Virus record (IMG/VR): IMGVR_UViG_3300006143_000028
Strand: one strand, 5' to 3'
DNA from: a virus
DNA: 45,464 nt
The notes beneath the pieces were generated by a model. The model saw nothing but the letters and a program-made list of their open reading frames with translations, did not search any database and was not told the origin of the DNA. Positions 1 to 45,464 of this stretch are shown here, piece by piece (within the stretch, counting starts at the first letter, position 1; the number at the start of each line of letters is the position of its first letter). The position numbers and the translations under genes are program-made.

Positions 1-77
1 AGGCTTTGCACGGCCTTTTTGTAGGCGGTCAGGTTCTTCACCATCTCAACCTCCTAAACGCCCCCAGGATTTTCTCC
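1..77. repeat. Terminal direct overlap, copy 1 (identical to 45388-45464). Indicates a circularly closed contig with unique length 45387 bp.
   Basis: The first 77 nt equal the last 77 nt. ORFs 38..436 and 45060..45431 join across the junction with an ATGGTGA start/stop overlap. Confidence 0.9.
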
Positions 78-436
78 GGGGGGTGGACCATGCCGTCCAG
101 GGTGGCCAAAAAGCGCCCCTCCGGGCTGGAAACGCCGTCACTGGCCCCGGCAAAGGTGGCGGACACGTCCCCCTCCGTGATGCTCTTAACGGCGGTGGAA
201 AAGTCCAGGCCCTCAATTTCCAGCCCCCCGGCGTTCAGCTTGTCTTGCAGGAATGAGCCCGCCACCATGTCCACCAGCGTGTAGATGAGGCCGTCCGGCA
301 CGTCCTTGTGGTGGATGCTGGCCAGGAGCGCCACCCGGCACTTGCTGGTCAGGTAGTCGATGGCGGGCTTGTCCTGTTCGGTGACCTGATACCCCAGCAT
401 GGCCAGCCGGGACACCACAGCCTCATACACGTCCAC
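38..436 (-). CDS. Head-tail connector / DNA-packaging (gp6- or QLRG-like) protein
   Basis: 132-aa ORF immediately downstream of the major capsid gene and upstream (across the circular junction) of the head-closure gene. Size and position are typical of this family. The family call is tentative. Confidence 0.5.
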   Translation of the reverse strand: MDVYEAVVSRLAMLGYQVTEQDKPAIDYLTSKCRVALLASIHHKDVPDGLIYTLVDMVAGSFLQDKLNAGGLEIEGLDFSTAVKSITEGDVSATFAGASDGVSSPEGRFLATLDGMVHPPEKILGAFRRLRW

Positions 437-439
437 GGC

Positions 440-1480
440 TTACCCCTTGGACTTGATGCGGGCGATGGCAATGACCTTATCGTTGACGTAGGACCGCTCC
501 GCCTCCGTAGCCTCGCCGGAGTGCACCAGGTCCCAGTTGGTCCCGTCCGCCAGCTCATCATCCGTGGGGGAGAGGCTGGCCTGCTTGGCCTTTTCGTAGG
601 AGAGGCCAAAGGGGGCAAAGACCTTGCGCTGCCGGGTGTAAAGCGTATCCTGGCCGCCGTTGGTCTTGGGGTCACGGGCCATCTCATAGGGCACCTTGGC
701 ACCGATGTCCTCATAGTTGATGGTGCCCTCACCCAGCACATAGCTGGTGTAAACGGTGGAGCCGTCCTCCGCCTGCTCGGTGGGCATCCCGTCATCCACG
801 ATGACCAGCTTGCCGTTCCAGGTGTAGAGGGTCAGGTCACGGGTCACGCCCTCCTTGTCCGTGTACTTGAGGGCGGTGAGGAGGTTGAGGTTTTCCAGAT
901 TGGTGGACACAACGGAGTGCATGAAAATCATGGAAAACTTTTTCTTGTGGTCCCCGCAGGCCTGGGCGGTGGCACTGTTGAGGGTGGTGGCCTCCATGGG
1001 GCCGTCCACCTCATAGGTGTGCTTTTTCACAAACTCAGCGCCCTTGGTGCTGGTCATGGCGAACACGCCCCGGAGGATGGCCAGGAGGGTGTCCTGGTCA
1101 ATGTCCTGCCAGTAATCCGCCACCTGCTTGGCCACGTTGTCCATGAAGTCCTGGCCGCCGGTGATGTCGTAGGAAAAATCCTTTTCCACCCACGCCTTGG
1201 CCCGGCCCACCACCACAACGCCCTGCTCAAAGGTCTTGGTGCTGGTGGCTGTGATGTCGGTCTGGCCGTCATAGTTCACGGCGTCCCCATCCAGCAGGCC
1301 CCGCATGGCCAGCCGGGCGTAGGCGGTGCCGTCCTGAGTGGTGAACACGGCCCGGATGTCCGGGTTGCCGGTCAGCACCCGGCTCTTGCGCATCTCGTTC
1401 ATCCGGGTGCGGGGGATGCGGTCAGCCTTGTACTTAAAGGCCTGGGGGTTAAAGCTCTTTGCGTCAAACTTGTTAGGCAT
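440..1480 (-). CDS. Major capsid protein
   Basis: 346-aa ORF following the scaffold gene and a small head gene. The sequence style (MPNKFDAKSFNPQAF...YTSYVLGEGTINYEDIG) matches capsid proteins of Firmicutes phages, and the position within the head module fits. Confidence 0.8.
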   Translation of the reverse strand: MPNKFDAKSFNPQAFKYKADRIPRTRMNEMRKSRVLTGNPDIRAVFTTQDGTAYARLAMRGLLDGDAVNYDGQTDITATSTKTFEQGVVVVGRAKAWVEKDFSYDITGGQDFMDNVAKQVADYWQDIDQDTLLAILRGVFAMTSTKGAEFVKKHTYEVDGPMEATTLNSATAQACGDHKKKFSMIFMHSVVSTNLENLNLLTALKYTDKEGVTRDLTLYTWNGKLVIVDDGMPTEQAEDGSTVYTSYVLGEGTINYEDIGAKVPYEMARDPKTNGGQDTLYTRQRKVFAPFGLSYEKAKQASLSPTDDELADGTNWDLVHSGEATEAERSYVNDKVIAIARIKSKG

Positions 1481-1499
1481 ACATCAATCATCCTTTCTG

Positions 1500-1955
1500 T
1501 TATGTTTCGGCTTTCGCCTTGGGCTTGCGTCCGCCCCCGGTTTTGGGAGCGGCCTTTGCGGGCGTCTTGGGGGCCTCCTGGGGCGTTTCAGCGGCGGGAG
1601 GGGTAGATGTACCCCCAGCGCCCTCAACGCCGTCCTGGGCCGCCGCAGGGGGCTCCGTGACCGCCAGATTGGCTCCCATGCTTTCCGTGATGCGGGCAAG
1701 GACCTCTTTGGTGACCGCCTCACCCAGCTCATCCAGCTTGAGACGGGCCATGACCTCCTGGGTGACGGCCTCCGCCAGCTCATCCACGTTGACGCCGCCG
1801 GTGGCGGGGGTGGGCACGTTTTCAGCCATGTACTGCACAATGGCCTCCTGGGTCCGGGGCAGCTCCGCCACCGGCGTGCCGGTCAAACGGCTGGCCAGGT
1901 TGCGCAAGGCCGCCTCAAAGGAGATGGCCTTGATGGGCTTTACAATCTTTTCCAT
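1500..1955 (-). CDS. Hypothetical head-module protein (possible decoration or scaffold-associated protein)
   Basis: 151-aa ORF with RBS GAGGTGA. It contains an internal repeat (DELAEAVTQEVMARL / DELGEAVTKEVLARI) and a Pro/Ala/Lys-rich tail, and lies between the scaffold and capsid genes. Confidence 0.6.
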   Translation of the reverse strand: MEKIVKPIKAISFEAALRNLASRLTGTPVAELPRTQEAIVQYMAENVPTPATGGVNVDELAEAVTQEVMARLKLDELGEAVTKEVLARITESMGANLAVTEPPAAAQDGVEGAGGTSTPPAAETPQEAPKTPAKAAPKTGGGRKPKAKAET

Positions 1956-1966
1956 GCTTTCTCACC

Positions 1967-2620
1967 TCACTCATCCAGCTTGGCGTCCGGGTTGGCCGCC
2001 AGATAGTCCGCCAGCTCAGAATAGGACATCTCAGAGGGCTTTTTGCCCCCGGCGGGCTTTCCACCGCCGTCCCCGCCCTCTCCGGGTTTCCAGCCGTTGT
2101 ACTTGGGGGCCGCCCCAAAGAGGAAGTCCGTGGAGGCGTCCTTTTTCAGCGCCTCCACCTTGGCCGCCAGGGTCACGGTGCCAGTGCTGTCCTTGGAGGT
2201 GACCTTGCCGTCCACAATTTTGGCGTCCTTGAGGAAGTCCGCCAGCACGGCCCGGACAGCGGTGACATTCTTAGCCCCGGCAGCGGTGAGCTCCGCATCC
2301 ACGGCGGCCATGAGCTTGACGGTGGCCAGCTCCTTGTCATAGGCGGCCTTTTGGTCCTTGTTCTGCTGGGTCAGGGTTTCAATCTGCTTTTGCAGCTCCT
2401 CACTGGCCCCGGCGGACTTCTTCAGCTCCTCAAGCTGAGTGTCACGGGTCTTGACGCTCTCCGTGAGCTGGGTGACCTGGGCCTCCGCCTCCTTGAGCTT
2501 GCCGCTGGTGGTGTTGAAGTCGGTGCGGGAAACAAAGCCCTTGCCGATTTCCTGAGACACCGCTGTGTCAATTTCGGGGGTGTACTTGTCCCCCAGGATA
2601 GTCTTGAGCCATTCCAACAT
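1967..2620 (-). CDS. Scaffolding protein (GP20-like minor structural protein)
   Basis: 217 aa. The N-terminus MLEWLKTILGDKYTPEID is followed by long coiled-coil-type sequence (KLKEAEAQVTQLTESVKTRDTQLEELKK). It sits upstream of the capsid gene. Confidence 0.7.
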   Translation of the reverse strand: MLEWLKTILGDKYTPEIDTAVSQEIGKGFVSRTDFNTTSGKLKEAEAQVTQLTESVKTRDTQLEELKKSAGASEELQKQIETLTQQNKDQKAAYDKELATVKLMAAVDAELTAAGAKNVTAVRAVLADFLKDAKIVDGKVTSKDSTGTVTLAAKVEALKKDASTDFLFGAAPKYNGWKPGEGGDGGGKPAGGKKPSEMSYSELADYLAANPDAKLDE

Positions 2621-2721
2621 AATGCTTTACCTCCTTGTGTTGTCTGCTGTCCTTGTTTATCCGGCCAGTCCCGGTATTGCAGCGCCCCGCTTTTAGTCCG
2701 CCGGGCCAGCGGTAGGGTATG

Positions 2722-2752
2722 AAAAAAGCACCGTGCATTTTCAGCACGATGC
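2722..2752 (-). terminator. Rho-independent terminator downstream of the toxin/immunity pair
   Basis: Minus strand reads GCATCGTGC-TGAAAAT-GCACGGTGC followed by TTTTTT. The stem is 9 bp with 1 mismatch. Confidence 0.55.
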
Positions 2753-2796
2753 TTTAATCAACAAATCGGGATTATTCAAATTAGAGGCCTATGCAC

Positions 2797-3045
2797 TCAT
2801 ATCAAGGCGGACAAGTCCACCGTTTTTGCTCTGTCAAACAAAGCAAAATTCATAAATGGGCTAAATGTAGAAATTGCGCCGGTCTTTTTGTCTACCGTGT
2901 CACACGCCCCGCCAAACGCCTCACCATCCGGCAGGTCTTGGGGGACAAAGACAAAGCCAAAAAAGTCCCCGTAGTCTTTACACTCTATGCACTTTTTTCC
3001 GCTGTTTCTCTGCTTGATAACGGCATAGGCTTTTTTGGCGTCCAT
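2797..3045 (-). CDS. Small protein immediately downstream of the MuF-toxin gene; candidate immunity protein
   Basis: 82-aa ORF with RBS AAGGGGTGAAAAC-ATG, starting 5 nt after the toxin stop. It lies in a visibly AT-richer segment and is followed by a terminator. Confidence 0.45.
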   Translation of the reverse strand: MDAKKAYAVIKQRNSGKKCIECKDYGDFFGFVFVPQDLPDGEAFGGACDTVDKKTGAISTFSPFMNFALFDRAKTVDLSALI

Positions 3046-3049
3046 GTTT

Positions 3050-4663
3050 TCACCCCTTGTTTATGCAAGCGTTCTTGATTGCATCAGACGGCTCAAGATT
3101 ATCCCATCTCATATGGATAATGCTTTCCGGCTTTACTCTCTTGAAATACTCAGCCACGTCAATCCCGCCACATTGCGGGTCAATAAAAAGCACGGTTTCA
3201 CCTTGCCGCTCCCAGGAAAAGAAGTGTCCCCAGGTTGAGCCTTTCCATTGCACGAAGACTGAGCCTCTTGCACCATCCGGGTGTAGCCCTTTTATTTGCT
3301 TTGTAAGCGTTTCAACAATAGGCACCCTTTTTTCTTTCATAAACGGGTACGCTTTTCCGCCTGTAAATAGATTTTTCCAATCGCTCACAAGTAAACCGTG
3401 CAAGGGTTGGGCCTCAACGTCAAAGCCTCTCCGGCGCATTTCGTAGGTTGCACTACAATAGCCGCAGTTATAGGTATAGTCCCCGCCTTTTGCAAAATTA
3501 GGGTTACAAGTTGGGCTCTGTGCGGTTCCTATGTCATCAGCTATTGTATGGTCACCTTGTATGTCGTTAAAGCCCCACGGATTTATTTTACCTTGTTTTG
3601 CGGCGTCTGTCAATCCCTGCCCTTGTTGGACAAACTGCTGCCGCCAGTCCGCAAAGGTCATGTCCGCAGGGACTTTGTGCGTGGTGCCGTCCGGGTTGCG
3701 GGTCCACCGTTCACCAATGCCCGCCATGTCCTCAAAATAAGGGGCCGTACAGCACCGGCACCACGGATGGAACGGGGGAGCCGTAAGGCCCACCTGATAC
3801 TCAGACATTTTGAACACCTTGCCATCCAGCGCCCCGCACAGCTCACAGGTGTCATGGTCAAAGGACGCCACGATTTTGTAGCGCTCCACTCCAAGCTCCC
3901 CGTAACAGTCCTTTTGAGCGGCGCTGGAAAAGTAGGCGCTCTCCGTCATGATGAGGCGGCCCGCTTTGTTCTTGGACACGTCAAACTGCTTGCTTATAGC
4001 GGCAATGGCCCGGTCAGGAGCCTCACCCCGTATAATCATCTGGGTGAGCTGAGTGTTGACGCTGTTGACCAGGCTCCGCTTGTCAGTCCAGCAGCGGTCC
4101 CGGAATGTCTGCCCGTCCGTTGTCCAGGGCCGGGAGAGGACCTTTGTGACGGTACTCTCATTGAGCGCCTGCATGGTCCAGCCCACGCCCAGGCCCCGTT
4201 GGAGCTCAAAAGCGGTGCCGTAGTAGCTGCCCTCATAAATGCGCCGGGCGGCGGCGTCTACAAAGTCCAGTTGATTGGCGTACAAAAGCTCCGCCTGCTG
4301 CTGGATTTGGAGCTTTAGCGCCTCCAGCCGGGAAACGTGTACCCTTGCGCTGGCGTTCTCAAGCTGCTTTATCCAGGCTCCGTCAAGAGCGTTTTGCTGA
4401 CCGTGGGCAATGTACTCTCCCACCGTCCAGTGAAACTCCGCCAGCTCATCACTACTCAGCAGGCGCTTGGCGTCCGCAAAGGTGATTTCATTGTTGACGG
4501 CAAAACGCTGATACCAGGCGGCAAGTTGCTTTTCAACCTCCGTTTGGGCGGCCGCAAATTGCCGCTCCATGTTCTCAACGTAGGCAAAGGATTGGTCCAG
4601 CAGGGCACCCTCCATGTTTTTCATACGCTGGGCCCAGTAGGCGGCGTTACTCTGTCTGGCCAT
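3050..4663 (-). CDS. Head morphogenesis protein (SPP1 gp7 / MuF family) fused to a C-terminal papain-like (Tox-PL1-like) toxin domain
   Basis: The N-terminal two thirds carry MuF-type motifs (TESAYFSSAAQ, DHDTCELCGALDGKVF, PPFHPWCRCC). The last ~150 aa carry a Cys...His...Asp pattern (YNCGYCSATYEMRRRGF ... GHFFSWERQGETVLFIDPQCG). The start could be ATG 4663 or GTG 4672. Confidence 0.8.
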   Translation of the reverse strand: MARQSNAAYWAQRMKNMEGALLDQSFAYVENMERQFAAAQTEVEKQLAAWYQRFAVNNEITFADAKRLLSSDELAEFHWTVGEYIAHGQQNALDGAWIKQLENASARVHVSRLEALKLQIQQQAELLYANQLDFVDAAARRIYEGSYYGTAFELQRGLGVGWTMQALNESTVTKVLSRPWTTDGQTFRDRCWTDKRSLVNSVNTQLTQMIIRGEAPDRAIAAISKQFDVSKNKAGRLIMTESAYFSSAAQKDCYGELGVERYKIVASFDHDTCELCGALDGKVFKMSEYQVGLTAPPFHPWCRCCTAPYFEDMAGIGERWTRNPDGTTHKVPADMTFADWRQQFVQQGQGLTDAAKQGKINPWGFNDIQGDHTIADDIGTAQSPTCNPNFAKGGDYTYNCGYCSATYEMRRRGFDVEAQPLHGLLVSDWKNLFTGGKAYPFMKEKRVPIVETLTKQIKGLHPDGARGSVFVQWKGSTWGHFFSWERQGETVLFIDPQCGGIDVAEYFKRVKPESIIHMRWDNLEPSDAIKNACINKG

Positions 4664-6179
4664 CGTCCTCACCGTCCTTTACGGGCGGGGTCCCCTGGCC
4701 GGGTGTGCCGCCATTCTGCCGGTTGGCCATAAAGGCGGCCTGGTAGGGGTCAGCGGCGGCCTCCTCCTTTTCCTTTTTGATGCGCTCAAGCTCCTGCTCC
4801 GGGTCAGACACCCAGGGGTGCATCTTCACGATGGTTTCATCGGAGAGGATGCCCACGGAGTTCTTGCAGTTGGTGATGGCCTCACTTTCATTGATGAGCA
4901 CATCCCGGTCAAAGATGACCTTGACCTCCACGCCGTCAAAATTGGCCTTGCTGGTGTTGACCAGGTGCCGGTTGACAAACCAAAGCAGCTCCTCCATGCT
5001 GGCCTGAAATTCCATTTCAATCCCGTTGGCGTCCAGGTCAATGTCAGAGTACATACTTTGGATGTTCATTTGATTGGGGTTCCCGCTCATACGCTCATCC
5101 TTGGCGTCATAGCCCCTGGCGTTCTCAATGATGGCGTCTTTCAGCAGGGCCAGCAGAGCCTTGTAATTTTCGGAGTTGACCTCAATGGTCAGCGTGTCCA
5201 CCCCGCCCTCGCTGCCCTCATAGGAGCGGACCTTGACGGCCCCATAGATGGCCAGGTTGCGGCGGAATTTGCCCAGGTCCTCACCCTCAGCGTTTTTGAT
5301 GACCAGGACGGTGTTGTGCACGTCCTCCTCCATCTGATTGGCAAAGGTGGAGAGGATGTCATTATAGGCGTCTTGCAGGCACTTCACCCTGGACAAGAGG
5401 GGGATTTCATGGTGGGAGCTCTTAAAGCACACCAAGGGGATGCGGTCCCAGTTGTACCCCTGCTCCTTGCCGGTGTCCGGGTCCTCCGCCGTGATGTAAT
5501 CGCCGGAGTGCCCGTCCGGGTCAGGCTCCAGGGTGCCGTCATCCCGGCGGATAAAGCAATCCACGCCCCCGCCGTGCATGACCTCAACCTTGACCACGGC
5601 CTTGGTCTGTTCGCTCTCATCGTACTCCTGCACCACGTAGACGTGGACGGCGGCGTCCAGGACGGTGTGGTCCGCATCCGCCCAAAAAGGCAGGACCTCA
5701 TCCGCCGGGAAACGCTTAAAGGCCAGCTCTCCGCCCTCATAGTAGGGATAGAGCCACGCCTTGCCGCCTATCCAGGCACCCTCCCCCACCGTCCGCATCG
5801 TCCGGCGAAAACGGGCCCCCAGCACCGTGGCCAGGGCCGCCGCATAGTCCTTGCGCTCTGTATCAAACGAAAAAGGGCGGCCAAAAGAGTAATTGGTCTT
5901 TTGGTCCACCATCTTGGAATACAGATTATTCACCAGGCGGTTATTGGGCAGGTGGGTGAGCTCCATGAGCTTGCCGTCATCGTCCAAGGCCATACGCCGC
6001 CGCTTGAGCACGTCCTGCTGGCCGTCATAGTAGACCTCAGCGGTGAGCTGCCGCTTGCGCTCAGGGGAGGCCAGCCAGGCCGTGATTTCCAGCTCCAAAA
6101 AGCGCTTGTCCGTCATACCACGCCGGAAATTTGTGGCCGTCCTGGCCACGCAGTCATCCCGCAAATTCAGCACCACCAC
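4647..6179 (-). CDS. Portal protein (SPP1 gp6-like)
   Basis: Long ORF between terL and the MuF gene, with the motif AEVYYDGQQDVLKRRR typical of portal N-terminal regions and an acidic C-terminus. The start is uncertain: GTG 6179 has RBS GAGGTG, and ATG 6221 and ATG 6116 are alternatives. Confidence 0.8.
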   Translation of the reverse strand: MVVLNLRDDCVARTATNFRRGMTDKRFLELEITAWLASPERKRQLTAEVYYDGQQDVLKRRRMALDDDGKLMELTHLPNNRLVNNLYSKMVDQKTNYSFGRPFSFDTERKDYAAALATVLGARFRRTMRTVGEGAWIGGKAWLYPYYEGGELAFKRFPADEVLPFWADADHTVLDAAVHVYVVQEYDESEQTKAVVKVEVMHGGGVDCFIRRDDGTLEPDPDGHSGDYITAEDPDTGKEQGYNWDRIPLVCFKSSHHEIPLLSRVKCLQDAYNDILSTFANQMEEDVHNTVLVIKNAEGEDLGKFRRNLAIYGAVKVRSYEGSEGGVDTLTIEVNSENYKALLALLKDAIIENARGYDAKDERMSGNPNQMNIQSMYSDIDLDANGIEMEFQASMEELLWFVNRHLVNTSKANFDGVEVKVIFDRDVLINESEAITNCKNSVGILSDETIVKMHPWVSDPEQELERIKKEKEEAAADPYQAAFMANRQNGGTPGQGTPPVKDGEDDGQTE

Positions 6180-6189
6180 GTCAATCACC

Positions 6190-6555
6190 TCACAGACATC
6201 CCGCCCGTTTCCAGGCGTCATAAAGTTTCGGGCCTTGAATAGCCATCCAGTCCACCAGCTCCTCACAGGTGGGCCAGCAGTCCACGCCAAGGCCGTTTAC
6301 ACTCAGGCCGCTCTCATAGAGAAAAGCATGGGTCAGCTCATGCCTCATGCACTTGCGCATATAGGCGTCCAGGTCTTTCTTTGTGCCCGGCTCCCGGCGC
6401 TCTGCCGCCGTATACTTGCGGACCACGCAGCGCTTGACGCTGGTGTCACAGTAGCCGTCACAGTCATCAAGGTCCGGGTCCTGGGCCTTTGTCCGATATT
6501 CAAGAGCGTACTGGACGCCCAGCACGGAGACACGCACGAAAAACACCTCACTCAA
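6190..6555 (-). CDS. Small HExxH-motif protein (putative zinc metallopeptidase-like)
   Basis: 121 aa with the motif CMRHELTHAFLYESG. It is wedged between terL and the portal gene with 4-nt overlaps. Confidence 0.55.
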   Translation of the reverse strand: MSEVFFVRVSVLGVQYALEYRTKAQDPDLDDCDGYCDTSVKRCVVRKYTAAERREPGTKKDLDAYMRKCMRHELTHAFLYESGLSVNGLGVDCWPTCEELVDWMAIQGPKLYDAWKRAGCL

Positions 6556-7781
6556 AAGCTCAATAGGGACGGGGCATAGACCTTGTGGATGAAATAGCGC
6601 ACATCGTCCATGCTGTGGTCATTTTCTTTGATGGGCCGGTCATCTATGGCCTTTTCGTCCCACCGATAAAGCCCAAACTCACGGATGCAGTCCGCACAGC
6701 AGGCATTAAAAAACACGTCCCCGCATTGGAGCCGTGTGGCCACATCACGGATGCCCGCCATGACCGCATTGGCGGCCTTTTCAACAAAAAACCGCCCGTG
6801 CCGCCGGATGCACTCAATGAAAGAGGCGGCGGATGGGTCCACAATGACGCTGGTGATGGACAGGCCCCCGGCCAGCGCCTCCAGCTCCACGTAATACTCC
6901 TCATCGGTGCGCTGGCCGCCCTCTTTCCGGCTGTCGTAGTAATACTCCCGTATTCTGTACCACTTGCCGTTTGCACGGCCCCAGAGGCCCATGCTGGTGG
7001 GGTTGGCGGTGCCGTAGTCACAGGAGATGTAATACTTGTCATAAGGCCGGGGGACCTCCGGCACCACATGAAAGTCCTTGTTGAACATGGTATAGACCAG
7101 GCCCTCCGCCACCACCCACAGGCCCCGGATGTAGCGGTCATAAAACACCCCGGAATATTGCCGCTCATAGCGGTCTTTAATTTCCTGGGTCAGGCTGTAA
7201 TTGTCCTCCATAGTGAAATGCAGGTGGAGGACGTTGTGCTTTTTAGGCTGGTCACCCTCCAGCCATTTCTTGTAAAACCAATGGGACGGGCCCTCCGGGT
7301 TGCAGTTAAACCACAGCTTTGACCCCGCCACAGAGCACCGGCCCGTGGCCTGATTGACAAAGCTCTCCGGCATCAGGGCCACCTCATCCAGCAGGATGCC
7401 CGCCAGGGTGATGCCCTGGATGAGGGAGGCGCTGCTTTCGTCCTTGCCGCCGAAAAGGTAAAAGGAATTGCTCCGCCCGGCGGCGGTCACCACGATTTTG
7501 TTTTCTGTGCGGTGCTCTTTGAACGAAAACACCCCCGCCAGCCACTTGGGCAGGTTGGAGGTGACATTGCGGCGCAAGCTCTCAATGGTCTTGCCGCAGA
7601 TTGCAAAGTTTTGGTCATTAAAGCGGGCCATGGCCCACATGACAAAGCCCACGGTCATGGCCACCGTCTTGCCGGAGCGGATGGAGCCATCACAGATGAT
7701 GCCGTCATAGTCCCGAAAGCCTGGCCTATTCCACCACGTCATCGCCAGGTTCTGCCGGGGGCTCAATTTCTGGAATGTCAT
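6552..7781 (-). CDS. terL: Terminase large subunit
   Basis: Walker A-like motif DGSIRSGKT, with an ATPase followed by a nuclease-type C-terminal half. It follows terS. The ATG at 7781 is preceded by GGGAGG; the ORF track's 7823 start is a TTG. Confidence 0.9.
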   Translation of the reverse strand: MTFQKLSPRQNLAMTWWNRPGFRDYDGIICDGSIRSGKTVAMTVGFVMWAMARFNDQNFAICGKTIESLRRNVTSNLPKWLAGVFSFKEHRTENKIVVTAAGRSNSFYLFGGKDESSASLIQGITLAGILLDEVALMPESFVNQATGRCSVAGSKLWFNCNPEGPSHWFYKKWLEGDQPKKHNVLHLHFTMEDNYSLTQEIKDRYERQYSGVFYDRYIRGLWVVAEGLVYTMFNKDFHVVPEVPRPYDKYYISCDYGTANPTSMGLWGRANGKWYRIREYYYDSRKEGGQRTDEEYYVELEALAGGLSITSVIVDPSAASFIECIRRHGRFFVEKAANAVMAGIRDVATRLQCGDVFFNACCADCIREFGLYRWDEKAIDDRPIKENDHSMDDVRYFIHKVYAPSLLSF

Positions 7782-8289
7782 TTGTGTCAATTTCCTCCCG
7801 TGTGCTCTGTTCGATGACCTCAAAGATGTTGTTTTCCTCAGCGGCGGCAGCGCTGCCGCCGGTGGCGAACACGCCCAGGTGTTTGCCCAGCAGCTCCAGG
7901 GCCCTCACCTTGTCATGCAGCTTTATCTCAATGCCCAGTTGGCTGTACTTGATACCGGCAATGGCAGGGAGCTTGTTCTTTGGCACCTCACTGGTGGCCT
8001 TTACGCAAAGGAGCCCGGCCCCGGTGACCGTTACAAAATCCGTTCCGTTGGCAAAAGCGATGGACGCCAGCTCCTGCAACACCGCCTCCTGGGTGATTTC
8101 CAGCTTTCCCCTCAGCTTGTCCCGGCGTGCTTGAATGGCCGCAGAAACGTGAGTTTTATTGAGTAGTTCAATCGCTATCCTGGACGCACTCTTTTCACTA
8201 TACCCAGCCCGGCGTGCAGCGGCGGTGGCATTGAGGTCCACCAGGTACTCATCCACAAACCGCTCCTGCTTTGGTGTCAGCTTGGCCAT
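7726..8289 (-). CDS. terS: Terminase small subunit (Terminase_2-like)
   Basis: The N-terminus MAKLTPKQERFVDEYLVDLNATAAARRAGYS is the classic terS HTH signature. The start is ATG 8289; GTG 8298 is an alternative. Confidence 0.85.
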   Translation of the reverse strand: MAKLTPKQERFVDEYLVDLNATAAARRAGYSEKSASRIAIELLNKTHVSAAIQARRDKLRGKLEITQEAVLQELASIAFANGTDFVTVTGAGLLCVKATSEVPKNKLPAIAGIKYSQLGIEIKLHDKVRALELLGKHLGVFATGGSAAAAEENNIFEVIEQSTREEIDTNDIPEIEPPAEPGDDVVE

Positions 8290-8417
8290 TCTCACCACCC
8301 CAAATCAAAATAAATGACAGCGGCAAGGGTCCGGGTTTCATCTTCCATCACCTTGCCGCCGTCAACCAAGGAGGTGCTGCACCTTGAGGCATACACCCGC
8401 TTATACAGAATACCACA

Positions 8418-8453
8418 GACAAAGCGGACAAAGCGGACAAAACGGACAAATTG
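8418..8453. repeat. Four tandem 9-mers, GACAAAGCG GACAAAGCG GACAAAACG GACAAATTG, in the intergenic region upstream of terS
   Basis: Read directly from the sequence. It lies between the late-regulator stop (8480) and the terS start (8289). Confidence 0.85.
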
Positions 8454-8479
8454 AATTTTGTTACACATTCGCCCCCGTG

Positions 8480-8872
8480 TCACCGTTCCAGATAGCGTTT
8501 CACGGCCTTGCGGCATCCGTCCTCCGTGTTCCCTCCGCCGATGCAGGCTGCCACCTGCCGCCAGGGCAATCCGCTGATAAAGCGATAGGTGAACACCTGC
8601 CGGAGAAAACTGTCATCAATGCCCGCTATGTAACGCTCCAAACGGCTCCGCTCATAAAGGCATTGCTGGTGCTTGGCCTCAATGATGCCCCGCAGGTCAG
8701 CGATTTCCGCCGCACATTCCCCCACCTTGTCCACCACGCCGGTGCCGTGAGGCATCCCGGTGATGACCTGAGCCCCCGGCAGGGCCCTGGCCTCAAGCTC
8801 ACGGAGGCGGCGCTGGTCCATTTCAATCTCCCGGTTGAGATAGTAAAGCTGGGACAGCTCCTTTAGGGTCAT
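8480..8872 (-). CDS. Late-gene transcriptional activator (sigma-70 region-4-like; RinA/ArpU/DUF1492-type)
   Basis: 130 aa. The N-terminus LSQLYYLNREIEMDQRRLRELE...GMPHGTG and the C-terminal HTH-like FISGLPWRQVAACIG...AVKRYLER fit this family. It sits directly upstream of terS, as is typical. Confidence 0.6.
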   Translation of the reverse strand: MTLKELSQLYYLNREIEMDQRRLRELEARALPGAQVITGMPHGTGVVDKVGECAAEIADLRGIIEAKHQQCLYERSRLERYIAGIDDSFLRQVFTYRFISGLPWRQVAACIGGGNTEDGCRKAVKRYLER

Positions 8873-9210
8873 TCCTCCGCCTCCTCACCTTTCCAGACAG
8901 GCTTGCACTCACCCGTGCCGAAAGTGCACTTGCAGGCGCACACCTTGCAGGCATCGCCGCCCGCCATGACAAAATGCAGGTCATCAAGGGCCCGGCGGAG
9001 CATGGCGTTGACGCCACCCAGCTTGTCCTCAGCGATGTGGGCCCGCTCCACGGCCTGCTGGATGTCCTGGGCGGACGGCGCAGACGCCAGCCGCTCCTCC
9101 AGTTGGTCAGCCCTCAGCAGGTCCGCCTCATGCTGGACGGTCAGCCGGGCGTTTTCCCGGATGAGCTCATCGGTGAAAATCGTTTCCTTATCCATCACAA
9201 TACTGCTCAT
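8869..9210 (-). CDS. Hypothetical protein (coiled-coil N-terminus, Cys-rich C-terminus)
   Basis: 113-aa ORF with ATGA overlap to the SNF2 gene. The C-terminus reads GGDACKVCACKCTFGTGEC. Confidence 0.6.
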   Translation of the reverse strand: MSSIVMDKETIFTDELIRENARLTVQHEADLLRADQLEERLASAPSAQDIQQAVERAHIAEDKLGGVNAMLRRALDDLHFVMAGGDACKVCACKCTFGTGECKPVWKGEEAEE

Positions 9211-10610
9211 TTTGTTGTTTCCTCCTTGATTTTCTTAATTCTGGCCTTTAGGGCCCGCATGACCGCCTCATGGGTGTCCGCCCGGTCCCGTATCGTTTCC
9301 ATGACATCCTCATCCTCGCAGTCCTGGACCACCAGGTAATGCACGAAAACCTTGTCAAAGGGGGAGCCCTGGCGGTATAGGCGGCAATTTCCCTGGTCAT
9401 TCAGTTCAAAGGACCAGTTGAGGCCATACCACACCACATGACGGCCCCCGGCCTGGAGATTTAGACCATAGGCGCAGCTTGCCGGGTGCACCAGCAGCAC
9501 GTCCACCTCCCCGTTGTTCCAGGCGTCCTCATCCTCCGTGCCCTTGTAGACCCTCACCCGCAGCTTGTCCCGGCGGCCCTTGTTGTACCTCTCCAGCCGC
9601 TCCAGGATGCGGTCCTTGTCGTGCTGGTAGCCGTAGAACGTCAAACAATGCTCCCCGTCAAACTGCTCCAGCAGCTCCACATAGGCGTCCAGCTTGCAAT
9701 CATGGACCGGGACCACCTTGCCATCGTTGTTGTAGACGGCCCCGTTGCAATACTGCAAAAGTTTCCCCACCAGCACCCCAGCGGTGCCCGCCGTGATGAT
9801 GTCCTCATCCACCTCCAGCAGCAGGTCTCGCTCAAATTGGTCATAGTCCCGCTTGGCCTTGGCATCCAGCATCACCGGGATTTCATGCTGGATGAAGTCC
9901 GGCAGTTGCAGGTAGTCCTCCGCTTTCATGGAAATGCAGATGTCAGAAATGGCCGCCAGCACGGCGCTCTCCGCTCCGTCCTTGGCCTTGTAGCTGAAAA
10001 TCTGGGTCCGGCTCCGCTGGTCCGGGTCAAAGTATCGCTCCCGGTAGGCGCTCAGGGTAGGCCCCAGACGCTCACCACCGTCCAGGAGATACACCTGGGC
10101 CCACAGGTCAATGAGGCCCTTGGAGGACGGCGTGCCGGTCAGCAGGACCATCCGCTTGATGAAACGGCGGACCCGCCGCATGGCCTTAAAGCGCTTGCTC
10201 TGGGAGTTCTTAAAGCTGGTACTCTCATCCAGGACCACCATGTCAAAGGGCCAGGCCTGCTGGTAGTAGTCCACCAGCCACTCCACATTTTCCCGGTTGA
10301 TGACGTAGATGTCCGCCGGGGTGCTGAGGGCCTTTATGCGCTTGGACGTGCTCCCCAGCACCGTGGAGATGCGCAGGTGTTGCAGGTGGTCCCACCGTGC
10401 CGCCTCCTTTTGCCAGGTGGCCTCCGCCACCTTTTTGGGGGCCACCACCAGCACCTTGGACACCTGCCAGCGGAAATACTTGAGGATGTTGACGGCGGAA
10501 AGCGTGATGCTGGTTTTGCCCAGGCCGGGCCGCAGGAACAAACCAACGGCGGGGAGGTCCGTCACAAGCTGGATGCAATAGGCCTGGTAGTTATGCGGTA
10601 TGTACTGCAT
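9207..10610 (-). CDS. SNF2-family DNA helicase
   Basis: Motif I GLGKTS, motif II VVLDESTSFKN, and a helicase C-terminal half. The ATG at 10610 has RBS GGGAGG. Confidence 0.85.
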   Translation of the reverse strand: MQYIPHNYQAYCIQLVTDLPAVGLFLRPGLGKTSITLSAVNILKYFRWQVSKVLVVAPKKVAEATWQKEAARWDHLQHLRISTVLGSTSKRIKALSTPADIYVINRENVEWLVDYYQQAWPFDMVVLDESTSFKNSQSKRFKAMRRVRRFIKRMVLLTGTPSSKGLIDLWAQVYLLDGGERLGPTLSAYRERYFDPDQRSRTQIFSYKAKDGAESAVLAAISDICISMKAEDYLQLPDFIQHEIPVMLDAKAKRDYDQFERDLLLEVDEDIITAGTAGVLVGKLLQYCNGAVYNNDGKVVPVHDCKLDAYVELLEQFDGEHCLTFYGYQHDKDRILERLERYNKGRRDKLRVRVYKGTEDEDAWNNGEVDVLLVHPASCAYGLNLQAGGRHVVWYGLNWSFELNDQGNCRLYRQGSPFDKVFVHYLVVQDCEDEDVMETIRDRADTHEAVMRALKARIKKIKEETTK

Positions 10611-10887
10611 CCCCAAAAACCTCCCTCAAAAAATCTTTCACGGCGTCCATCCCAAAAAGCACCCGGACATCCGCCCCCCGTTTCTCCAGTTCGCTCCGCT
10701 GCCATTTCTGCACCTTGGCCAGCCTCCCGATTTCCGTTTTGAGCTCCACATAAATGGTCTTTCCGGCTGGGGTGATGACGATGCGGTCAGGCACACCAGG
10801 ATTGCCGGGAGAAACAAACTTGAAACACAGGCCGCCGTGCTCTTTCACCTTGCGGACCATGTAGCTCTCAATTTGACTTTCTTTCAC
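10591..10887 (-). CDS. VRR-NUC domain nuclease
   Basis: PD-(D/E)xK-type motifs GVPDRIV ... IYVELKTE...KVQKW. The likely start is GTG 10887, preceded by CAAGGAGG. Confidence 0.8.
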   Translation of the reverse strand: MKESQIESYMVRKVKEHGGLCFKFVSPGNPGVPDRIVITPAGKTIYVELKTEIGRLAKVQKWQRSELEKRGADVRVLFGMDAVKDFLREVFGDAVHTA

Positions 10888-10904
10888 GCTTTCGCCTCCT
10901 TGTA

Positions 10905-11147
10905 GTAACATTCAGCGTTTTTCTATACTTTTATACGCATCAGGCGATTTAGGCGGTCTATATACTCTCTAAATCCTCTGTTTTACGGTTAATAGGAAAT
11001 GAATGTTACAATGTTACAAAATGCCTCAAAGCCTTGCGCCGCAAGGGTTTGAGCCGTAACATTGACTGTAACATTCAGCGTAACATGTTACGGGGTCCGT
11101 GTAACATTCAGCGGCCAATGTTACACGATGTTACAGGCAATGTTACA
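10905..11147. repeat. Iteron-like array: about 11 copies of GTAACAT/ATGTTAC in both orientations, plus an AT-rich tract; putative replication origin
   Basis: GTAACAT occurs at 10905, 11056, 11068, 11080 and 11101; three of these extend to GTAACATTCAGCG. ATGTTAC(A) occurs at 11003, 11011, 11084, 11118, 11128 and 11140. An AT-rich segment spans 10918-11000. Confidence 0.6.
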
Positions 11148-13539
11148 CGGTTTTTCTAAAGCCACGCTGTACTCCGCAGTAGCCGCAGCGCATGGCCTTG
11201 GTGGACTTTTCCCACCCGGCGGCGGCCTCAAGGATGCTGTTGATTTCCGCCGTGTCACTGTATCGCATATCCTTTTGCCTGCCGTCCAGGGCCTCACACC
11301 ACACCTCAAGGGCACACACCCGGTCACGGTCCACCAGCTTGATGTCACCCTGCACGGAGCCCGCCCAAAACATCCGGCGGCGGTCCAGGGGCCAGCTCTG
11401 CCAGTCCTCCGGCACCTGGCGGCTCAGGAAGTCCATGATGATGCCCTCACGGGCGCTGACTTCCCGGTGTTCCTCCTGCTTGACCTTGGCGGCCTCCTCC
11501 AGCTCCCCGCTGAGGTATAGGGGCTCCCCCAGTTGCCAGCGGACCTTGGCCTCCGCCCAGAGCTGGTCAATCTCACCGGGCAAGTCCGTCCAGACGCCCT
11601 TGGTGACCGGGGCCACCCCCACGTCCACCGGCCAAAAGCGGCGGTTTCCCGTGCGGTCCTGCAAAAAGTCCTTGGTGTTGGTGGTGCCGAAAAAGACACA
11701 GCACCGGGGCAGCTCCTTGACGTGGCGGCCATAGGCGGCCCGGAAACGGTCCGTCCGCAGGCTCAAAAACTGCTTGATGCGGGCCACGTCCGTGCGCCGG
11801 AAAGCGTCAAGCTCCGATATTTCCACCAGCCACACCCCCTGCAAGAGCTCAGAGGCCTCCTTGCCCTCAAAGGTGCGGATGCTGTCATTAAACCAGCCCC
11901 GGCTCATCTTATCCAGCAGGGTGCTCTTGCCCAGGCCCTGGGGCCCGGCCAGGATGAGCATATTGTCATACTTGCTGCCGGGTATCATGGCACGGGTCAC
12001 GGCGGCGGTAAACGCCTTGCGGGTCACCGCCCTGGTGTATGGGGTATCAGCGGCCCCCAGGTAGTCAATGAAAAGGGTGTCAAGCCGGGGCACCCCGTCC
12101 CAGGCCAGACCGCTCAAAAAGTCCTGCACCTCATTAAAGGCGTGGGCGGTGGCGTGGAGGGAGAGGGCCCCGTCAATCTTCCCGTTGCCGGTGATGTGGT
12201 GGTATCGCTCCATGTACCAATAAAGGCCCTCATTGTCATTGTCATCCCAGAGGCGGCGGACCGTGCGGGCGTCCCATGGGAGGGCCCCCAGGACCTCACC
12301 CCGGCCCGCAAAGCGGTTGAGGGCAAAGCGGCCTTTTAGGAGAGGGTCATGCTCCAGGATAATCCACACGTTGTCAATGGTGGCCTTGGGGAGCCCCGTC
12401 TGGGTGTTCAAGGCCAGCAGGGTCATCCAGTTGGCGGGGTCCTCATCATTGTCCCCGGCCACGCCCTCAAAGTCCTGCACGGCCTCCTGGTAGCGCTCCT
12501 GGCTCATGAGGGCGGCCACACCGGCGTCCTGCACGGCCAGCTCACACATGGCCACATAGGAGGGCAGGCGGTTGGTGGGCGTCCCCGGCTGGGCCTCATC
12601 GTCCTTGTCCCCAAAGCGATGCAGGCGCACAAGGTCAAAGGCGTTGACCAGCCGGTTGGAGCAGGGGTCCGTGGCGTGGTGGCTATACAGAAATTTGCCG
12701 TTGTCATAGACCACGGCCCCGCCGGTAGTGGAGCCGCCCAGGTAGGTGTAGCGGCCAGGCATATTGTCCACCGGCTCATACATTCCGGGGATGAGCTCAT
12801 CCATGGCACGGAAAACGTCATAGGTGCGGCAGAAAGCCCCCACCACGCCCTTTTTGGCCTCCGGGTCACCCTGCTTGACGGCCAGCTTGGGGAGGCTCAC
12901 AGCGCCCGGCACTTGCGGCCACAGGGTACAGTCACGCCAGTCCTCATATTGGGCCAGCAGGTTGTTGGCGGAGATGAGGGGCCGGTCCTGCCAGAAATAG
13001 ATATACTGGCTATCAGAGCAGCAGGAGGGCCAATACATGAGCCGGGACACCTCAAAGGTGGTGGGGTCCATGAGCTCCATGCCTATGTATTCCGCCGCCT
13101 TGCGGGCCAGGGGCTCATATTCGTCTGCTGACACGGTGCGGTCAAGGGGCAGCAGGACCCGGAGCCGGGGGGCCGCCGGGCTGTGTTTCCGGGTGGAATA
13201 GATGCAATAGCTGCAGCCCAGGCCATCCACCCGGCGGAGCACATCATCCGTTCCTCCGGCGGGGATGTTGTCCAGGTCCAGGGTGAGGATGTCCCGCCCG
13301 GTGACGGCGTTGGCCTTGCGGCGGGGCCCGGAGAGGGTGCCCGCCATAAAGCCGCCAACGTCCTTGAGGTCATCCTGCTGGGCCTTTTTCATATTCAGAT
13401 ATTCCGCCAAGGGCTCCGTGCCCCTGGCGGGGGTCTGGAGCCGGGCCCACAGCTCCGAAAGGAGCATGGTCTGGGCGGTCCAGTTCATGGCCCGCCGGTT
13501 GTTTCCGGCGGAAATTGTTATTTTGCGGTCATACTGCAT
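11143..13539 (-). CDS. DNA primase-helicase (N-terminal primase-polymerase-like region plus VirE / P4-type NTPase)
   Basis: 798 aa with Walker A ILAGPQGLGKSTLLDKM and VirE-like surrounding sequence (RFRAAYGRHVKELPRCCVFFGTTN). Confidence 0.8.
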   Translation of the reverse strand: MQYDRKITISAGNNRRAMNWTAQTMLLSELWARLQTPARGTEPLAEYLNMKKAQQDDLKDVGGFMAGTLSGPRRKANAVTGRDILTLDLDNIPAGGTDDVLRRVDGLGCSYCIYSTRKHSPAAPRLRVLLPLDRTVSADEYEPLARKAAEYIGMELMDPTTFEVSRLMYWPSCCSDSQYIYFWQDRPLISANNLLAQYEDWRDCTLWPQVPGAVSLPKLAVKQGDPEAKKGVVGAFCRTYDVFRAMDELIPGMYEPVDNMPGRYTYLGGSTTGGAVVYDNGKFLYSHHATDPCSNRLVNAFDLVRLHRFGDKDDEAQPGTPTNRLPSYVAMCELAVQDAGVAALMSQERYQEAVQDFEGVAGDNDEDPANWMTLLALNTQTGLPKATIDNVWIILEHDPLLKGRFALNRFAGRGEVLGALPWDARTVRRLWDDNDNEGLYWYMERYHHITGNGKIDGALSLHATAHAFNEVQDFLSGLAWDGVPRLDTLFIDYLGAADTPYTRAVTRKAFTAAVTRAMIPGSKYDNMLILAGPQGLGKSTLLDKMSRGWFNDSIRTFEGKEASELLQGVWLVEISELDAFRRTDVARIKQFLSLRTDRFRAAYGRHVKELPRCCVFFGTTNTKDFLQDRTGNRRFWPVDVGVAPVTKGVWTDLPGEIDQLWAEAKVRWQLGEPLYLSGELEEAAKVKQEEHREVSAREGIIMDFLSRQVPEDWQSWPLDRRRMFWAGSVQGDIKLVDRDRVCALEVWCEALDGRQKDMRYSDTAEINSILEAAAGWEKSTKAMRCGYCGVQRGFRKTV

Positions 13540-13563
13540 GGAGGATTGCTCCTTTTCCTTGTC

Positions 13564-14079
13564 TTACGGCTTATAACGGTACAGCTTTAGCCCCCGGCGG
13601 TCTATGTCATATTCAAACTTAGCTCCGTACAGATGCCCCAAAAGAAAAGGTTTATTTTTCCAGTTTCCGTTTGGGTCCACTCTGACTATTCCCCAGCACC
13701 CAAAGTCCTCACACCATGCTGGTTCTCCGTCCATACCTCGCAGCTCTGCCAGGGTCAGGGGCTCATTGGAAACGGGGAGGACCACGGCCCTGTCGTCCCA
13801 GTATTCGGTGGCTCCCACCTTGCGGGGCCGGTTGCAAAAGGCCTCAATCCAGTCTGGCAGGCTTTCATTGATGGCGTCAAAGGTCAGGCCCCACTCACGG
13901 CACGCCTGCACGGCGGCCTGGAGCAGCAGGCCCTCCCGGCAGGTCCAGAGGATGAGCCCCGCCCCGGCGGCCTGCCGCTCCTTGGCCTTGGCAATCACGG
14001 CCCAGTTAGGGCCCCCGATGTCGGGGTAAGCGTTCACGCACAGGCAGCCGTCAAAGTCAATGGCAATGGCGTCCCTCAT
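13564..14079 (-). CDS. HAD-superfamily-like hydrolase (tentative)
   Basis: N-terminal DxD motif AIDFDGCL, followed by LILWTCREG...WGLTFDAINES. Confidence 0.4.
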   Translation of the reverse strand: MRDAIAIDFDGCLCVNAYPDIGGPNWAVIAKAKERQAAGAGLILWTCREGLLLQAAVQACREWGLTFDAINESLPDWIEAFCNRPRKVGATEYWDDRAVVLPVSNEPLTLAELRGMDGEPAWCEDFGCWGIVRVDPNGNWKNKPFLLGHLYGAKFEYDIDRRGLKLYRYKP

Positions 14080-14291
14080 CTAAAGCACCTCCCGGTCTTT
14101 TTGTCACGGAGCTCAATGCGGGCCAGCAGCTCAAAGCCGCTTTCTGCTATGATGTACTTGAGCACTTTGATGAGGAAATTGACCTTGCCCTCCAGGGCCT
14201 CATCCTCACGGATAATGGGCTTTAATGCGTGGTAGGCCGTGGGGTCCGGGCATCCGCTGGCGTTGAGAAAAGGGTTTTTGTTGTCAGGCAT
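14076..14291 (-). CDS. Hypothetical protein
   Basis: 71-aa ORF, translationally coupled to its neighbours by overlapping start/stop codons on both sides. Confidence 0.5.
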   Translation of the reverse strand: MPDNKNPFLNASGCPDPTAYHALKPIIREDEALEGKVNFLIKVLKYIIAESGFELLARIELRDKKTGRCFR

Positions 14292-14487
14292 TGCGGGCCT
14301 CCTTTGCAGCTCTCTGGGCCCACTTCACGCCGGGGTCCTTGTCGGTCAGCACCCGCCCGCTGGCACACTTGACACATTTGATGCGCCAATGTCCGGCGTG
14401 GCGTTCAAAATGGCCATAGCCGGGCGGGGTCCAGGCTCCGCAGCAGTAGCAGGTGCCAGGGTATTTGTTTCTTGCCATTTGGGTCAC
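14284..14487 (-). CDS. Hypothetical Cys/His-rich small protein
   Basis: 67 aa with GTCYCCGAW...HFERHAGHWRIKCVKC, coupled to its neighbours. Confidence 0.5.
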   Translation of the reverse strand: MTQMARNKYPGTCYCCGAWTPPGYGHFERHAGHWRIKCVKCASGRVLTDKDPGVKWAQRAAKEARNA

Positions 14488-14987
14488 CTCTTTGCGATTT
14501 CTTCAAAAACAATGGTCTTGGGCAGGATGCCCTTGCACACATAAATGCTGCTGAATGGCGGGTTTAGGGAGGGGGCGGGGTCCTCATAGCTCTTGAAATA
14601 GGCCACCCGGCGGTTGAAATACATGATTTCAAAGTCATGCTCTCTGAACATCTCAAACCGGCGCTGGCTTTCAAAGAGGCCCACCACCCCCACCAGCATG
14701 GCAAAGGGCTTGTCCAGGTCAAAAAGCCGCTCCAGCACCTCTCCCTTGAGGGAATAGGGCGGGTTGCTGATTATGTAATCACAGGGCGGGGGCTCCGTGG
14801 AAAAGAAGTCCTGGCCAGTGGAGAGGTGCGTGGCGGTAACTTGGTAGCCGAACAAGCGGAAAATCCGCACGAAAAGGCTTTCCTCTGTGTCAAACGGGCA
14901 CCATATAGAGATGGGCTGGTCTGAGTAAGGGGGGGGGGAGATGTCGGAGCAGAGGGGTGATTGCATAGGCTGGGGTGTAAAACTCAT
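14484..14987 (-). CDS. Putative N6-adenine DNA methyltransferase-like protein (NPPY motif)
   Basis: 167 aa with DYIISNPPYS (motif IV). It has a C10 tract on the coding strand at codons 17-20 (14929-14938). Confidence 0.55.
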   Translation of the reverse strand: MSFTPQPMQSPLCSDISPPPYSDQPISIWCPFDTEESLFVRIFRLFGYQVTATHLSTGQDFFSTEPPPCDYIISNPPYSLKGEVLERLFDLDKPFAMLVGVVGLFESQRRFEMFREHDFEIMYFNRRVAYFKSYEDPAPSLNPPFSSIYVCKGILPKTIVFEEIAKR

Positions 14988-15026
14988 CGTTTTTGCTATT
15001 GGCCACCTCCGCCACCTTAAAGCCGC

Positions 15027-15158
15027 TCACCGCTGGCCTCTCCGGCAGCGCCCGGCGTTTTCATTGGGTTGCCAGTCCTCCACCACAATGACCGGCTCAC
15101 CGGGGCCCTTGTCACAGATAAAGTCACCCTCTCCGATGTAAATACAGTTGTCACACAT
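15027..15158 (-). CDS. Possible small Cys-rich protein (43 aa, below the ORF-track cutoff)
   Basis: Hand translation gives MCDNCIYIGEGDFICDKGPGEPVIVVEDWQPNENAGRCRRGQR. It fills the gap between two genes, but the RBS is weak. Confidence 0.3.
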   Translation of the reverse strand: MCDNCIYIGEGDFICDKGPGEPVIVVEDWQPNENAGRCRRGQR

Positions 15159-15166
15159 TCCGGGGG

Positions 15167-15553
15167 TCACACATCCGGGGCTTTTCCTGGCGCGGGTGTT
15201 TCTTGCGCTTTTTCATGCTGTGCCTCCTCTTTCTTAAAGCGTTCTTCAAGGTCAAAAATAGTGTAGTCTTGCTTAAATGACACTTTGGAAATAGCTTGAA
15301 TACAGCGGAGCTCTGCCCATAGGTCAGGATGATTTTTCCATAAGTCATGAAGTTCATTGAGGCGGGCGTTATGGCAAAACCAGCATCCATTGTCATGAAT
15401 GAAAGCGGCGTGCTCTGGATATTCTCCGCTGGTGGTATCGTCAAACATGACTTCACAATAGACCACTTCGTCCAGCGGCAGGCCGTGCTCAATGATGGTG
15501 AGTATCATGGCCAGGCTGTCCTTTCCGAAAGAGCAGGATGCAATGTATTTCAT
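15167..15553 (-). CDS. PP-loop ATPase, PAPS-reductase-like (short form)
   Basis: N-terminal SCSFGKDSLAM (SGGxDS-type PP-loop), then CWFC. At 128 aa it is shorter than typical family members. The segment is AT-richer than its surroundings. Confidence 0.55.
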   Translation of the reverse strand: MKYIASCSFGKDSLAMILTIIEHGLPLDEVVYCEVMFDDTTSGEYPEHAAFIHDNGCWFCHNARLNELHDLWKNHPDLWAELRCIQAISKVSFKQDYTIFDLEERFKKEEAQHEKAQETPAPGKAPDV

Positions 15554-15607
15554 GGGTGCCTCCCTGGCCCCACCACCGCTGCTGGCGGGGGGGGGCTTAG
15601 TGTTTAG

Positions 15608-16366
15608 TTACATGGCCGGAACACTGAAAGCGGCGGCACAGACACGCTTGAGGGCGATGCTGTAATATTGCGGGTCTGTTTCAAAGCCTATGTAATTCCG
15701 GCGGGTGTTGATGGCGGCCACCGCCGTGGAGCCTGAGCCAATGCAGTTGTCCAGAACGGTGTCACCCTCGTTGGTGTAGGTCTTTATCAGGTATTCAAGC
15801 AAAGCAACGGGTTTTTGTGTCGGATGTACCCCCCCCCTTGCTTTGTCCGTGTTAAAGCGTAGGATACTTCGGGGGTATCGGGTGCCGGTGTTCACAGTCT
15901 GCTTTTTCTTTACGTTGCGGGTGATGTCCCCGCTGGTGCCTTTTCCGCTGACATAGGGAGCGCCAGCCGTCATTTGCGGATTGTAAAGGTGCCGCTCCCG
16001 GCTAAAAACGGATATGACCTCATGGACCTTGTAGGGCTGATATTTGCAGAGCATGAAGTTGGCCCCCTGCTCTTTCTCCCATATCCAGTCATACCTAAAC
16101 TCTTTGAGGTTGCTGTGCCGCAGGGCGGTGGAAAAGGGTTCTGAGCCGAAAAGGATGATGGCCCCACTGGGTTTCACCAGTCGGTGGTATTGCTCCCATA
16201 ATGGCTCAAACGGGATGCAGGTGTCCCACTTGCACGCCGTGGTCCCATAGGGTAAATCACAGAGGACCATATCAATGCAGCCGTCCGGCAGGAGCCTCAT
16301 GCCCTCCAGACAGTCCATATTAAAGATTGAATTGATGGGCGGGTTTAGCATTAGTGGCCTCCTCAA
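15608..16366 (-). CDS. DNA methyltransferase, beta-class N4/N6 type
   Basis: Motif IV DLPYG lies N-terminal to the AdoMet motif VLDNCIGSGSTAVAA...GFE. A G9 tract on the coding strand lies at 15829-15837. Confidence 0.85.
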   Translation of the reverse strand: MRRPLMLNPPINSIFNMDCLEGMRLLPDGCIDMVLCDLPYGTTACKWDTCIPFEPLWEQYHRLVKPSGAIILFGSEPFSTALRHSNLKEFRYDWIWEKEQGANFMLCKYQPYKVHEVISVFSRERHLYNPQMTAGAPYVSGKGTSGDITRNVKKKQTVNTGTRYPRSILRFNTDKARGGVHPTQKPVALLEYLIKTYTNEGDTVLDNCIGSGSTAVAAINTRRNYIGFETDPQYYSIALKRVCAAAFSVPAM

Positions 16367-16393
16367 ACGGGTGTGTTTTTTCCGGCGGAAAAA

Positions 16394-16591
16394 TCAATCA
16401 GCCTTAAAGCCATGCTTGGCCAGGTAGCGCTCCGCCTGGGCGTACTGGGTAAAGGTCCGGCTCTTGCGGCGCTGGCGGTCCCGGCCCAAGACAACGGTGG
16501 AGCCGATGCCCTGGATGAGCCACTGGTCTTTGCCGTTCTTGCGGATGGGGTTAAAATAGACCGCCTCGCCTTTGTCGTTTATCATGTGCAC
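16394..16591 (-). CDS. Hypothetical protein
   Basis: 65-aa ORF with a GTG start preceded by AAGAGGAGG. Confidence 0.5.
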   Translation of the reverse strand: MHMINDKGEAVYFNPIRKNGKDQWLIQGIGSTVVLGRDRQRRKSRTFTQYAQAERYLAKHGFKAD

Positions 16592-16594
16592 GGC

Positions 16595-17278
16595 TCAAGC
16601 CTCCTCTTGCAGTATGCTCCCGGCCCATTGGTCTGCCATAGCGGCGGCGATGCCGGGGAATGTTTTGGCCCGGTTTAGCGGGTCCCGCTCTCTGCGTCCT
16701 TGAAAGCGTCTATAATTGCCGTGGGCGTCCTTGCATCCGCCATTTACCCAAGGGGTCACCCCCTCTGTGATGATTTTAGTGGGGGTCAGCGGCGGCAGGT
16801 TTTTGAGCCACAAGCAGGTCCGCTTTGTGTAGGGGTGGCCAAACTGCCACGGTTGTATTGCCTGGGTGTAGGGTGGCAGTCCCACAAGTTTCATGGGGGT
16901 TGGATTTTCAACAGCGATTTTTTCGCATTCAGCGGTCAGAAAGCGCATAAAGAAAGCCTTGGCCTCCATTGCCTTTGCATACCGCTCTGGGACAATTTCA
17001 CCTTTTACCCGCATACGGACAGCGCTGGCGTTGGTCAGGTAGGTGCACGGTGGAAAGGCAATTATCATGTCCCACCTGCCCAGTATGTAGTGCGGGGCCC
17101 CATCGCAGGTATAGAAAAAGGCATATCCGTCAAGCAAGGGGAGCACGTCTTGCTGGATGTGCCACTCTGGATGCCCGCCGGAGCACGGGATGATGTCGCA
17201 GCTATACGCTTCATGACCATGCTGCCGCAGAGCTATGGCAACAGCTTGGCTTTCTTCACAGGCAACAAGAATTTGCAT
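16595..17278 (-). CDS. Small C5-cytosine-methyltransferase-like protein (tentative)
   Basis: Motifs AFPPCTYLT (PC motif), AVENP (ENV-like) and RAKTFPGIAAAMADQW. The ATG at 17278 is preceded by GAGGGAGG. No clear FxGxG motif is present. Confidence 0.5.
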   Translation of the reverse strand: MQILVACEESQAVAIALRQHGHEAYSCDIIPCSGGHPEWHIQQDVLPLLDGYAFFYTCDGAPHYILGRWDMIIAFPPCTYLTNASAVRMRVKGEIVPERYAKAMEAKAFFMRFLTAECEKIAVENPTPMKLVGLPPYTQAIQPWQFGHPYTKRTCLWLKNLPPLTPTKIITEGVTPWVNGGCKDAHGNYRRFQGRRERDPLNRAKTFPGIAAAMADQWAGSILQEEA

Positions 17279-17332
17279 AAGGCCTCCCTCAGCCCGCCGC
17301 CGCATGGGTAGCGGGGGGGGGGGCTTGTTCAA

Positions 17333-19321
17333 TCAGTCTTTTCTAAAGAATTGCCCCACCCAGCCGTCTGCGTTGAGGGGCAGGTCCGGGGCCCAGGAGA
17401 TAGGCCGCCGCATAATGTCCACCACCGTCTGGAGCATGGTGGCCTCATCTGTCCAGGGAGCCACATCAATGACCACCTCATCATGAACGTGGAACACCAC
17501 CGGCAGACCGGCGGCCTCCAGGCGCTCAATGGCATCCGCCAGACAGTCACGGGCAATGGCTTGGACACAGTTCTCCACCAGCTTGCCGCCATAGGTTTCA
17601 ATGCGTTTCCAGCGCTTGGTCTTTTGGTCCATGCCCATATAGGAGATGGAGGGCTTGCCCCATTCATTTTCACCGATGCCGGGGCTGGTATAGTAGAGCT
17701 TGCGCCCGGAGGGGAGGGTGATGCTCATGCAGTCTGTTCCCCAGTTGTAGTCATACTCATGGGACAGGATGAGCCCGTTGAGGCCAACGGAGCCGCCCTG
17801 GGTGATAACCTGCACGGCGGCGTTGTCCATGGAATACCACAGGTCACGGATGCGCTTGTTGGCCTCCCGCCAGCGGCCCACGATGTCCGGCAGGTCCTCC
17901 TCCGGGATGCCCATATCCAAGGCCCCCATGTTGATGAGTGCCCCGGTGCTGCCCTGATACCCCAGGGCCAGCTCCGCCACCTTGCCTTTTTGCCGCAGGG
18001 AATACTCAGGGTTTCCCTTTTTGATGCGCTCAAGAGGGACGCCAAACATTTGGGAGGCGCTGGCCTCATAGATTTTGCCGTGGGTGCGGAACACCTCCAG
18101 CCGCCATTGCTCACCGGCCAGCCAGGAGATGACACGGGCCTCAATAGCTGAAAAATCGGCGTCAATGAGGACGTGCCCCTCCGGGGCAACAAAAGCGGTG
18201 CGGATGAGCTGGCTGAGGGTATCAGGCACGGAGCCATAGACCATTTTGAGGGCCTTGAGGTTGCGCTGTCGTACAAGGTCACGGGCAAGGGCAAGGGGCT
18301 CTGTATAAGTGCGGGGGAGGTTTTGGACCTGCACAAGCCGCCCGGCCCAGCGCCCCGTGCGGTTGGCTCCATAGAATTGGAGCAGCCCACGGACCCGTCT
18401 GTCCGGGCACACGGCGGCCTCTATGGCGTCATATTTCTTGGTGGAGGTCTTGCCCAGCTCTTGGCGGATTTCAAGCATACGTTGGACCTGGGGGCTGTTG
18501 CTGTCCTGTTTCAGCAGCCGGGTCACCGTGTCCTTGCGCAAGTTCCCCAGCTCCTCCCCGGTTTCCTCCTGGAGCCAAGTGGTGAGCTGGGCCACGCTGT
18601 TGGGATTGTTCAGCCCGGAGATTTGCATGGCCTCCGATATGAGAGACTGGCGCACAGTGTCCCCCAGGTAGAGGGCCCCGGCTACCATCTCCATATCCAC
18701 CGCCACGCCACGGGCATTGATGATTAGGTCCGTTTCCCATTGCTTTTGCACCCAGTCAGGGACGGGGTAAGAGGCCAGCCGCCGGTCAATCTCCATTTCT
18801 GTGACCACATCCTGGCGGTTGTACTCTTTGAAAAGCTCCCATTTGGCGGGGTCGTGCTGGGGCAGGTTGCGGGTGCGGCCACCGTTGGCCTTTGAGGGGG
18901 CGCAGGGCGTACAGAAATAGCGGATGAGGGCTTTGCCGGTGTTCAGCTTGCGCTTGTCCTCCGGCAGCCCCAGAGCCCGCCCAGTGGCCTCCAGGCCCGC
19001 CGTATAGCCGCAATAAAGGCCGTGGAACATGGAGCACCGCCATTGGTCAGGCGGCAGCCAGCCCAGGAATTTGGACAAGCAGCCCCACTCAAAGGGGGCG
19101 TTGTAGGCGTGCTTGATAAACTCCGGGCTGGTGATGGCCTGGACCAGCCACGGGGGCAGATGCGCCCCCGTGGTCAGGTCTATCACCTCAACAGGTGCAC
19201 CATCCAGGCTGTACGCAAACAGCAGGATTTCAAAGTCCGGGCTGGATATGTACTTTTGAGCCCCGGCCTTTTTAATCGGGACGCTGGAAAAGGTTTCAAG
19301 GTCAATGCTCAGATGGTGCAT
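17333..19321 (-). CDS. Family A DNA polymerase with N-terminal 3'-5' exonuclease domain
   Basis: 662 aa. It has an Exo I-type IDLETFS, the PolA motifs DFSAIEARV and RQKGKVAELALGYQG, and VHDEVV. Confidence 0.9.
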   Translation of the reverse strand: MHHLSIDLETFSSVPIKKAGAQKYISSPDFEILLFAYSLDGAPVEVIDLTTGAHLPPWLVQAITSPEFIKHAYNAPFEWGCLSKFLGWLPPDQWRCSMFHGLYCGYTAGLEATGRALGLPEDKRKLNTGKALIRYFCTPCAPSKANGGRTRNLPQHDPAKWELFKEYNRQDVVTEMEIDRRLASYPVPDWVQKQWETDLIINARGVAVDMEMVAGALYLGDTVRQSLISEAMQISGLNNPNSVAQLTTWLQEETGEELGNLRKDTVTRLLKQDSNSPQVQRMLEIRQELGKTSTKKYDAIEAAVCPDRRVRGLLQFYGANRTGRWAGRLVQVQNLPRTYTEPLALARDLVRQRNLKALKMVYGSVPDTLSQLIRTAFVAPEGHVLIDADFSAIEARVISWLAGEQWRLEVFRTHGKIYEASASQMFGVPLERIKKGNPEYSLRQKGKVAELALGYQGSTGALINMGALDMGIPEEDLPDIVGRWREANKRIRDLWYSMDNAAVQVITQGGSVGLNGLILSHEYDYNWGTDCMSITLPSGRKLYYTSPGIGENEWGKPSISYMGMDQKTKRWKRIETYGGKLVENCVQAIARDCLADAIERLEAAGLPVVFHVHDEVVIDVAPWTDEATMLQTVVDIMRRPISWAPDLPLNADGWVGQFFRKD

Positions 19322-19333
19322 GATATCCTCCTG

Positions 19334-20065
19334 TTACATGGGCTGGCCGGTGATGGGATTGACGCCGCTGGCGGTGCTCCAGGGCGGCGTGGCAGCGGCA
19401 GGGCCGGGAGCGGGGGGCTGGTAAGCCGGGGCCGCAGGGGCGGCGGGGTTGACGCCGTAGGCCGGAGCCGTGGGAGCAGTAGGGTTGACGCCATAGGCCG
19501 GAGCCGCAGGGGCGGCACCCACACCGGCAAAGTCCACGGAGGCGGAGGCACCGCCAGCCAGGGCCTCACCGTCACGGGTTTTCATGACATTGCCCAGGCC
19601 GCAGCCGATGCCCTTATTGCCGCTGTTGGAGTAGCCGAAAAAGCGGATGGTGACACGGGCATACATCCCGCTGTAAATGTCAGCGGGGGACAGCTCACAG
19701 TTGATGTTGTCGATGCCCACCACCTGGGGCTTGTTCTTGGTGGAGGCGGTCATGACCCAGTGACCCTTGCACTCATCGCCAAAGGGCACCCCGGACTTGC
19801 GCACGCCGTCACCGTCCCAGATGGGCACGGAAAGCTGGGGCGGGCGGGCCCCGTTCCACACCTTGGACAGCGCCTCATTGGCGGCGGCCTGGATGGCGGC
19901 GTCAATGTCCGCCTTGGTGGCCACGTCTGTCTTGGGGATGAGCAGGGTGACGCTGTACTTGGGCTCCCCGCCCTGCTGGGCGGCCCTGGGGGTGGTCAGG
20001 TTGCAGTAGGACAGGCGGACCTCGCCGGTCAGCACTTTCATGGGGTCGTTCTGATACATAGTCAA
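19334..20065 (-). CDS. ssDNA-binding protein (DUF2815-like) with a Pro/Ala-rich repetitive tail
   Basis: N-terminus VLTGEVRLSYCNL...PKYSVTLLIPK. It occupies the conserved position between the DUF2800-like nuclease and the DNA polymerase. The C-terminus has a 12-aa repeat, YGVNPxAPxAPA. Confidence 0.6.
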   Translation of the reverse strand: MTMYQNDPMKVLTGEVRLSYCNLTTPRAAQQGGEPKYSVTLLIPKTDVATKADIDAAIQAAANEALSKVWNGARPPQLSVPIWDGDGVRKSGVPFGDECKGHWVMTASTKNKPQVVGIDNINCELSPADIYSGMYARVTIRFFGYSNSGNKGIGCGLGNVMKTRDGEALAGGASASVDFAGVGAAPAAPAYGVNPTAPTAPAYGVNPAAPAAPAYQPPAPGPAAATPPWSTASGVNPITGQPM

Positions 20066-20074
20066 TAATCTCCT

Positions 20075-20485
20075 TTACTTGATGTTCATTTTGTGTTTCG
20101 TATCATTCCAAAGAGCCTGGATTTTCACCCAGCGCTCATATTGGCTTTTGGCCTTTTTGACGGTCCTGGTGAGCTCATTATTGTGGGCCCGGATGGCGGC
20201 GGTCTTTTGGATTTGCGCTTTGGTCCGCCTCACGGTGGTGGGCTTTTCAATCAGCCGCCACTCTTGCTGGTATTTCACAGATACGGCGTGCCACGCCGCT
20301 TTGCTCCCCGGCACGATGCTCTCAAGAAAGAGCGTTGTGTCCTGGATAGCCCGCTCATTCACCCGGTCATCCCAGAGCATGAGCTTGAATATCTTGCGGA
20401 GGTTGTCCATGGGAAAGTCAATAAGTGCGGGCAGGAGGATGGTGGCGTGAAATGCGTCCTGGGAAAAGCTCACGGTGTCACACAT
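20075..20485 (-). CDS. Hypothetical protein
   Basis: The ATG at 20485 overlaps the upstream stop codon (ATGTGTGA). 136 aa with a basic C-terminus. Confidence 0.55.
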   Translation of the reverse strand: MCDTVSFSQDAFHATILLPALIDFPMDNLRKIFKLMLWDDRVNERAIQDTTLFLESIVPGSKAAWHAVSVKYQQEWRLIEKPTTVRRTKAQIQKTAAIRAHNNELTRTVKKAKSQYERWVKIQALWNDTKHKMNIK

Positions 20486-21710
20486 CCTGAGCCACCCCGG
20501 AAAAGTCAGCGGCGGCGGGGTTGTACGCCTCCCGCTTGTCAGAGGCCTCCGCCAGCTTGGGCTTGCCAAGGGGCTTGACCACATAGCTGCCCAGTTTCTC
20601 CGCAAACTCCGCCTTGCCCATCAATTTCTCAAGCTGGGCCAGGGTCTTGGGCTTGCGGTCATAGACCAGGGCCTCATCATAGCCCGCCTCAATGACGGCC
20701 TTGATGGCGGCGTCCTGGTCCGTAAAGGCCCGGTCACTCCGCCCGGCCACCAATTTCCAGCCGGGGATGGGCTTGCCGTTCAGCAGGGCCGTGGTGGCGT
20801 ATTCCTCCAGGTCTGCATACCACTTGACCAGCAGCTTGCCCCGGATGAGCAGGTCCCCAATTTCCTCATCCGTGAGGAGGGCGGGGGCCTCCATTCCGCT
20901 GGCCGTGGCGGCCTCCATGGATTGCTTTTCCTCCGGGGTGAGGGAGCCAGCGGGGACGCACCCGGCAAAGTCCTCCAGGGCGGTGTTGACGTTAGCACGG
21001 GCCCGGCACTGGGCCTTGCCCCGGCAAAAGCGGCAATGGTCACCGGGGACAAACTCACCCAGGCCGGAAAAGGCCTTTTGCGCAGCGGGCTTGATGCTTT
21101 CTCCCCAGGCCCGCAGCTCCTCCACCGTGATGGTGTCCGTGGTGTAGCTGTCAAGGCGGGGTTGGTCAATGCTCATGCGGACCTTTTTGATGGTGTCCCC
21201 AAAAATGGGAGCGTAGCGCTTGAGGGCCCCCAGGGCGTAAAGCCGCATCTGGGGGTTGCCCTCAGCGGACACGGGGACGCCCTTGCCGTGCTTGTAGTCC
21301 GTGATGCAAAGGGTATCTCCGCCAATCATCACGCAGTCACAGGTGCCAAAGCCCTCCGGCACATAGTCCGCAAAGTCCACCTTGACCTCAGCGGCCACCG
21401 TGGGGGAGCTGTTGTAGGTCATGGCCTGCTCCAGCAGGTGCTCCAGGTAGAGGTCCGTGGTCTTGTCCATCTCCGGGTCATAAAGCTCCTCTTTCTTGAG
21501 CTTATTGAGCCGGGAGTTAAAGGTGCGGTTGGTCATGATGGTAAACTTTTTGAGGACCTTGAGCTCCGCAATGGCGTGAGCCAGACGGCCCTCCTCCGCA
21601 TAGCTGCTGGTGCTCTCCGGCAGCCCCTCCTCAAAGCGGGGGGCCGCCGTGCATACCAGCCAGCGGGAGGCGGATGATGCGGAAAGCAAAGCGTGTTTCT
21701 CAGGAGGCAT
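20478..21710 (-). CDS. PD-(D/E)xK nuclease, DUF2800/Cas4-like
   Basis: N-terminus HALLSASSASRWLVC, and a C-terminal Cys cluster DHCRFCRGKAQC. The ATG at 21710 is preceded by GGGAGGT. Confidence 0.65.
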   Translation of the reverse strand: MPPEKHALLSASSASRWLVCTAAPRFEEGLPESTSSYAEEGRLAHAIAELKVLKKFTIMTNRTFNSRLNKLKKEELYDPEMDKTTDLYLEHLLEQAMTYNSSPTVAAEVKVDFADYVPEGFGTCDCVMIGGDTLCITDYKHGKGVPVSAEGNPQMRLYALGALKRYAPIFGDTIKKVRMSIDQPRLDSYTTDTITVEELRAWGESIKPAAQKAFSGLGEFVPGDHCRFCRGKAQCRARANVNTALEDFAGCVPAGSLTPEEKQSMEAATASGMEAPALLTDEEIGDLLIRGKLLVKWYADLEEYATTALLNGKPIPGWKLVAGRSDRAFTDQDAAIKAVIEAGYDEALVYDRKPKTLAQLEKLMGKAEFAEKLGSYVVKPLGKPKLAEASDKREAYNPAAADFSGVAQDV

Positions 21711-21834
21711 GGGGCACCTCCCTGGACTTCTGCCGCTGGCGGCGCTCATTGGCCTTGGATTTCTGCTTGCTGTCGGCCCGGAGGTTGCTGAAAAACAGCC
21801 GCCTCCGCTCCTTGCGTCCGTGGGATTTCTTCAT
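21700..21834 (-). CDS. Possible small highly basic protein (44 aa)
   Basis: Sequence MKKSHGRKERRRLFF.... It has a strong RBS (TTAGGAGGTGCCC-ATG) and fills the gap between neighbouring genes. Confidence 0.4.
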   Translation of the reverse strand: MKKSHGRKERRRLFFSNLRADSKQKSKANERRQRQKSREVPHAS

Positions 21835-21844
21835 GGGGCACCTC

Positions 21845-22270
21845 CTAAATCTGAGCGCCCAGGGCCCGCAGCTCCGTGGCAAAGACGCCATACTGAGCGG
21901 GCTGGAGCTGAGTGATGGCCTGGACGCCGTACTTGGTCAGCAGGGCCAGCAGGGGCTCCATCTTCCCGGCGTCCACCAGGGCGGCACCGGCCTTGGAGAT
22001 TTGGTCCAAGGTGTAGGTGGGGGCACCGGCAACGGGCATGACAGGGGCCGCCGGAGCGGCGGGGGCCACAGGAGCCGCCACAGGGGGCGCAGCGGGAGCG
22101 GGGCCGGGCGTCTGGGGCATGACCGGGGCGGGCCCCGTGGCGGGAGCGGGCATCTGGGGCCGGGGGGCATCCGGGGTCAGGATGTTGGGGTCCACCGCAA
22201 TGGCGGCGGCCAGCTTTTCCACAGCGGCGGCCAGGTCCGGCACCTCAATCTTGATTTTCATTTCCATCAT
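21845..22270 (-). CDS. Hypothetical protein with a Pro/Ala-rich linker
   Basis: The ATG at 22270 is preceded by AAGGAGGA. 141 aa. Confidence 0.6.
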   Translation of the reverse strand: MMEMKIKIEVPDLAAAVEKLAAAIAVDPNILTPDAPRPQMPAPATGPAPVMPQTPGPAPAAPPVAAPVAPAAPAAPVMPVAGAPTYTLDQISKAGAALVDAGKMEPLLALLTKYGVQAITQLQPAQYGVFATELRALGAQI

Positions 22271-22364
22271 TGATATAATCCTCCTTGTTTTCAGATTGAC
22301 AGTCACAGAGCTCACAGGGGTCAAGGTGCGCCCCACAATAGGGGCAGGTGGTGAAATAGGGCAT
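22245..22364 (-). CDS. Possible small 4-Cys zinc-ribbon peptide (39 aa, below the ORF-track cutoff)
   Basis: Hand translation gives MPYFTTCPYCGAHLDPCELCDCQSENKEDYINDGNENQD. The RBS is TTTGGAGGACTGACCC-ATG. Confidence 0.4.
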   Translation of the reverse strand: MPYFTTCPYCGAHLDPCELCDCQSENKEDYINDGNENQD

Positions 22365-22367
22365 GGG

Positions 22368-23033
22368 TCAGTCCTCCAAAATGCTTGTCCAATGTTCAAG
22401 GGCGGTCATGACCTTGCGGGTGTAGTCCGTTTGATAGACGCCAGCATCCCAGAGCTTTCTTGCGCCGGTGGGGCCGTTGTTATAGGCCATCAGGGCTTGC
22501 TCTGTGTCCCCGTAGCGCTCAAGATAACCGCCGATGATGTAGACACCGGCCTCAATGTTTCCGGCATAGGTCAACGGGTCCATGCCAAGGCCCTGGAGCC
22601 ATTCGTGGTTTACTTGGTTTATCTGCATGAGGCCATAATCATGGGTGGGGCTCACGGCGTCCGGGTCAAAGTGGGTTTCCACCTCAGCGATGGCCAGCGC
22701 CAGGGCATAGGGCACGCCGTAGGTCTCACACTGGTCCTGCATGAGCTCCTGGAGGTCATAGGCCAGGAGCCGCCCGTCACTCACGATGTCATCCCGATGC
22801 CTCACCGGCTCCGGCGTTTCAGCCGGAGCGGTGGAGGCGCTGGTGGGCTCCTGGGACGGGGTGACCGTGGCCACCGGGGGCTTGTCCTCCAGCAGAGCGT
22901 CAAAAATAAAGTTTAAGGTGAGGGCGGAGACTGTGAGGCCCAGCGCAATGGCCAGCACGATGGAGGCAAGGACCAGCGCCACGGGCCGGAGGTCACGCTT
23001 GGCCAGGCGGCGGGGACGGTAGGCGGCCATCAT
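22368..23033 (-). CDS. Membrane-anchored lytic transglycosylase (SLT domain)
   Basis: N-terminal TM segment VALVLASIVLAIALGLTVSAL. SLT motifs AIAEVETHF, GLMQIN and AYNNG. Confidence 0.8.
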   Translation of the reverse strand: MMAAYRPRRLAKRDLRPVALVLASIVLAIALGLTVSALTLNFIFDALLEDKPPVATVTPSQEPTSASTAPAETPEPVRHRDDIVSDGRLLAYDLQELMQDQCETYGVPYALALAIAEVETHFDPDAVSPTHDYGLMQINQVNHEWLQGLGMDPLTYAGNIEAGVYIIGGYLERYGDTEQALMAYNNGPTGARKLWDAGVYQTDYTRKVMTALEHWTSILED

Positions 23034-23854
23034 GTATTCATCCGGCGGTTGACCTCCGCCACCAGCTCATTGGTGCTGTACTGCTCCAGCGGGTTGCTGT
23101 CATCCTCCACCGTGTAATCGGAGGGAATGAGGAAAGCGGGGCGGGACCCGCGGGTGCGGGAGCAGTTGCCGCTGCTGAGGTCGCCACTGGAGTTCAAGCC
23201 AAGGACCCACGTATGGTCATCATCCACGCAGGGCGTGGACCAGGGCGTCACGGACCACTCAAAGGCCTCCTCATCATTCGGGTTGGGCAGGATGCCGTGG
23301 TACTTGCGCAGCTCATCCAGGGTGAGCGGGGCCACCTTGCACTCCACCGTCCCGTACTCCTTGGAGCCGTTGAGGGCGGTGAGGTCCACCGTGCGGGTGA
23401 TGACCTCATCCGGGTGGCCTTGGGTCAAGCCGTCCAAGTAGACGCCGTTGAGGTGGGAGCGGAGGGAGCTGGCGGCAAAGTTGTTGGTATCGCCAAACGC
23501 CCGCTTGACCCACTCCGTGTCCATGAGCAGGGTGCCGTCCTTGCGGTGCTCCAGAACAATGCAGAGCTCCCCACGGTAGGAGATGACCTTGCCGGGGGCG
23601 ATAGCGGAAACAGGGGTTTTCATGTACTTGTCCTCCTTGTAGATGTAAATGGCGGGGCGGGCCTCCCGCTCCACGGTTTTGTTGTTCTCATAGACGGGGC
23701 CGGTGCCGGTCCACTCATAGTCACACTCCGGGCCGATGAGGACGCCGCACAGCTTATGCGTGGCCTCATCATTGGTGGGAGCCCAGACGTGAACGTCCAG
23801 CCGGGTCCCGGTGGCTTTGTGGCGCAGGCCAACGCTCCATTTGTACTCTTTCAT
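23030..23854 (-). CDS. DGR target protein 2 (paralog of the ligand-binding domain of target 1; carries VR2)
   Basis: 274 aa. It shares the ...NxxxxSxLRxxLNG... and ...C-S-x-T-x-GSRPAF architecture with ORF 29768..31585. Its 3' region holds a 64-bp match to the TR. Confidence 0.7.
   Translation of the reverse strand: MKEYKWSVGLRHKATGTRLDVHVWAPTNDEATHKLCGVLIGPECDYEWTGTGPVYENNKTVEREARPAIYIYKEDKYMKTPVSAIAPGKVISYRGELCIVLEHRKDGTLLMDTEWVKRAFGDTNNFAASSLRSHLNGVYLDGLTQGHPDEVITRTVDLTALNGSKEYGTVECKVAPLTLDELRKYHGILPNPNDEEAFEWSVTPWSTPCVDDDHTWVLGLNSSGDLSSGNCSRTRGSRPAFLIPSDYTVEDDSNPLEQYSTNELVAEVNRRMNT
23135..23198 (-). repeat. DGR variable region VR2
   Basis: 64 bp align without gaps to TR 32834-32897. All 10 mismatches fall at TR adenines on the coding strand. 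It has the same GC-rich 3' end, GGGTCCCGCCCCGCT. Confidence 0.75.
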
Positions 23855-23857
23855 GGA

Positions 23858-24058
23858 TTAGTCATCCTCCGTTTCAATGGTGATGATGTTCTCAGCCTGG
23901 ACGATGATGTCCGACACGATTTGACGGATGGGCAGGCCGGTCTTGGCCTTGAGGCGGCGGACTACTTTCTCCGCCTCCGGGGTGAGGCGGACCGTGCCGA
24001 TGCACTCCATACCCCGCCCACCCGCTTTGAGCACAATGGCGTTTTCGCTTTTGCTCAT
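23858..24058 (-). CDS. Hypothetical protein
   Basis: 66-aa ORF in the early operon. Confidence 0.5.
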   Translation of the reverse strand: MSKSENAIVLKAGGRGMECIGTVRLTPEAEKVVRRLKAKTGLPIRQIVSDIIVQAENIITIETEDD

Positions 24059-24107
24059 AGGGTTGTCCTCCTTGGTTTTTTGGGCTTGTGTGGTGCGGGT
24101 CTATGCC

Positions 24108-24362
24108 TCATCGGCAGCTCTGCGTTCCCCTCCGCTCAAGCTCCTGCTGCATAGTGAGCTGGGCCCGTGCGGCGTCATACTTGAGGCGCTGGTCCGGGAG
24201 CCTGTCCCCGGTGCGGCCCCGCCGCAGTTCGGTGTAAACCGTGGAGAGAGGCACCTTTAAGGCCGCCGCCAGGTCCTTGGCGGTGTTGCCCTGTTCCCAC
24301 AGGGTTTGGAGGTCTTTCCGGGCTTGGAGCGTGCGGAAAGCGTAGCCTGCCATGCGTTTCAC
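24108..24362 (-). CDS. HTH DNA-binding protein (resembles the N-terminal HTH of IS30-type transposases)
   Basis: LQTLWEQGNTAKDLAAALKVPLSTVYTELRRGR parallels LERMLRKGFSKPAIAEALGKCERSIYYEIGRG of the adjacent transposase. Confidence 0.55.
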   Translation of the reverse strand: MKRMAGYAFRTLQARKDLQTLWEQGNTAKDLAAALKVPLSTVYTELRRGRTGDRLPDQRLKYDAARAQLTMQQELERRGTQSCR

Positions 24363-24376
24363 CTCTTTTCTGGCAT

Positions 24377-24418
24377 AAAAAAAATGATTTGCTGGCCCCT
24401 TTTGGGTGCCTGCAAATC
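24377..24418 (-). terminator. Rho-independent terminator between the transposase region and the early operon
   Basis: Minus strand reads GATTTGCAGGCACCC-AAAA-GGGGCCAGCAAATC, followed by A then T8. Confidence 0.6.
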
Positions 24419-24594
24419 AAGTATGAGGGTTGCCTCCCCTAAAAGTCAAGAGAAATTTGCAAAAGACAAGAAAGAATAGCACCTTGCATAAGTGAGGCGG
24501 GCATATTTTATGCGTTTTCACAACAAAATGACATGACAAGCCAGCCGGATGGGTCAATCCCATTCGGCTGGTACGCTTATATAGGACCGGGGCG

Positions 24595-25635
24595 TTACGC
24601 CGCCTGGAGCTCCTGGTCAAAGAGCATGGTGGCGGACTTCCAGCCCAGTATCTTGCGGGGGTAGTTGTTGACCCACCGCTCCGCTGCCATCACCTCCTCC
24701 TTTGTGACCTCATCAAAGTTGGTGCCTTTGGGGAAAAACCGTCTAATCAGCCGGTTCATGTTCTCATTGCTGCCCCGCTCATAGGCGCTGTACGGGTGGC
24801 AGAAAAACACAATAGTCCGCTTGCCCTTGCGCCGGTGGGACATCTCTATGCCCTCGAAGTCTTGAAACTCACAGCCGTTGTCAACGGTGATGCTCTTAAA
24901 AAGTTTATAGAACAGTTTACCAAAGCGCCGCTCCAGGCTATTGATGGCCTTGACCACGCTGGCCGCCGTGTGGTCCTCCACCAGCAGGACAATCCCCATG
25001 CGGGTCCTCCGCTCTGTCAGCACCAGGAGGGCTTGCTTGGAGCCCTTGCACCCCATAACGCTGTCCATCTCCCAGTGCCCAAAACTGCCCCGGCTCTTGA
25101 CCTCCTCCGGGCGCTTTTCGATGCTCTGGCCACGGGGAGCCCTGGCCGCCTCCTTTTTGCTCTTGGCGGCGTAGTGGCGGCGGCCTTTGTCATGCAGGTG
25201 CTCCGGGGTCAGAAAGAGGAACACGTCCCCACGGTAGATGTAATTATAGACCGTATTCTCACAGATTTCCGTGTCAAAATGCTCTCCGTTGTTTCGGATT
25301 TCCGCAAGGGCGGCACCAGGGGCAAAGCCTTGGACCATGATGAGCTCCTCCAGCCGTTGGACCAGGGCGTGGTCATGGCCGATTTTGAGCTCCTTGCCCT
25401 TTTCCTTGAGGAAAGCCTTGTATTTGCGGTGTGCCACGTCCGCACAATAGACCTCAACGTCAATGAGGTCCGTGGTGCGCTGGACGCACAGGCCCCGGCC
25501 TATTTCATAGTAGATAGACCGTTCACACTTGCCCAGGGCCTCCGCAATAGCGGGCTTTGAAAAGCCTTTTCTCAGCATCCGCTCCAGGGTCTGCCGGTCA
25601 TTGAGTGTGAAATGGGTGGCTCCTTTGTGGTTCAT
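24595..25635 (-). CDS. IS30-family DDE transposase
   Basis: 346 aa with an N-terminal HTH. The catalytic region includes GHWEMD, ITVDNGCEF and HPYSAYERGSNENMNRLIRRFFPKGTNF. Confidence 0.9.
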   Translation of the reverse strand: MNHKGATHFTLNDRQTLERMLRKGFSKPAIAEALGKCERSIYYEIGRGLCVQRTTDLIDVEVYCADVAHRKYKAFLKEKGKELKIGHDHALVQRLEELIMVQGFAPGAALAEIRNNGEHFDTEICENTVYNYIYRGDVFLFLTPEHLHDKGRRHYAAKSKKEAARAPRGQSIEKRPEEVKSRGSFGHWEMDSVMGCKGSKQALLVLTERRTRMGIVLLVEDHTAASVVKAINSLERRFGKLFYKLFKSITVDNGCEFQDFEGIEMSHRRKGKRTIVFFCHPYSAYERGSNENMNRLIRRFFPKGTNFDEVTKEEVMAAERWVNNYPRKILGWKSATMLFDQELQAA

Positions 25636-25650
25636 TTATAGCACCTCCAG

Positions 25651-25683
25651 AAAATAAGAAAAGCGGGGCTGTTCACCCCGCTT
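25651..25683 (-). terminator. Rho-independent terminator of the XRE gene (the stop codon lies in the loop)
   Basis: Minus strand reads AAGCGGGG-TGAACAG-CCCCGCTT, followed by TTCTTATTTT. Confidence 0.6.
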
Positions 25684-25918
25684 GCTCTGCTGTGTATAGC
25701 CTCAATAGCTCCGTTGTTTCTCCGTCTGGCAGGATGTCCTCTAAAGAACACTGGAGCGCCCTGCACAGCTTGAGCAGCGTGGCCAGCTTGGCACCACTCA
25801 GGTCCCTCACGCCTTGCTCATAGTGCTGGAGCATTTGGAGGTTGATGCCAGCGGCCTTGGCTAATTGTGACTGTGACAGGTCATGTGCAAGGCGGGCTGT
25901 TTTTAGTCTGCTGTCCAC
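25673..25918 (-). CDS. XRE-family HTH regulator (Cro/CI-type)
   Basis: 81 aa with LSQSQLAKAAGINLQMLQHYEQG. GTG start with RBS AAAGGAGG. Confidence 0.8.
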   Translation of the reverse strand: MDSRLKTARLAHDLSQSQLAKAAGINLQMLQHYEQGVRDLSGAKLATLLKLCRALQCSLEDILPDGETTELLRLYTAEQAG

Positions 25919-25949
25919 AGGTGCGGCCTCCTTTGATGTTTATAAACGA

Positions 25950-25978
25950 ATTATATACCAAAAGGTATATAATGTCAA
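25950..25978 (-). promoter_or_regulatory. Consensus sigma70 promoter TTGACA-N17-TATAAT with an embedded palindromic operator
   Basis: Minus strand reads TTGACATTATATACCTTTTGGTATATAAT. The palindrome TTATATACC-AAAA-GGTATATAA (25951-25972) spans the spacer and the -10 element. Confidence 0.7.
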
Positions 25979-26023
25979 GATAGAAAAAAGCCCGTGCAAA
26001 AAGAAATTTTGCCGGGCAATTTT

Positions 26024-26308
26024 TTAATCCTTTGTGGCCCTCAGCCGGTCCGCAAGCATGGCAAGTGTTGCAACGTCCCGCTCATCCAGGCCGGACACGT
26101 TAATGCTGGCCAACGGCTCCAGGCCCAGAAGATAGTCTGTAGACACGGAAAAGGTCTTTGCCAGCTCCACGATGCTGGCCGGGGACGGGATGGAAAGTCC
26201 TTGCTCCCAGGAGTTCACGCCGTTGCGGGTGATACCCATACGGCGGGCAAGCTCCGCTTGTGTCCAGCCCCGTGCCTCTCTTAACGCCTTTATTTTCTCC
26301 GCAATCAT
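26024..26308 (-). CDS. XRE-family HTH regulator
   Basis: 94 aa with WTQAELARRMGITRNGVNSWEQG. Confidence 0.85.
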   Translation of the reverse strand: MIAEKIKALREARGWTQAELARRMGITRNGVNSWEQGLSIPSPASIVELAKTFSVSTDYLLGLEPLASINVSGLDERDVATLAMLADRLRATKD

Positions 26309-26324
26309 CCGCAGCGCCTCCTTT

Positions 26325-26342
26325 CAAAGTAATTATACTTTG
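26325..26342. promoter_or_regulatory. Palindrome CAAAGTA-ATTA-TACTTTG overlapping a minus-strand TATAAT (26332-26337) upstream of the 26308 XRE gene
   Basis: Read directly from the sequence. The -35 element is poor, so the promoter call is weaker than the operator-like palindrome. Confidence 0.45.
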
Positions 26343-26379
26343 CATGGCCGTCAAGTCATTATCAAATAGGCTCTGTTGC

Positions 26380-26408
26380 TTGACAGCACGGCAGAGGCCA
26401 GATATAAT
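26380..26408 (+). promoter_or_regulatory. Consensus sigma70 promoter TTGACA-N17-TATAAT driving the only plus-strand gene
   Basis: The sequence reads TTGACAGCACGGCAGAGGCCAGATATAAT, 58 nt upstream of the ATG at 26466. Confidence 0.7.
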
Positions 26409-26465
26409 GGGGTTTGTAAAGGTCAAGAAAGACCGAAAACAGAATTTTTGAGGAGGTAGAGAGGG

Positions 26466-27152
26466 ATGCCAAATAATGAGCCCAAAAAGCGCCGGGGGTG
26501 CCTCATCCCGCTGGCCATCTTTGCCGTTGTCCTCATTGCTATCATCGGCGGGATAGCGGCAGGGGTCAGCGGCACGGCAGGGCAAAAGCCCAAAAGCCTG
26601 CTGGCGGAAACAATAGGGCTGACAGAACAGCAGGAGCGGGATTTGCTTGAGGTGTTTGACGCTTGCGGCGTTCTGGAGGTCAAAGAGGTCACCCAGTTCA
26701 AAGAGGGGGAAAGCCAAACCTCCTACCATGTCAGGGACGTGGAAACGGACCACTACCGGGGCATGGACGGGACCATCGTGGTGTGGCTGGACAACGGTAC
26801 AAAGGCCGTTGAGGCCATTTACTTTGATGACCAGGACATCTATGTGGACGGGGCCGTGGTGGCCCAGGTGCCCAGCTTTTATGTGTCCTCTGCCCAGTGT
26901 GATGAGTACCGGGTCAGCGTCCAGCTCTTGGTCAAGGAGTGCCTGAGCCACCCGGACAGTGCCCAGTTTGGCAGCGCATCCAAGTGGGCCTTTGGGGTCA
27001 ATGAGGACGGCTATGATGTGATACAATCCAGCGTAACAGCCCAAAACGCCATGGGCGTGGAAAGTACGGAAAAATTCCAGGTCTTGATTGATAGGAGCAC
27101 CGGGGAGCCGGTATCTTTGAACATAGGCGGCACGGAATACATCCAGCAGTAA
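26466..27152 (+). CDS. Membrane-anchored protein (moron; candidate superinfection-exclusion or lysogenic-conversion factor)
   Basis: 228 aa with a basic N-terminus and one TM segment (CLIPLAIFAVVLIAIIGGIAAGV), then a predicted extracytoplasmic domain. It has its own promoter, RBS GAGGAGG and terminator. Confidence 0.75.
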   Translation: MPNNEPKKRRGCLIPLAIFAVVLIAIIGGIAAGVSGTAGQKPKSLLAETIGLTEQQERDLLEVFDACGVLEVKEVTQFKEGESQTSYHVRDVETDHYRGMDGTIVVWLDNGTKAVEAIYFDDQDIYVDGAVVAQVPSFYVSSAQCDEYRVSVQLLVKECLSHPDSAQFGSASKWAFGVNEDGYDVIQSSVTAQNAMGVESTEKFQVLIDRSTGEPVSLNIGGTEYIQQ

Positions 27153-27163
27153 AAACATAAAAA

Positions 27164-27197
27164 GCCGGAGAGGCCAGCAGGCCCCTCCGGCTTTTTT
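27164..27197 (+). terminator. Rho-independent terminator of the plus-strand gene
   Basis: GCCGGAGAGGCC-AGCAG-GCCCCTCCGGC followed by T6. Confidence 0.7.
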
Positions 27198-27204
27198 CCA
27201 TTGG

Positions 27205-27235
27205 AAAAAACACCCCCGGTCACGGTGCCGGGGGT
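27205..27235 (-). terminator. Rho-independent terminator ending the lysis operon
   Basis: Minus strand reads ACCCCCGG-CACCGTGA-CCGGGGGT followed by GTTTTTT. Confidence 0.6.
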
Positions 27236-27312
27236 ATCTTTACCCCTCCCGGCCTTGACGGCCCTTGTGGGGGCCTTTACGGGCCAAATAGAGGCATTTC
27301 CCGCCGGGGGCT

Positions 27313-27624
27313 TTACGCCTTTTTCTTTTCAAGCTGCATGATGGCCTCTTTGAGCTTGTCAAAGCCGAACATTGCCGCATAGGCCACCATAAAGCCCACC
27401 ACAACGGCAGCCACCACCATGTACCACACCACCGCCAGCTCCTTGATTTGAGCCCAGGCGAAGAACGCCGCCAGGGTCAGGCCCATGGCCACGATGACGG
27501 CAAGGATATTGGTGGGGAGCCGGTCCCAGGTGAGCTTTTTGAGGACCTGGACGATGATGTTGGTGAGCACCACCAGGACGCCCACAATGCTGAGGATGAC
27601 GGACCAGTCAAAAATGCTTTCCAT
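27313..27624 (-). CDS. Holin
   Basis: 103 aa with three hydrophobic segments and a charged C-terminus (EKKKA). It lies immediately downstream of the endolysin gene. Confidence 0.7.
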   Translation of the reverse strand: MESIFDWSVILSIVGVLVVLTNIIVQVLKKLTWDRLPTNILAVIVAMGLTLAAFFAWAQIKELAVVWYMVVAAVVVGFMVAYAAMFGFDKLKEAIMQLEKKKA

Positions 27625-27645
27625 GTTCTTTTCCTCCCGGTTATT

Positions 27646-28656
27646 TTACCCCACAAGGGTGAGGTCCTTGATGTTGACGGCGGCGGTGACCGCCTTGCCC
27701 TGGCCGATGACGGCCCGGTCCCCGGACAGCTCCAGCACCGTGTAGGTGTTGGCGTAGACGAAAGAGGCCAGGCCCCCGCCGGTGTAGGTCTTGGCTCCGG
27801 CCTTGACCTTGACAGTGGAGCCCTTGGCGATGGCGGCGGAGGCCTCCACGGCGATGTCAGCGGCGTCCACCCAGCCGTAGACGGTGGAGCCACCGCCCTT
27901 GACGGCGATGAGATGATAGGGGTGCTTGCCATTAAAGGCCTGAGTGACCTTGGCCTTGCCGGGCTTGCAGGGGGAGCTCTTGGTGGCGTTGGCGCTGTAA
28001 TAATGAGCGGAGCCGGTAAACTCCACGATGTCACCCACCTTGGGGCCGTTGGCCGGGGGCTTGACGGTTCCAGGAGTGCCGGTAGAGGCCACCGGGGGCT
28101 TGACAGCGGAGCCGTACCCGTTAAACTTCCGGGCATCAATCCACCAATAATAAGACACCTGGCTCTTAAAGGTCTTGAGGTCCCCGTTGAGGCGGGCATC
28201 TTTCGTGCTGGCGGGGGCATTGATGCGGACCTTGCCGTCCTCCCACCAAAGGACCACGAAGTGGCCCCCGGTAGTCCACAGGCCCGGACCCATAAGGGCA
28301 ATAAAATAATAGCCCTGTTTGAGCATTTCAAAGACCTTTTTGTGATTGGCGTGGTCAGGCTTGCCATAGGTCTTGGTCCAGTTCAGCATATCACAGTCAA
28401 TGCCAAACTCCGCAAACTGGGGCTTGAAATAACCGTAATAGGTGCCGTTGCCCAGGGCCTTGTAACCGTGGGCCATGCTCCAGTTGCAGGCGTCCTCTGG
28501 GGTGTACTTCTTGCCGGTCATGGTTTCGATAATCATGGCCGCCGCCGTAGGACCACAGCCGGAGCCGCCGATGGTGGCACTTTCGCCCTTGACCCGGTAG
28601 GGCTTGGATTTCCAGCGGGGGTCAGTCTGGAGGTAGGAAACGGGTTTCTTGTTCAT
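27646..28656 (-). CDS. Endolysin: N-terminal C39-like/papain-like cysteine peptidase plus two SH3b-like wall-binding repeats
   Basis: Motifs GGSGCGPTAAAMI ... GGHFVVLW (Cys/His), and two C-terminal repeats of ~60 aa. Confidence 0.75.
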   Translation of the reverse strand: MNKKPVSYLQTDPRWKSKPYRVKGESATIGGSGCGPTAAAMIIETMTGKKYTPEDACNWSMAHGYKALGNGTYYGYFKPQFAEFGIDCDMLNWTKTYGKPDHANHKKVFEMLKQGYYFIALMGPGLWTTGGHFVVLWWEDGKVRINAPASTKDARLNGDLKTFKSQVSYYWWIDARKFNGYGSAVKPPVASTGTPGTVKPPANGPKVGDIVEFTGSAHYYSANATKSSPCKPGKAKVTQAFNGKHPYHLIAVKGGGSTVYGWVDAADIAVEASAAIAKGSTVKVKAGAKTYTGGGLASFVYANTYTVLELSGDRAVIGQGKAVTAAVNIKDLTLVG

Positions 28657-28672
28657 GACGTGATTTCCTCCT

Positions 28673-28951
28673 TTAGTCTTTCAGCACGATTTCAGCCGCA
28701 CGGAGGGCGATGTCCGCCCCATACTTGTCCGCAAAGCGGTTGAGAAAGCGCTGGGCATATTTAGCCCGGTTTTCGTTCTTGGACTTCCACAGGTAAAAGC
28801 CGCCCCAGGTTCCGTCTGTCACCAGGGAGGTGCCCGCAAGGACGGCAATGGCGGTAACATCCCACCCCCGGAGGGTCCCGGCCACGGTGATGGCGCACAG
28901 GACCACGGAGATGAAGATGTGTAGCACCAGCATTTTCTTGGAAAACTCCAT
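28673..28951 (-). CDS. Two-TM membrane protein (holin-like or lysis accessory)
   Basis: 92 aa with hydrophobic segments LVLHIFISVVLCAITVAG and AIAVLAGTSLV. It lies upstream of the endolysin gene. Confidence 0.5.
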   Translation of the reverse strand: MEFSKKMLVLHIFISVVLCAITVAGTLRGWDVTAIAVLAGTSLVTDGTWGGFYLWKSKNENRAKYAQRFLNRFADKYGADIALRAAEIVLKD

Positions 28952-28966
28952 CCAATGCCGCCCTCC

Positions 28967-29299
28967 TCAGTAAAGCGCCTGGACGCTTTGCTCCGTCAAA
29001 AATTCCTTGTGTTCATGCTTGACCTTGCGGGCATATTCCAGGGCGGCGTGCATATCACCGTTACAGTGTGCGTCCGGGATGCGCTGGACGGCCTCCGCCG
29101 TAGCCTCCCCCAGAGCGATGGCGGCCCCCACCCCTTTGATGATAAGCACCTCATTTTTCTCACGGGCACGCTCCCGCTCCTCCTGGGCTTTGTCCCGCTT
29201 TGTGATGCGCTGCTGGAGCAGCCAAAAACAAAAGGCAGTAATGGCGGTGGGGAGGCCCAGCAGCGTGACCAGGCCCCCGACAGAAAGCTCAATGACCAT
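28967..29299 (-). CDS. Single-TM membrane protein
   Basis: The ATG at 29299 is preceded by AAGGAGGGGG. It has an N-terminal TM segment LVTLLGLPTAITAFCFWLL. Confidence 0.5.
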   Translation of the reverse strand: MVIELSVGGLVTLLGLPTAITAFCFWLLQQRITKRDKAQEERERAREKNEVLIIKGVGAAIALGEATAEAVQRIPDAHCNGDMHAALEYARKVKHEHKEFLTEQSVQALY

Positions 29300-29312
29300 G
29301 ATGTCCCCCTCC

Positions 29313-29771
29313 TTATTCGGTGACCTCATCCCAGCCATAGACGCCGGGCTCCCAGACGTTGCCGTCCACGGTAGAGGTCCAATGCTTGCCTTTGTGGTTC
29401 ACCTTAGCCCCGGCGCTGTATGCGTCATGGGCCCCCAGGGGTTGGCTCCAGGCGGGCCACTCCTCCGCCGGGTCAGAGGTCACCGCCCAGAGGGAGGCGG
29501 CCTTGTCCGGCTCCCACCCCTCCTGGGACGTGTGCTCCTGGACACAGCGGTAAAGGGTGCCGCCATACCGGCGGAGGTTGCCCACGGCGTAGTTGACGCC
29601 GGGCACCCACTCCGCAAAGAGGGTGGACTGTTCGGCAGCGGTCACGGCGTCAATCTGGCCGTTTTCCGCCAGCACCACAAAGGCGATGGCGGCGGCGTCC
29701 TCCCGCTGCTTGGCGTAGAGCTTGGCCGCATTGATGGCCTTGAGGCTGTTGGCCGTAAATTCTACACTCAT
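29313..29771 (-). CDS. Carbohydrate-binding-like protein (two CBM5/12-style Trp-rich repeats)
   Basis: YRCVQEHTSQEGWEPDKAASLW and HWTSTVDGNVWEPGVYGW resemble CBM5/12 repeats. It follows the fibre-like gene. Confidence 0.45.
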   Translation of the reverse strand: MSVEFTANSLKAINAAKLYAKQREDAAAIAFVVLAENGQIDAVTAAEQSTLFAEWVPGVNYAVGNLRRYGGTLYRCVQEHTSQEGWEPDKAASLWAVTSDPAEEWPAWSQPLGAHDAYSAGAKVNHKGKHWTSTVDGNVWEPGVYGWDEVTE

Positions 29772-31585
29772 TCAAAAGCACCTCCGATGCTGGAAATATA
29801 GCCGCCGGTGTCGCTGTTGCCCCGGCTCACATTGAGCTGGAAGTTGAAAGCAAAGCCGTTGGCGGCGGTCTTATTGGTAAAGACGTGATTGGCTCCGCTC
29901 TTGATGTCCGCAGTGGCGTCCTCCCACACAGGGGTGGTGTCCTTGGCGTTGTTGGTGACCAGCACCTGGAGCACGGCGTCAACGGGCAAAGCGCCCACAA
30001 TGTTGAGCACCATGACGGTGATGGCGTCATCCGCCTCCAGGGGCTCCGCCAGAGTGATGCTGGCGCTGGTGACCTTTTTGGCGAAAGTCACGGTATAGGG
30101 GGCGCTGTCCGCCTTGCCGTCATTGGCCACCACCTTGAGGGTGTGGGCCCCGTTGAGGATTTTCTGATAGTTGGCGGCGGTGACGGCCTGGAACGTGTTG
30201 GACTGGCCCAGGGTGGCCGTATAGGACCGCTGGAGCACGTTGTCCAGATACTCCTTGACCGTCACGGTGTCCCCGTCCGCATCGGTCACCTTGTAGGTCA
30301 GGGCAAAGCCCTCATTTTTGGTGCCCAGGTCCGTGCCGGAGGCCGTGTCACTGGTGATGACGGGATAGGCGTTATTGTCCACCGTGCGGGTGTCGCTGGT
30401 GACATAGGCGCTGGTGGCGTTCAGCGTGTCATAGGCCCGGACACGGTAGGCCACCGTATTCCACCCGGCGGTGATGGTGTCCGTAAAGGTCAGGGCGGAG
30501 CCCTTGTAGACCTGGGACCATGCGCCGCCGTTGACGCTCCGCTCCAGCTCATAGCCGCTGAGGTTGTCATCGCTGTCCGTGGCACGGGTCCAGGAGATGG
30601 GCAGGGTGGCCCCGCCCCGGACGGCGGCGGGCACCGTGATGGAGCCGGGGGCGGAGGGGGCCCGGTTGTTGACCACCGTGACATTGCTGCCGGTTTTCCA
30701 GCCGGAGTTAAGGCCCTCTGTGTCATAGGCCTTGACCCGGAACATGACGGAGGCGGTGCCAAAGGCCACGTTGTTGGTGGTGCTCCGGGCGCTGCCCTGA
30801 TAAATTTGGGTCCAGGAGCTGCCGCCGTTGGTGCTCCGCTCCACGATATAGCCCGCAAGGTTGCCCTCGGCGTCCGTGGACGCTCCCCAGCTCACAGTGA
30901 TGTCCGTGCCGCCGTTGATGCTGGTGGGATAGGTAATGCTGGAGGGGACGCCAGGGGCGGTGTTGACGGACACAGAGCCATCATCGCTGACATAGAGGGA
31001 GGAGGGGAGAGTGAAAGCGGGGCGGGACCCGCTGGTGTAGGAGCAGCCGTTGTAGTCGAAGTAGCCACCGGAGCTCAAGCACCAGGCGCCGTTGGTGTTG
31101 TCCGTGTTCGGGGAACGGGTCCACTGGACCACGGCGGAGCCATTCAGCTTTGCGATTTTCAGCAGATTGAGGACCGTGCTGGACAGCGCCGTGCCCTCAG
31201 CGTTCATGTAGGTGTAGGAATAGCCCAGCTCCGTGGCGGACAGCAGGAACACGGACCGCTGCAAGGTGGTCTTGCTGTTGTTCCCGTTGCCGGGAGTGTA
31301 GTAGATTTTGGTGGTGCCCATCGCCGTGCGGATGTTGGCGTCCAGCAGGTTCTTGTAGGTGCCGTTGAGCCAGGTGTCAATGGCGCTGCTGGCGTAGGCG
31401 TTGATGTTGGAGCTGTGCCACTGGCGCTGGTCATAACAGTCCTTGCGGACCACCAGCACCCGCCCGGCTCCGTTCAGCCCGCTTTCATAGTTCTGCTTGG
31501 CAATGTAAAACTCCACCAGCACGCCGTTTTCCTTGAGCTTGATGATGGAGCCCTCTGCCTTGCTGCCAAGGGTGACAGTTGCCAT
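29768..31585 (-). CDS. DGR target protein 1: fibre/receptor-binding-like protein with an N-terminal VR-bearing domain followed by FN3 and Ig-like repeats
   Basis: The ATG at 31585 is preceded by AAAGGAGG and overlaps the RT stop (TAATG). VR1 encodes roughly aa 158-190. FN3-like repeats are present (ITVSWGASTDAEGNLAGYIVERSTNGGSSW; LPISWTRATDSDDNLSGYELERSVNGGAW). Confidence 0.8.
   Translation of the reverse strand: MATVTLGSKAEGSIIKLKENGVLVEFYIAKQNYESGLNGAGRVLVVRKDCYDQRQWHSSNINAYASSAIDTWLNGTYKNLLDANIRTAMGTTKIYYTPGNGNNSKTTLQRSVFLLSATELGYSYTYMNAEGTALSSTVLNLLKIAKLNGSAVVQWTRSPNTDNTNGAWCLSSGGYFDYNGCSYTSGSRPAFTLPSSLYVSDDGSVSVNTAPGVPSSITYPTSINGGTDITVSWGASTDAEGNLAGYIVERSTNGGSSWTQIYQGSARSTTNNVAFGTASVMFRVKAYDTEGLNSGWKTGSNVTVVNNRAPSAPGSITVPAAVRGGATLPISWTRATDSDDNLSGYELERSVNGGAWSQVYKGSALTFTDTITAGWNTVAYRVRAYDTLNATSAYVTSDTRTVDNNAYPVITSDTASGTDLGTKNEGFALTYKVTDADGDTVTVKEYLDNVLQRSYTATLGQSNTFQAVTAANYQKILNGAHTLKVVANDGKADSAPYTVTFAKKVTSASITLAEPLEADDAITVMVLNIVGALPVDAVLQVLVTNNAKDTTPVWEDATADIKSGANHVFTNKTAANGFAFNFQLNVSRGNSDTGGYISSIGGAFE
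31016..31115 (-). repeat. DGR variable region VR1
   Basis: 100 bp align without gaps to TR 32834-32933 with 15 mismatches. Fourteen fall at TR adenines on the coding strand; one is a C-to-T change (TR 32878). Confidence 0.85.
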
Positions 31586-32610
31586 TAGATGACCTCCTTT
31601 AGAATGTTTTGCACACGGTCCCGCACTTGCTGGCGCAGGAGCCAGGTGTTGCCGTGAGAGGCGTGGGCGTCCCACGCCTGCCAAGATTGCAGGATTTGCT
31701 CACGGGTGACCTGCCCCGTGGGGTATTCCCGCTCCCACCTATGGAGCTTGGAGCGCATCCGTTTGACGCTGCTGTGCCGCAGCTTGCGGATGACCTTGCC
31801 GCTGTCCGTGAGGTAGGTGTGAAAGCCCAAAAAGTCAATCCCGTTGCGGAGCGGGAAAATCTGGGTTTTCTCGTTGAGCTCCAGGCCCAGGCTGGCCATA
31901 TACGCTTTGATTTCCCGGAGGCAAAACTGCAAATATTCCTTGTCCGGGCAGATGAGGAAAAAGTCATCCATGTAACGGCCATACCAGCGGATGTGGAGCA
32001 CTTCCTTGACGAAGTGGTCAAAATCATCCAGGAATAGCAGGGCAAAGAGCTGGCTTGTCTGATAGCCCAGGGGCAAGCCGTCTGAGCAGTCGATGTAAGT
32101 ACAGAGCAGGTCATAAACAATAGGCTCAAGGTCCAGCTTTTTCAGCTTTTCCTTGAGCCTGTCGTGGTCTATACTTGCAAAGAATTTGCGCACATCACAC
32201 TTGAGGACCCAGCCCTTCGCCGTGTGGTATTTGTTCCAGTATTCAGTGAAAAAGCCTTTGAGGCGGTCCAGGCCGAAGTGGAGGCCTTTGCCCTTTTGGG
32301 ATGCGTAGTTATCTAAAATAAAGCTGTGCGTGATGCGGTCATAGAGCAGGTTGTCCACAAGGGCGTGTTGGACCACCTTGTCCACAAATGCCGGAGCCTG
32401 CACCAGTCTTTTCTTGGGCTCAAACACATAGAACACACGGAAACGCCCCGGCCTATATACTTTCGTGCGGAGGATATAGACAAGGTTGATGATGTTCTCC
32501 AGCAGGTGGGCCTCATAGTGGGCGGTGGCCGCTCTGGAGCGCTTGCCCCTCCGTGCGGCCAGATAAGCGACATAGAGCACCGCAAAGGTGCAGATGTCGG
32601 AAAAACTCAT
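31585..32610 (-). CDS. DGR-type reverse transcriptase
   Basis: Motifs FASIDHDRL, LPLGYQTSQLFA ([I/L]GxxxSQ) and RYMDDFFLI (YxDD). The ATG at 32610 is preceded by CAGGAGG. The longer ORF-track N-terminus is Arg/Pro-rich and unlikely to be translated. Confidence 0.9.
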   Translation of the reverse strand: MSFSDICTFAVLYVAYLAARRGKRSRAATAHYEAHLLENIINLVYILRTKVYRPGRFRVFYVFEPKKRLVQAPAFVDKVVQHALVDNLLYDRITHSFILDNYASQKGKGLHFGLDRLKGFFTEYWNKYHTAKGWVLKCDVRKFFASIDHDRLKEKLKKLDLEPIVYDLLCTYIDCSDGLPLGYQTSQLFALLFLDDFDHFVKEVLHIRWYGRYMDDFFLICPDKEYLQFCLREIKAYMASLGLELNEKTQIFPLRNGIDFLGFHTYLTDSGKVIRKLRHSSVKRMRSKLHRWEREYPTGQVTREQILQSWQAWDAHASHGNTWLLRQQVRDRVQNILKEVI

Positions 32611-32833
32611 GCGGGTGGCCTCCTGTCTTTGTACGGCTGGCCATCCTCTCCTTATGCGCCGTTTAGGTGCCGGGGTGACAGGACCAGCAGCCCCCGCCCG
32701 TTTCTTGCCGGGCGGGCGGCATCGGCGCAATGTGTTTGCCTTGAAAAGCTCAAGGCTGGATGTGACCTCCTTTGATGTGATGGATGGCGCTGCTTTCGGC
32801 TTTGGGCCTACTCAGTCCGGCCTTGACCATCAG

Positions 32834-32933
32834 AGCGGGGCGGGACCCGTTGGTGTTGGAGCAGTTGTTGTTGTTGAGGTTGCCATTGGAGTTCAAGTAC
32901 CAGGCGTTGTTGGTGTTGTTCGTGTTCGGGGAA
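32834..32933 (-). repeat. DGR template repeat (TR), transcribed as non-coding RNA
   Basis: The adenine-rich copy (13 AAC and 1 AAT codon-equivalents) of the VR sequence. It lies 223 nt upstream of the RT start and 56 nt downstream of the avd-like gene. Confidence 0.85.
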
Positions 32934-32989
32934 AAGCGCAAAAAATAGGTCACACCCAAATATAACAGCCTTTGGCTGGTATATCCGCT

Positions 32990-33538
32990 TTAGGGGCTTT
33001 TGAGGGCCGCCGCAATCTGTTGGGCCATCTGTCCCATCACCGCAAGCTCCTGGGCGGCCTTGGCCTCCCGTAAAGCTGCCGCTCTGTTGCCGTCACTCTT
33101 TCGCCAGTTAAAGGCCTTTTGCCGGACAGGACGGACAAGCTCCGCCCAATAATGGCATTGGTCAGCGGTGATGTACTTTTTCTTAAAGCTGAGGTTGATA
33201 TACTGGAGCATGGTGTCACACTTGACCAGCACCCGGTCCAGGTCTTTCAGCCGCTCCTCATACTCAGTTTCAAAGAAACGGCCATCTGCGGAGATGCACA
33301 GTTCCAAAATGTCATTGGCGCAGTTGGCCAGCCGGTCACACAGCCGGAAAGTCTGGCTCTTGGGGAAATGGGGCTTGCCGTCATCCTTGAGCTTTTCGTA
33401 AAGCACCCGCTCCACAAGCTGGCCGTTTTCCATGACATAGCCCTGGACCCTCTTGTATTCCGCCTCCTTGGCCTTGACCCGCTGGTTGGTGTATTCCACC
33501 AGGTCCAGCGCCAGAGGGATGACGTCATAATTTGGCAT
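32990..33538 (-). CDS. avd: Accessory variability determinant (Avd)-like helical-bundle protein
   Basis: It sits directly upstream of the TR. It is basic and predicted helical, with FPKSQTFRLCDRLANCANDILELCISA resembling the Avd / 23S-IVS four-helix-bundle pattern. At 182 aa it is longer than canonical Avd. Confidence 0.5.
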   Translation of the reverse strand: MPNYDVIPLALDLVEYTNQRVKAKEAEYKRVQGYVMENGQLVERVLYEKLKDDGKPHFPKSQTFRLCDRLANCANDILELCISADGRFFETEYEERLKDLDRVLVKCDTMLQYINLSFKKKYITADQCHYWAELVRPVRQKAFNWRKSDGNRAAALREAKAAQELAVMGQMAQQIAAALKSP

Positions 33539-33540
33539 GG

Positions 33541-34278
33541 CTAAAACTCCACCCTTTGGTAAGTTTCATTCCACACGCCGGTCACCACCAGCCCGGTGAG
33601 GGCGGCAAAGGTCACGGTGAAAGAGTTGCCGGTGATGTTGGTGCCGTATTTCAGCTCCAGGACAGCCAGGCGGGCGTCAATGCCTCCCACCGTGTTCTGG
33701 AGTTCCGGGTGCACATCGGCAGCGTTGTCATGGGTTTCCACGGCGTCCGTGATGGCCTGCCGGATGTCCTCATGGGCGGCGGGGTCCGTGTTGTGCTCAG
33801 AAATAGCCCGCTCCAGGTCCTCCCGGCTCACCACGTCCAGGGCCGGAATGATGGTAAACTCCAGCACGGAGGCGTCCGCCACCACAATGTGCATGACCAT
33901 TGTGAGCCGTCCATCCACGCCGATGGAGATGGCCACCTTTTCCGTGTCCGGGGTGTTGCAGATAGCGATGAGCTCACCGGCCTCACTGAAAAGCCCCATC
34001 TCACGGCAGACGAAGTTGCCCACGCTGTCATCAATGACGATTTTGACATCCAGCATATTGGGCACTGTGGGGTTTTGAACGGCGGACACGATGGGCCCCC
34101 GCCACAGCTCCCCCACCAGGCTTGTTTGGTCCACCGTGGGCACATAGTAGCCCCCGCCGCCGTCACCGGCAGCGGCCTGGGTGATTTTCAGCTTTGTGCC
34201 CGCCAGGATGCAGGCGGTGATGCGGGCGGCCCCCAGGGTGGTGATTTTTGTGCCGTATCGTTTCTCTTGCTCAGGCAT
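33541..34278 (-). CDS. Tail fibre protein with N-terminal tail-collar domain (DUF3751-like)
   Basis: ITTLGAARITACILAGTKLKITQAAAGDGGG...REMGLFSEAGELIAI. The ATG at 34278 is preceded by AAGGAGGA. Confidence 0.7.
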   Translation of the reverse strand: MPEQEKRYGTKITTLGAARITACILAGTKLKITQAAAGDGGGGYYVPTVDQTSLVGELWRGPIVSAVQNPTVPNMLDVKIVIDDSVGNFVCREMGLFSEAGELIAICNTPDTEKVAISIGVDGRLTMVMHIVVADASVLEFTIIPALDVVSREDLERAISEHNTDPAAHEDIRQAITDAVETHDNAADVHPELQNTVGGIDARLAVLELKYGTNITGNSFTVTFAALTGLVVTGVWNETYQRVEF

Positions 34279-34909
34279 TTTCTTGGTCCTCCTTGTATGG
34301 GTAGATTTCAACGGTAGCGTGATACTCAAGCGGCCCGGCCATCTTGACGCCGCCGGCGCTTTCCAGCTCATTGACAAGCATGGGCCACACGTCCATATAG
34401 ACAGACCGCTCTGTCATGGCCCCCATCTGGATGGTGCCCTCCGATTGCACAAAGGAAATGATGAGCACCCACATATTAGAGGGCCGGACCGCCAGCAGCA
34501 GGTCCATGACCTCTGCCGCTATGCGGTCAGCGTCCGGCAGGATGGTATAGTCAAGCTGGATGTGGATGGAGTAGTCCACAATGGCCACCTCATAGCCCTG
34601 GGGCCCGCACAGGCCTTGGAGCCAGTTCTTGAGCCAGGGAACGGTGTAGGGCAGTTCACGGTTCCACATCGCTTTGACACGGGCTTTGCGGACCGCCAGG
34701 GTGTCCGTGTCCTTGGGGCGGATTTTCAGCTCCTGCTCCCACACGGACACCCCCCGCTCATCGGCGTCATCCAGGAATTGATTGGCCATCACCCGGTCAA
34801 GGCCGTCCCACGCAAGGGAGATTTCCGGCTCGTTGGCGTTGTTGATGGCCTTAAATTCTGTTACCTCCCGCAGCACCGGGGGCAGGTAGTTGATGAGCTT
34901 TCTATCCAC
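34271..34909 (-). CDS. Baseplate/tail protein, XkdU / DUF2313-like
   Basis: N-terminus LINYLPPVLREVTEFKAINNANEPE. It lies downstream of the baseplate J gene. Confidence 0.6.
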   Translation of the reverse strand: MDRKLINYLPPVLREVTEFKAINNANEPEISLAWDGLDRVMANQFLDDADERGVSVWEQELKIRPKDTDTLAVRKARVKAMWNRELPYTVPWLKNWLQGLCGPQGYEVAIVDYSIHIQLDYTILPDADRIAAEVMDLLLAVRPSNMWVLIISFVQSEGTIQMGAMTERSVYMDVWPMLVNELESAGGVKMAGPLEYHATVEIYPYKEDQENA

Positions 34910-36119
34910 TCACAGTCCCCCTCACTGGGATGCTGTCCGGGCCCAGCACCAGGTTTTCCTCTTTCCCGTTGATTTTTGTGCCGCCAATGTCCGTGACCAT
35001 CGTGGAACAGGCGGACAAAATACGGCTTTCAATCTGGGAAATGCGCACGGTCAAAAAATCGGAGCTGGACCATTGCCCGGTCAGCTCCGAAAAATAGGCG
35101 TCCAGAGCGCCCGTCACATAGCTCTGCACCGCCTCCCAGCTCCAGCCGGGGGCAAAGGTCAGGTTGAGGGTGACGTTGACGGGCTCCGGGGTCACGCCGG
35201 TCACATGGACCACATGGCCGATGGGGGCAAGCCCCAGGCCCTCCCCGGCGTTTTCCGTGGGGTCCACCGCCGTCTGCACCTCATCAATGAGGGTGTCGGT
35301 GGGGACGGTGTTGTTGGCGGCCAGCAGGACCAGCTTGACGGTGCCTCCAACGGTCAGCAGCTTGTCCTTGGCCGCTGTATATACGGCGGTCAGCCAGGCC
35401 GCCACAGCGGGCTCCAGGGCCCCCACAGAGGCCTCCAGCCAGGCTGTGACCTCATCGCCGGGGATGAGGGTGCTGGGCCTCAGCCCCTCATTCCAGACGG
35501 GGTGGACCTTGAGGGCGGCCACGCCGGGCATGGCAAGCACCTTTTCCTTGTAGTCCGCCTGGTTGCCGCCAAAGGCCTGGGATTGAAAGCTGTCCAGCAC
35601 CCTTTGGCGGAAAGCCTCTGTTTCCTCATCGTCCTCACCGGGCACCAGCAGCTCCACCAGCTCCGCACGGGTCAGCCCGTTCACATACTCCACGGGGATG
35701 AGATGCCCGGTGTAGCCGTTGCCCAGGGCTCCGGCCTTTTCGCAGGTCACCTCATGGCTCACGGCGTCCTCTGTGTCAGCCTCCTCCATGCGGGCGGTCA
35801 CCACAAAGTTGATGTCCTCGCAGGAGAAACGGGTGCCCAGCGGCACCTCAATGTTACACTCCGCCCGGAACACGGCGGGGCTGGCGGGCTTGGGGGCCAT
35901 GTTGCGGTCAGAGGCCCGCTTGATGAGGTATTCCCTGGGGGCGGTCAGCAGGTAGGTGGCCTTAAAAACGAAGTCAAGCCCTATAAAGAGCTGGGCCAGC
36001 TCCGCCATGGAGGGAGCCACGCCGTTGAACACCATGGAGCCCTCCCGTTTGTCAATGTCATTGGACACACGGGAAAGAGCGCTTTTGACCAGCACCTCAT
36101 AGGTGTTGTATTCAAACAT
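34902..36119 (-). CDS. Baseplate J-like protein (XkdT-like)
   Basis: 405 aa. Its position and sequence style match gpJ-family proteins in PBSX-like tail modules. Confidence 0.75.
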   Translation of the reverse strand: MFEYNTYEVLVKSALSRVSNDIDKREGSMVFNGVAPSMAELAQLFIGLDFVFKATYLLTAPREYLIKRASDRNMAPKPASPAVFRAECNIEVPLGTRFSCEDINFVVTARMEEADTEDAVSHEVTCEKAGALGNGYTGHLIPVEYVNGLTRAELVELLVPGEDDEETEAFRQRVLDSFQSQAFGGNQADYKEKVLAMPGVAALKVHPVWNEGLRPSTLIPGDEVTAWLEASVGALEPAVAAWLTAVYTAAKDKLLTVGGTVKLVLLAANNTVPTDTLIDEVQTAVDPTENAGEGLGLAPIGHVVHVTGVTPEPVNVTLNLTFAPGWSWEAVQSYVTGALDAYFSELTGQWSSSDFLTVRISQIESRILSACSTMVTDIGGTKINGKEENLVLGPDSIPVRGTVSG

Positions 36120-36530
36120 CTACACCTCAACCTCCTTTGAAAAGTCTATCTCACCATAGATGGTGTAAACGGTGAAGTTGGCCAGGACCGTCTTTTTCCC
36201 GGTTTCAAAGCTCCAGTTGCCCACGCCGGTGATGCGGTCATCCTGTTCCAGCGCCTCAGTTATCCGGCGTTTCATCTCACTCATGGCGTAGTCTTTCGGC
36301 TTGCCTATGAGGTCGGAAAATTCGGAGCCATAATTGCGGGAATAGATGGGGTAAGCGTAGCGCTCCACGTTCAAAATGAGATAGATGGCCTGGTACAGCG
36401 CCTCCCGTTTGTCCGTCATGCCGCTCACCCGCTTGCGGTCAATGTCCAGCTTGTGGGTATATCCCGGTTGCTCTCCCATAGCAAAGGTGATGAGGTCCAG
36501 GTCATCCCCCGTGGTGGGTAAAGTGGCCAT
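36120..36530 (-). CDS. Baseplate protein, XkdS / DUF2634 (gp25/W-like)
   Basis: About 136 aa. It shows synteny with XkdR/XkdT-like neighbours and a TAATG overlap with the upstream gene. Confidence 0.55.
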   Translation of the reverse strand: MATLPTTGDDLDLITFAMGEQPGYTHKLDIDRKRVSGMTDKREALYQAIYLILNVERYAYPIYSRNYGSEFSDLIGKPKDYAMSEMKRRITEALEQDDRITGVGNWSFETGKKTVLANFTVYTIYGEIDFSKEVEV

Positions 36531-36961
36531 TATTCTCTTGCCTCCCATCTGTCTAAAACAATGTATTTCTGCCCGCCGTCACAGCGCAGCAGGATGACTT
36601 TTTCCCCCACCTTGAGGGCATTGTGGACCCGCCACTTTTTCCGGCCTTGGTATTTATGCCGGTGGGAGGCAAAGGCGGCGTCCCCGGAGCCGCCGCTCTC
36701 GTTCTCCGTGTAGTGCGGCCCCAGGCTTTTGCCCGTGCCCTCAATGGTGGACATCTCCACGTTGAAGTCCCGCACGTTGTCCGTGAGGATGAGCTGGGGG
36801 TCTGTCAGGGTCTTTTTTTGGTCCACCATGATTTTGAGCGGGGAGGTAGAGGTCACTGTCCCATAACAGACGGCCACCGGGGCCTCCGCCCGCACGGCCT
36901 CCACGGCGGCCTGCTTGACCGCCTTGACCAGTGCATTGATGTCAAGAGACAAATGTACCAC
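36530..36961 (-). CDS. Baseplate spike/plug-like protein, XkdR / DUF2577-like
   Basis: 143 aa, called by synteny. Confidence 0.5.
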   Translation of the reverse strand: MVHLSLDINALVKAVKQAAVEAVRAEAPVAVCYGTVTSTSPLKIMVDQKKTLTDPQLILTDNVRDFNVEMSTIEGTGKSLGPHYTENESGGSGDAAFASHRHKYQGRKKWRVHNALKVGEKVILLRCDGGQKYIVLDRWEARE

Positions 36962-37907
36962 CCCGCATTTTCATGTCCATAAGATGCACGTTTTCCTTGA
37001 AAGTGTGCTTGACCTGTTCCACCATGAGGTAGCTGGAGAGGTTGATGTCCCCCAGGCCCAGGGTCACCACCAGCAGCGTGCCCGCCCGGACCCGTACATC
37101 CCCCAAAACGTCTTGGAGCTTGAGCGTCCGGGTCTTGGTGTTGTAGAGGCCCAGCAGGGCGTCCGCCATAGCCTTTGCGTTGGCGGTGCTGTCGATTTTC
37201 TCATAGTATTGCAGAACGCCCCACTGATTGATGTGGGAGCCGTCCTGGGCAATGTAGATTTCCCGCTTGCCCGTGTCCTTGTTCTCATAGGACAGCTTGA
37301 TTTTGTCATAGGTCTGGGAGGCGATGGAGCTTTTATAGTCATAATCACCGGCGGTTTCATCGTCAATGACCATGCCCAATTTCATGCTCCCCAGCGCCTT
37401 GAGGGTCAGCTTTCCGGCGTCATCGAAAAGCACATACATCTTGCCGGTGGCCTTGAGGGTTTCGTCCAGAGCGTTTTGGATAATATCAAACAGGGTTTGG
37501 TTGTCCTCCACACGGCTGGCAATCTTGTGGCCGGTGCCCTCCAGACTTCCAAGGTTGAGCTGGAAGTCCTCCGCCACCATCTGTATGACCTCCGTGGCGG
37601 TTTTGTCGGTGTAGACGTATGTGTCCTTATTCTTGAGATAATAGAGCTGGTCATAAACTGTGACCTTGATGACCTTGGGGTTGCTGCCCTTGCGGGATTT
37701 TTCAAAGACAAAGCCATAGAACATGGGGGAGCCGTCCACGGAAAAACGGCAGGGGTCCCCCTCTTGAAAGCTCAGGCCGTCCGTCTTTACCACCTCAAAG
37801 GATAGCTTGCCGGGCTGTCCCTGGCGCTCCCACTCTATGGTCACGTCCTCTACCACGGCGGGAAACATCGCCGTCCCGTTGTGCTGGATAATCAGCTCAT
37901 AGGTCAT
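36942..37907 (-). CDS. Tail/baseplate hub protein, XkdQ / late-control-D-like
   Basis: The ATG at 37907 overlaps the upstream stop (ATGA). About 321 aa, called by synteny. Confidence 0.6.
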   Translation of the reverse strand: MTYELIIQHNGTAMFPAVVEDVTIEWERQGQPGKLSFEVVKTDGLSFQEGDPCRFSVDGSPMFYGFVFEKSRKGSNPKVIKVTVYDQLYYLKNKDTYVYTDKTATEVIQMVAEDFQLNLGSLEGTGHKIASRVEDNQTLFDIIQNALDETLKATGKMYVLFDDAGKLTLKALGSMKLGMVIDDETAGDYDYKSSIASQTYDKIKLSYENKDTGKREIYIAQDGSHINQWGVLQYYEKIDSTANAKAMADALLGLYNTKTRTLKLQDVLGDVRVRAGTLLVVTLGLGDINLSSYLMVEQVKHTFKENVHLMDMKMRGGTFVS

Positions 37908-38545
37908 GGGATGGTGAGCACCTGCCCCGGATAGATTAAATTGGGATTGCTGATTTTGTCCGTGTTTGCGCTGGCAATCTTTGAGTATTCGGCCCCCTTG
38001 CCGTAATACTTGGCGGCGATGGCCCACAGGCTGTCACCGGCCTTGACCGTGTAGGTCTTGGCGGTGGGAGCCGTGCTGGCGTCCCGCTCTTTTTCCACCG
38101 TCACCGTGGCCGCCTGGCCGCTTTCGGCAGGCTGTTCCACAGTGGCGGTCTTGGTCCCGTAGGGCCTCCATTGCTTGAGGTTGACATCCACGGCCACGTC
38201 CAGGCCCTTGGTGGCGTCCTCCACGATGTTGTAGTCCTCCACGCTCACCCGCATATTGGTGTCGTAAAGTGTCCGCCCGTCCGGGGAGCACCGCACAAGG
38301 ATGAATTGGGTGGGCTCCTTGGAGGTCTTGAGCCGTTCCAAGGTCCCCAGGTAGTAATCCGGGGACCTGCCGGTCAGCATGGGAAACGTGAACGGCACCA
38401 CAATCTCTGTGAGGCCAGGTGTGCGCAGGAAATTGATTTCACCCTCATTGAGCAGAATGAGCGTTTTGTTTCTGTTTTTGACCTTGACAGTCAGCTTGGC
38501 CGGGGTGGGCATTTGCACCCCGGCCAGATAGCAGGCATAGCTCAT
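37904..38545 (-). CDS. LysM-domain tail protein (XkdP-like)
   Basis: C-terminal LysM domain: YTVKAGDSLWAIAAKYYG...NLIYPGQVLTIP. Confidence 0.8.
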   Translation of the reverse strand: MSYACYLAGVQMPTPAKLTVKVKNRNKTLILLNEGEINFLRTPGLTEIVVPFTFPMLTGRSPDYYLGTLERLKTSKEPTQFILVRCSPDGRTLYDTNMRVSVEDYNIVEDATKGLDVAVDVNLKQWRPYGTKTATVEQPAESGQAATVTVEKERDASTAPTAKTYTVKAGDSLWAIAAKYYGKGAEYSKIASANTDKISNPNLIYPGQVLTIP

Positions 38546-40872
38546 GCGTGCACCCCCTCAGCGGCGGTCAGCAGGGCCTCGGTAAAGCCGTCTGTCAGCT
38601 CCCGGATGACCCCATCCAGGTCAGCACCGCCGTCAATTTTGTTGGTCATGCCGGTCATGTCAATTTTGACCTCCGCCGTTGTAAAACGGTTGATGGCGTC
38701 ACGCTCCGCAATGTCCCGCAGGTATTCCAGCTCCTCACCGCTCACCTCCAGGGATTTGGCCATGCTGCCGGTGTTCCCGGCAATATCGGAGATGTCGCTG
38801 CCCATGCCGTCCATACCGGGGATGTCCGGGATTTGAGCCATGAGGTCATCCAGGCTCCCGGTGTCATAACTGAAAAGCCCGCCAATTTTGTCCTCAACAC
38901 CCTGGCCAAAAGCATACCCGGCGCTGGCGGCGTCTGAGTAGTCAATGTAGTCCATTTTGGACACATACTCCACCCAGCCGCTCTCATCCTTGACGGCCTG
39001 CTGGGCTTGCTCCAGCCCGGCGTAAAAGCTATCAAGGCCACTGGTGATGTCCACTGTGACACCGGGGATTTTGTTCAGCAGATTTTCAATTCCCGCTGCC
39101 AGGTTTTTGATGTACCCCACCACTGACAGGCACATATCAAGGAAAGCCACCTGGATGGCAGCGATGGGGTCGTTGAACGCATTGCCGATGAAATTGATAA
39201 AAGAGGCAAAGCCGTTATAGAGGGGGATGACCGTGCCGTTAAGCACATGGGCCCCCAAAACGGCAAACGCCCCAGTGATAATGCCGGTTGCGGACACGCT
39301 GGTCCCGGCAAAATGATTGACAGCGCCCACGGCGGCGTAGATGATGGCGATGAGCGCAATAATGGCCAGGATGACCCATGTAATGGGAGAGGCCATCAAA
39401 GCGGAATTGAACGTAAACACGGCAGCGGAGGCCGCTGCCGTGTTGCCGGTCAAAATGCCAAAGCCGATGGAGAGGAAGTTGACCACCGCATGATAGGCTG
39501 CTGTCGCTCCGGCTGCAATCCCCTGAGCGATTGCCACGCCTTGCGTGGCCGCCCAGTAGACGCCCAGCGCTAAAGCAGCACCCATCACAAGGGGGCCTAT
39601 CCAGCTCCAGTTGTCAATGATGACGGTGGCAACGGACAGGGAAACGTCTGCCACAGCGGTGAGAATTGTGATGATATAGCCCAGCACAGAGGCAATCCCC
39701 AGGGCGGCGGTGTTGATTTGCGGGAGGTTGCCTTGTACGGTTCGCACAAGGTTCAAAAATGCTGGGTAGATACCGGCTCCCACGTTTTCCTGAACATCTC
39801 CAAGAGCGTTGTTGAGTTGAGTAACAAGGCCCAGGGGCGTGTTGCTCATAGCCTCATACAGTCCGGCCCAGCCCTCATCAATGACACCTTGAATGACGGC
39901 GGCGGCCTGCATCTCCCCGCTCAAGTCCGCATATTCAGCGCCCAAAGTGTCTATAATCTGCTGTTCTGTTGCAGTGCCCTCAATGATGGCCTTTTGAGCG
40001 TCCGAAAATTCAAAGCCCTTTTTGGTCATGGCGTCATAGGAGCCGGACATGATTTTACCAATGCCGGTGGCGTAGTCTACCATTGCGGCGGCGTCCAGCG
40101 CCTCCCCGTTTGACATACCGGCAGCGTAATTCGTCAAGGTGTCCATCATGGACAGGATGGCGGTGGTGTCGGAGAAATAAGTGGCCAGCTCTGCCGCCCC
40201 CGCAATCATCGCCTCATCCCCATACATTCCTTGGCTTTGAATGTCCGCTGCCTTTTGCGCAATGGCGTCATAGGCGCTTATAGCCTGGGTCGTGTCCAAA
40301 CGGAGCTCAATATCAGGCGCACCCCCCGTCATAGCGTCAACGGCGGCGTCATACTCACTCAGAGCCCCAGTGGTGTCCAGGGTCAAAGTGTTCTCCAGTT
40401 CAGCGCCGTCAATCGTGTCCGCCATATCGGTATAGACATCTGAGGCCCCCATGTTGTTCAACACTGTGCGGAGCTGCACCTGAGCGCCGATTTGAACATC
40501 AGCGGCCTCCATGGCGTTGGCGGCAAAACCTTTGACGGCGGAAATGCTGGCATAGGCCCCCACGATGGAAATAACCTTTTTCAGCATACCATCCGCCGCA
40601 GAGGTGCCCCGCTCAATATTCCCGTTTAGTCGCTCTTGCTCTCTGGCGGCCCTGGCCATTTCGTTGGCCATCCGCTCAAAGTCAGCATTGGCCTCCACAA
40701 GCAAGCCACGGGCTTTTGTGATGTTTTCAACATCAATGGCCTGCCCAGAGGCCCGCTGCATCTGCTCAAAGGTTCCCAGAGTAGTGTCCAGCGCAAAGGT
40801 GATTTTTTTGAGCACAGCGCTCATGCCATCATTGAGAGATAGCTGTGATTTGATAGTTGCCACGGTTTTCAC
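38542..40872 (-). CDS. Tape measure protein
   Basis: 776 aa, helical and Gly/Ala-rich with internal hydrophobic segments. It lies downstream of the tail chaperone genes. GTG start with RBS GGGGAGGTG. Confidence 0.85.
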   Translation of the reverse strand: MKTVATIKSQLSLNDGMSAVLKKITFALDTTLGTFEQMQRASGQAIDVENITKARGLLVEANADFERMANEMARAAREQERLNGNIERGTSAADGMLKKVISIVGAYASISAVKGFAANAMEAADVQIGAQVQLRTVLNNMGASDVYTDMADTIDGAELENTLTLDTTGALSEYDAAVDAMTGGAPDIELRLDTTQAISAYDAIAQKAADIQSQGMYGDEAMIAGAAELATYFSDTTAILSMMDTLTNYAAGMSNGEALDAAAMVDYATGIGKIMSGSYDAMTKKGFEFSDAQKAIIEGTATEQQIIDTLGAEYADLSGEMQAAAVIQGVIDEGWAGLYEAMSNTPLGLVTQLNNALGDVQENVGAGIYPAFLNLVRTVQGNLPQINTAALGIASVLGYIITILTAVADVSLSVATVIIDNWSWIGPLVMGAALALGVYWAATQGVAIAQGIAAGATAAYHAVVNFLSIGFGILTGNTAAASAAVFTFNSALMASPITWVILAIIALIAIIYAAVGAVNHFAGTSVSATGIITGAFAVLGAHVLNGTVIPLYNGFASFINFIGNAFNDPIAAIQVAFLDMCLSVVGYIKNLAAGIENLLNKIPGVTVDITSGLDSFYAGLEQAQQAVKDESGWVEYVSKMDYIDYSDAASAGYAFGQGVEDKIGGLFSYDTGSLDDLMAQIPDIPGMDGMGSDISDIAGNTGSMAKSLEVSGEELEYLRDIAERDAINRFTTAEVKIDMTGMTNKIDGGADLDGVIRELTDGFTEALLTAAEGVHA

Positions 40873-40883
40873 CTCCCCTGGGC

Positions 40884-40921
40884 ATAAAAGAGCCGCCCTC
40901 CCGTAAAGCGGGGAGGGCGGC
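40884..40921 (-). terminator. Rho-independent terminator after the 115-aa moron, just upstream of the tape measure gene
   Basis: Minus strand reads GCCGCCCTCCC-CGCTTTAC-GGGAGGGCGGC, followed by TCTTTTAT. Confidence 0.6.
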
Positions 40922-40938
40922 GTTGGTCCTGAGCCTGC

Positions 40939-41286
40939 CTAAAACATGGACTGGACAAACTTTTTGTAAATCTTTTCGTCCACCTCAAGCAAGCTGTTTT
41001 TTCCGTCCTTGAAACGGACGGCAATGGTAACGGTGCTTTTGTTCTTTGCGGACAGGCCCGCCAGCATACCAACGGGCCCCAGCAGGGCGGCACCAACGGC
41101 CCCACGGGCCACACCGCTGGCAGCACTTTTGCGGGTGTCCTCCGTAACAACGTCATAAGACTCCACGCCAAATTTGTCCAGCGGTATGAGGGTTTTGAAG
41201 TCAACGCAGATTTGCACAGCCCCGGCCACGCCGGTCACGGATTTCCCCATGTAGTCACCGGCGATGACCCTATTTTTTGCGCCCAT
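40939..41286 (-). CDS. Moron-like protein with a glycine-zipper-type hydrophobic segment
   Basis: 115 aa with GAVGAALLGPVGMLAGL. It has its own promoter, RBS AAGGAGGA and terminator. Confidence 0.65.
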   Translation of the reverse strand: MGAKNRVIAGDYMGKSVTGVAGAVQICVDFKTLIPLDKFGVESYDVVTEDTRKSAASGVARGAVGAALLGPVGMLAGLSAKNKSTVTIAVRFKDGKNSLLEVDEKIYKKFVQSMF

Positions 41287-41317
41287 AAAGCAATCCTCCT
41301 TGGTTTCGGATGATTAC

Positions 41318-41347
41318 ATTATAGAGGGCACCGGGGCATTGTGTCAA
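41318..41347 (-). promoter_or_regulatory. Near-consensus sigma70 promoter TTGACA-N18-TATAAT upstream of the moron
   Basis: Minus strand reads TTGACACAATGCCCCGGTGCCCTCTATAAT. Confidence 0.65.
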
Positions 41348-41365
41348 GTGATGGAGCCTAAAAGA

Positions 41366-41991
41366 TTAGTGACGTTTACCACGCCTTGACGCCTTTGCTT
41401 TCAGCTCCGCCTCTTTTTTCTTTTCGCTTTCCGCACGGACCTCTATGGAGGCGATGACAAAGGCCCGCTCTTTGATGGGCAAGTCAAGGAATTTGGACGG
41501 CTCCCAGCCAAACTTTTGCAGACAGAAATGGGCAAAGTTGGCCTCCGGGTCACCGTCCAAAATCAGTTTTTTGCCTCATCCACCAGCTCCGTTTCATCCT
41601 TAAAGCCGTTGACCCGGAGGACTTCCTTGATGTAGTCCTCAAACTCACCGCCGATGAGCATAGCGCCCACCAGGTCCTCCGGCTTGGTCACGCCCCAGCT
41701 ATCCTGGAGGGCGGCGTCATTGAGGTCCGGGAACACGGTGCACCGGGCGGCCACACGGGTCTGGAAAGCGTAGATGTCCAGCCGCTGGGTCATCTGGTTC
41801 TTCTTGCCCGGCACCCGCTCCTGGATAAAGCAATCAGAGCGGATTTTGGCATACTCATCGGCGGAGATGCAGCGGATTTCCCACTCCACCGGCTTGCCGT
41901 CCTCCCCCACAAAGCGGGGGGAGGGGGCAAAGCGGGCGTTTTTGATTTCCGCCACATTGGGGCGCATAAATGCGGACAGGCTCTTACTCAT
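41366..41991 (-). CDS. Tail assembly chaperone GT-type fusion product made by -1 programmed frameshifting
   Basis: The slippery heptamer A_AAA_AAC (41566-41572) ends one codon before the G stop. The -1 frame continues ...KKLILDGDPEANF..., matching ORF 41366..41560. Confidence 0.55.
41563..41991 (-). CDS. Tail assembly chaperone (XkdN-like), G product
   Basis: It lies between the tube and tape measure genes. The ATG at 41991 is preceded by AAGGAGGA. The ORF ends ...GCA AAA AAC TGA. Confidence 0.7.
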   Translation of the reverse strand: MSKSLSAFMRPNVAEIKNARFAPSPRFVGEDGKPVEWEIRCISADEYAKIRSDCFIQERVPGKKNQMTQRLDIYAFQTRVAARCTVFPDLNDAALQDSWGVTKPEDLVGAMLIGGEFEDYIKEVLRVNGFKDETELVDEAKN

Positions 41992-42024
41992 GGTGTTTTT
42001 CCTCCTTGTAGTCATGCCGCCCTA

Positions 42025-42501
42025 TCACATATAGGACGGGTTGGTGTATTTCTCAGGACGGCTAAAGCTATCGCAAAAGCCCTCAATGGACTGTTCGATA
42101 AAGTCGCCCTCAGCGTTGAACATGGACAGCAGCACGTCCCCGTCCAGCACGCAATCATTATAGATTTTCGTGCTCCGGCCCACGCTGCTGGCCTGGTCAT
42201 CGTTGGAGGTCTGGATGGTGAAAGTGGGCATCACGCCGGTGCGGATAAACCGCTCAATCACGTCATCGAAAATCTCCGTGCACTTGTAGATGGTCATGGA
42301 AAAGGCCAGGACCACCGTGTCAGCCTTGTGGCCGATGACGATATTGCCCAGCCGGGGGACCTCCTTGGTGTTGACCTGGGCCTTGCCCTCAAAGTCCTTG
42401 GCCATCAGCATGGAGTAGCGTCTGCCGTCAATCGTGACAAAGCACTCCGCACGGTGGGCGCTTACAGCGTCCTTGGCGTTCATCATAGCTCCGTCAGGCA
42501 T
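42025..42501 (-). CDS. Tail tube protein (XkdM-like)
   Basis: 158 aa, immediately after the sheath gene. The sequence style matches XkdM-family proteins. Confidence 0.75.
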   Translation of the reverse strand: MPDGAMMNAKDAVSAHRAECFVTIDGRRYSMLMAKDFEGKAQVNTKEVPRLGNIVIGHKADTVVLAFSMTIYKCTEIFDDVIERFIRTGVMPTFTIQTSNDDQASSVGRSTKIYNDCVLDGDVLLSMFNAEGDFIEQSIEGFCDSFSRPEKYTNPSYM

Positions 42502-42515
42502 TTATTTCTCCTCCT

Positions 42516-43838
42516 TTACTGGATAATCACGCTCATGTAGAGCTGGGCCATAGCGTTGATGATGTTGAGGCCATTGACGGTGACCAGCACGGCCTTTTTC
42601 TTGTCACCCTGCTCACAGCTCACGGTGTCCGGGTCAAAGTTCTCCACCGCCCGGATGTCCTCAAGCTGCTTGATGTAGTGGGTGATGTCACCCCACAGGG
42701 CGGACCGCCCGGAGGCATCATTGGGCACGGTGCCCAGGTAGCGCTCATTGAACAGCACCGCCACGTCATTGGCGATTTGGTCACACACCCGCATGGTCTG
42801 ATTGCTCTGGAAAACCTCCCCCTTGGTATCGGAGAGGGTCAGCAGGGTGTTGATGTCCTCCAGGACACGGGTGAGGCCGTTGACGTTGTGGAACATGAAT
42901 TTGCCCGCCTTGAGGGCCGCCGTGAGCTCCGCCTGCTTATAGTCCGTGTCCAAGGTGAGCTCCCCGTCATACTTGGCATTGGTCAGGGACTTGTTGACGG
43001 CCACGCCAGCTTGGGCCCCGGTGGCCCAGTAGACCACGGCGTGCTCATCCACGTCCATGGAGGGGTGGGTGGCGCTGTTCCACACGCCGATGACGCCCTC
43101 ATAGTCCACCGTGGAGGGTTTCCACGCAATGAGTTGGAATTTTGCGCCCACCTCATCCCGGACCCGCTGGCAGTAGGCGGCGTAGAGCTTGACGATGATG
43201 GGGTCAGCCGCCGGGCAGCACATGGCGTTAAAGGCATAGGCCTCAATCTTGTCCAAAAATGCCTGGTGGCTGTCCCCGGTGATGTTCGCCACGTCCTCCC
43301 CGCCGGTCAGGGGTGCCCCCGCCGTAGCCTCCAGCGTGAGGTCTTTCTTGAAGTCCACATAGTCATTGCCGGTCAGATCCTCCGCCTTGGTCACCGTCTG
43401 GAGGTCCACCTGGATGCCATCCAGATAGGTGCCAACGTCAAAGGCATCCGGGTCATCCACGTTGACCGCAATGACGATGGAGAGGTCATTGCCCCGGACG
43501 CCGGGGTACTTGGCGGTGGCCAGCGCACAGGCCGCCTTTTTGGCTCCCAGCCCCAGCCGGTAGCAGTAGACGGTGGTGGCGTGTAGGAAAATCTCCCGCA
43601 GGGCCAGCATCTTGGGGTGGTCATAGGAGTAACCGAAAATGGCCTTGCTGTTTTTCTGAAATTCCCCGGAGGTAACAGCGAAAACCTCATTTTCCGGGCC
43701 CCAGCTCAGGACAAAGGGGGCCGCCGCATATCCACGGTCGGACAGTGTGGCGGAGGCCTTTGCAACGCTGGAAAAGTTGATATAGCTGCCCGGCAGGACC
43801 TTGTTCTGGACCAGCCAGGTGCCGCCTCCCAGTGCCAT
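42516..43838 (-). CDS. Contractile tail sheath protein (XkdK-like)
   Basis: 440 aa. The N-terminus GGGTWLVQNKVLPGSYINF is typical of sheath proteins. Confidence 0.85.
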   Translation of the reverse strand: MALGGGTWLVQNKVLPGSYINFSSVAKASATLSDRGYAAAPFVLSWGPENEVFAVTSGEFQKNSKAIFGYSYDHPKMLALREIFLHATTVYCYRLGLGAKKAACALATAKYPGVRGNDLSIVIAVNVDDPDAFDVGTYLDGIQVDLQTVTKAEDLTGNDYVDFKKDLTLEATAGAPLTGGEDVANITGDSHQAFLDKIEAYAFNAMCCPAADPIIVKLYAAYCQRVRDEVGAKFQLIAWKPSTVDYEGVIGVWNSATHPSMDVDEHAVVYWATGAQAGVAVNKSLTNAKYDGELTLDTDYKQAELTAALKAGKFMFHNVNGLTRVLEDINTLLTLSDTKGEVFQSNQTMRVCDQIANDVAVLFNERYLGTVPNDASGRSALWGDITHYIKQLEDIRAVENFDPDTVSCEQGDKKKAVLVTVNGLNIINAMAQLYMSVIIQ

Positions 43839-44035
43839 TATTTCACCGCTCCTTTCATGAATTTGTTGATGAGCGCATCCACCTCAGCCAAGGTGTAGGA
43901 CTTGCCGCTCTCCAGCAGGACGCTCACCAGGTCCCGCCGGTTGGCGTAGCGCTGGGAGCTCATGACCTGCTCCCTGGTGTAAACGGCCTCCGGCGCAGTC
44001 TTGGCCGGAGCCGCCGCAGTTTCATTTTTCGCCAT
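43838..44035 (-). CDS. Hypothetical protein
   Basis: 65-aa ORF between the tail-completion and sheath genes. Confidence 0.5.
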   Translation of the reverse strand: MAKNETAAAPAKTAPEAVYTREQVMSSQRYANRRDLVSVLLESGKSYTLAEVDALINKFMKGAVK

Positions 44036-44039
44036 AGGG

Positions 44040-44465
44040 TCATCCCTCCTGTTCGATTTTTAGGGTTTCCATCATGATGTGCTCCTGGGGGACACGGACG
44101 AAATGGTCATAGGTGACAATCACATGGAGCACCCCGCCGGTGGTGTTCCACTCGCAGCTTGTGGCGTGCACCACGTCCCCCTCCGGGGTGGTGATGCTCT
44201 CCAGAGCTGCCGTGAGCCGGTCCGCCACGGCGTAACATTCCGCATTGTCCCGCTTGGGGTAATAGATCACATCCAGCGTGGGGCTCCGCCGGTAGCGGGG
44301 CCCCACCTCCTGGGCATGGCTGGCGGCGGGCATCGTGACATTAAAGTCACCGGGCTTGAGGCCCTGCTTGACCTCACCGCCGTGGACCTGCACGGGGGCA
44401 GGAAAAGCGGCGTGGACCGCAAGGCTCACGCCGTCAAAAATGCTGTTAAAACTGATTTCAGACAC
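44040..44465 (-). CDS. Tail completion/terminator-like protein
   Basis: GTG at 44465 is preceded by GGGAGGT. Its position between the gp10-like and sheath genes supports the call. Confidence 0.45.
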   Translation of the reverse strand: MSEISFNSIFDGVSLAVHAAFPAPVQVHGGEVKQGLKPGDFNVTMPAASHAQEVGPRYRRSPTLDVIYYPKRDNAECYAVADRLTAALESITTPEGDVVHATSCEWNTTGGVLHVIVTYDHFVRVPQEHIMMETLKIEQEG

Positions 44466-45060
44466 GGAACACCTCCCGCAAGAGTTTTTCCAGTTCTTGC
44501 TCAATGACCGCCGGTGCTTTCTTTCTCAGGTCCTGCTCCGACAGGGTGAGGAAATACTTGCCTTGGACCCAGCCCTGCTTGAGCGTCTTGCCGATAGCCG
44601 GGACATAGCGCCCCACCTCTTGCCGGTGGCCAAACTCCACATAGCTGGCATAGTGGACCGGGTTGATGACCTCCACCGTGAAATTGCTGCCCTGTTTGGC
44701 AACAGGGAGGCTCTGAGCGTAAGCCTTGGCGTCCCCCGCCCCGGAGCCGCTGGCGGCATCCTGCTCCGTCCGGGCCGTCCAGCCCCGGCGCAGGGTGCCG
44801 CCCATTTTGCCGGTGGGGTTGATGCGCTTGGTATAGACATCGCCCTTTTTGTGGCGCTTGCTGTCACGTTTAGCGGTCACCTCGACCTCCACCTTGTAAT
44901 TGCCCACGGGGGTCCGGGGTATCACCAGGGCCAGCAGGCGGGCCGCCAGCTCCTTGGACACGTCCAGACAGAATTTGTCAAGGTCAGCGCTTTGGAGCCG
45001 TTCCAGGTTTTCCCGGAGCTTTTGGAGCTGCTTATAATCGCAGTTACCCCATTTGGCCAT
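44458..45060 (-). CDS. HK97 gp10-family tail/neck component
   Basis: Motifs RTPVGNY...GGTLRRGW...NPVHYASYVEFG. The ATG at 45060 overlaps the upstream stop (TAATG). Confidence 0.65.
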   Translation of the reverse strand: MAKWGNCDYKQLQKLRENLERLQSADLDKFCLDVSKELAARLLALVIPRTPVGNYKVEVEVTAKRDSKRHKKGDVYTKRINPTGKMGGTLRRGWTARTEQDAASGSGAGDAKAYAQSLPVAKQGSNFTVEVINPVHYASYVEFGHRQEVGRYVPAIGKTLKQGWVQGKYFLTLSEQDLRKKAPAVIEQELEKLLREVFRV

Positions 45061-45431
45061 TAGGCCCACCCCTCCCACAGCTCAAGCGGCACCTCCTGGT
45101 GGACGGTGTAGACCGCCGGGGTGCCGCTCCGCTCATAGTCACGGGTGACCTTGTTCTGGGTCACGGTGATTTTTGACCCCTCCGGGATGTCCACGGAGGG
45201 GTCAATGTAGAGCGTAACGGATTGGACCACCTTGGCGGCCTCCTCAGAGGGCTCCGTGGCGGTGACAGTCTTGTGGGAGATGCGGCAGGCCGCCCCCTCC
45301 ACAAGCACCCGCTCAACGGGCTCCGTGCGGCCATTGGCCTCATTCAGCACACCCTCCCGCACGGTGACGGTGGCCTTGCCGGTCCAAAGGCTTTGCACGG
45401 CCTTTTTGTAGGCGGTCAGGTTCTTCACCAT
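45060..45431 (-). CDS. Head closure / head-tail adaptor protein (SPP1 gp16-like)
   Basis: 123 aa. Its position after the connector gene (across the circular junction) and its size fit this family. Confidence 0.6.
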   Translation of the reverse strand: MVKNLTAYKKAVQSLWTGKATVTVREGVLNEANGRTEPVERVLVEGAACRISHKTVTATEPSEEAAKVVQSVTLYIDPSVDIPEGSKITVTQNKVTRDYERSGTPAVYTVHQEVPLELWEGWA

Positions 45432-45464
45432 CTCAACCTCCTAAACGCCCCCAGGATTTTCTCC
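45388..45464. repeat. Terminal direct overlap, copy 2 (identical to 1-77)
   Basis: Direct comparison of the two ends. Confidence 0.9.

Follow-up and report, generated by a model that had tools for sequence, protein, structure and literature searches.

The question raised by this locus is whether a 64-nt repeat in a gene that lies among early genes, far from the DGR cassette, represents a second target that the phage's only DGR still diversifies, and what its protein does. We addressed it in the window, the whole 45,464-nt stretch of DNA, which comes from a lineage of gut-bacterial Oscillospiraceae phages; a search of GenBank phages for near-identical DNA returned one partial relative (80% identity). 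All features described below are on the minus strand. The cassette has its template, TR (32834-32933), between the genes for the accessory protein Avd (32990-33538; phrog_3206 "Avd protein of DGR", E = 9e-22, and a weak bAvd Pfam match) and the reverse transcriptase (RT; ORF 31585-32730; RVT_1, 69.5 bits; phrog_1423, E = 7e-120). The true RT start is probably ~40 codons inside this ORF, and the RT ortholog of a related locus, L004, has 341 aa. All 100 nt of TR template the first variable repeat, VR1 (31016-31115; 100 nt), which differs from TR at 15 positions, 14 of them among the 32 A of the template, and is found in the N-terminal DUF6273 domain of the protein encoded by ORF 29768-31684. This protein fits a tentaclin, with matches to DUF6273 (86.6 bits) and to the Hoc-like phrog_10993 (E = 5e-166). 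The tail-fibre gene that adjoins Avd (33541-34377) is short (278 aa) and has a collar-fibre N-terminal domain only.

The 3' 64 nt of TR (32834-32897) template the second repeat, VR2 (23135-23198). A sequence-only reading of the window had claimed a gap-free 64-bp match between the two with mismatches at A only, and this was borne out: all 10 mismatches fall on coding-strand (minus) adenines of TR, for which the chance probability is 6.1e-7 given 19 A in the 64-nt segment. The codon changes it listed (AAT to AGT; AAC to GAC, AGC, AGC, GGC, CGC, and CGC) are also as described. The variable codons of VR2 are nine derived from AAY plus an ACC codon, and its 3' end is the GC-rich element GGGTCCCGCCCCGCT, whose letters are the same in TR, VR1, and VR2. 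Directly after this element stand TTC at both VRs and CTG at TR, a pattern that recurs in L004, so the proposed identity of the 3' end and of the bases that follow the VRs was confirmed as well. GGGTCCCGCCCCGCT is an IMH-like element, with its putative homing role taken from the BPP-1 paradigm. We also folded the sequence downstream of the VRs to look for a counterpart of the BPP-1 hairpin or cruciform, and the two VRs shared no conserved structure. At the other end, homology between VR2 and TR breaks off sharply 5' of CTTG. Nine residues of the VR2 protein are hypervariable, flanked by an invariant G, C, and GSRPAF, and the nine AAY codons plus the ACC codon give a repertoire of ~1.5e11 possible variants. 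TR and VR2 are 9,699 nt apart, a spacing of 9.7 kb in the phage circle and ~36 kb in the prophage. The suggestion that one TR serves a second, remote target stands, VR2 being a genuine 64-nt repeat far from the cassette.

A repeat of this kind could instead be a fossil, that is, a decayed VR copy that is no longer homed and whose likeness to TR reflects shared ancestry with target 1. The VR2 match is shorter than VR1 (64 versus 100 nt) and has a sharp end, and the gene that carries it is far from the cassette, all of which would suit such a relic. The test proposed for a fossil was A-restricted variation across relatives, and we ran it on eight close relatives. Eighteen of the 19 A columns of VR2 were variable, compared with 2 of 45 non-A columns of VR2 and 9 of 419 other columns of the gene (Fisher P = 3e-24 for the A-column excess); drift is not expected to place 18 of 20 variable VR columns at template adenines. 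Within clusters at 90% identity, variation is restricted to 9 codons, each with 3-7 residues of the AAY repertoire (N, S, G, D, Y, H, R, and so on). One such cluster contains 1238 distinct small-target sequences that differ at these 9 codons, again not a drift-like pattern. Six genomes extend at least 9.5 kb upstream; all of them have Avd, TR, RT, and tentaclin, and their cognate TR is 8.8-9.7 kb upstream of VR2, with 0-1 non-A and 6-13 A mismatches in each TR/VR2 pair. In each of these six diverged lineages, the lineage-specific non-A bases (CTC/ATC/GTC, TCC/ACC, GGG/GGC, and CGC/CGT) are common to TR and its own VR2, an identity that drift would not be expected to maintain. With variation restricted to template adenines and TR/VR2 co-variation between lineages, TR and the distal target evidently evolve in concert. 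The comparative data already contradict a fossil, which we consider extremely improbable, and VR2 very probably remains subject to diversification as the second target of the one DGR that the phage has.

We suggest that TR is transcribed from 32834-32933 and that RT and Avd would copy it into cDNA, misincorporating opposite adenines as in the BPP-1 paradigm. By the same analogy, the cDNA would replace either VR, with the common 3' GC-rich GGGTCCCGCCCCGCT as the anchor, and the difference right after this element (TTC at the VRs versus CTG at TR) would make the transfer one-way. At VR2, the 5' junction would have to resolve within a few bases of CTTG, the template contributing no more than its 3' 64 nt. 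The diversified product would be a soluble DUF6273 protein of 197 aa, paralogous to the tentaclin's binding domain. Of these points, comparison shows that variation is restricted to adenines, that TR and VR2 co-vary, and that synteny is conserved. We observed separately that exact homology 5' of the first diversified codon in VR2 extends over only ~4 nt, which is short relative to the homology-dependent 5' resolution in BPP-1 and counts against the mechanism. Overall, the best explanation of the locus is that VR2 is an active second DGR target in a soluble binder of the early operon (probability roughly 0.8).

The gene that carries VR2 had been delimited as ORF 23030-23854. This ORF exists and encodes 274 aa, but only 23030-23623 is the conserved gene. 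In relatives, a 69-aa ORF ends with TAA just before AAGGAGG-N8-ATG, the start of a gene for a protein of 194-199 aa. In the window, this TAA is TAC, which fuses the 69-aa ORF in frame with the target, and AAGGAGG stands 8 nt before the ATG at 23623. We therefore place the start of the conserved target protein at 23623. The 274-aa ORF is a lineage-specific fusion with the upstream 69-aa ORF, and its N-terminal 77-aa extension (23624-23854), the counterpart of the separate 69-aa ORF in many relatives, had no match in Pfam or PHROG.

The core small target protein, here called TGT2 (23030-23623), has 197 aa and a C-terminal helix and is predicted to be soluble, with neither a signal peptide nor a TM segment (hydropathy maximum 0.99). 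It matches phrog_9958 over the whole profile (E = 3e-37) and scores 17.9 bits against Pfam DUF6273 (PF19789), under the 23.5 gathering score; many close homologs have a precomputed PF19789 match. Its homologs form 1731 clusters, mostly of 194-199 aa. The paralogy with the N-terminal domain of target 1 that had been noticed from the sequence holds: both proteins match phrog_9958 and DUF6273, with the sub-threshold DUF6273 score for TGT2. TGT2 does not have the architecture of a tentaclin, since it is a single domain of 197 aa without an Ig domain. An AF2 run with 28 sequences, all close relatives, was unusable (pLDDT 50.8). With 87 sequences from three subfamilies, one of five models reached a mean pLDDT of 76.9, while the other four stayed at ~50 and the VR segment was below 60. 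A Foldseek search of the PDB with the one usable model gave no significant match, Mtd included; the best local resemblance was to 40 residues of the eIF5A/EF-P N-terminal barrel (E > 0.4). A profile search of PDB sequences with TGT2 found nothing. Against BFVD models named DUF6273, the same model gave E = 4e-7 to 8e-4 and TM 0.5-0.67. Homologs of TGT2 have been reported to have a C-type-lectin (C-lec) fold (PMC10743442).

TGT2 is encoded in an operon that, from the prophage left end, contains an HTH regulator, a 66-aa ORF, the target as third or fourth gene, and the SLT gene, downstream of which it runs into exonuclease, ssDNA-binding protein, and DNA polymerase genes. The HTH_38 regulator (24108-24362) and the 66-aa ORF (23858-24058) open the operon (23858-24362) and are kept upstream of the target in all relatives. 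Before them, at 24377-24449, are a promoter-like site (24449-24420) and then an inverted repeat, TGATTTGCAGGC...GCCAGCAAATCA, with T8 (24419-24377). Phage homology stops at this place in bacterial genomes, with host genes beyond, and we therefore take it as the prophage left end. Among cultured bacteria, Acutalibacter caecimuris, Flintibacter muris, and Angelakisella massiliensis have relatives. We considered whether the inverted repeat (24419-24385) consists of abutted IS30-type terminal repeats and rejected this, because relatives have different hairpins and a T-run there; for the same reason, a terminator or operator hairpin seems the better reading. Neither an Rfam nor a tRNA scan of the window gave any match. 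In every lineage examined (six), the small target is among early/DNA-metabolism genes and never in the tail module; in FP_Toutatis, it is upstream of antiterminator Q. The earlier placement of the gene among early/replication rather than tail genes, ~9.7 kb from TR, agrees with the regulatory and replication genes that surround it. From gene order alone, we infer that the timing of the target gene is early.

The gene directly downstream (22368-23033) encodes a predicted membrane-anchored lytic transglycosylase. From its N-terminus, the protein comprises a basic stretch, with a predicted cytoplasmic tail of 16 residues, a single TM helix (residues 18-36, mean hydropathy 2.59), a linker rich in Pro and Thr, and an SLT domain in which the motifs AEVET, GLMQI, and AYNNG are present. 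With the Pfam SLT domain at 68.1 bits against a cut-off of 21.3 and a catalytic Glu motif, it would be assigned to the family-1 lytic transglycosylases (Pfam SLT); NCBIfam gave only weak matches to specialised transglycosylases. An ATGA overlap between the target TGA and the start of an SLT protein with an N-terminal TM anchor had been predicted correctly. The translational coupling that was read into it carries little weight, because 4-nt stop/start overlaps occur at at least 7 of the 62 gene junctions in the genome. A survey of related genomes for co-occurrence of the two genes, also proposed earlier, gave a split answer. Within the lineage, SLT immediately follows the target at 39 of 40 loci, at 56-100% protein identity and with a gap of -4 to +11 nt in all but one interrupted locus; one locus, L036, has the target without SLT. 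Outside the lineage, co-occurrence was not observed: no SLT gene is beside the small-target homologs in nd4, nd12, FP_Brigit, FP_Toutatis/Lelie, or L046-L048 (five other lineages). Their neighbors are instead an RNase_T exonuclease downstream in nd4, an exonuclease and RecT in FP_Brigit, and Avd-RT downstream in L046.

The adjacency invites the idea that the two proteins are a functional pair, in which the diversified binder directs or regulates the membrane-anchored SLT enzyme at the envelope, for example in superinfection exclusion or cell-wall remodelling. Conservation of the gene pair across proteins of such varied identity speaks for it, as does the TM anchor, which is kept in 36 of 36 SLT homologs. 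The early region of FP_Toutatis, moreover, has, 3 kb from its small target, a gene for a protein with a 3D domain, a type of domain akin to the lytic transglycosylase MltA. The proteins themselves point the other way: TGT2 lacks a signal peptide or TM segment and the SLT domain is predicted to be outside the membrane, which would put the two in different compartments. Together with the locus that keeps the target and lacks SLT, the homologs in other lineages without an SLT neighbor, and the commonplace stop/start overlaps of this genome, this makes a functional pair improbable. We regard the SLT enzyme as a lineage-specific neighbor and no obligatory partner of the target. It offers a testable handle for this lineage, not a general one.

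The arrangement had been called non-standard for a phage DGR, a view that the literature contradicts: a tentaclin VR1 by the RT and a shorter, distal VR2 in a small DUF6273 protein are already published. This layout, with one TR, was reported for nd4/nd12 (Baykov et al. 2023, PMC10743442), for Lelie/CP11 (PMC11792537), and for Toutatisvirus (bioRxiv 10.1101/2024.10.15.618418). In induced gut prophages, second VRs that are distal and close to counter-defence genes have been noted (PMC12629997), and non-adjacent targets have been noted in phage-associated DGRs (PMC5758913). Like the window, nd4/nd12 have one TR between Avd and RT, a VR1 near the 5' end of a gene right after RT that encodes an N-terminal DUF6273 followed by Ig-like domains, and a shorter VR2 at the 3' end of a gene whose product, ~200-290 aa long and with helices at its termini, has DUF6273 as its single domain. 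The gene order is also alike (DGR, lysis, switch, IS30-family transposase, and early genes including tgt2), and protein identities between nd4 and the window are 34% (tgt2), 49% (tentaclin), 40% (RT), and 45% (transposase). With only 34% target identity, however, nd4/nd12 belong to a different phage lineage. The window differs from them in the 77-aa N-terminal extension fused to its target ORF and in its replication module (DUF2800 exonuclease, Enc34-type SSB, and family A polymerase), and it has the membrane-anchored SLT protein where nd4 has the RNase_T exonuclease after the target. The Faecalibacterium phages Lelie, CP11, and Toutatisvirus share with the window a second VR far from TR (17.5 kb in FP_Toutatis) in an early-region core gene and adenine-specific variation at both VRs across cognate genomes, whereas their target is only ~26% identical to the window protein and its neighbors are a prohibitin-family protein and ORFs, with no adjacent SLT. 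The phage is hence a further lineage of the known two-target DGR type (tentaclin plus small DUF6273 target), and it adds clean comparative evidence for one template with two targets of different length.

At a little under even odds, we read TGT2 as a diversified binder that is produced along with the early gene products, acts in phage-host conflict or surface interactions, and is not a tail-fibre tip. It could instead be a virion receptor-binding protein that docks on the tail or capsid, perhaps via its C-terminal helix, and works like Mtd in spite of being encoded outside the structural module. In favor of this are the paralogy between TGT2 and the tentaclin binding domain and the short tail-fibre gene by Avd, which could need a distal adaptor. 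To our knowledge, every phage DGR target that has been characterised by experiment is a receptor-binding protein (BPP-1 Mtd). In BPP-1, the target is the trimeric tail-fibre tip Mtd (381 aa), which has beta-prism and beta-sandwich domains and whose gene belongs to the tail module, immediately upstream of the cassette. The window resembles that system in having a VR at the C-terminal end of the binding domain, AAY codons, a TR beside RT, and an IMH-like GC-rich 3' element. In contrast, the 197-aa TGT2 has neither of the Mtd attachment domains, its gene is 9.7 kb away among early genes, the small-target gene is outside the tail module in all six lineages, and Foldseek matched the AF2 model to neither Mtd nor any other PDB entry. 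A receptor-binding role like that of Mtd was favored for the homologous small targets nd4_tgt2 and nd12_tgt2 (PMC10743442), and the same hypothesis appears in bioRxiv 10.1101/2024.10.15.618418. The steady encoding of small DUF6273 targets with early, not tail, genes calls this published assumption into question, and we consider a virion role for TGT2 rather unlikely.

A further, slightly less likely reading is that small DUF6273 targets form a non-virion class of early soluble binders that would act inside the infected or lysogenic cell, for counter-defence or superinfection sensing, with SLT as part of the same early conflict module here. It is compatible with the early-region placement in six lineages, with the lack of an export signal, and with the status of the small target as a core gene, which persists in the absence of the DGR (bioRxiv 10.1101/2024.10.15.618418); the non-virion idea was already hinted at in PMC12629997. 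If it is true, progeny or lysogens would, after every diversification round, be able to recognise another host defence protein or another competing phage, and phage DGRs would gain a second role beyond tropism switching. Such binders would be the phage-side mirror of the cytoplasmic C-lec "antigen sensors" proposed as DGR targets of multicellular bacteria (PMC10907252). Those targets and the distal VRs of PMC12629997 are like the window in that a binder without a predicted export signal lies among DNA-modification/conflict genes. Unlike them, TGT2 has no NTPase or effector domain, and a PADLOC search with the seven operon proteins gave no matches to defence models. In gut metagenomes, small DUF6273 targets occur in very large numbers: a single cluster at 90% identity has as many as 33,878 distinct sequences.

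The 45.4-kb phage genome in the window ends in an exact 77-bp direct repeat (1-77 and 45388-45464), as is typical of circular assemblies; its true length is therefore 45,387 bp. Almost all of its genes lie on the minus strand. The DGR cassette comprises Avd (32990-33538), the template repeat (TR; 32834-32933), RT (31585-32730), and, directly after RT, the gene for tentaclin (606-638 aa), whose N-terminal DUF6273 domain carries the variable repeat VR1 (31016-31115) ahead of Hoc-like/Ig-like domains. VR1 differs from TR at 14 adenines and at one non-adenine (C to T at repeat position 55). When we realigned the second variable repeat, VR2 (23135-23198), with TR 32834-32897, the match was gapless, and all 10 mismatches fell at coding-strand TR adenines, as the sequence-only reading had described (P = 6e-7 for this placement by chance, given 19 adenines among 64 positions). 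The 3' element GGGTCCCGCCCCGCT is indeed identical in TR, VR1, and VR2; the next bases are TTC in both VRs and CTG in TR. The window also holds two 51-nt tandem copies (1688-1789) and, within the gene of an Enc34-type ssDNA-binding protein, three tandem 36-nt repeats (19421-19528).

We consider VR2 to be an active distal DGR target rather than a fossil, with a probability of about 0.9, because four independent lines of evidence agree: the family alignment, clusters at 90% identity, the DNA of relatives, and cognate TRs. A protein search with the target returned 1731 homolog clusters. When the best 120 of these were aligned, entropy was 2.2-3.1 bits at residues 221, 223, 225, 227-230, 233, and 235, with a repertoire (N/S/G/D/Y/H/R) that AAY codons give, and G224, C231, and GSRPAF were invariant. 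Among fifteen 196-aa members of one 90%-identity cluster of 1238 distinct sequences, differences are almost entirely confined to nine VR codons, each of which shows 3-7 residues. Among eight close relatives, DNA columns vary at 18 of 19 template-adenine positions, at 2 of 45 other VR positions, and at 9 of 419 in the rest of the gene (Fisher P = 3e-24); adenine-restricted variation among relatives, proposed earlier as a check, is therefore present. In every genome with enough upstream sequence (the window, L004, L029, L037, L040, and L044), Avd, TR, RT, and tentaclin lie 8.8-9.7 kb upstream, and each TR shows 0-1 non-adenine and 6-13 adenine mismatches to its own VR2. Moreover, lineage-specific non-adenine bases are common to a TR and its VR2 (CTC/ATC/GTC, TCC/ACC, GGGTCC/GGCTCC/GGGTCT, and CGC/CGT). 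Repeated template-to-target transfer predicts such concerted change and simple paralogy does not; together with the adenine restriction, it contradicts the alternative that the likeness to TR is mere paralogy with non-adenine substitutions. Some 90%-identity clusters of small DGR targets are large (P0283, 33,878; P0219, 6,693; and P0067, 1,238 distinct sequences), and cluster size could be a simple screen of protein databases for DGR targets.

The two-target arrangement, in which one TR serves VRs of different length, is already published. The gut myoviruses nd4 and nd12 have a tentaclin target with a 5'-proximal VR1 and a small single-domain DUF6273 target with a 3' VR2, noted as shorter, for which a receptor-binding role was proposed (Baykov et al., PMC10743442). 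The whole order in nd4 is that of the window (DGR, lysis, switch, IS30-family transposase, and early genes with the small target), at 34-49% protein identity. In Faecalibacterium phages Lelie and CP11, a large and a small DUF6273 target are reported, each with a VR that varies specifically at adenines (PMC11792537), and Toutatisviruses have a second VR in a core gene 17.5 kb from TR (2024 preprint, 10.1101/2024.10.15.618418). Distal second VRs near counter-defence genes (PMC12629997) and non-adjacent targets in phage-associated DGRs (PMC5758913) have likewise been noted. We also observed a second VR in a small early gene of FP_Brigit (AUV56625.1), with 7 adenine mismatches and no others to the Brigit TR over 50 nt; the positions concerned are L049 (MG711465.1) 3948-4559 and L050 about 33690-33770 (record about 45406-45486). 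The original description of FP_Brigit names the Hoc-like target alone (PMC5883640). In distant relatives, phrog_9958 small targets lie directly upstream of Avd-RT, one in L048 and two in tandem in L046 (9854-12685) and L047; upstream of them in L046, a scan identified SbcC-like, hydrolase, and DNA methyltransferase genes and no tail genes.

The target protein has a conserved length of 194-199 aa among homologs. The ORF assigned to it earlier (23030-23854) exists, but its 274 aa are a fusion: in many relatives the N-terminal 77 aa (23624-23854, minus strand) are a separate 69-aa ORF, whose stop TAA lies just before AAGGAGG-N8-ATG, and in the window and a few close relatives TAA has become TAC. 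The ATG at 23623 and its ribosome-binding site are still present in the window. From sequence, this fusion hints that the small protein may work with the DGR target. The core protein matches phrog_9958 (E = 3e-37), matches Pfam DUF6273 weakly and under threshold, and is, as claimed, paralogous to the N-terminal domain of tentaclin (E = 1e-8). A scan of it found neither a signal peptide nor a membrane segment. In one AlphaFold2 model (pLDDT 76.9, with low confidence in the VR segment), strands at the N-terminus are followed by a central domain and a helix at the C-terminus; the model has matches among predicted structures of viral DUF6273 proteins and none among solved structures. A C-type-lectin fold for the target is suggested by published work on homologs (PMC10743442; bioRxiv 10.1101/2024.10.15.618418).

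The ATGA overlap of the target with the next ORF, and the SLT (lytic transglycosylase) domain and N-terminal membrane helix of that ORF's product, are as previously claimed. SLT is the next gene after the target at 39 of 40 loci, spaced by -4 nt in 16 and by +2 to +4 nt in 21, and the membrane helix is kept in 36/36 homologs. Four-nucleotide overlaps occur at 7 or more of the 62 gene junctions in the window, so the overlap says little for translational coupling, and the coupling with SLT is not general. The near-constant adjacency would favor a true functional pair; we nevertheless think this very unlikely, since the binder is predicted to be cytoplasmic and the SLT domain extracytoplasmic, such overlaps are frequent, L036 keeps the target without SLT, and small targets of other lineages have other neighbors. 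These are an LPD15 protein, RNase_T exonuclease, and DNA methylase in nd4; small unknown ORFs downstream of an IS30-family gene in nd12; HTH regulators of the switch, an exonuclease, and RecT in FP_Brigit; a prohibitin-family protein and unknown ORFs in FP_Toutatis and Lelie (upstream of antiterminator Q in FP_Toutatis); and SbcC-like, hydrolase, and methylase genes in L046-L048, where the target directly precedes Avd-RT. No SLT was found beside any of these targets. On these grounds, we treat the adjacency as lineage-specific synteny, kept within the lineage and not beyond. In FP_Toutatis (NC_047915), a gene for a 3D-domain protein lies 3 kb from the small DUF6273 target, within the early region that both share (7828-8358 and 11505-12152), a loose parallel to the SLT neighbor; MltA, a lytic transglycosylase, is related to 3D domains.

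The gene for the small target lies among early or DNA-metabolism genes in all lineages examined and among tail genes in none, a location that fits poorly with the published receptor-binding hypothesis. We judge a virion role to be less likely than not, and a role in intracellular conflict to be slightly less likely still.

Across forty related loci from IMG/VR and bacterial genomes, with Oscillospiraceae hosts (Flintibacter, Acutalibacter, Angelakisella, Dysosmobacter, and Pseudoflavonifractor), the gene order is HTH_38 regulator, 66-aa ORF, 69-aa ORF (some loci only), target, SLT, phrog_22695, DUF2800 exonuclease, Enc34-type ssDNA-binding protein, and family A DNA polymerase. In eight bacterial-genome loci, phage similarity breaks off immediately before the HTH gene; upstream ORFs were scanned for four loci, three of which have host housekeeping genes there (L016, with der, DUF512, and yceD; L021, with efp; and L013, with matE). 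The operon therefore starts at the prophage left end. An IS30-family DDE transposase (24595-25635, minus strand; 227 bits against a cut-off of 80) marks the right end, which places TR and VR2 ~36 kb apart in the prophage. Because this transposase keeps a fixed position in the window lineage, nd4, and nd12, and the prophage end just upstream of the HTH_38 gene (junction near 24380) adjoins differing host genes, it is probably the integrase, with low site specificity. Two perfect TTGACA-17-TATAAT sigma-70 promoters, at 25978-25950 (minus strand) upstream of a Cro-like XRE gene (25673-25918) and at 26380-26408 (plus strand) upstream of a phrog_26910 ORF (26466-27152, plus strand), diverge and probably form the lysogeny switch. 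Just before the HTH_38 gene lies a weaker promoter-like site (24449-24420, minus strand), directly followed, within 24377-24449 (minus strand), by the inverted repeat TGATTTGCAGGC...GCCAGCAAATCA and T8. This hairpin could be an operator, attenuator, or terminator, and relatives have other hairpins at the same place.

Follow-up and report, generated by a model that had tools for sequence, protein, structure and literature searches.

The closest described counterparts of the locus studied here are diversity-generating retroelements (DGRs) of gut phages. In nd12 and nd4 (OR777946 and OR777945), the diversified proteins are a tentaclin and a small DUF6273 protein; in the tentaclin family (Baykov et al. 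2023, PMC10743442), the N-terminal DUF6273 domain has a C-type-lectin fold with the VR on a surface beta-hairpin, Ig/Fn3-like domains number one to four, and the Ig-like domain at the C-terminus is conserved. Related DGRs of Faecalibacterium phage Lelie, prophage CP11, FP_Toutatis, and FP_Brigit are described in PMC11792537, with Cornuault et al. 2018 cited there. The two-target layout, the gene order, and the occurrence of sporadic non-adenine changes have already been published for nd4/nd12 together with Lelie/CP11.

We analyzed a window of 45,464 nucleotides, the whole stretch of viral DNA. It very probably represents the complete genome (45.4 kb) of a myovirus of gut Oscillospirales, with a functional-looking DGR in which a single template serves to diversify two phage proteins. 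As the two-target design is known from related gut phages, the present locus is a further example and not a new type of system. Genes for the sheath, tape measure, baseplate, tail fibre, terminase, and portal are found in the same phage. The original prediction of a DGR is supported, as the RT, the Avd-like protein, the TR/VR pair, and the comparison across the population each agree. It was incomplete, however, in leaving out a remote second target: its coordinates hold for the cassette, while the second VR at 23135-23198 falls outside them. The features are as follows.

32990..33538, minus strand: avd-like accessory gene, 182 aa, assigned by profile and fold
32947..32958, minus strand: 5' arm of a long-range RNA duplex of 12 bp, with 13 nt between this arm and the TR downstream of it
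32834..32933, minus strand: TR, 100 nt with 32 adenines
32834..32848, minus strand: GC-rich TR 3' end GGGTCCCGCCCCGCT, IMH*-like, same letters in VR1 and VR2
32611..32833, minus strand: TR-RT spacer, a structured non-coding RNA (Rfam RT-2 match at 32636-32825)
32827-32831/32779-32783, 32752-32756/32738-32742, and 32709-32720/32690-32701, minus strand: spacer helices
32757..32768, minus strand: 3' arm of the 12-bp duplex, within the conserved spacer block CAAAGGAGGTCACATCC
31585..32610, minus strand: DGR reverse transcriptase, 341 aa, assigned by profile, structure, and motif matches
29768..31585, minus strand: target gene 1, 605 aa, a tentaclin by Pfam, PHROG, and tentaclin homology
31016..31115, minus strand: VR1, aa 157-190 of target 1
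23030..23854, minus strand: target gene 2, 274 aa, its C-terminal domain DUF6273-like, at a distance of 9.7 kb from the TR
23135..23198, minus strand: VR2, aa 219-240 of target 2

Template repeat, variable repeats, and target proteins

The pairing of the minus-strand segments 32834-32933 and 31016-31115 was reproduced as first described: the two repeats align without gaps over 100 nt with 15 mismatches, 14 of them at TR adenines. VR1 is changed at 14/32 adenine sites and at only 1/67 non-adenine sites (Fisher p = 1.5e-7), and the protein segment that it encodes has 12 residues unlike the TR-encoded sequence. Read in the VR frame, the TR contains the 13 AAC and one AAT codons that had been claimed, along with three ACN and one TAC. 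The lone non-adenine exception is real as well, a C at TR 32878 that appears as T at VR1 31060 and turns Leu CTC into Phe TTC at residue 176 of target 1. Only the TR's 3' 64 nt have a counterpart in VR2, which is changed at 10/19 adenine sites and 0/45 non-adenine sites (Fisher p = 6e-7), so that all 10 of its 10 differences lie at TR adenines. Both VRs are free of frameshifts and stops. When the window was searched with the A-masked TR pattern, no copies were found beyond the TR and the VRs, and shuffles expect 0.

All three repeats share an identical 3' end, GGGTCCCGCCCCGCT, which lies at 31016-31030 in VR1 and 23135-23149 in VR2. Divergence follows directly, with CTGATGG after the TR and TTCACTC after VR1; the flank begins with CTG at the TR and with TTC at both VRs, and this is constant across all relatives. 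We infer that GGGTCCCGCCCCGCT acts as the IMH in homing. For each VR, 86 nt comprising the IMH and the sequence beyond it were folded as DNA and compared with shuffles, and no significant hairpin or cruciform was detected 3' of VR1 or VR2 (z = -0.9 and -1.3).

Target 1 (PHROG 10993, 3e-166) has an N-terminal DUF6273 domain that holds the VR. Behind it lie Fn3/Ig-like domains and, at the C-terminus, a conserved domain. The Pfam DUF6273 match spans aa 41-195 (2e-24), with VR1 at its C-terminal end; the AF2 model places VR1 on strands 166-170 and 176-180 and their flanking loops. Pfam called no fn3 domain in target 1; a 59-nt repeat inside the gene (30524/30821) marks two Fn3-like units. Target 1 is 42% identical to the nd12 tentaclin over 308 aa, covering the Fn3 and C-terminal domains (E = 2e-65), and 26% identical in the N-terminal part. 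Compared with Lelie orf31 the values are 48% and 42%, the 48% applying to the C-terminus, with a ...GGYISSIGGAFE-type end in both proteins. With Foldseek, the sole significant match of the DUF6273 domain was another DUF6273 domain (9qa6, E = 8e-6), and classical C-lectins appeared at E = 2-3 only. Target 2 (PHROG 9958, 3e-37) matches Pfam DUF6273 at 0.003, under the cut-off, and aligns with the target 1 domain profile in hhalign at 97.4% (E = 9e-12). Both targets are presumed to bind ligands or receptors.

Avd-like protein and RNA structure around the TR

The ORF upstream of the TR is an Avd homologue, as judged by profile and by predicted fold. It matches PHROG 3206, "Avd protein of DGR" (9e-22), as well as NCBIfam DivGenRetAVD (5e-8) and Pfam bAvd (0.005), neither of which reaches its curated cut-off, and it is homologous to Lelie orf29 (E = 4e-12). 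The AF2 model (pLDDT 85.5) is a bundle of four helices into which a beta-hairpin (aa 28-49) is inserted, and Foldseek aligned it with BPP-1 Avd (4dwl/8ub7) at a TM of 0.80-0.87 on the target, an rmsd of about 2 A, and a match probability of at least 0.97. Of the earlier description of this protein as basic and helical, the helical part stands; it is only mildly basic, with a pI of 8.5.

The spacer that separates the TR from the RT gene is 223 nt long, as initially reported. It matches Rfam RF03077 RT-2 over the full model length with 33 bits (E = 4e-6), under the gathering score of 40, and this is the sole Rfam match in the window. The homologous spacer of locus L056 scores 43.4 bits, above that gathering score. 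RNAalifold gave compensatory changes in 17/31 spacer pairs. In the spacer helices, 92% of cells are paired, compared with 33-50% in slid controls, and covariation is 0.45; these helices, predicted independently from the relatives, agree with the RT-2 family consensus. Among the RT motifs of Weinberg et al. 2017 (PMC5737381), RT-10 alone was tied to a DGR, and a DGR role for the others was speculation. The structured spacer RNA had not featured in the original prediction.

Segments on the two sides of the TR pair in the 12-bp duplex, for which 99.4% of cells are paired across 13 distinct lineages and 8/12 pairs show compensatory changes. Its covariation is 0.74, compared with 0.05-0.16 in slid controls. 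An upstream/downstream "cPRT Stop" duplex and post-TR stem-loops have been reported for many DGRs (bioRxiv 10.1101/2023.10.23.563531), and the TR-flanking duplex and spacer RNA found here match these features.

Variation among related phages and the reverse transcriptase

The proposed comparison of related phages came out as predicted, with an invariant TR and VRs that are hypervariable at TR-adenine positions. In 49 in-register TR/VR pairs from IMG/VR relatives, 778/1548 TR-adenine sites were changed (50%), compared with 39/2988 non-adenine sites (1.3%), the latter mainly register errors at the repeat ends. The 50% value agrees with the 51.6% misincorporation of bRT-Avd in vitro (PMC7826257). 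The TR is identical within lineages of related phages whose VRs differ: in 12 loci the TR is the same letter for letter, yet 11 distinct VR1 sequences occur among them, with 32 of the 36 variable VR columns being TR-A columns, and nine loci with another common TR carry 9 distinct VR1 sequences. Remote VRs equivalent to VR2 occur in at least eight related loci. Internal non-adenine differences number about 12 in the 49 pairs, and 8/12 are C-to-T. Since this is the commonest class of non-adenine difference in the relatives, and since similar sporadic changes were noted for nd4/nd12 (PMC10743442), the C-to-T exception in VR1 is an ordinary class of event. It could be either an RT error or a mutation after the last homing.

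It is possible, though unlikely, that the cassette is a fossil, in which VR1 and VR2 were diversified in the past, retrohoming no longer occurs, and present change in the VRs is drift through ordinary mutation. The single non-adenine difference in VR1 would fit such drift. Furthermore, an identical TR was not found in any other genome, the nearest TRs differing by 2 nt, and in the Faecalibacterium study (PMC11792537) several related DGRs (Lelie, Lagaffe_CP, and CP11) had no variation at the read level when sampled. Contrary to this explanation, every ORF is intact, YMDD and the fidelity-relevant R68 and L181 are present in the RT, the 32 A of the TR, in codons of AAY type, are retained, the RNA structure is preserved, and neither VR has acquired a frameshift or a stop. 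Non-adenine differences are also no commoner here than in the relatives.

Far less credible is the proposal that the repeats are ordinary paralogous DUF6273 segments, with the "TR" a decayed gene fragment and the adenine bias a product of composition or selection, no reverse transcription being involved. A 69-aa ORF does contain the TR, and the translated product of this ORF matches the C-terminus of DUF6273 (7e-5). However, the differences are directional, with the A in one copy only (24/25 over both VRs), the non-A VR columns are conserved, the VRs of the 12 loci with an identical TR are all unlike, and the TR has an Avd gene on one side, a DGR RT on the other, and a covarying RNA duplex that clamps it. 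TR invariance against VR variation, together with this duplex, effectively refutes the proposal.

A functional-looking DGR is also the reading that fits the RT. The originally named motifs are at FASIDH (aa 144-149), LGYQTSQ (aa 181-187), and YMDD (aa 213-216); LGYQTSQ fits the DGR signature [I/V/L]GxxxSQ, the catalytic YMDD motif is intact, and the alignment pairs R68 with bRT R74. The protein matches Pfam RVT_1 (3e-19) and PHROG 1423 (5e-119), and its top PDB match is BPP-1 bRT (8ub7_A, 1.5e-30), other RT classes following at 2e-9 or weaker. By tblastn it is 56% identical to the RTs of Toutatis/Lelie/Brigit, 50% to nd12, 42% to nd4, and 31% to BPP-1; its close relatives that have names all come from phage DGRs, including RTs of gut phages reported with DGRs and BPP-1 Brt. 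That it is instead a group II intron maturase, a retron RT, or an anti-phage defence RT unrelated to the repeats is hardly conceivable: since no DGR RT model came up in NCBIfam, its top matches there are group II intron RT (1e-26) and Drt3a (9e-20), and these scores are far under the family cut-offs (e.g. 93.6 vs 300 bits), while bRT outscores group II RTs in the PDB (1.5e-30 vs 2e-8), the motif is LGxxxSQ and not QGxxxSP (PMC7826257), and there are no intron RNA domains and no retron msr/msd, RT-2 being the only Rfam match.

By analogy with BPP-1, one transcript would span avd, the TR, and the spacer; the spacer would fold, and the 12-bp duplex would join the segments flanking the TR. The RT and the Avd-like protein would then copy the TR to cDNA, misincorporating at template adenines, and the cDNA would replace VR1 and, over the 3' 64 nt only, VR2. 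The common GC-rich 3' end would mark the target boundary, and homology would set the 5' junction. Up to about 7e18 variants of target 1 are expected, on a predicted surface beta-hairpin and loops of the N-terminal DUF6273 domain, and up to about 1.5e11 of target 2, in the C-terminal DUF6273 domain. Changes at adenine sites never reach a stop codon in these expected variants.

Comparison with described systems

The gene order avd-TR-RT-target was correctly described as unlike that of BPP-1, yet it is the usual one among published relatives (nd12 and Lelie), and the reported overlap of the RT stop with the target start (TAATG) is present. The locus resembles nd12/nd4 in being carried by a small myovirus of ~45 kb, in its two VRs derived from one AAC-rich TR, in the order small ORF-TR-RT-target 1, and in its sporadic non-adenine substitutions. 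The targets are also alike: target 1 has the VR in the 5' part, with an N-terminal DUF6273 followed by Fn3/Ig-like domains, and target 2 is a protein of 234-294 aa whose VR is shorter and lies at the 3' end. By sequence the systems are distant (RT identity of 50% to nd12 and 42% to nd4), and the annotated ORF upstream of the nd12 RT has 81 aa, compared with 182 aa in the present phage.

Lelie shares the gene order, an RT 56% identical, and a homologous 191-aa Avd-like ORF, and both Lelie and CP11 have two VRs in large and small DUF6273 targets, the large target of Lelie being 42-48% identical. The Lelie target is shorter (429 aa), however, without the two Fn3-like repeats, and the host genus is Faecalibacterium, whereas the prophages closest to the present phage are in Acutalibacter/Flintibacter-type Oscillospirales.

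With Bordetella phage BPP-1 (mtd-avd-TR-brt), the locus has in common the adenine-specific transfer from TR to VR, the RT signature motif, the Avd fold, the GC-rich IMH-like 3' end, and a change at about 50% of adenine sites. It differs in having two targets, one of them 9.7 kb off, in the avd-TR-RT-target arrangement, and in a VR that lies in an N-terminal domain of DUF6273 type and not in an Mtd C-lectin. BPP-1 also has a hairpin 3' of the VR, a feature not universal in DGRs, and none was detected here. In the present Avd a beta-hairpin is inserted and the C-terminal helix is longer, and the spacer is like Rfam RT-2 and not RT-10.

The template repeat and its two targets

The original prediction placed an avd-TR-RT-target diversity-generating retroelement (DGR) at 29768-33538 with a single target. 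The reverse transcriptase (RT) ORF and its motifs, the 223-nt spacer, the TAATG stop/start overlap and the helical ORF upstream were each found as claimed, and target 1 stood, but a remote second target had been overlooked. The elements are the following.

32990-33538 (-), Avd-like ORF
32834-32933 (-), template repeat (TR)
32611-32833 (-), TR-RT spacer
31585-32610 (-), RT
29768-31585 (-), target 1, a tentaclin gene of 605 aa
31016-31115 (-), VR1 in target 1
23030-23854 (-), target 2, 274 aa
23135-23198 (-), VR2, residues 219-240 of target 2

On the minus strand, TR and VR1 align over 100 nt with no gaps and 15 mismatches, of which 14 are adenines in the 32.8-kb copy and the remaining one is C at 32878 versus T at 31060, exactly the repeat pair that had been described. 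TR contains 32 A, and 14 of the 32 A sites were changed in VR1 versus 1 of 67 non-A sites (Fisher p = 1.5e-7). Read in the target 1 frame, TR translates as SPNTNNTNNAWYLNSNGNLNNNNCSNTNGSRPA with the 13 AAC and 1 AAT codons reported from the sequence, and substitution of A in any TR codon never creates a stop. The common 3' end was likewise borne out, as TR and VR1 both finish in GGGTCCCGCCCCGCT and part right after it.

A whole-window repeat search returned a third TR-like copy at 23135-23234, whose alignment with TR is limited to its last 64 nt (23135-23198 with TR 32834-32897). VR2 differs from TR at 10 positions, all 10 of them TR adenines (p = 6e-7). The ORF holding VR2 lies 9.7 kb from TR, belongs to PHROG 9958 (3e-37), and shows homology over its C-terminal half with the target 1 DUF6273 domain (hhalign 97.4%, E = 9e-12). 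The element thus has two targets. An A-masked TR pattern matched only the known copies in the window, with 0 matches expected in shuffles; no VR was found besides VR1 and VR2.

Target 2 adjoins an SLT lytic-transglycosylase gene (22368-23033, -), overlapping its start by ATGA, and the transglycosylase has a hydrophobic segment at its N-terminus. The pair hints at joint action at the cell wall. A different arrangement, unlike the short downstream VR2 of the window, was seen in a related IMG/VR phage locus, L036, which carries besides the usual VR1 a second full-length VR (467-568, 102 nt, 17 A-site differences) ~8.4 kb upstream of its TR.

Variation among related phages

A search of IMG/VR with the RT gave 80 loci, in which a custom detector matched the sequence upstream of each RT against the remainder of the locus, permitting mismatches at TR adenines only. 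Nearly all IMG/VR loci with enough flank had the same layout, and a remote second VR was present in at least 8 related loci. Across 49 in-register TR/VR pairs, 778 of 1548 TR-A sites were changed (50%) versus 39 of 2988 non-A sites (1.3%), the latter mainly through register errors at repeat ends. The A-site value agrees with the 51.6% rate of misincorporation at template A that was found with bRT-Avd from BPP-1, a Bordetella phage (PMC7826257). A-site changes in related loci were A-to-G (66%), A-to-T (27%) and A-to-C (7%). One identical TR occurred in 12 loci with 11 distinct VR1 sequences and another in 9 loci with 9 distinct VR1 sequences; the cross-genome comparison proposed with the original prediction therefore shows VR hypervariability at TR adenines, with TR identical within groups. 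None of 163 loci carried the window's own TR for a like-for-like VR1 comparison.

The single C/T mismatch had been singled out as deserving attention, and it is real. The site is C in both VR2 and TR and also in the TR and VR1 of the closest relatives, which makes T the derived state in VR1. Among the related pairs there were about 12 true internal non-adenine differences, 8 of them C-to-T. Sporadic non-A changes of the same kind in phages nd4 and nd12 were ascribed to mutation independent of retrohoming (PMC10743442); an alternative is background RT error, which at non-A sites is 0.3-1.6% in vitro (PMC7826257). The C-to-T excess could stem from deamination of cytosine or from a particular RT error. 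Under either origin, the exception is an ordinary kind of event.

Reverse transcriptase, Avd-like protein and spacer RNA

The 341-aa RT matched Pfam RVT_1 (3e-19) and PHROG 1423 (5e-119). Its top match among solved structures was the BPP-1 DGR RT (E = 1.5e-30), versus 2e-9 for Cas6-RT-Cas1 and 2e-8 for group II RTs. The DGR signature [I/V/L]GxxxSQ reads LGYQTSQ, and residue R68 aligns with R74 of bRT, which promotes adenine mutagenesis (PMC7826257). By tblastn against GenBank phages, the nearest relative was an unannotated human faecal phage (88% identity), followed by the Faecalibacterium phages Toutatis, Lelie and Brigit (56%), nd12 (50%), nd4 (42%) and BPP-1 (31%). The best NCBIfam matches, to group II and Drt3a models, were far under cut-off and uninformative, and no DGR-RT model match was returned.

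The 182-aa protein upstream matched the PHROG Avd family (9e-22), and the NCBIfam and Pfam Avd models with scores under their cut-offs. AF2 modelled it (pLDDT 85.5) as a four-helix bundle that ends in a long helix and has a beta-hairpin insert at residues 28-49, and the model superimposes on BPP-1 Avd with a TM score of 0.80-0.87 and an rmsd of about 2 Å. Searches of PDB sequences with the protein and its profile gave no usable match, and among solved structures Avd was reached by fold comparison only. The full 182-aa form is kept in many relatives and is homologous to Lelie orf29. The protein defines an Avd variant that carries an inserted beta-hairpin.

Rfam RT-2 (RF03077) aligned along its whole model length with spacer positions 32636-32825, scoring 33 bits (E = 4e-6) where the gathering score is 40; in L056, a related IMG/VR locus, the homologous spacer reached 43.4 bits and so exceeded that score. 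The consensus structure of a 22-spacer alignment has compensatory changes in 17 of 31 pairs, with 92% of cells paired versus 33-50% with slid partners and a covariation of 0.45 versus about 0.1. A 2017 study of RT motifs tied only RT-10 to a DGR and speculated on DGR roles for the others (PMC5737381). Placing RT-2 in the spacer of this DGR clade is a small addition, by which an orphan Rfam motif gains a probable function.

Because a BPP-1 cryo-EM preprint reported a duplex joining segments upstream and downstream of TR (bioRxiv 10.1101/2023.10.23.563531), we searched the window for a TR-flanking duplex, which covariation places between two arms.

32947-32958 (-), arm 13 nt before TR
32757-32768 (-), arm in the most conserved spacer block

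In 13 distinct lineages, 99.4% of cells of this 12-bp duplex were paired and 8 of 12 pairs had compensatory changes, giving a covariation of 0.74 versus 0.05-0.16 in slid controls. The arms were taken by sequence anchors only, as RNAduplex on long flanks over-extended. A local GGA/UCC hairpin from RNAalifold (A3 columns 101-113) was rejected since it uses the same bases as the far better supported long-range duplex. The TR-flanking duplex proposed for BPP-1 from cryo-EM is thereby strongly supported by covariation in a distant clade of DGRs.

We consider it quite possible, though a little short of probable, that RT-2 is the priming and Avd-binding spacer RNA of a large Clostridia-phage DGR clade and that, with the TR-clamping duplex and the hairpin-enlarged Avd, it forms a variant RT-Avd-RNA particle, unlike the BPP-1 (RT-10) architecture and suited to two targets, one of them remote. 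Hairpins or cruciforms 3' of VR1 and VR2 were no better than in shuffles, and promoter and terminator counts around the cassette were not above shuffles. On L059, a related IMG/VR phage contig, two type II hammerhead ribozyme matches about 180 nt apart (17937-18001 and 18182-18247, -; 37.9 and 42.5 bits) both exceed Rfam's gathering score.

Tentaclin, genome context and known systems

Target 1 has DUF6273 at residues 41-195 (2e-24), and VR1 encodes residues 157-190. The AF2 model (pLDDT 77) puts the variable residues on a beta-hairpin (166-170, 176-180) and flanking loops. Over its remaining length, target 1 shares 42% identity with the Fn3 and C-terminal domains of nd12 tentaclin (E = 2e-65) and 48% with the large target of Lelie. 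Foldseek comparison of the DUF6273 model with classical C-type lectins was not significant, the sole significant match being the DUF6273 domain of an IgA peptidase. This T. ramosa enzyme, the only solved DUF6273 homologue, offers no ligand clue because Fab recognition was assigned to its catalytic core; candidate ligands for the diversified DUF6273 domains are a bacterial receptor, mucus or some other gut component. At codon 169 (31079-31081), TAC (Tyr) in TR is TGC (Cys) in VR1; tentaclin VR substitutions tend to create Cys, with a potential disulfide to a nearby Cys outside the hairpin (PMC10743442). The 152-aa product of the gene at 29313-29771 (-) contains a CBM_5/12 carbohydrate-binding module (2e-14), and the start of this gene overlaps the tentaclin stop codon (ATGA), so target 1 is co-expressed with a second putative glycan binder.

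Positions 1-77 and 45388-45464 are 100% identical, and this assembly overlap points to a complete phage genome of 45,387 bp that is circular or terminally redundant. Its genes, on the minus strand nearly throughout, include sheath, tape measure, baseplate, tail-collar fibre, terminase, portal, DNA polymerase and helicase-primase, and the cassette is flanked by a tail-fibre gene on one side and the CBM5/12 protein and lysis genes on the other. Between target 2 and the lysis module lies a 346-aa ORF (24595-25635, -) with HTH_38 and rve domains, an IS30-family transposase (PHROG 4646, 2e-114) that could be an inserted IS or a phage integration enzyme. Three tandem 36-nt repeats (19421-19528, 67-78% identity) apparently lie in coding sequence immediately upstream of the minus-strand DNA polymerase gene. 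Prophages whose RT is 95% identical are present in genomes of Acutalibacter caecimuris, Flintibacter muris, Angelakisella and Pseudoflavonifractor, so the host is probably a member of the gut Oscillospirales. The cultured hosts of these close relatives (A. caecimuris, F. muris) could open this tentaclin-type DGR to experiment.

The RT-2, duplex and Avd results are of modest general value, and the window adds a complete, well-delimited two-target tentaclin-type DGR from Oscillospirales phages. The two-target design has already been described in nd4/nd12 (PMC10743442) and in Lelie/CP11 of Faecalibacterium (PMC11792537), where a DUF6273-plus-Ig/Fn3 protein carries a VR in its 5' part, a small DUF6273 protein has a shorter VR2, and non-A changes occur now and then; the order small ORF-TR-RT-target seen here is found in nd12 and Lelie too. 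Hence the window is a fairly divergent new example of a published design.
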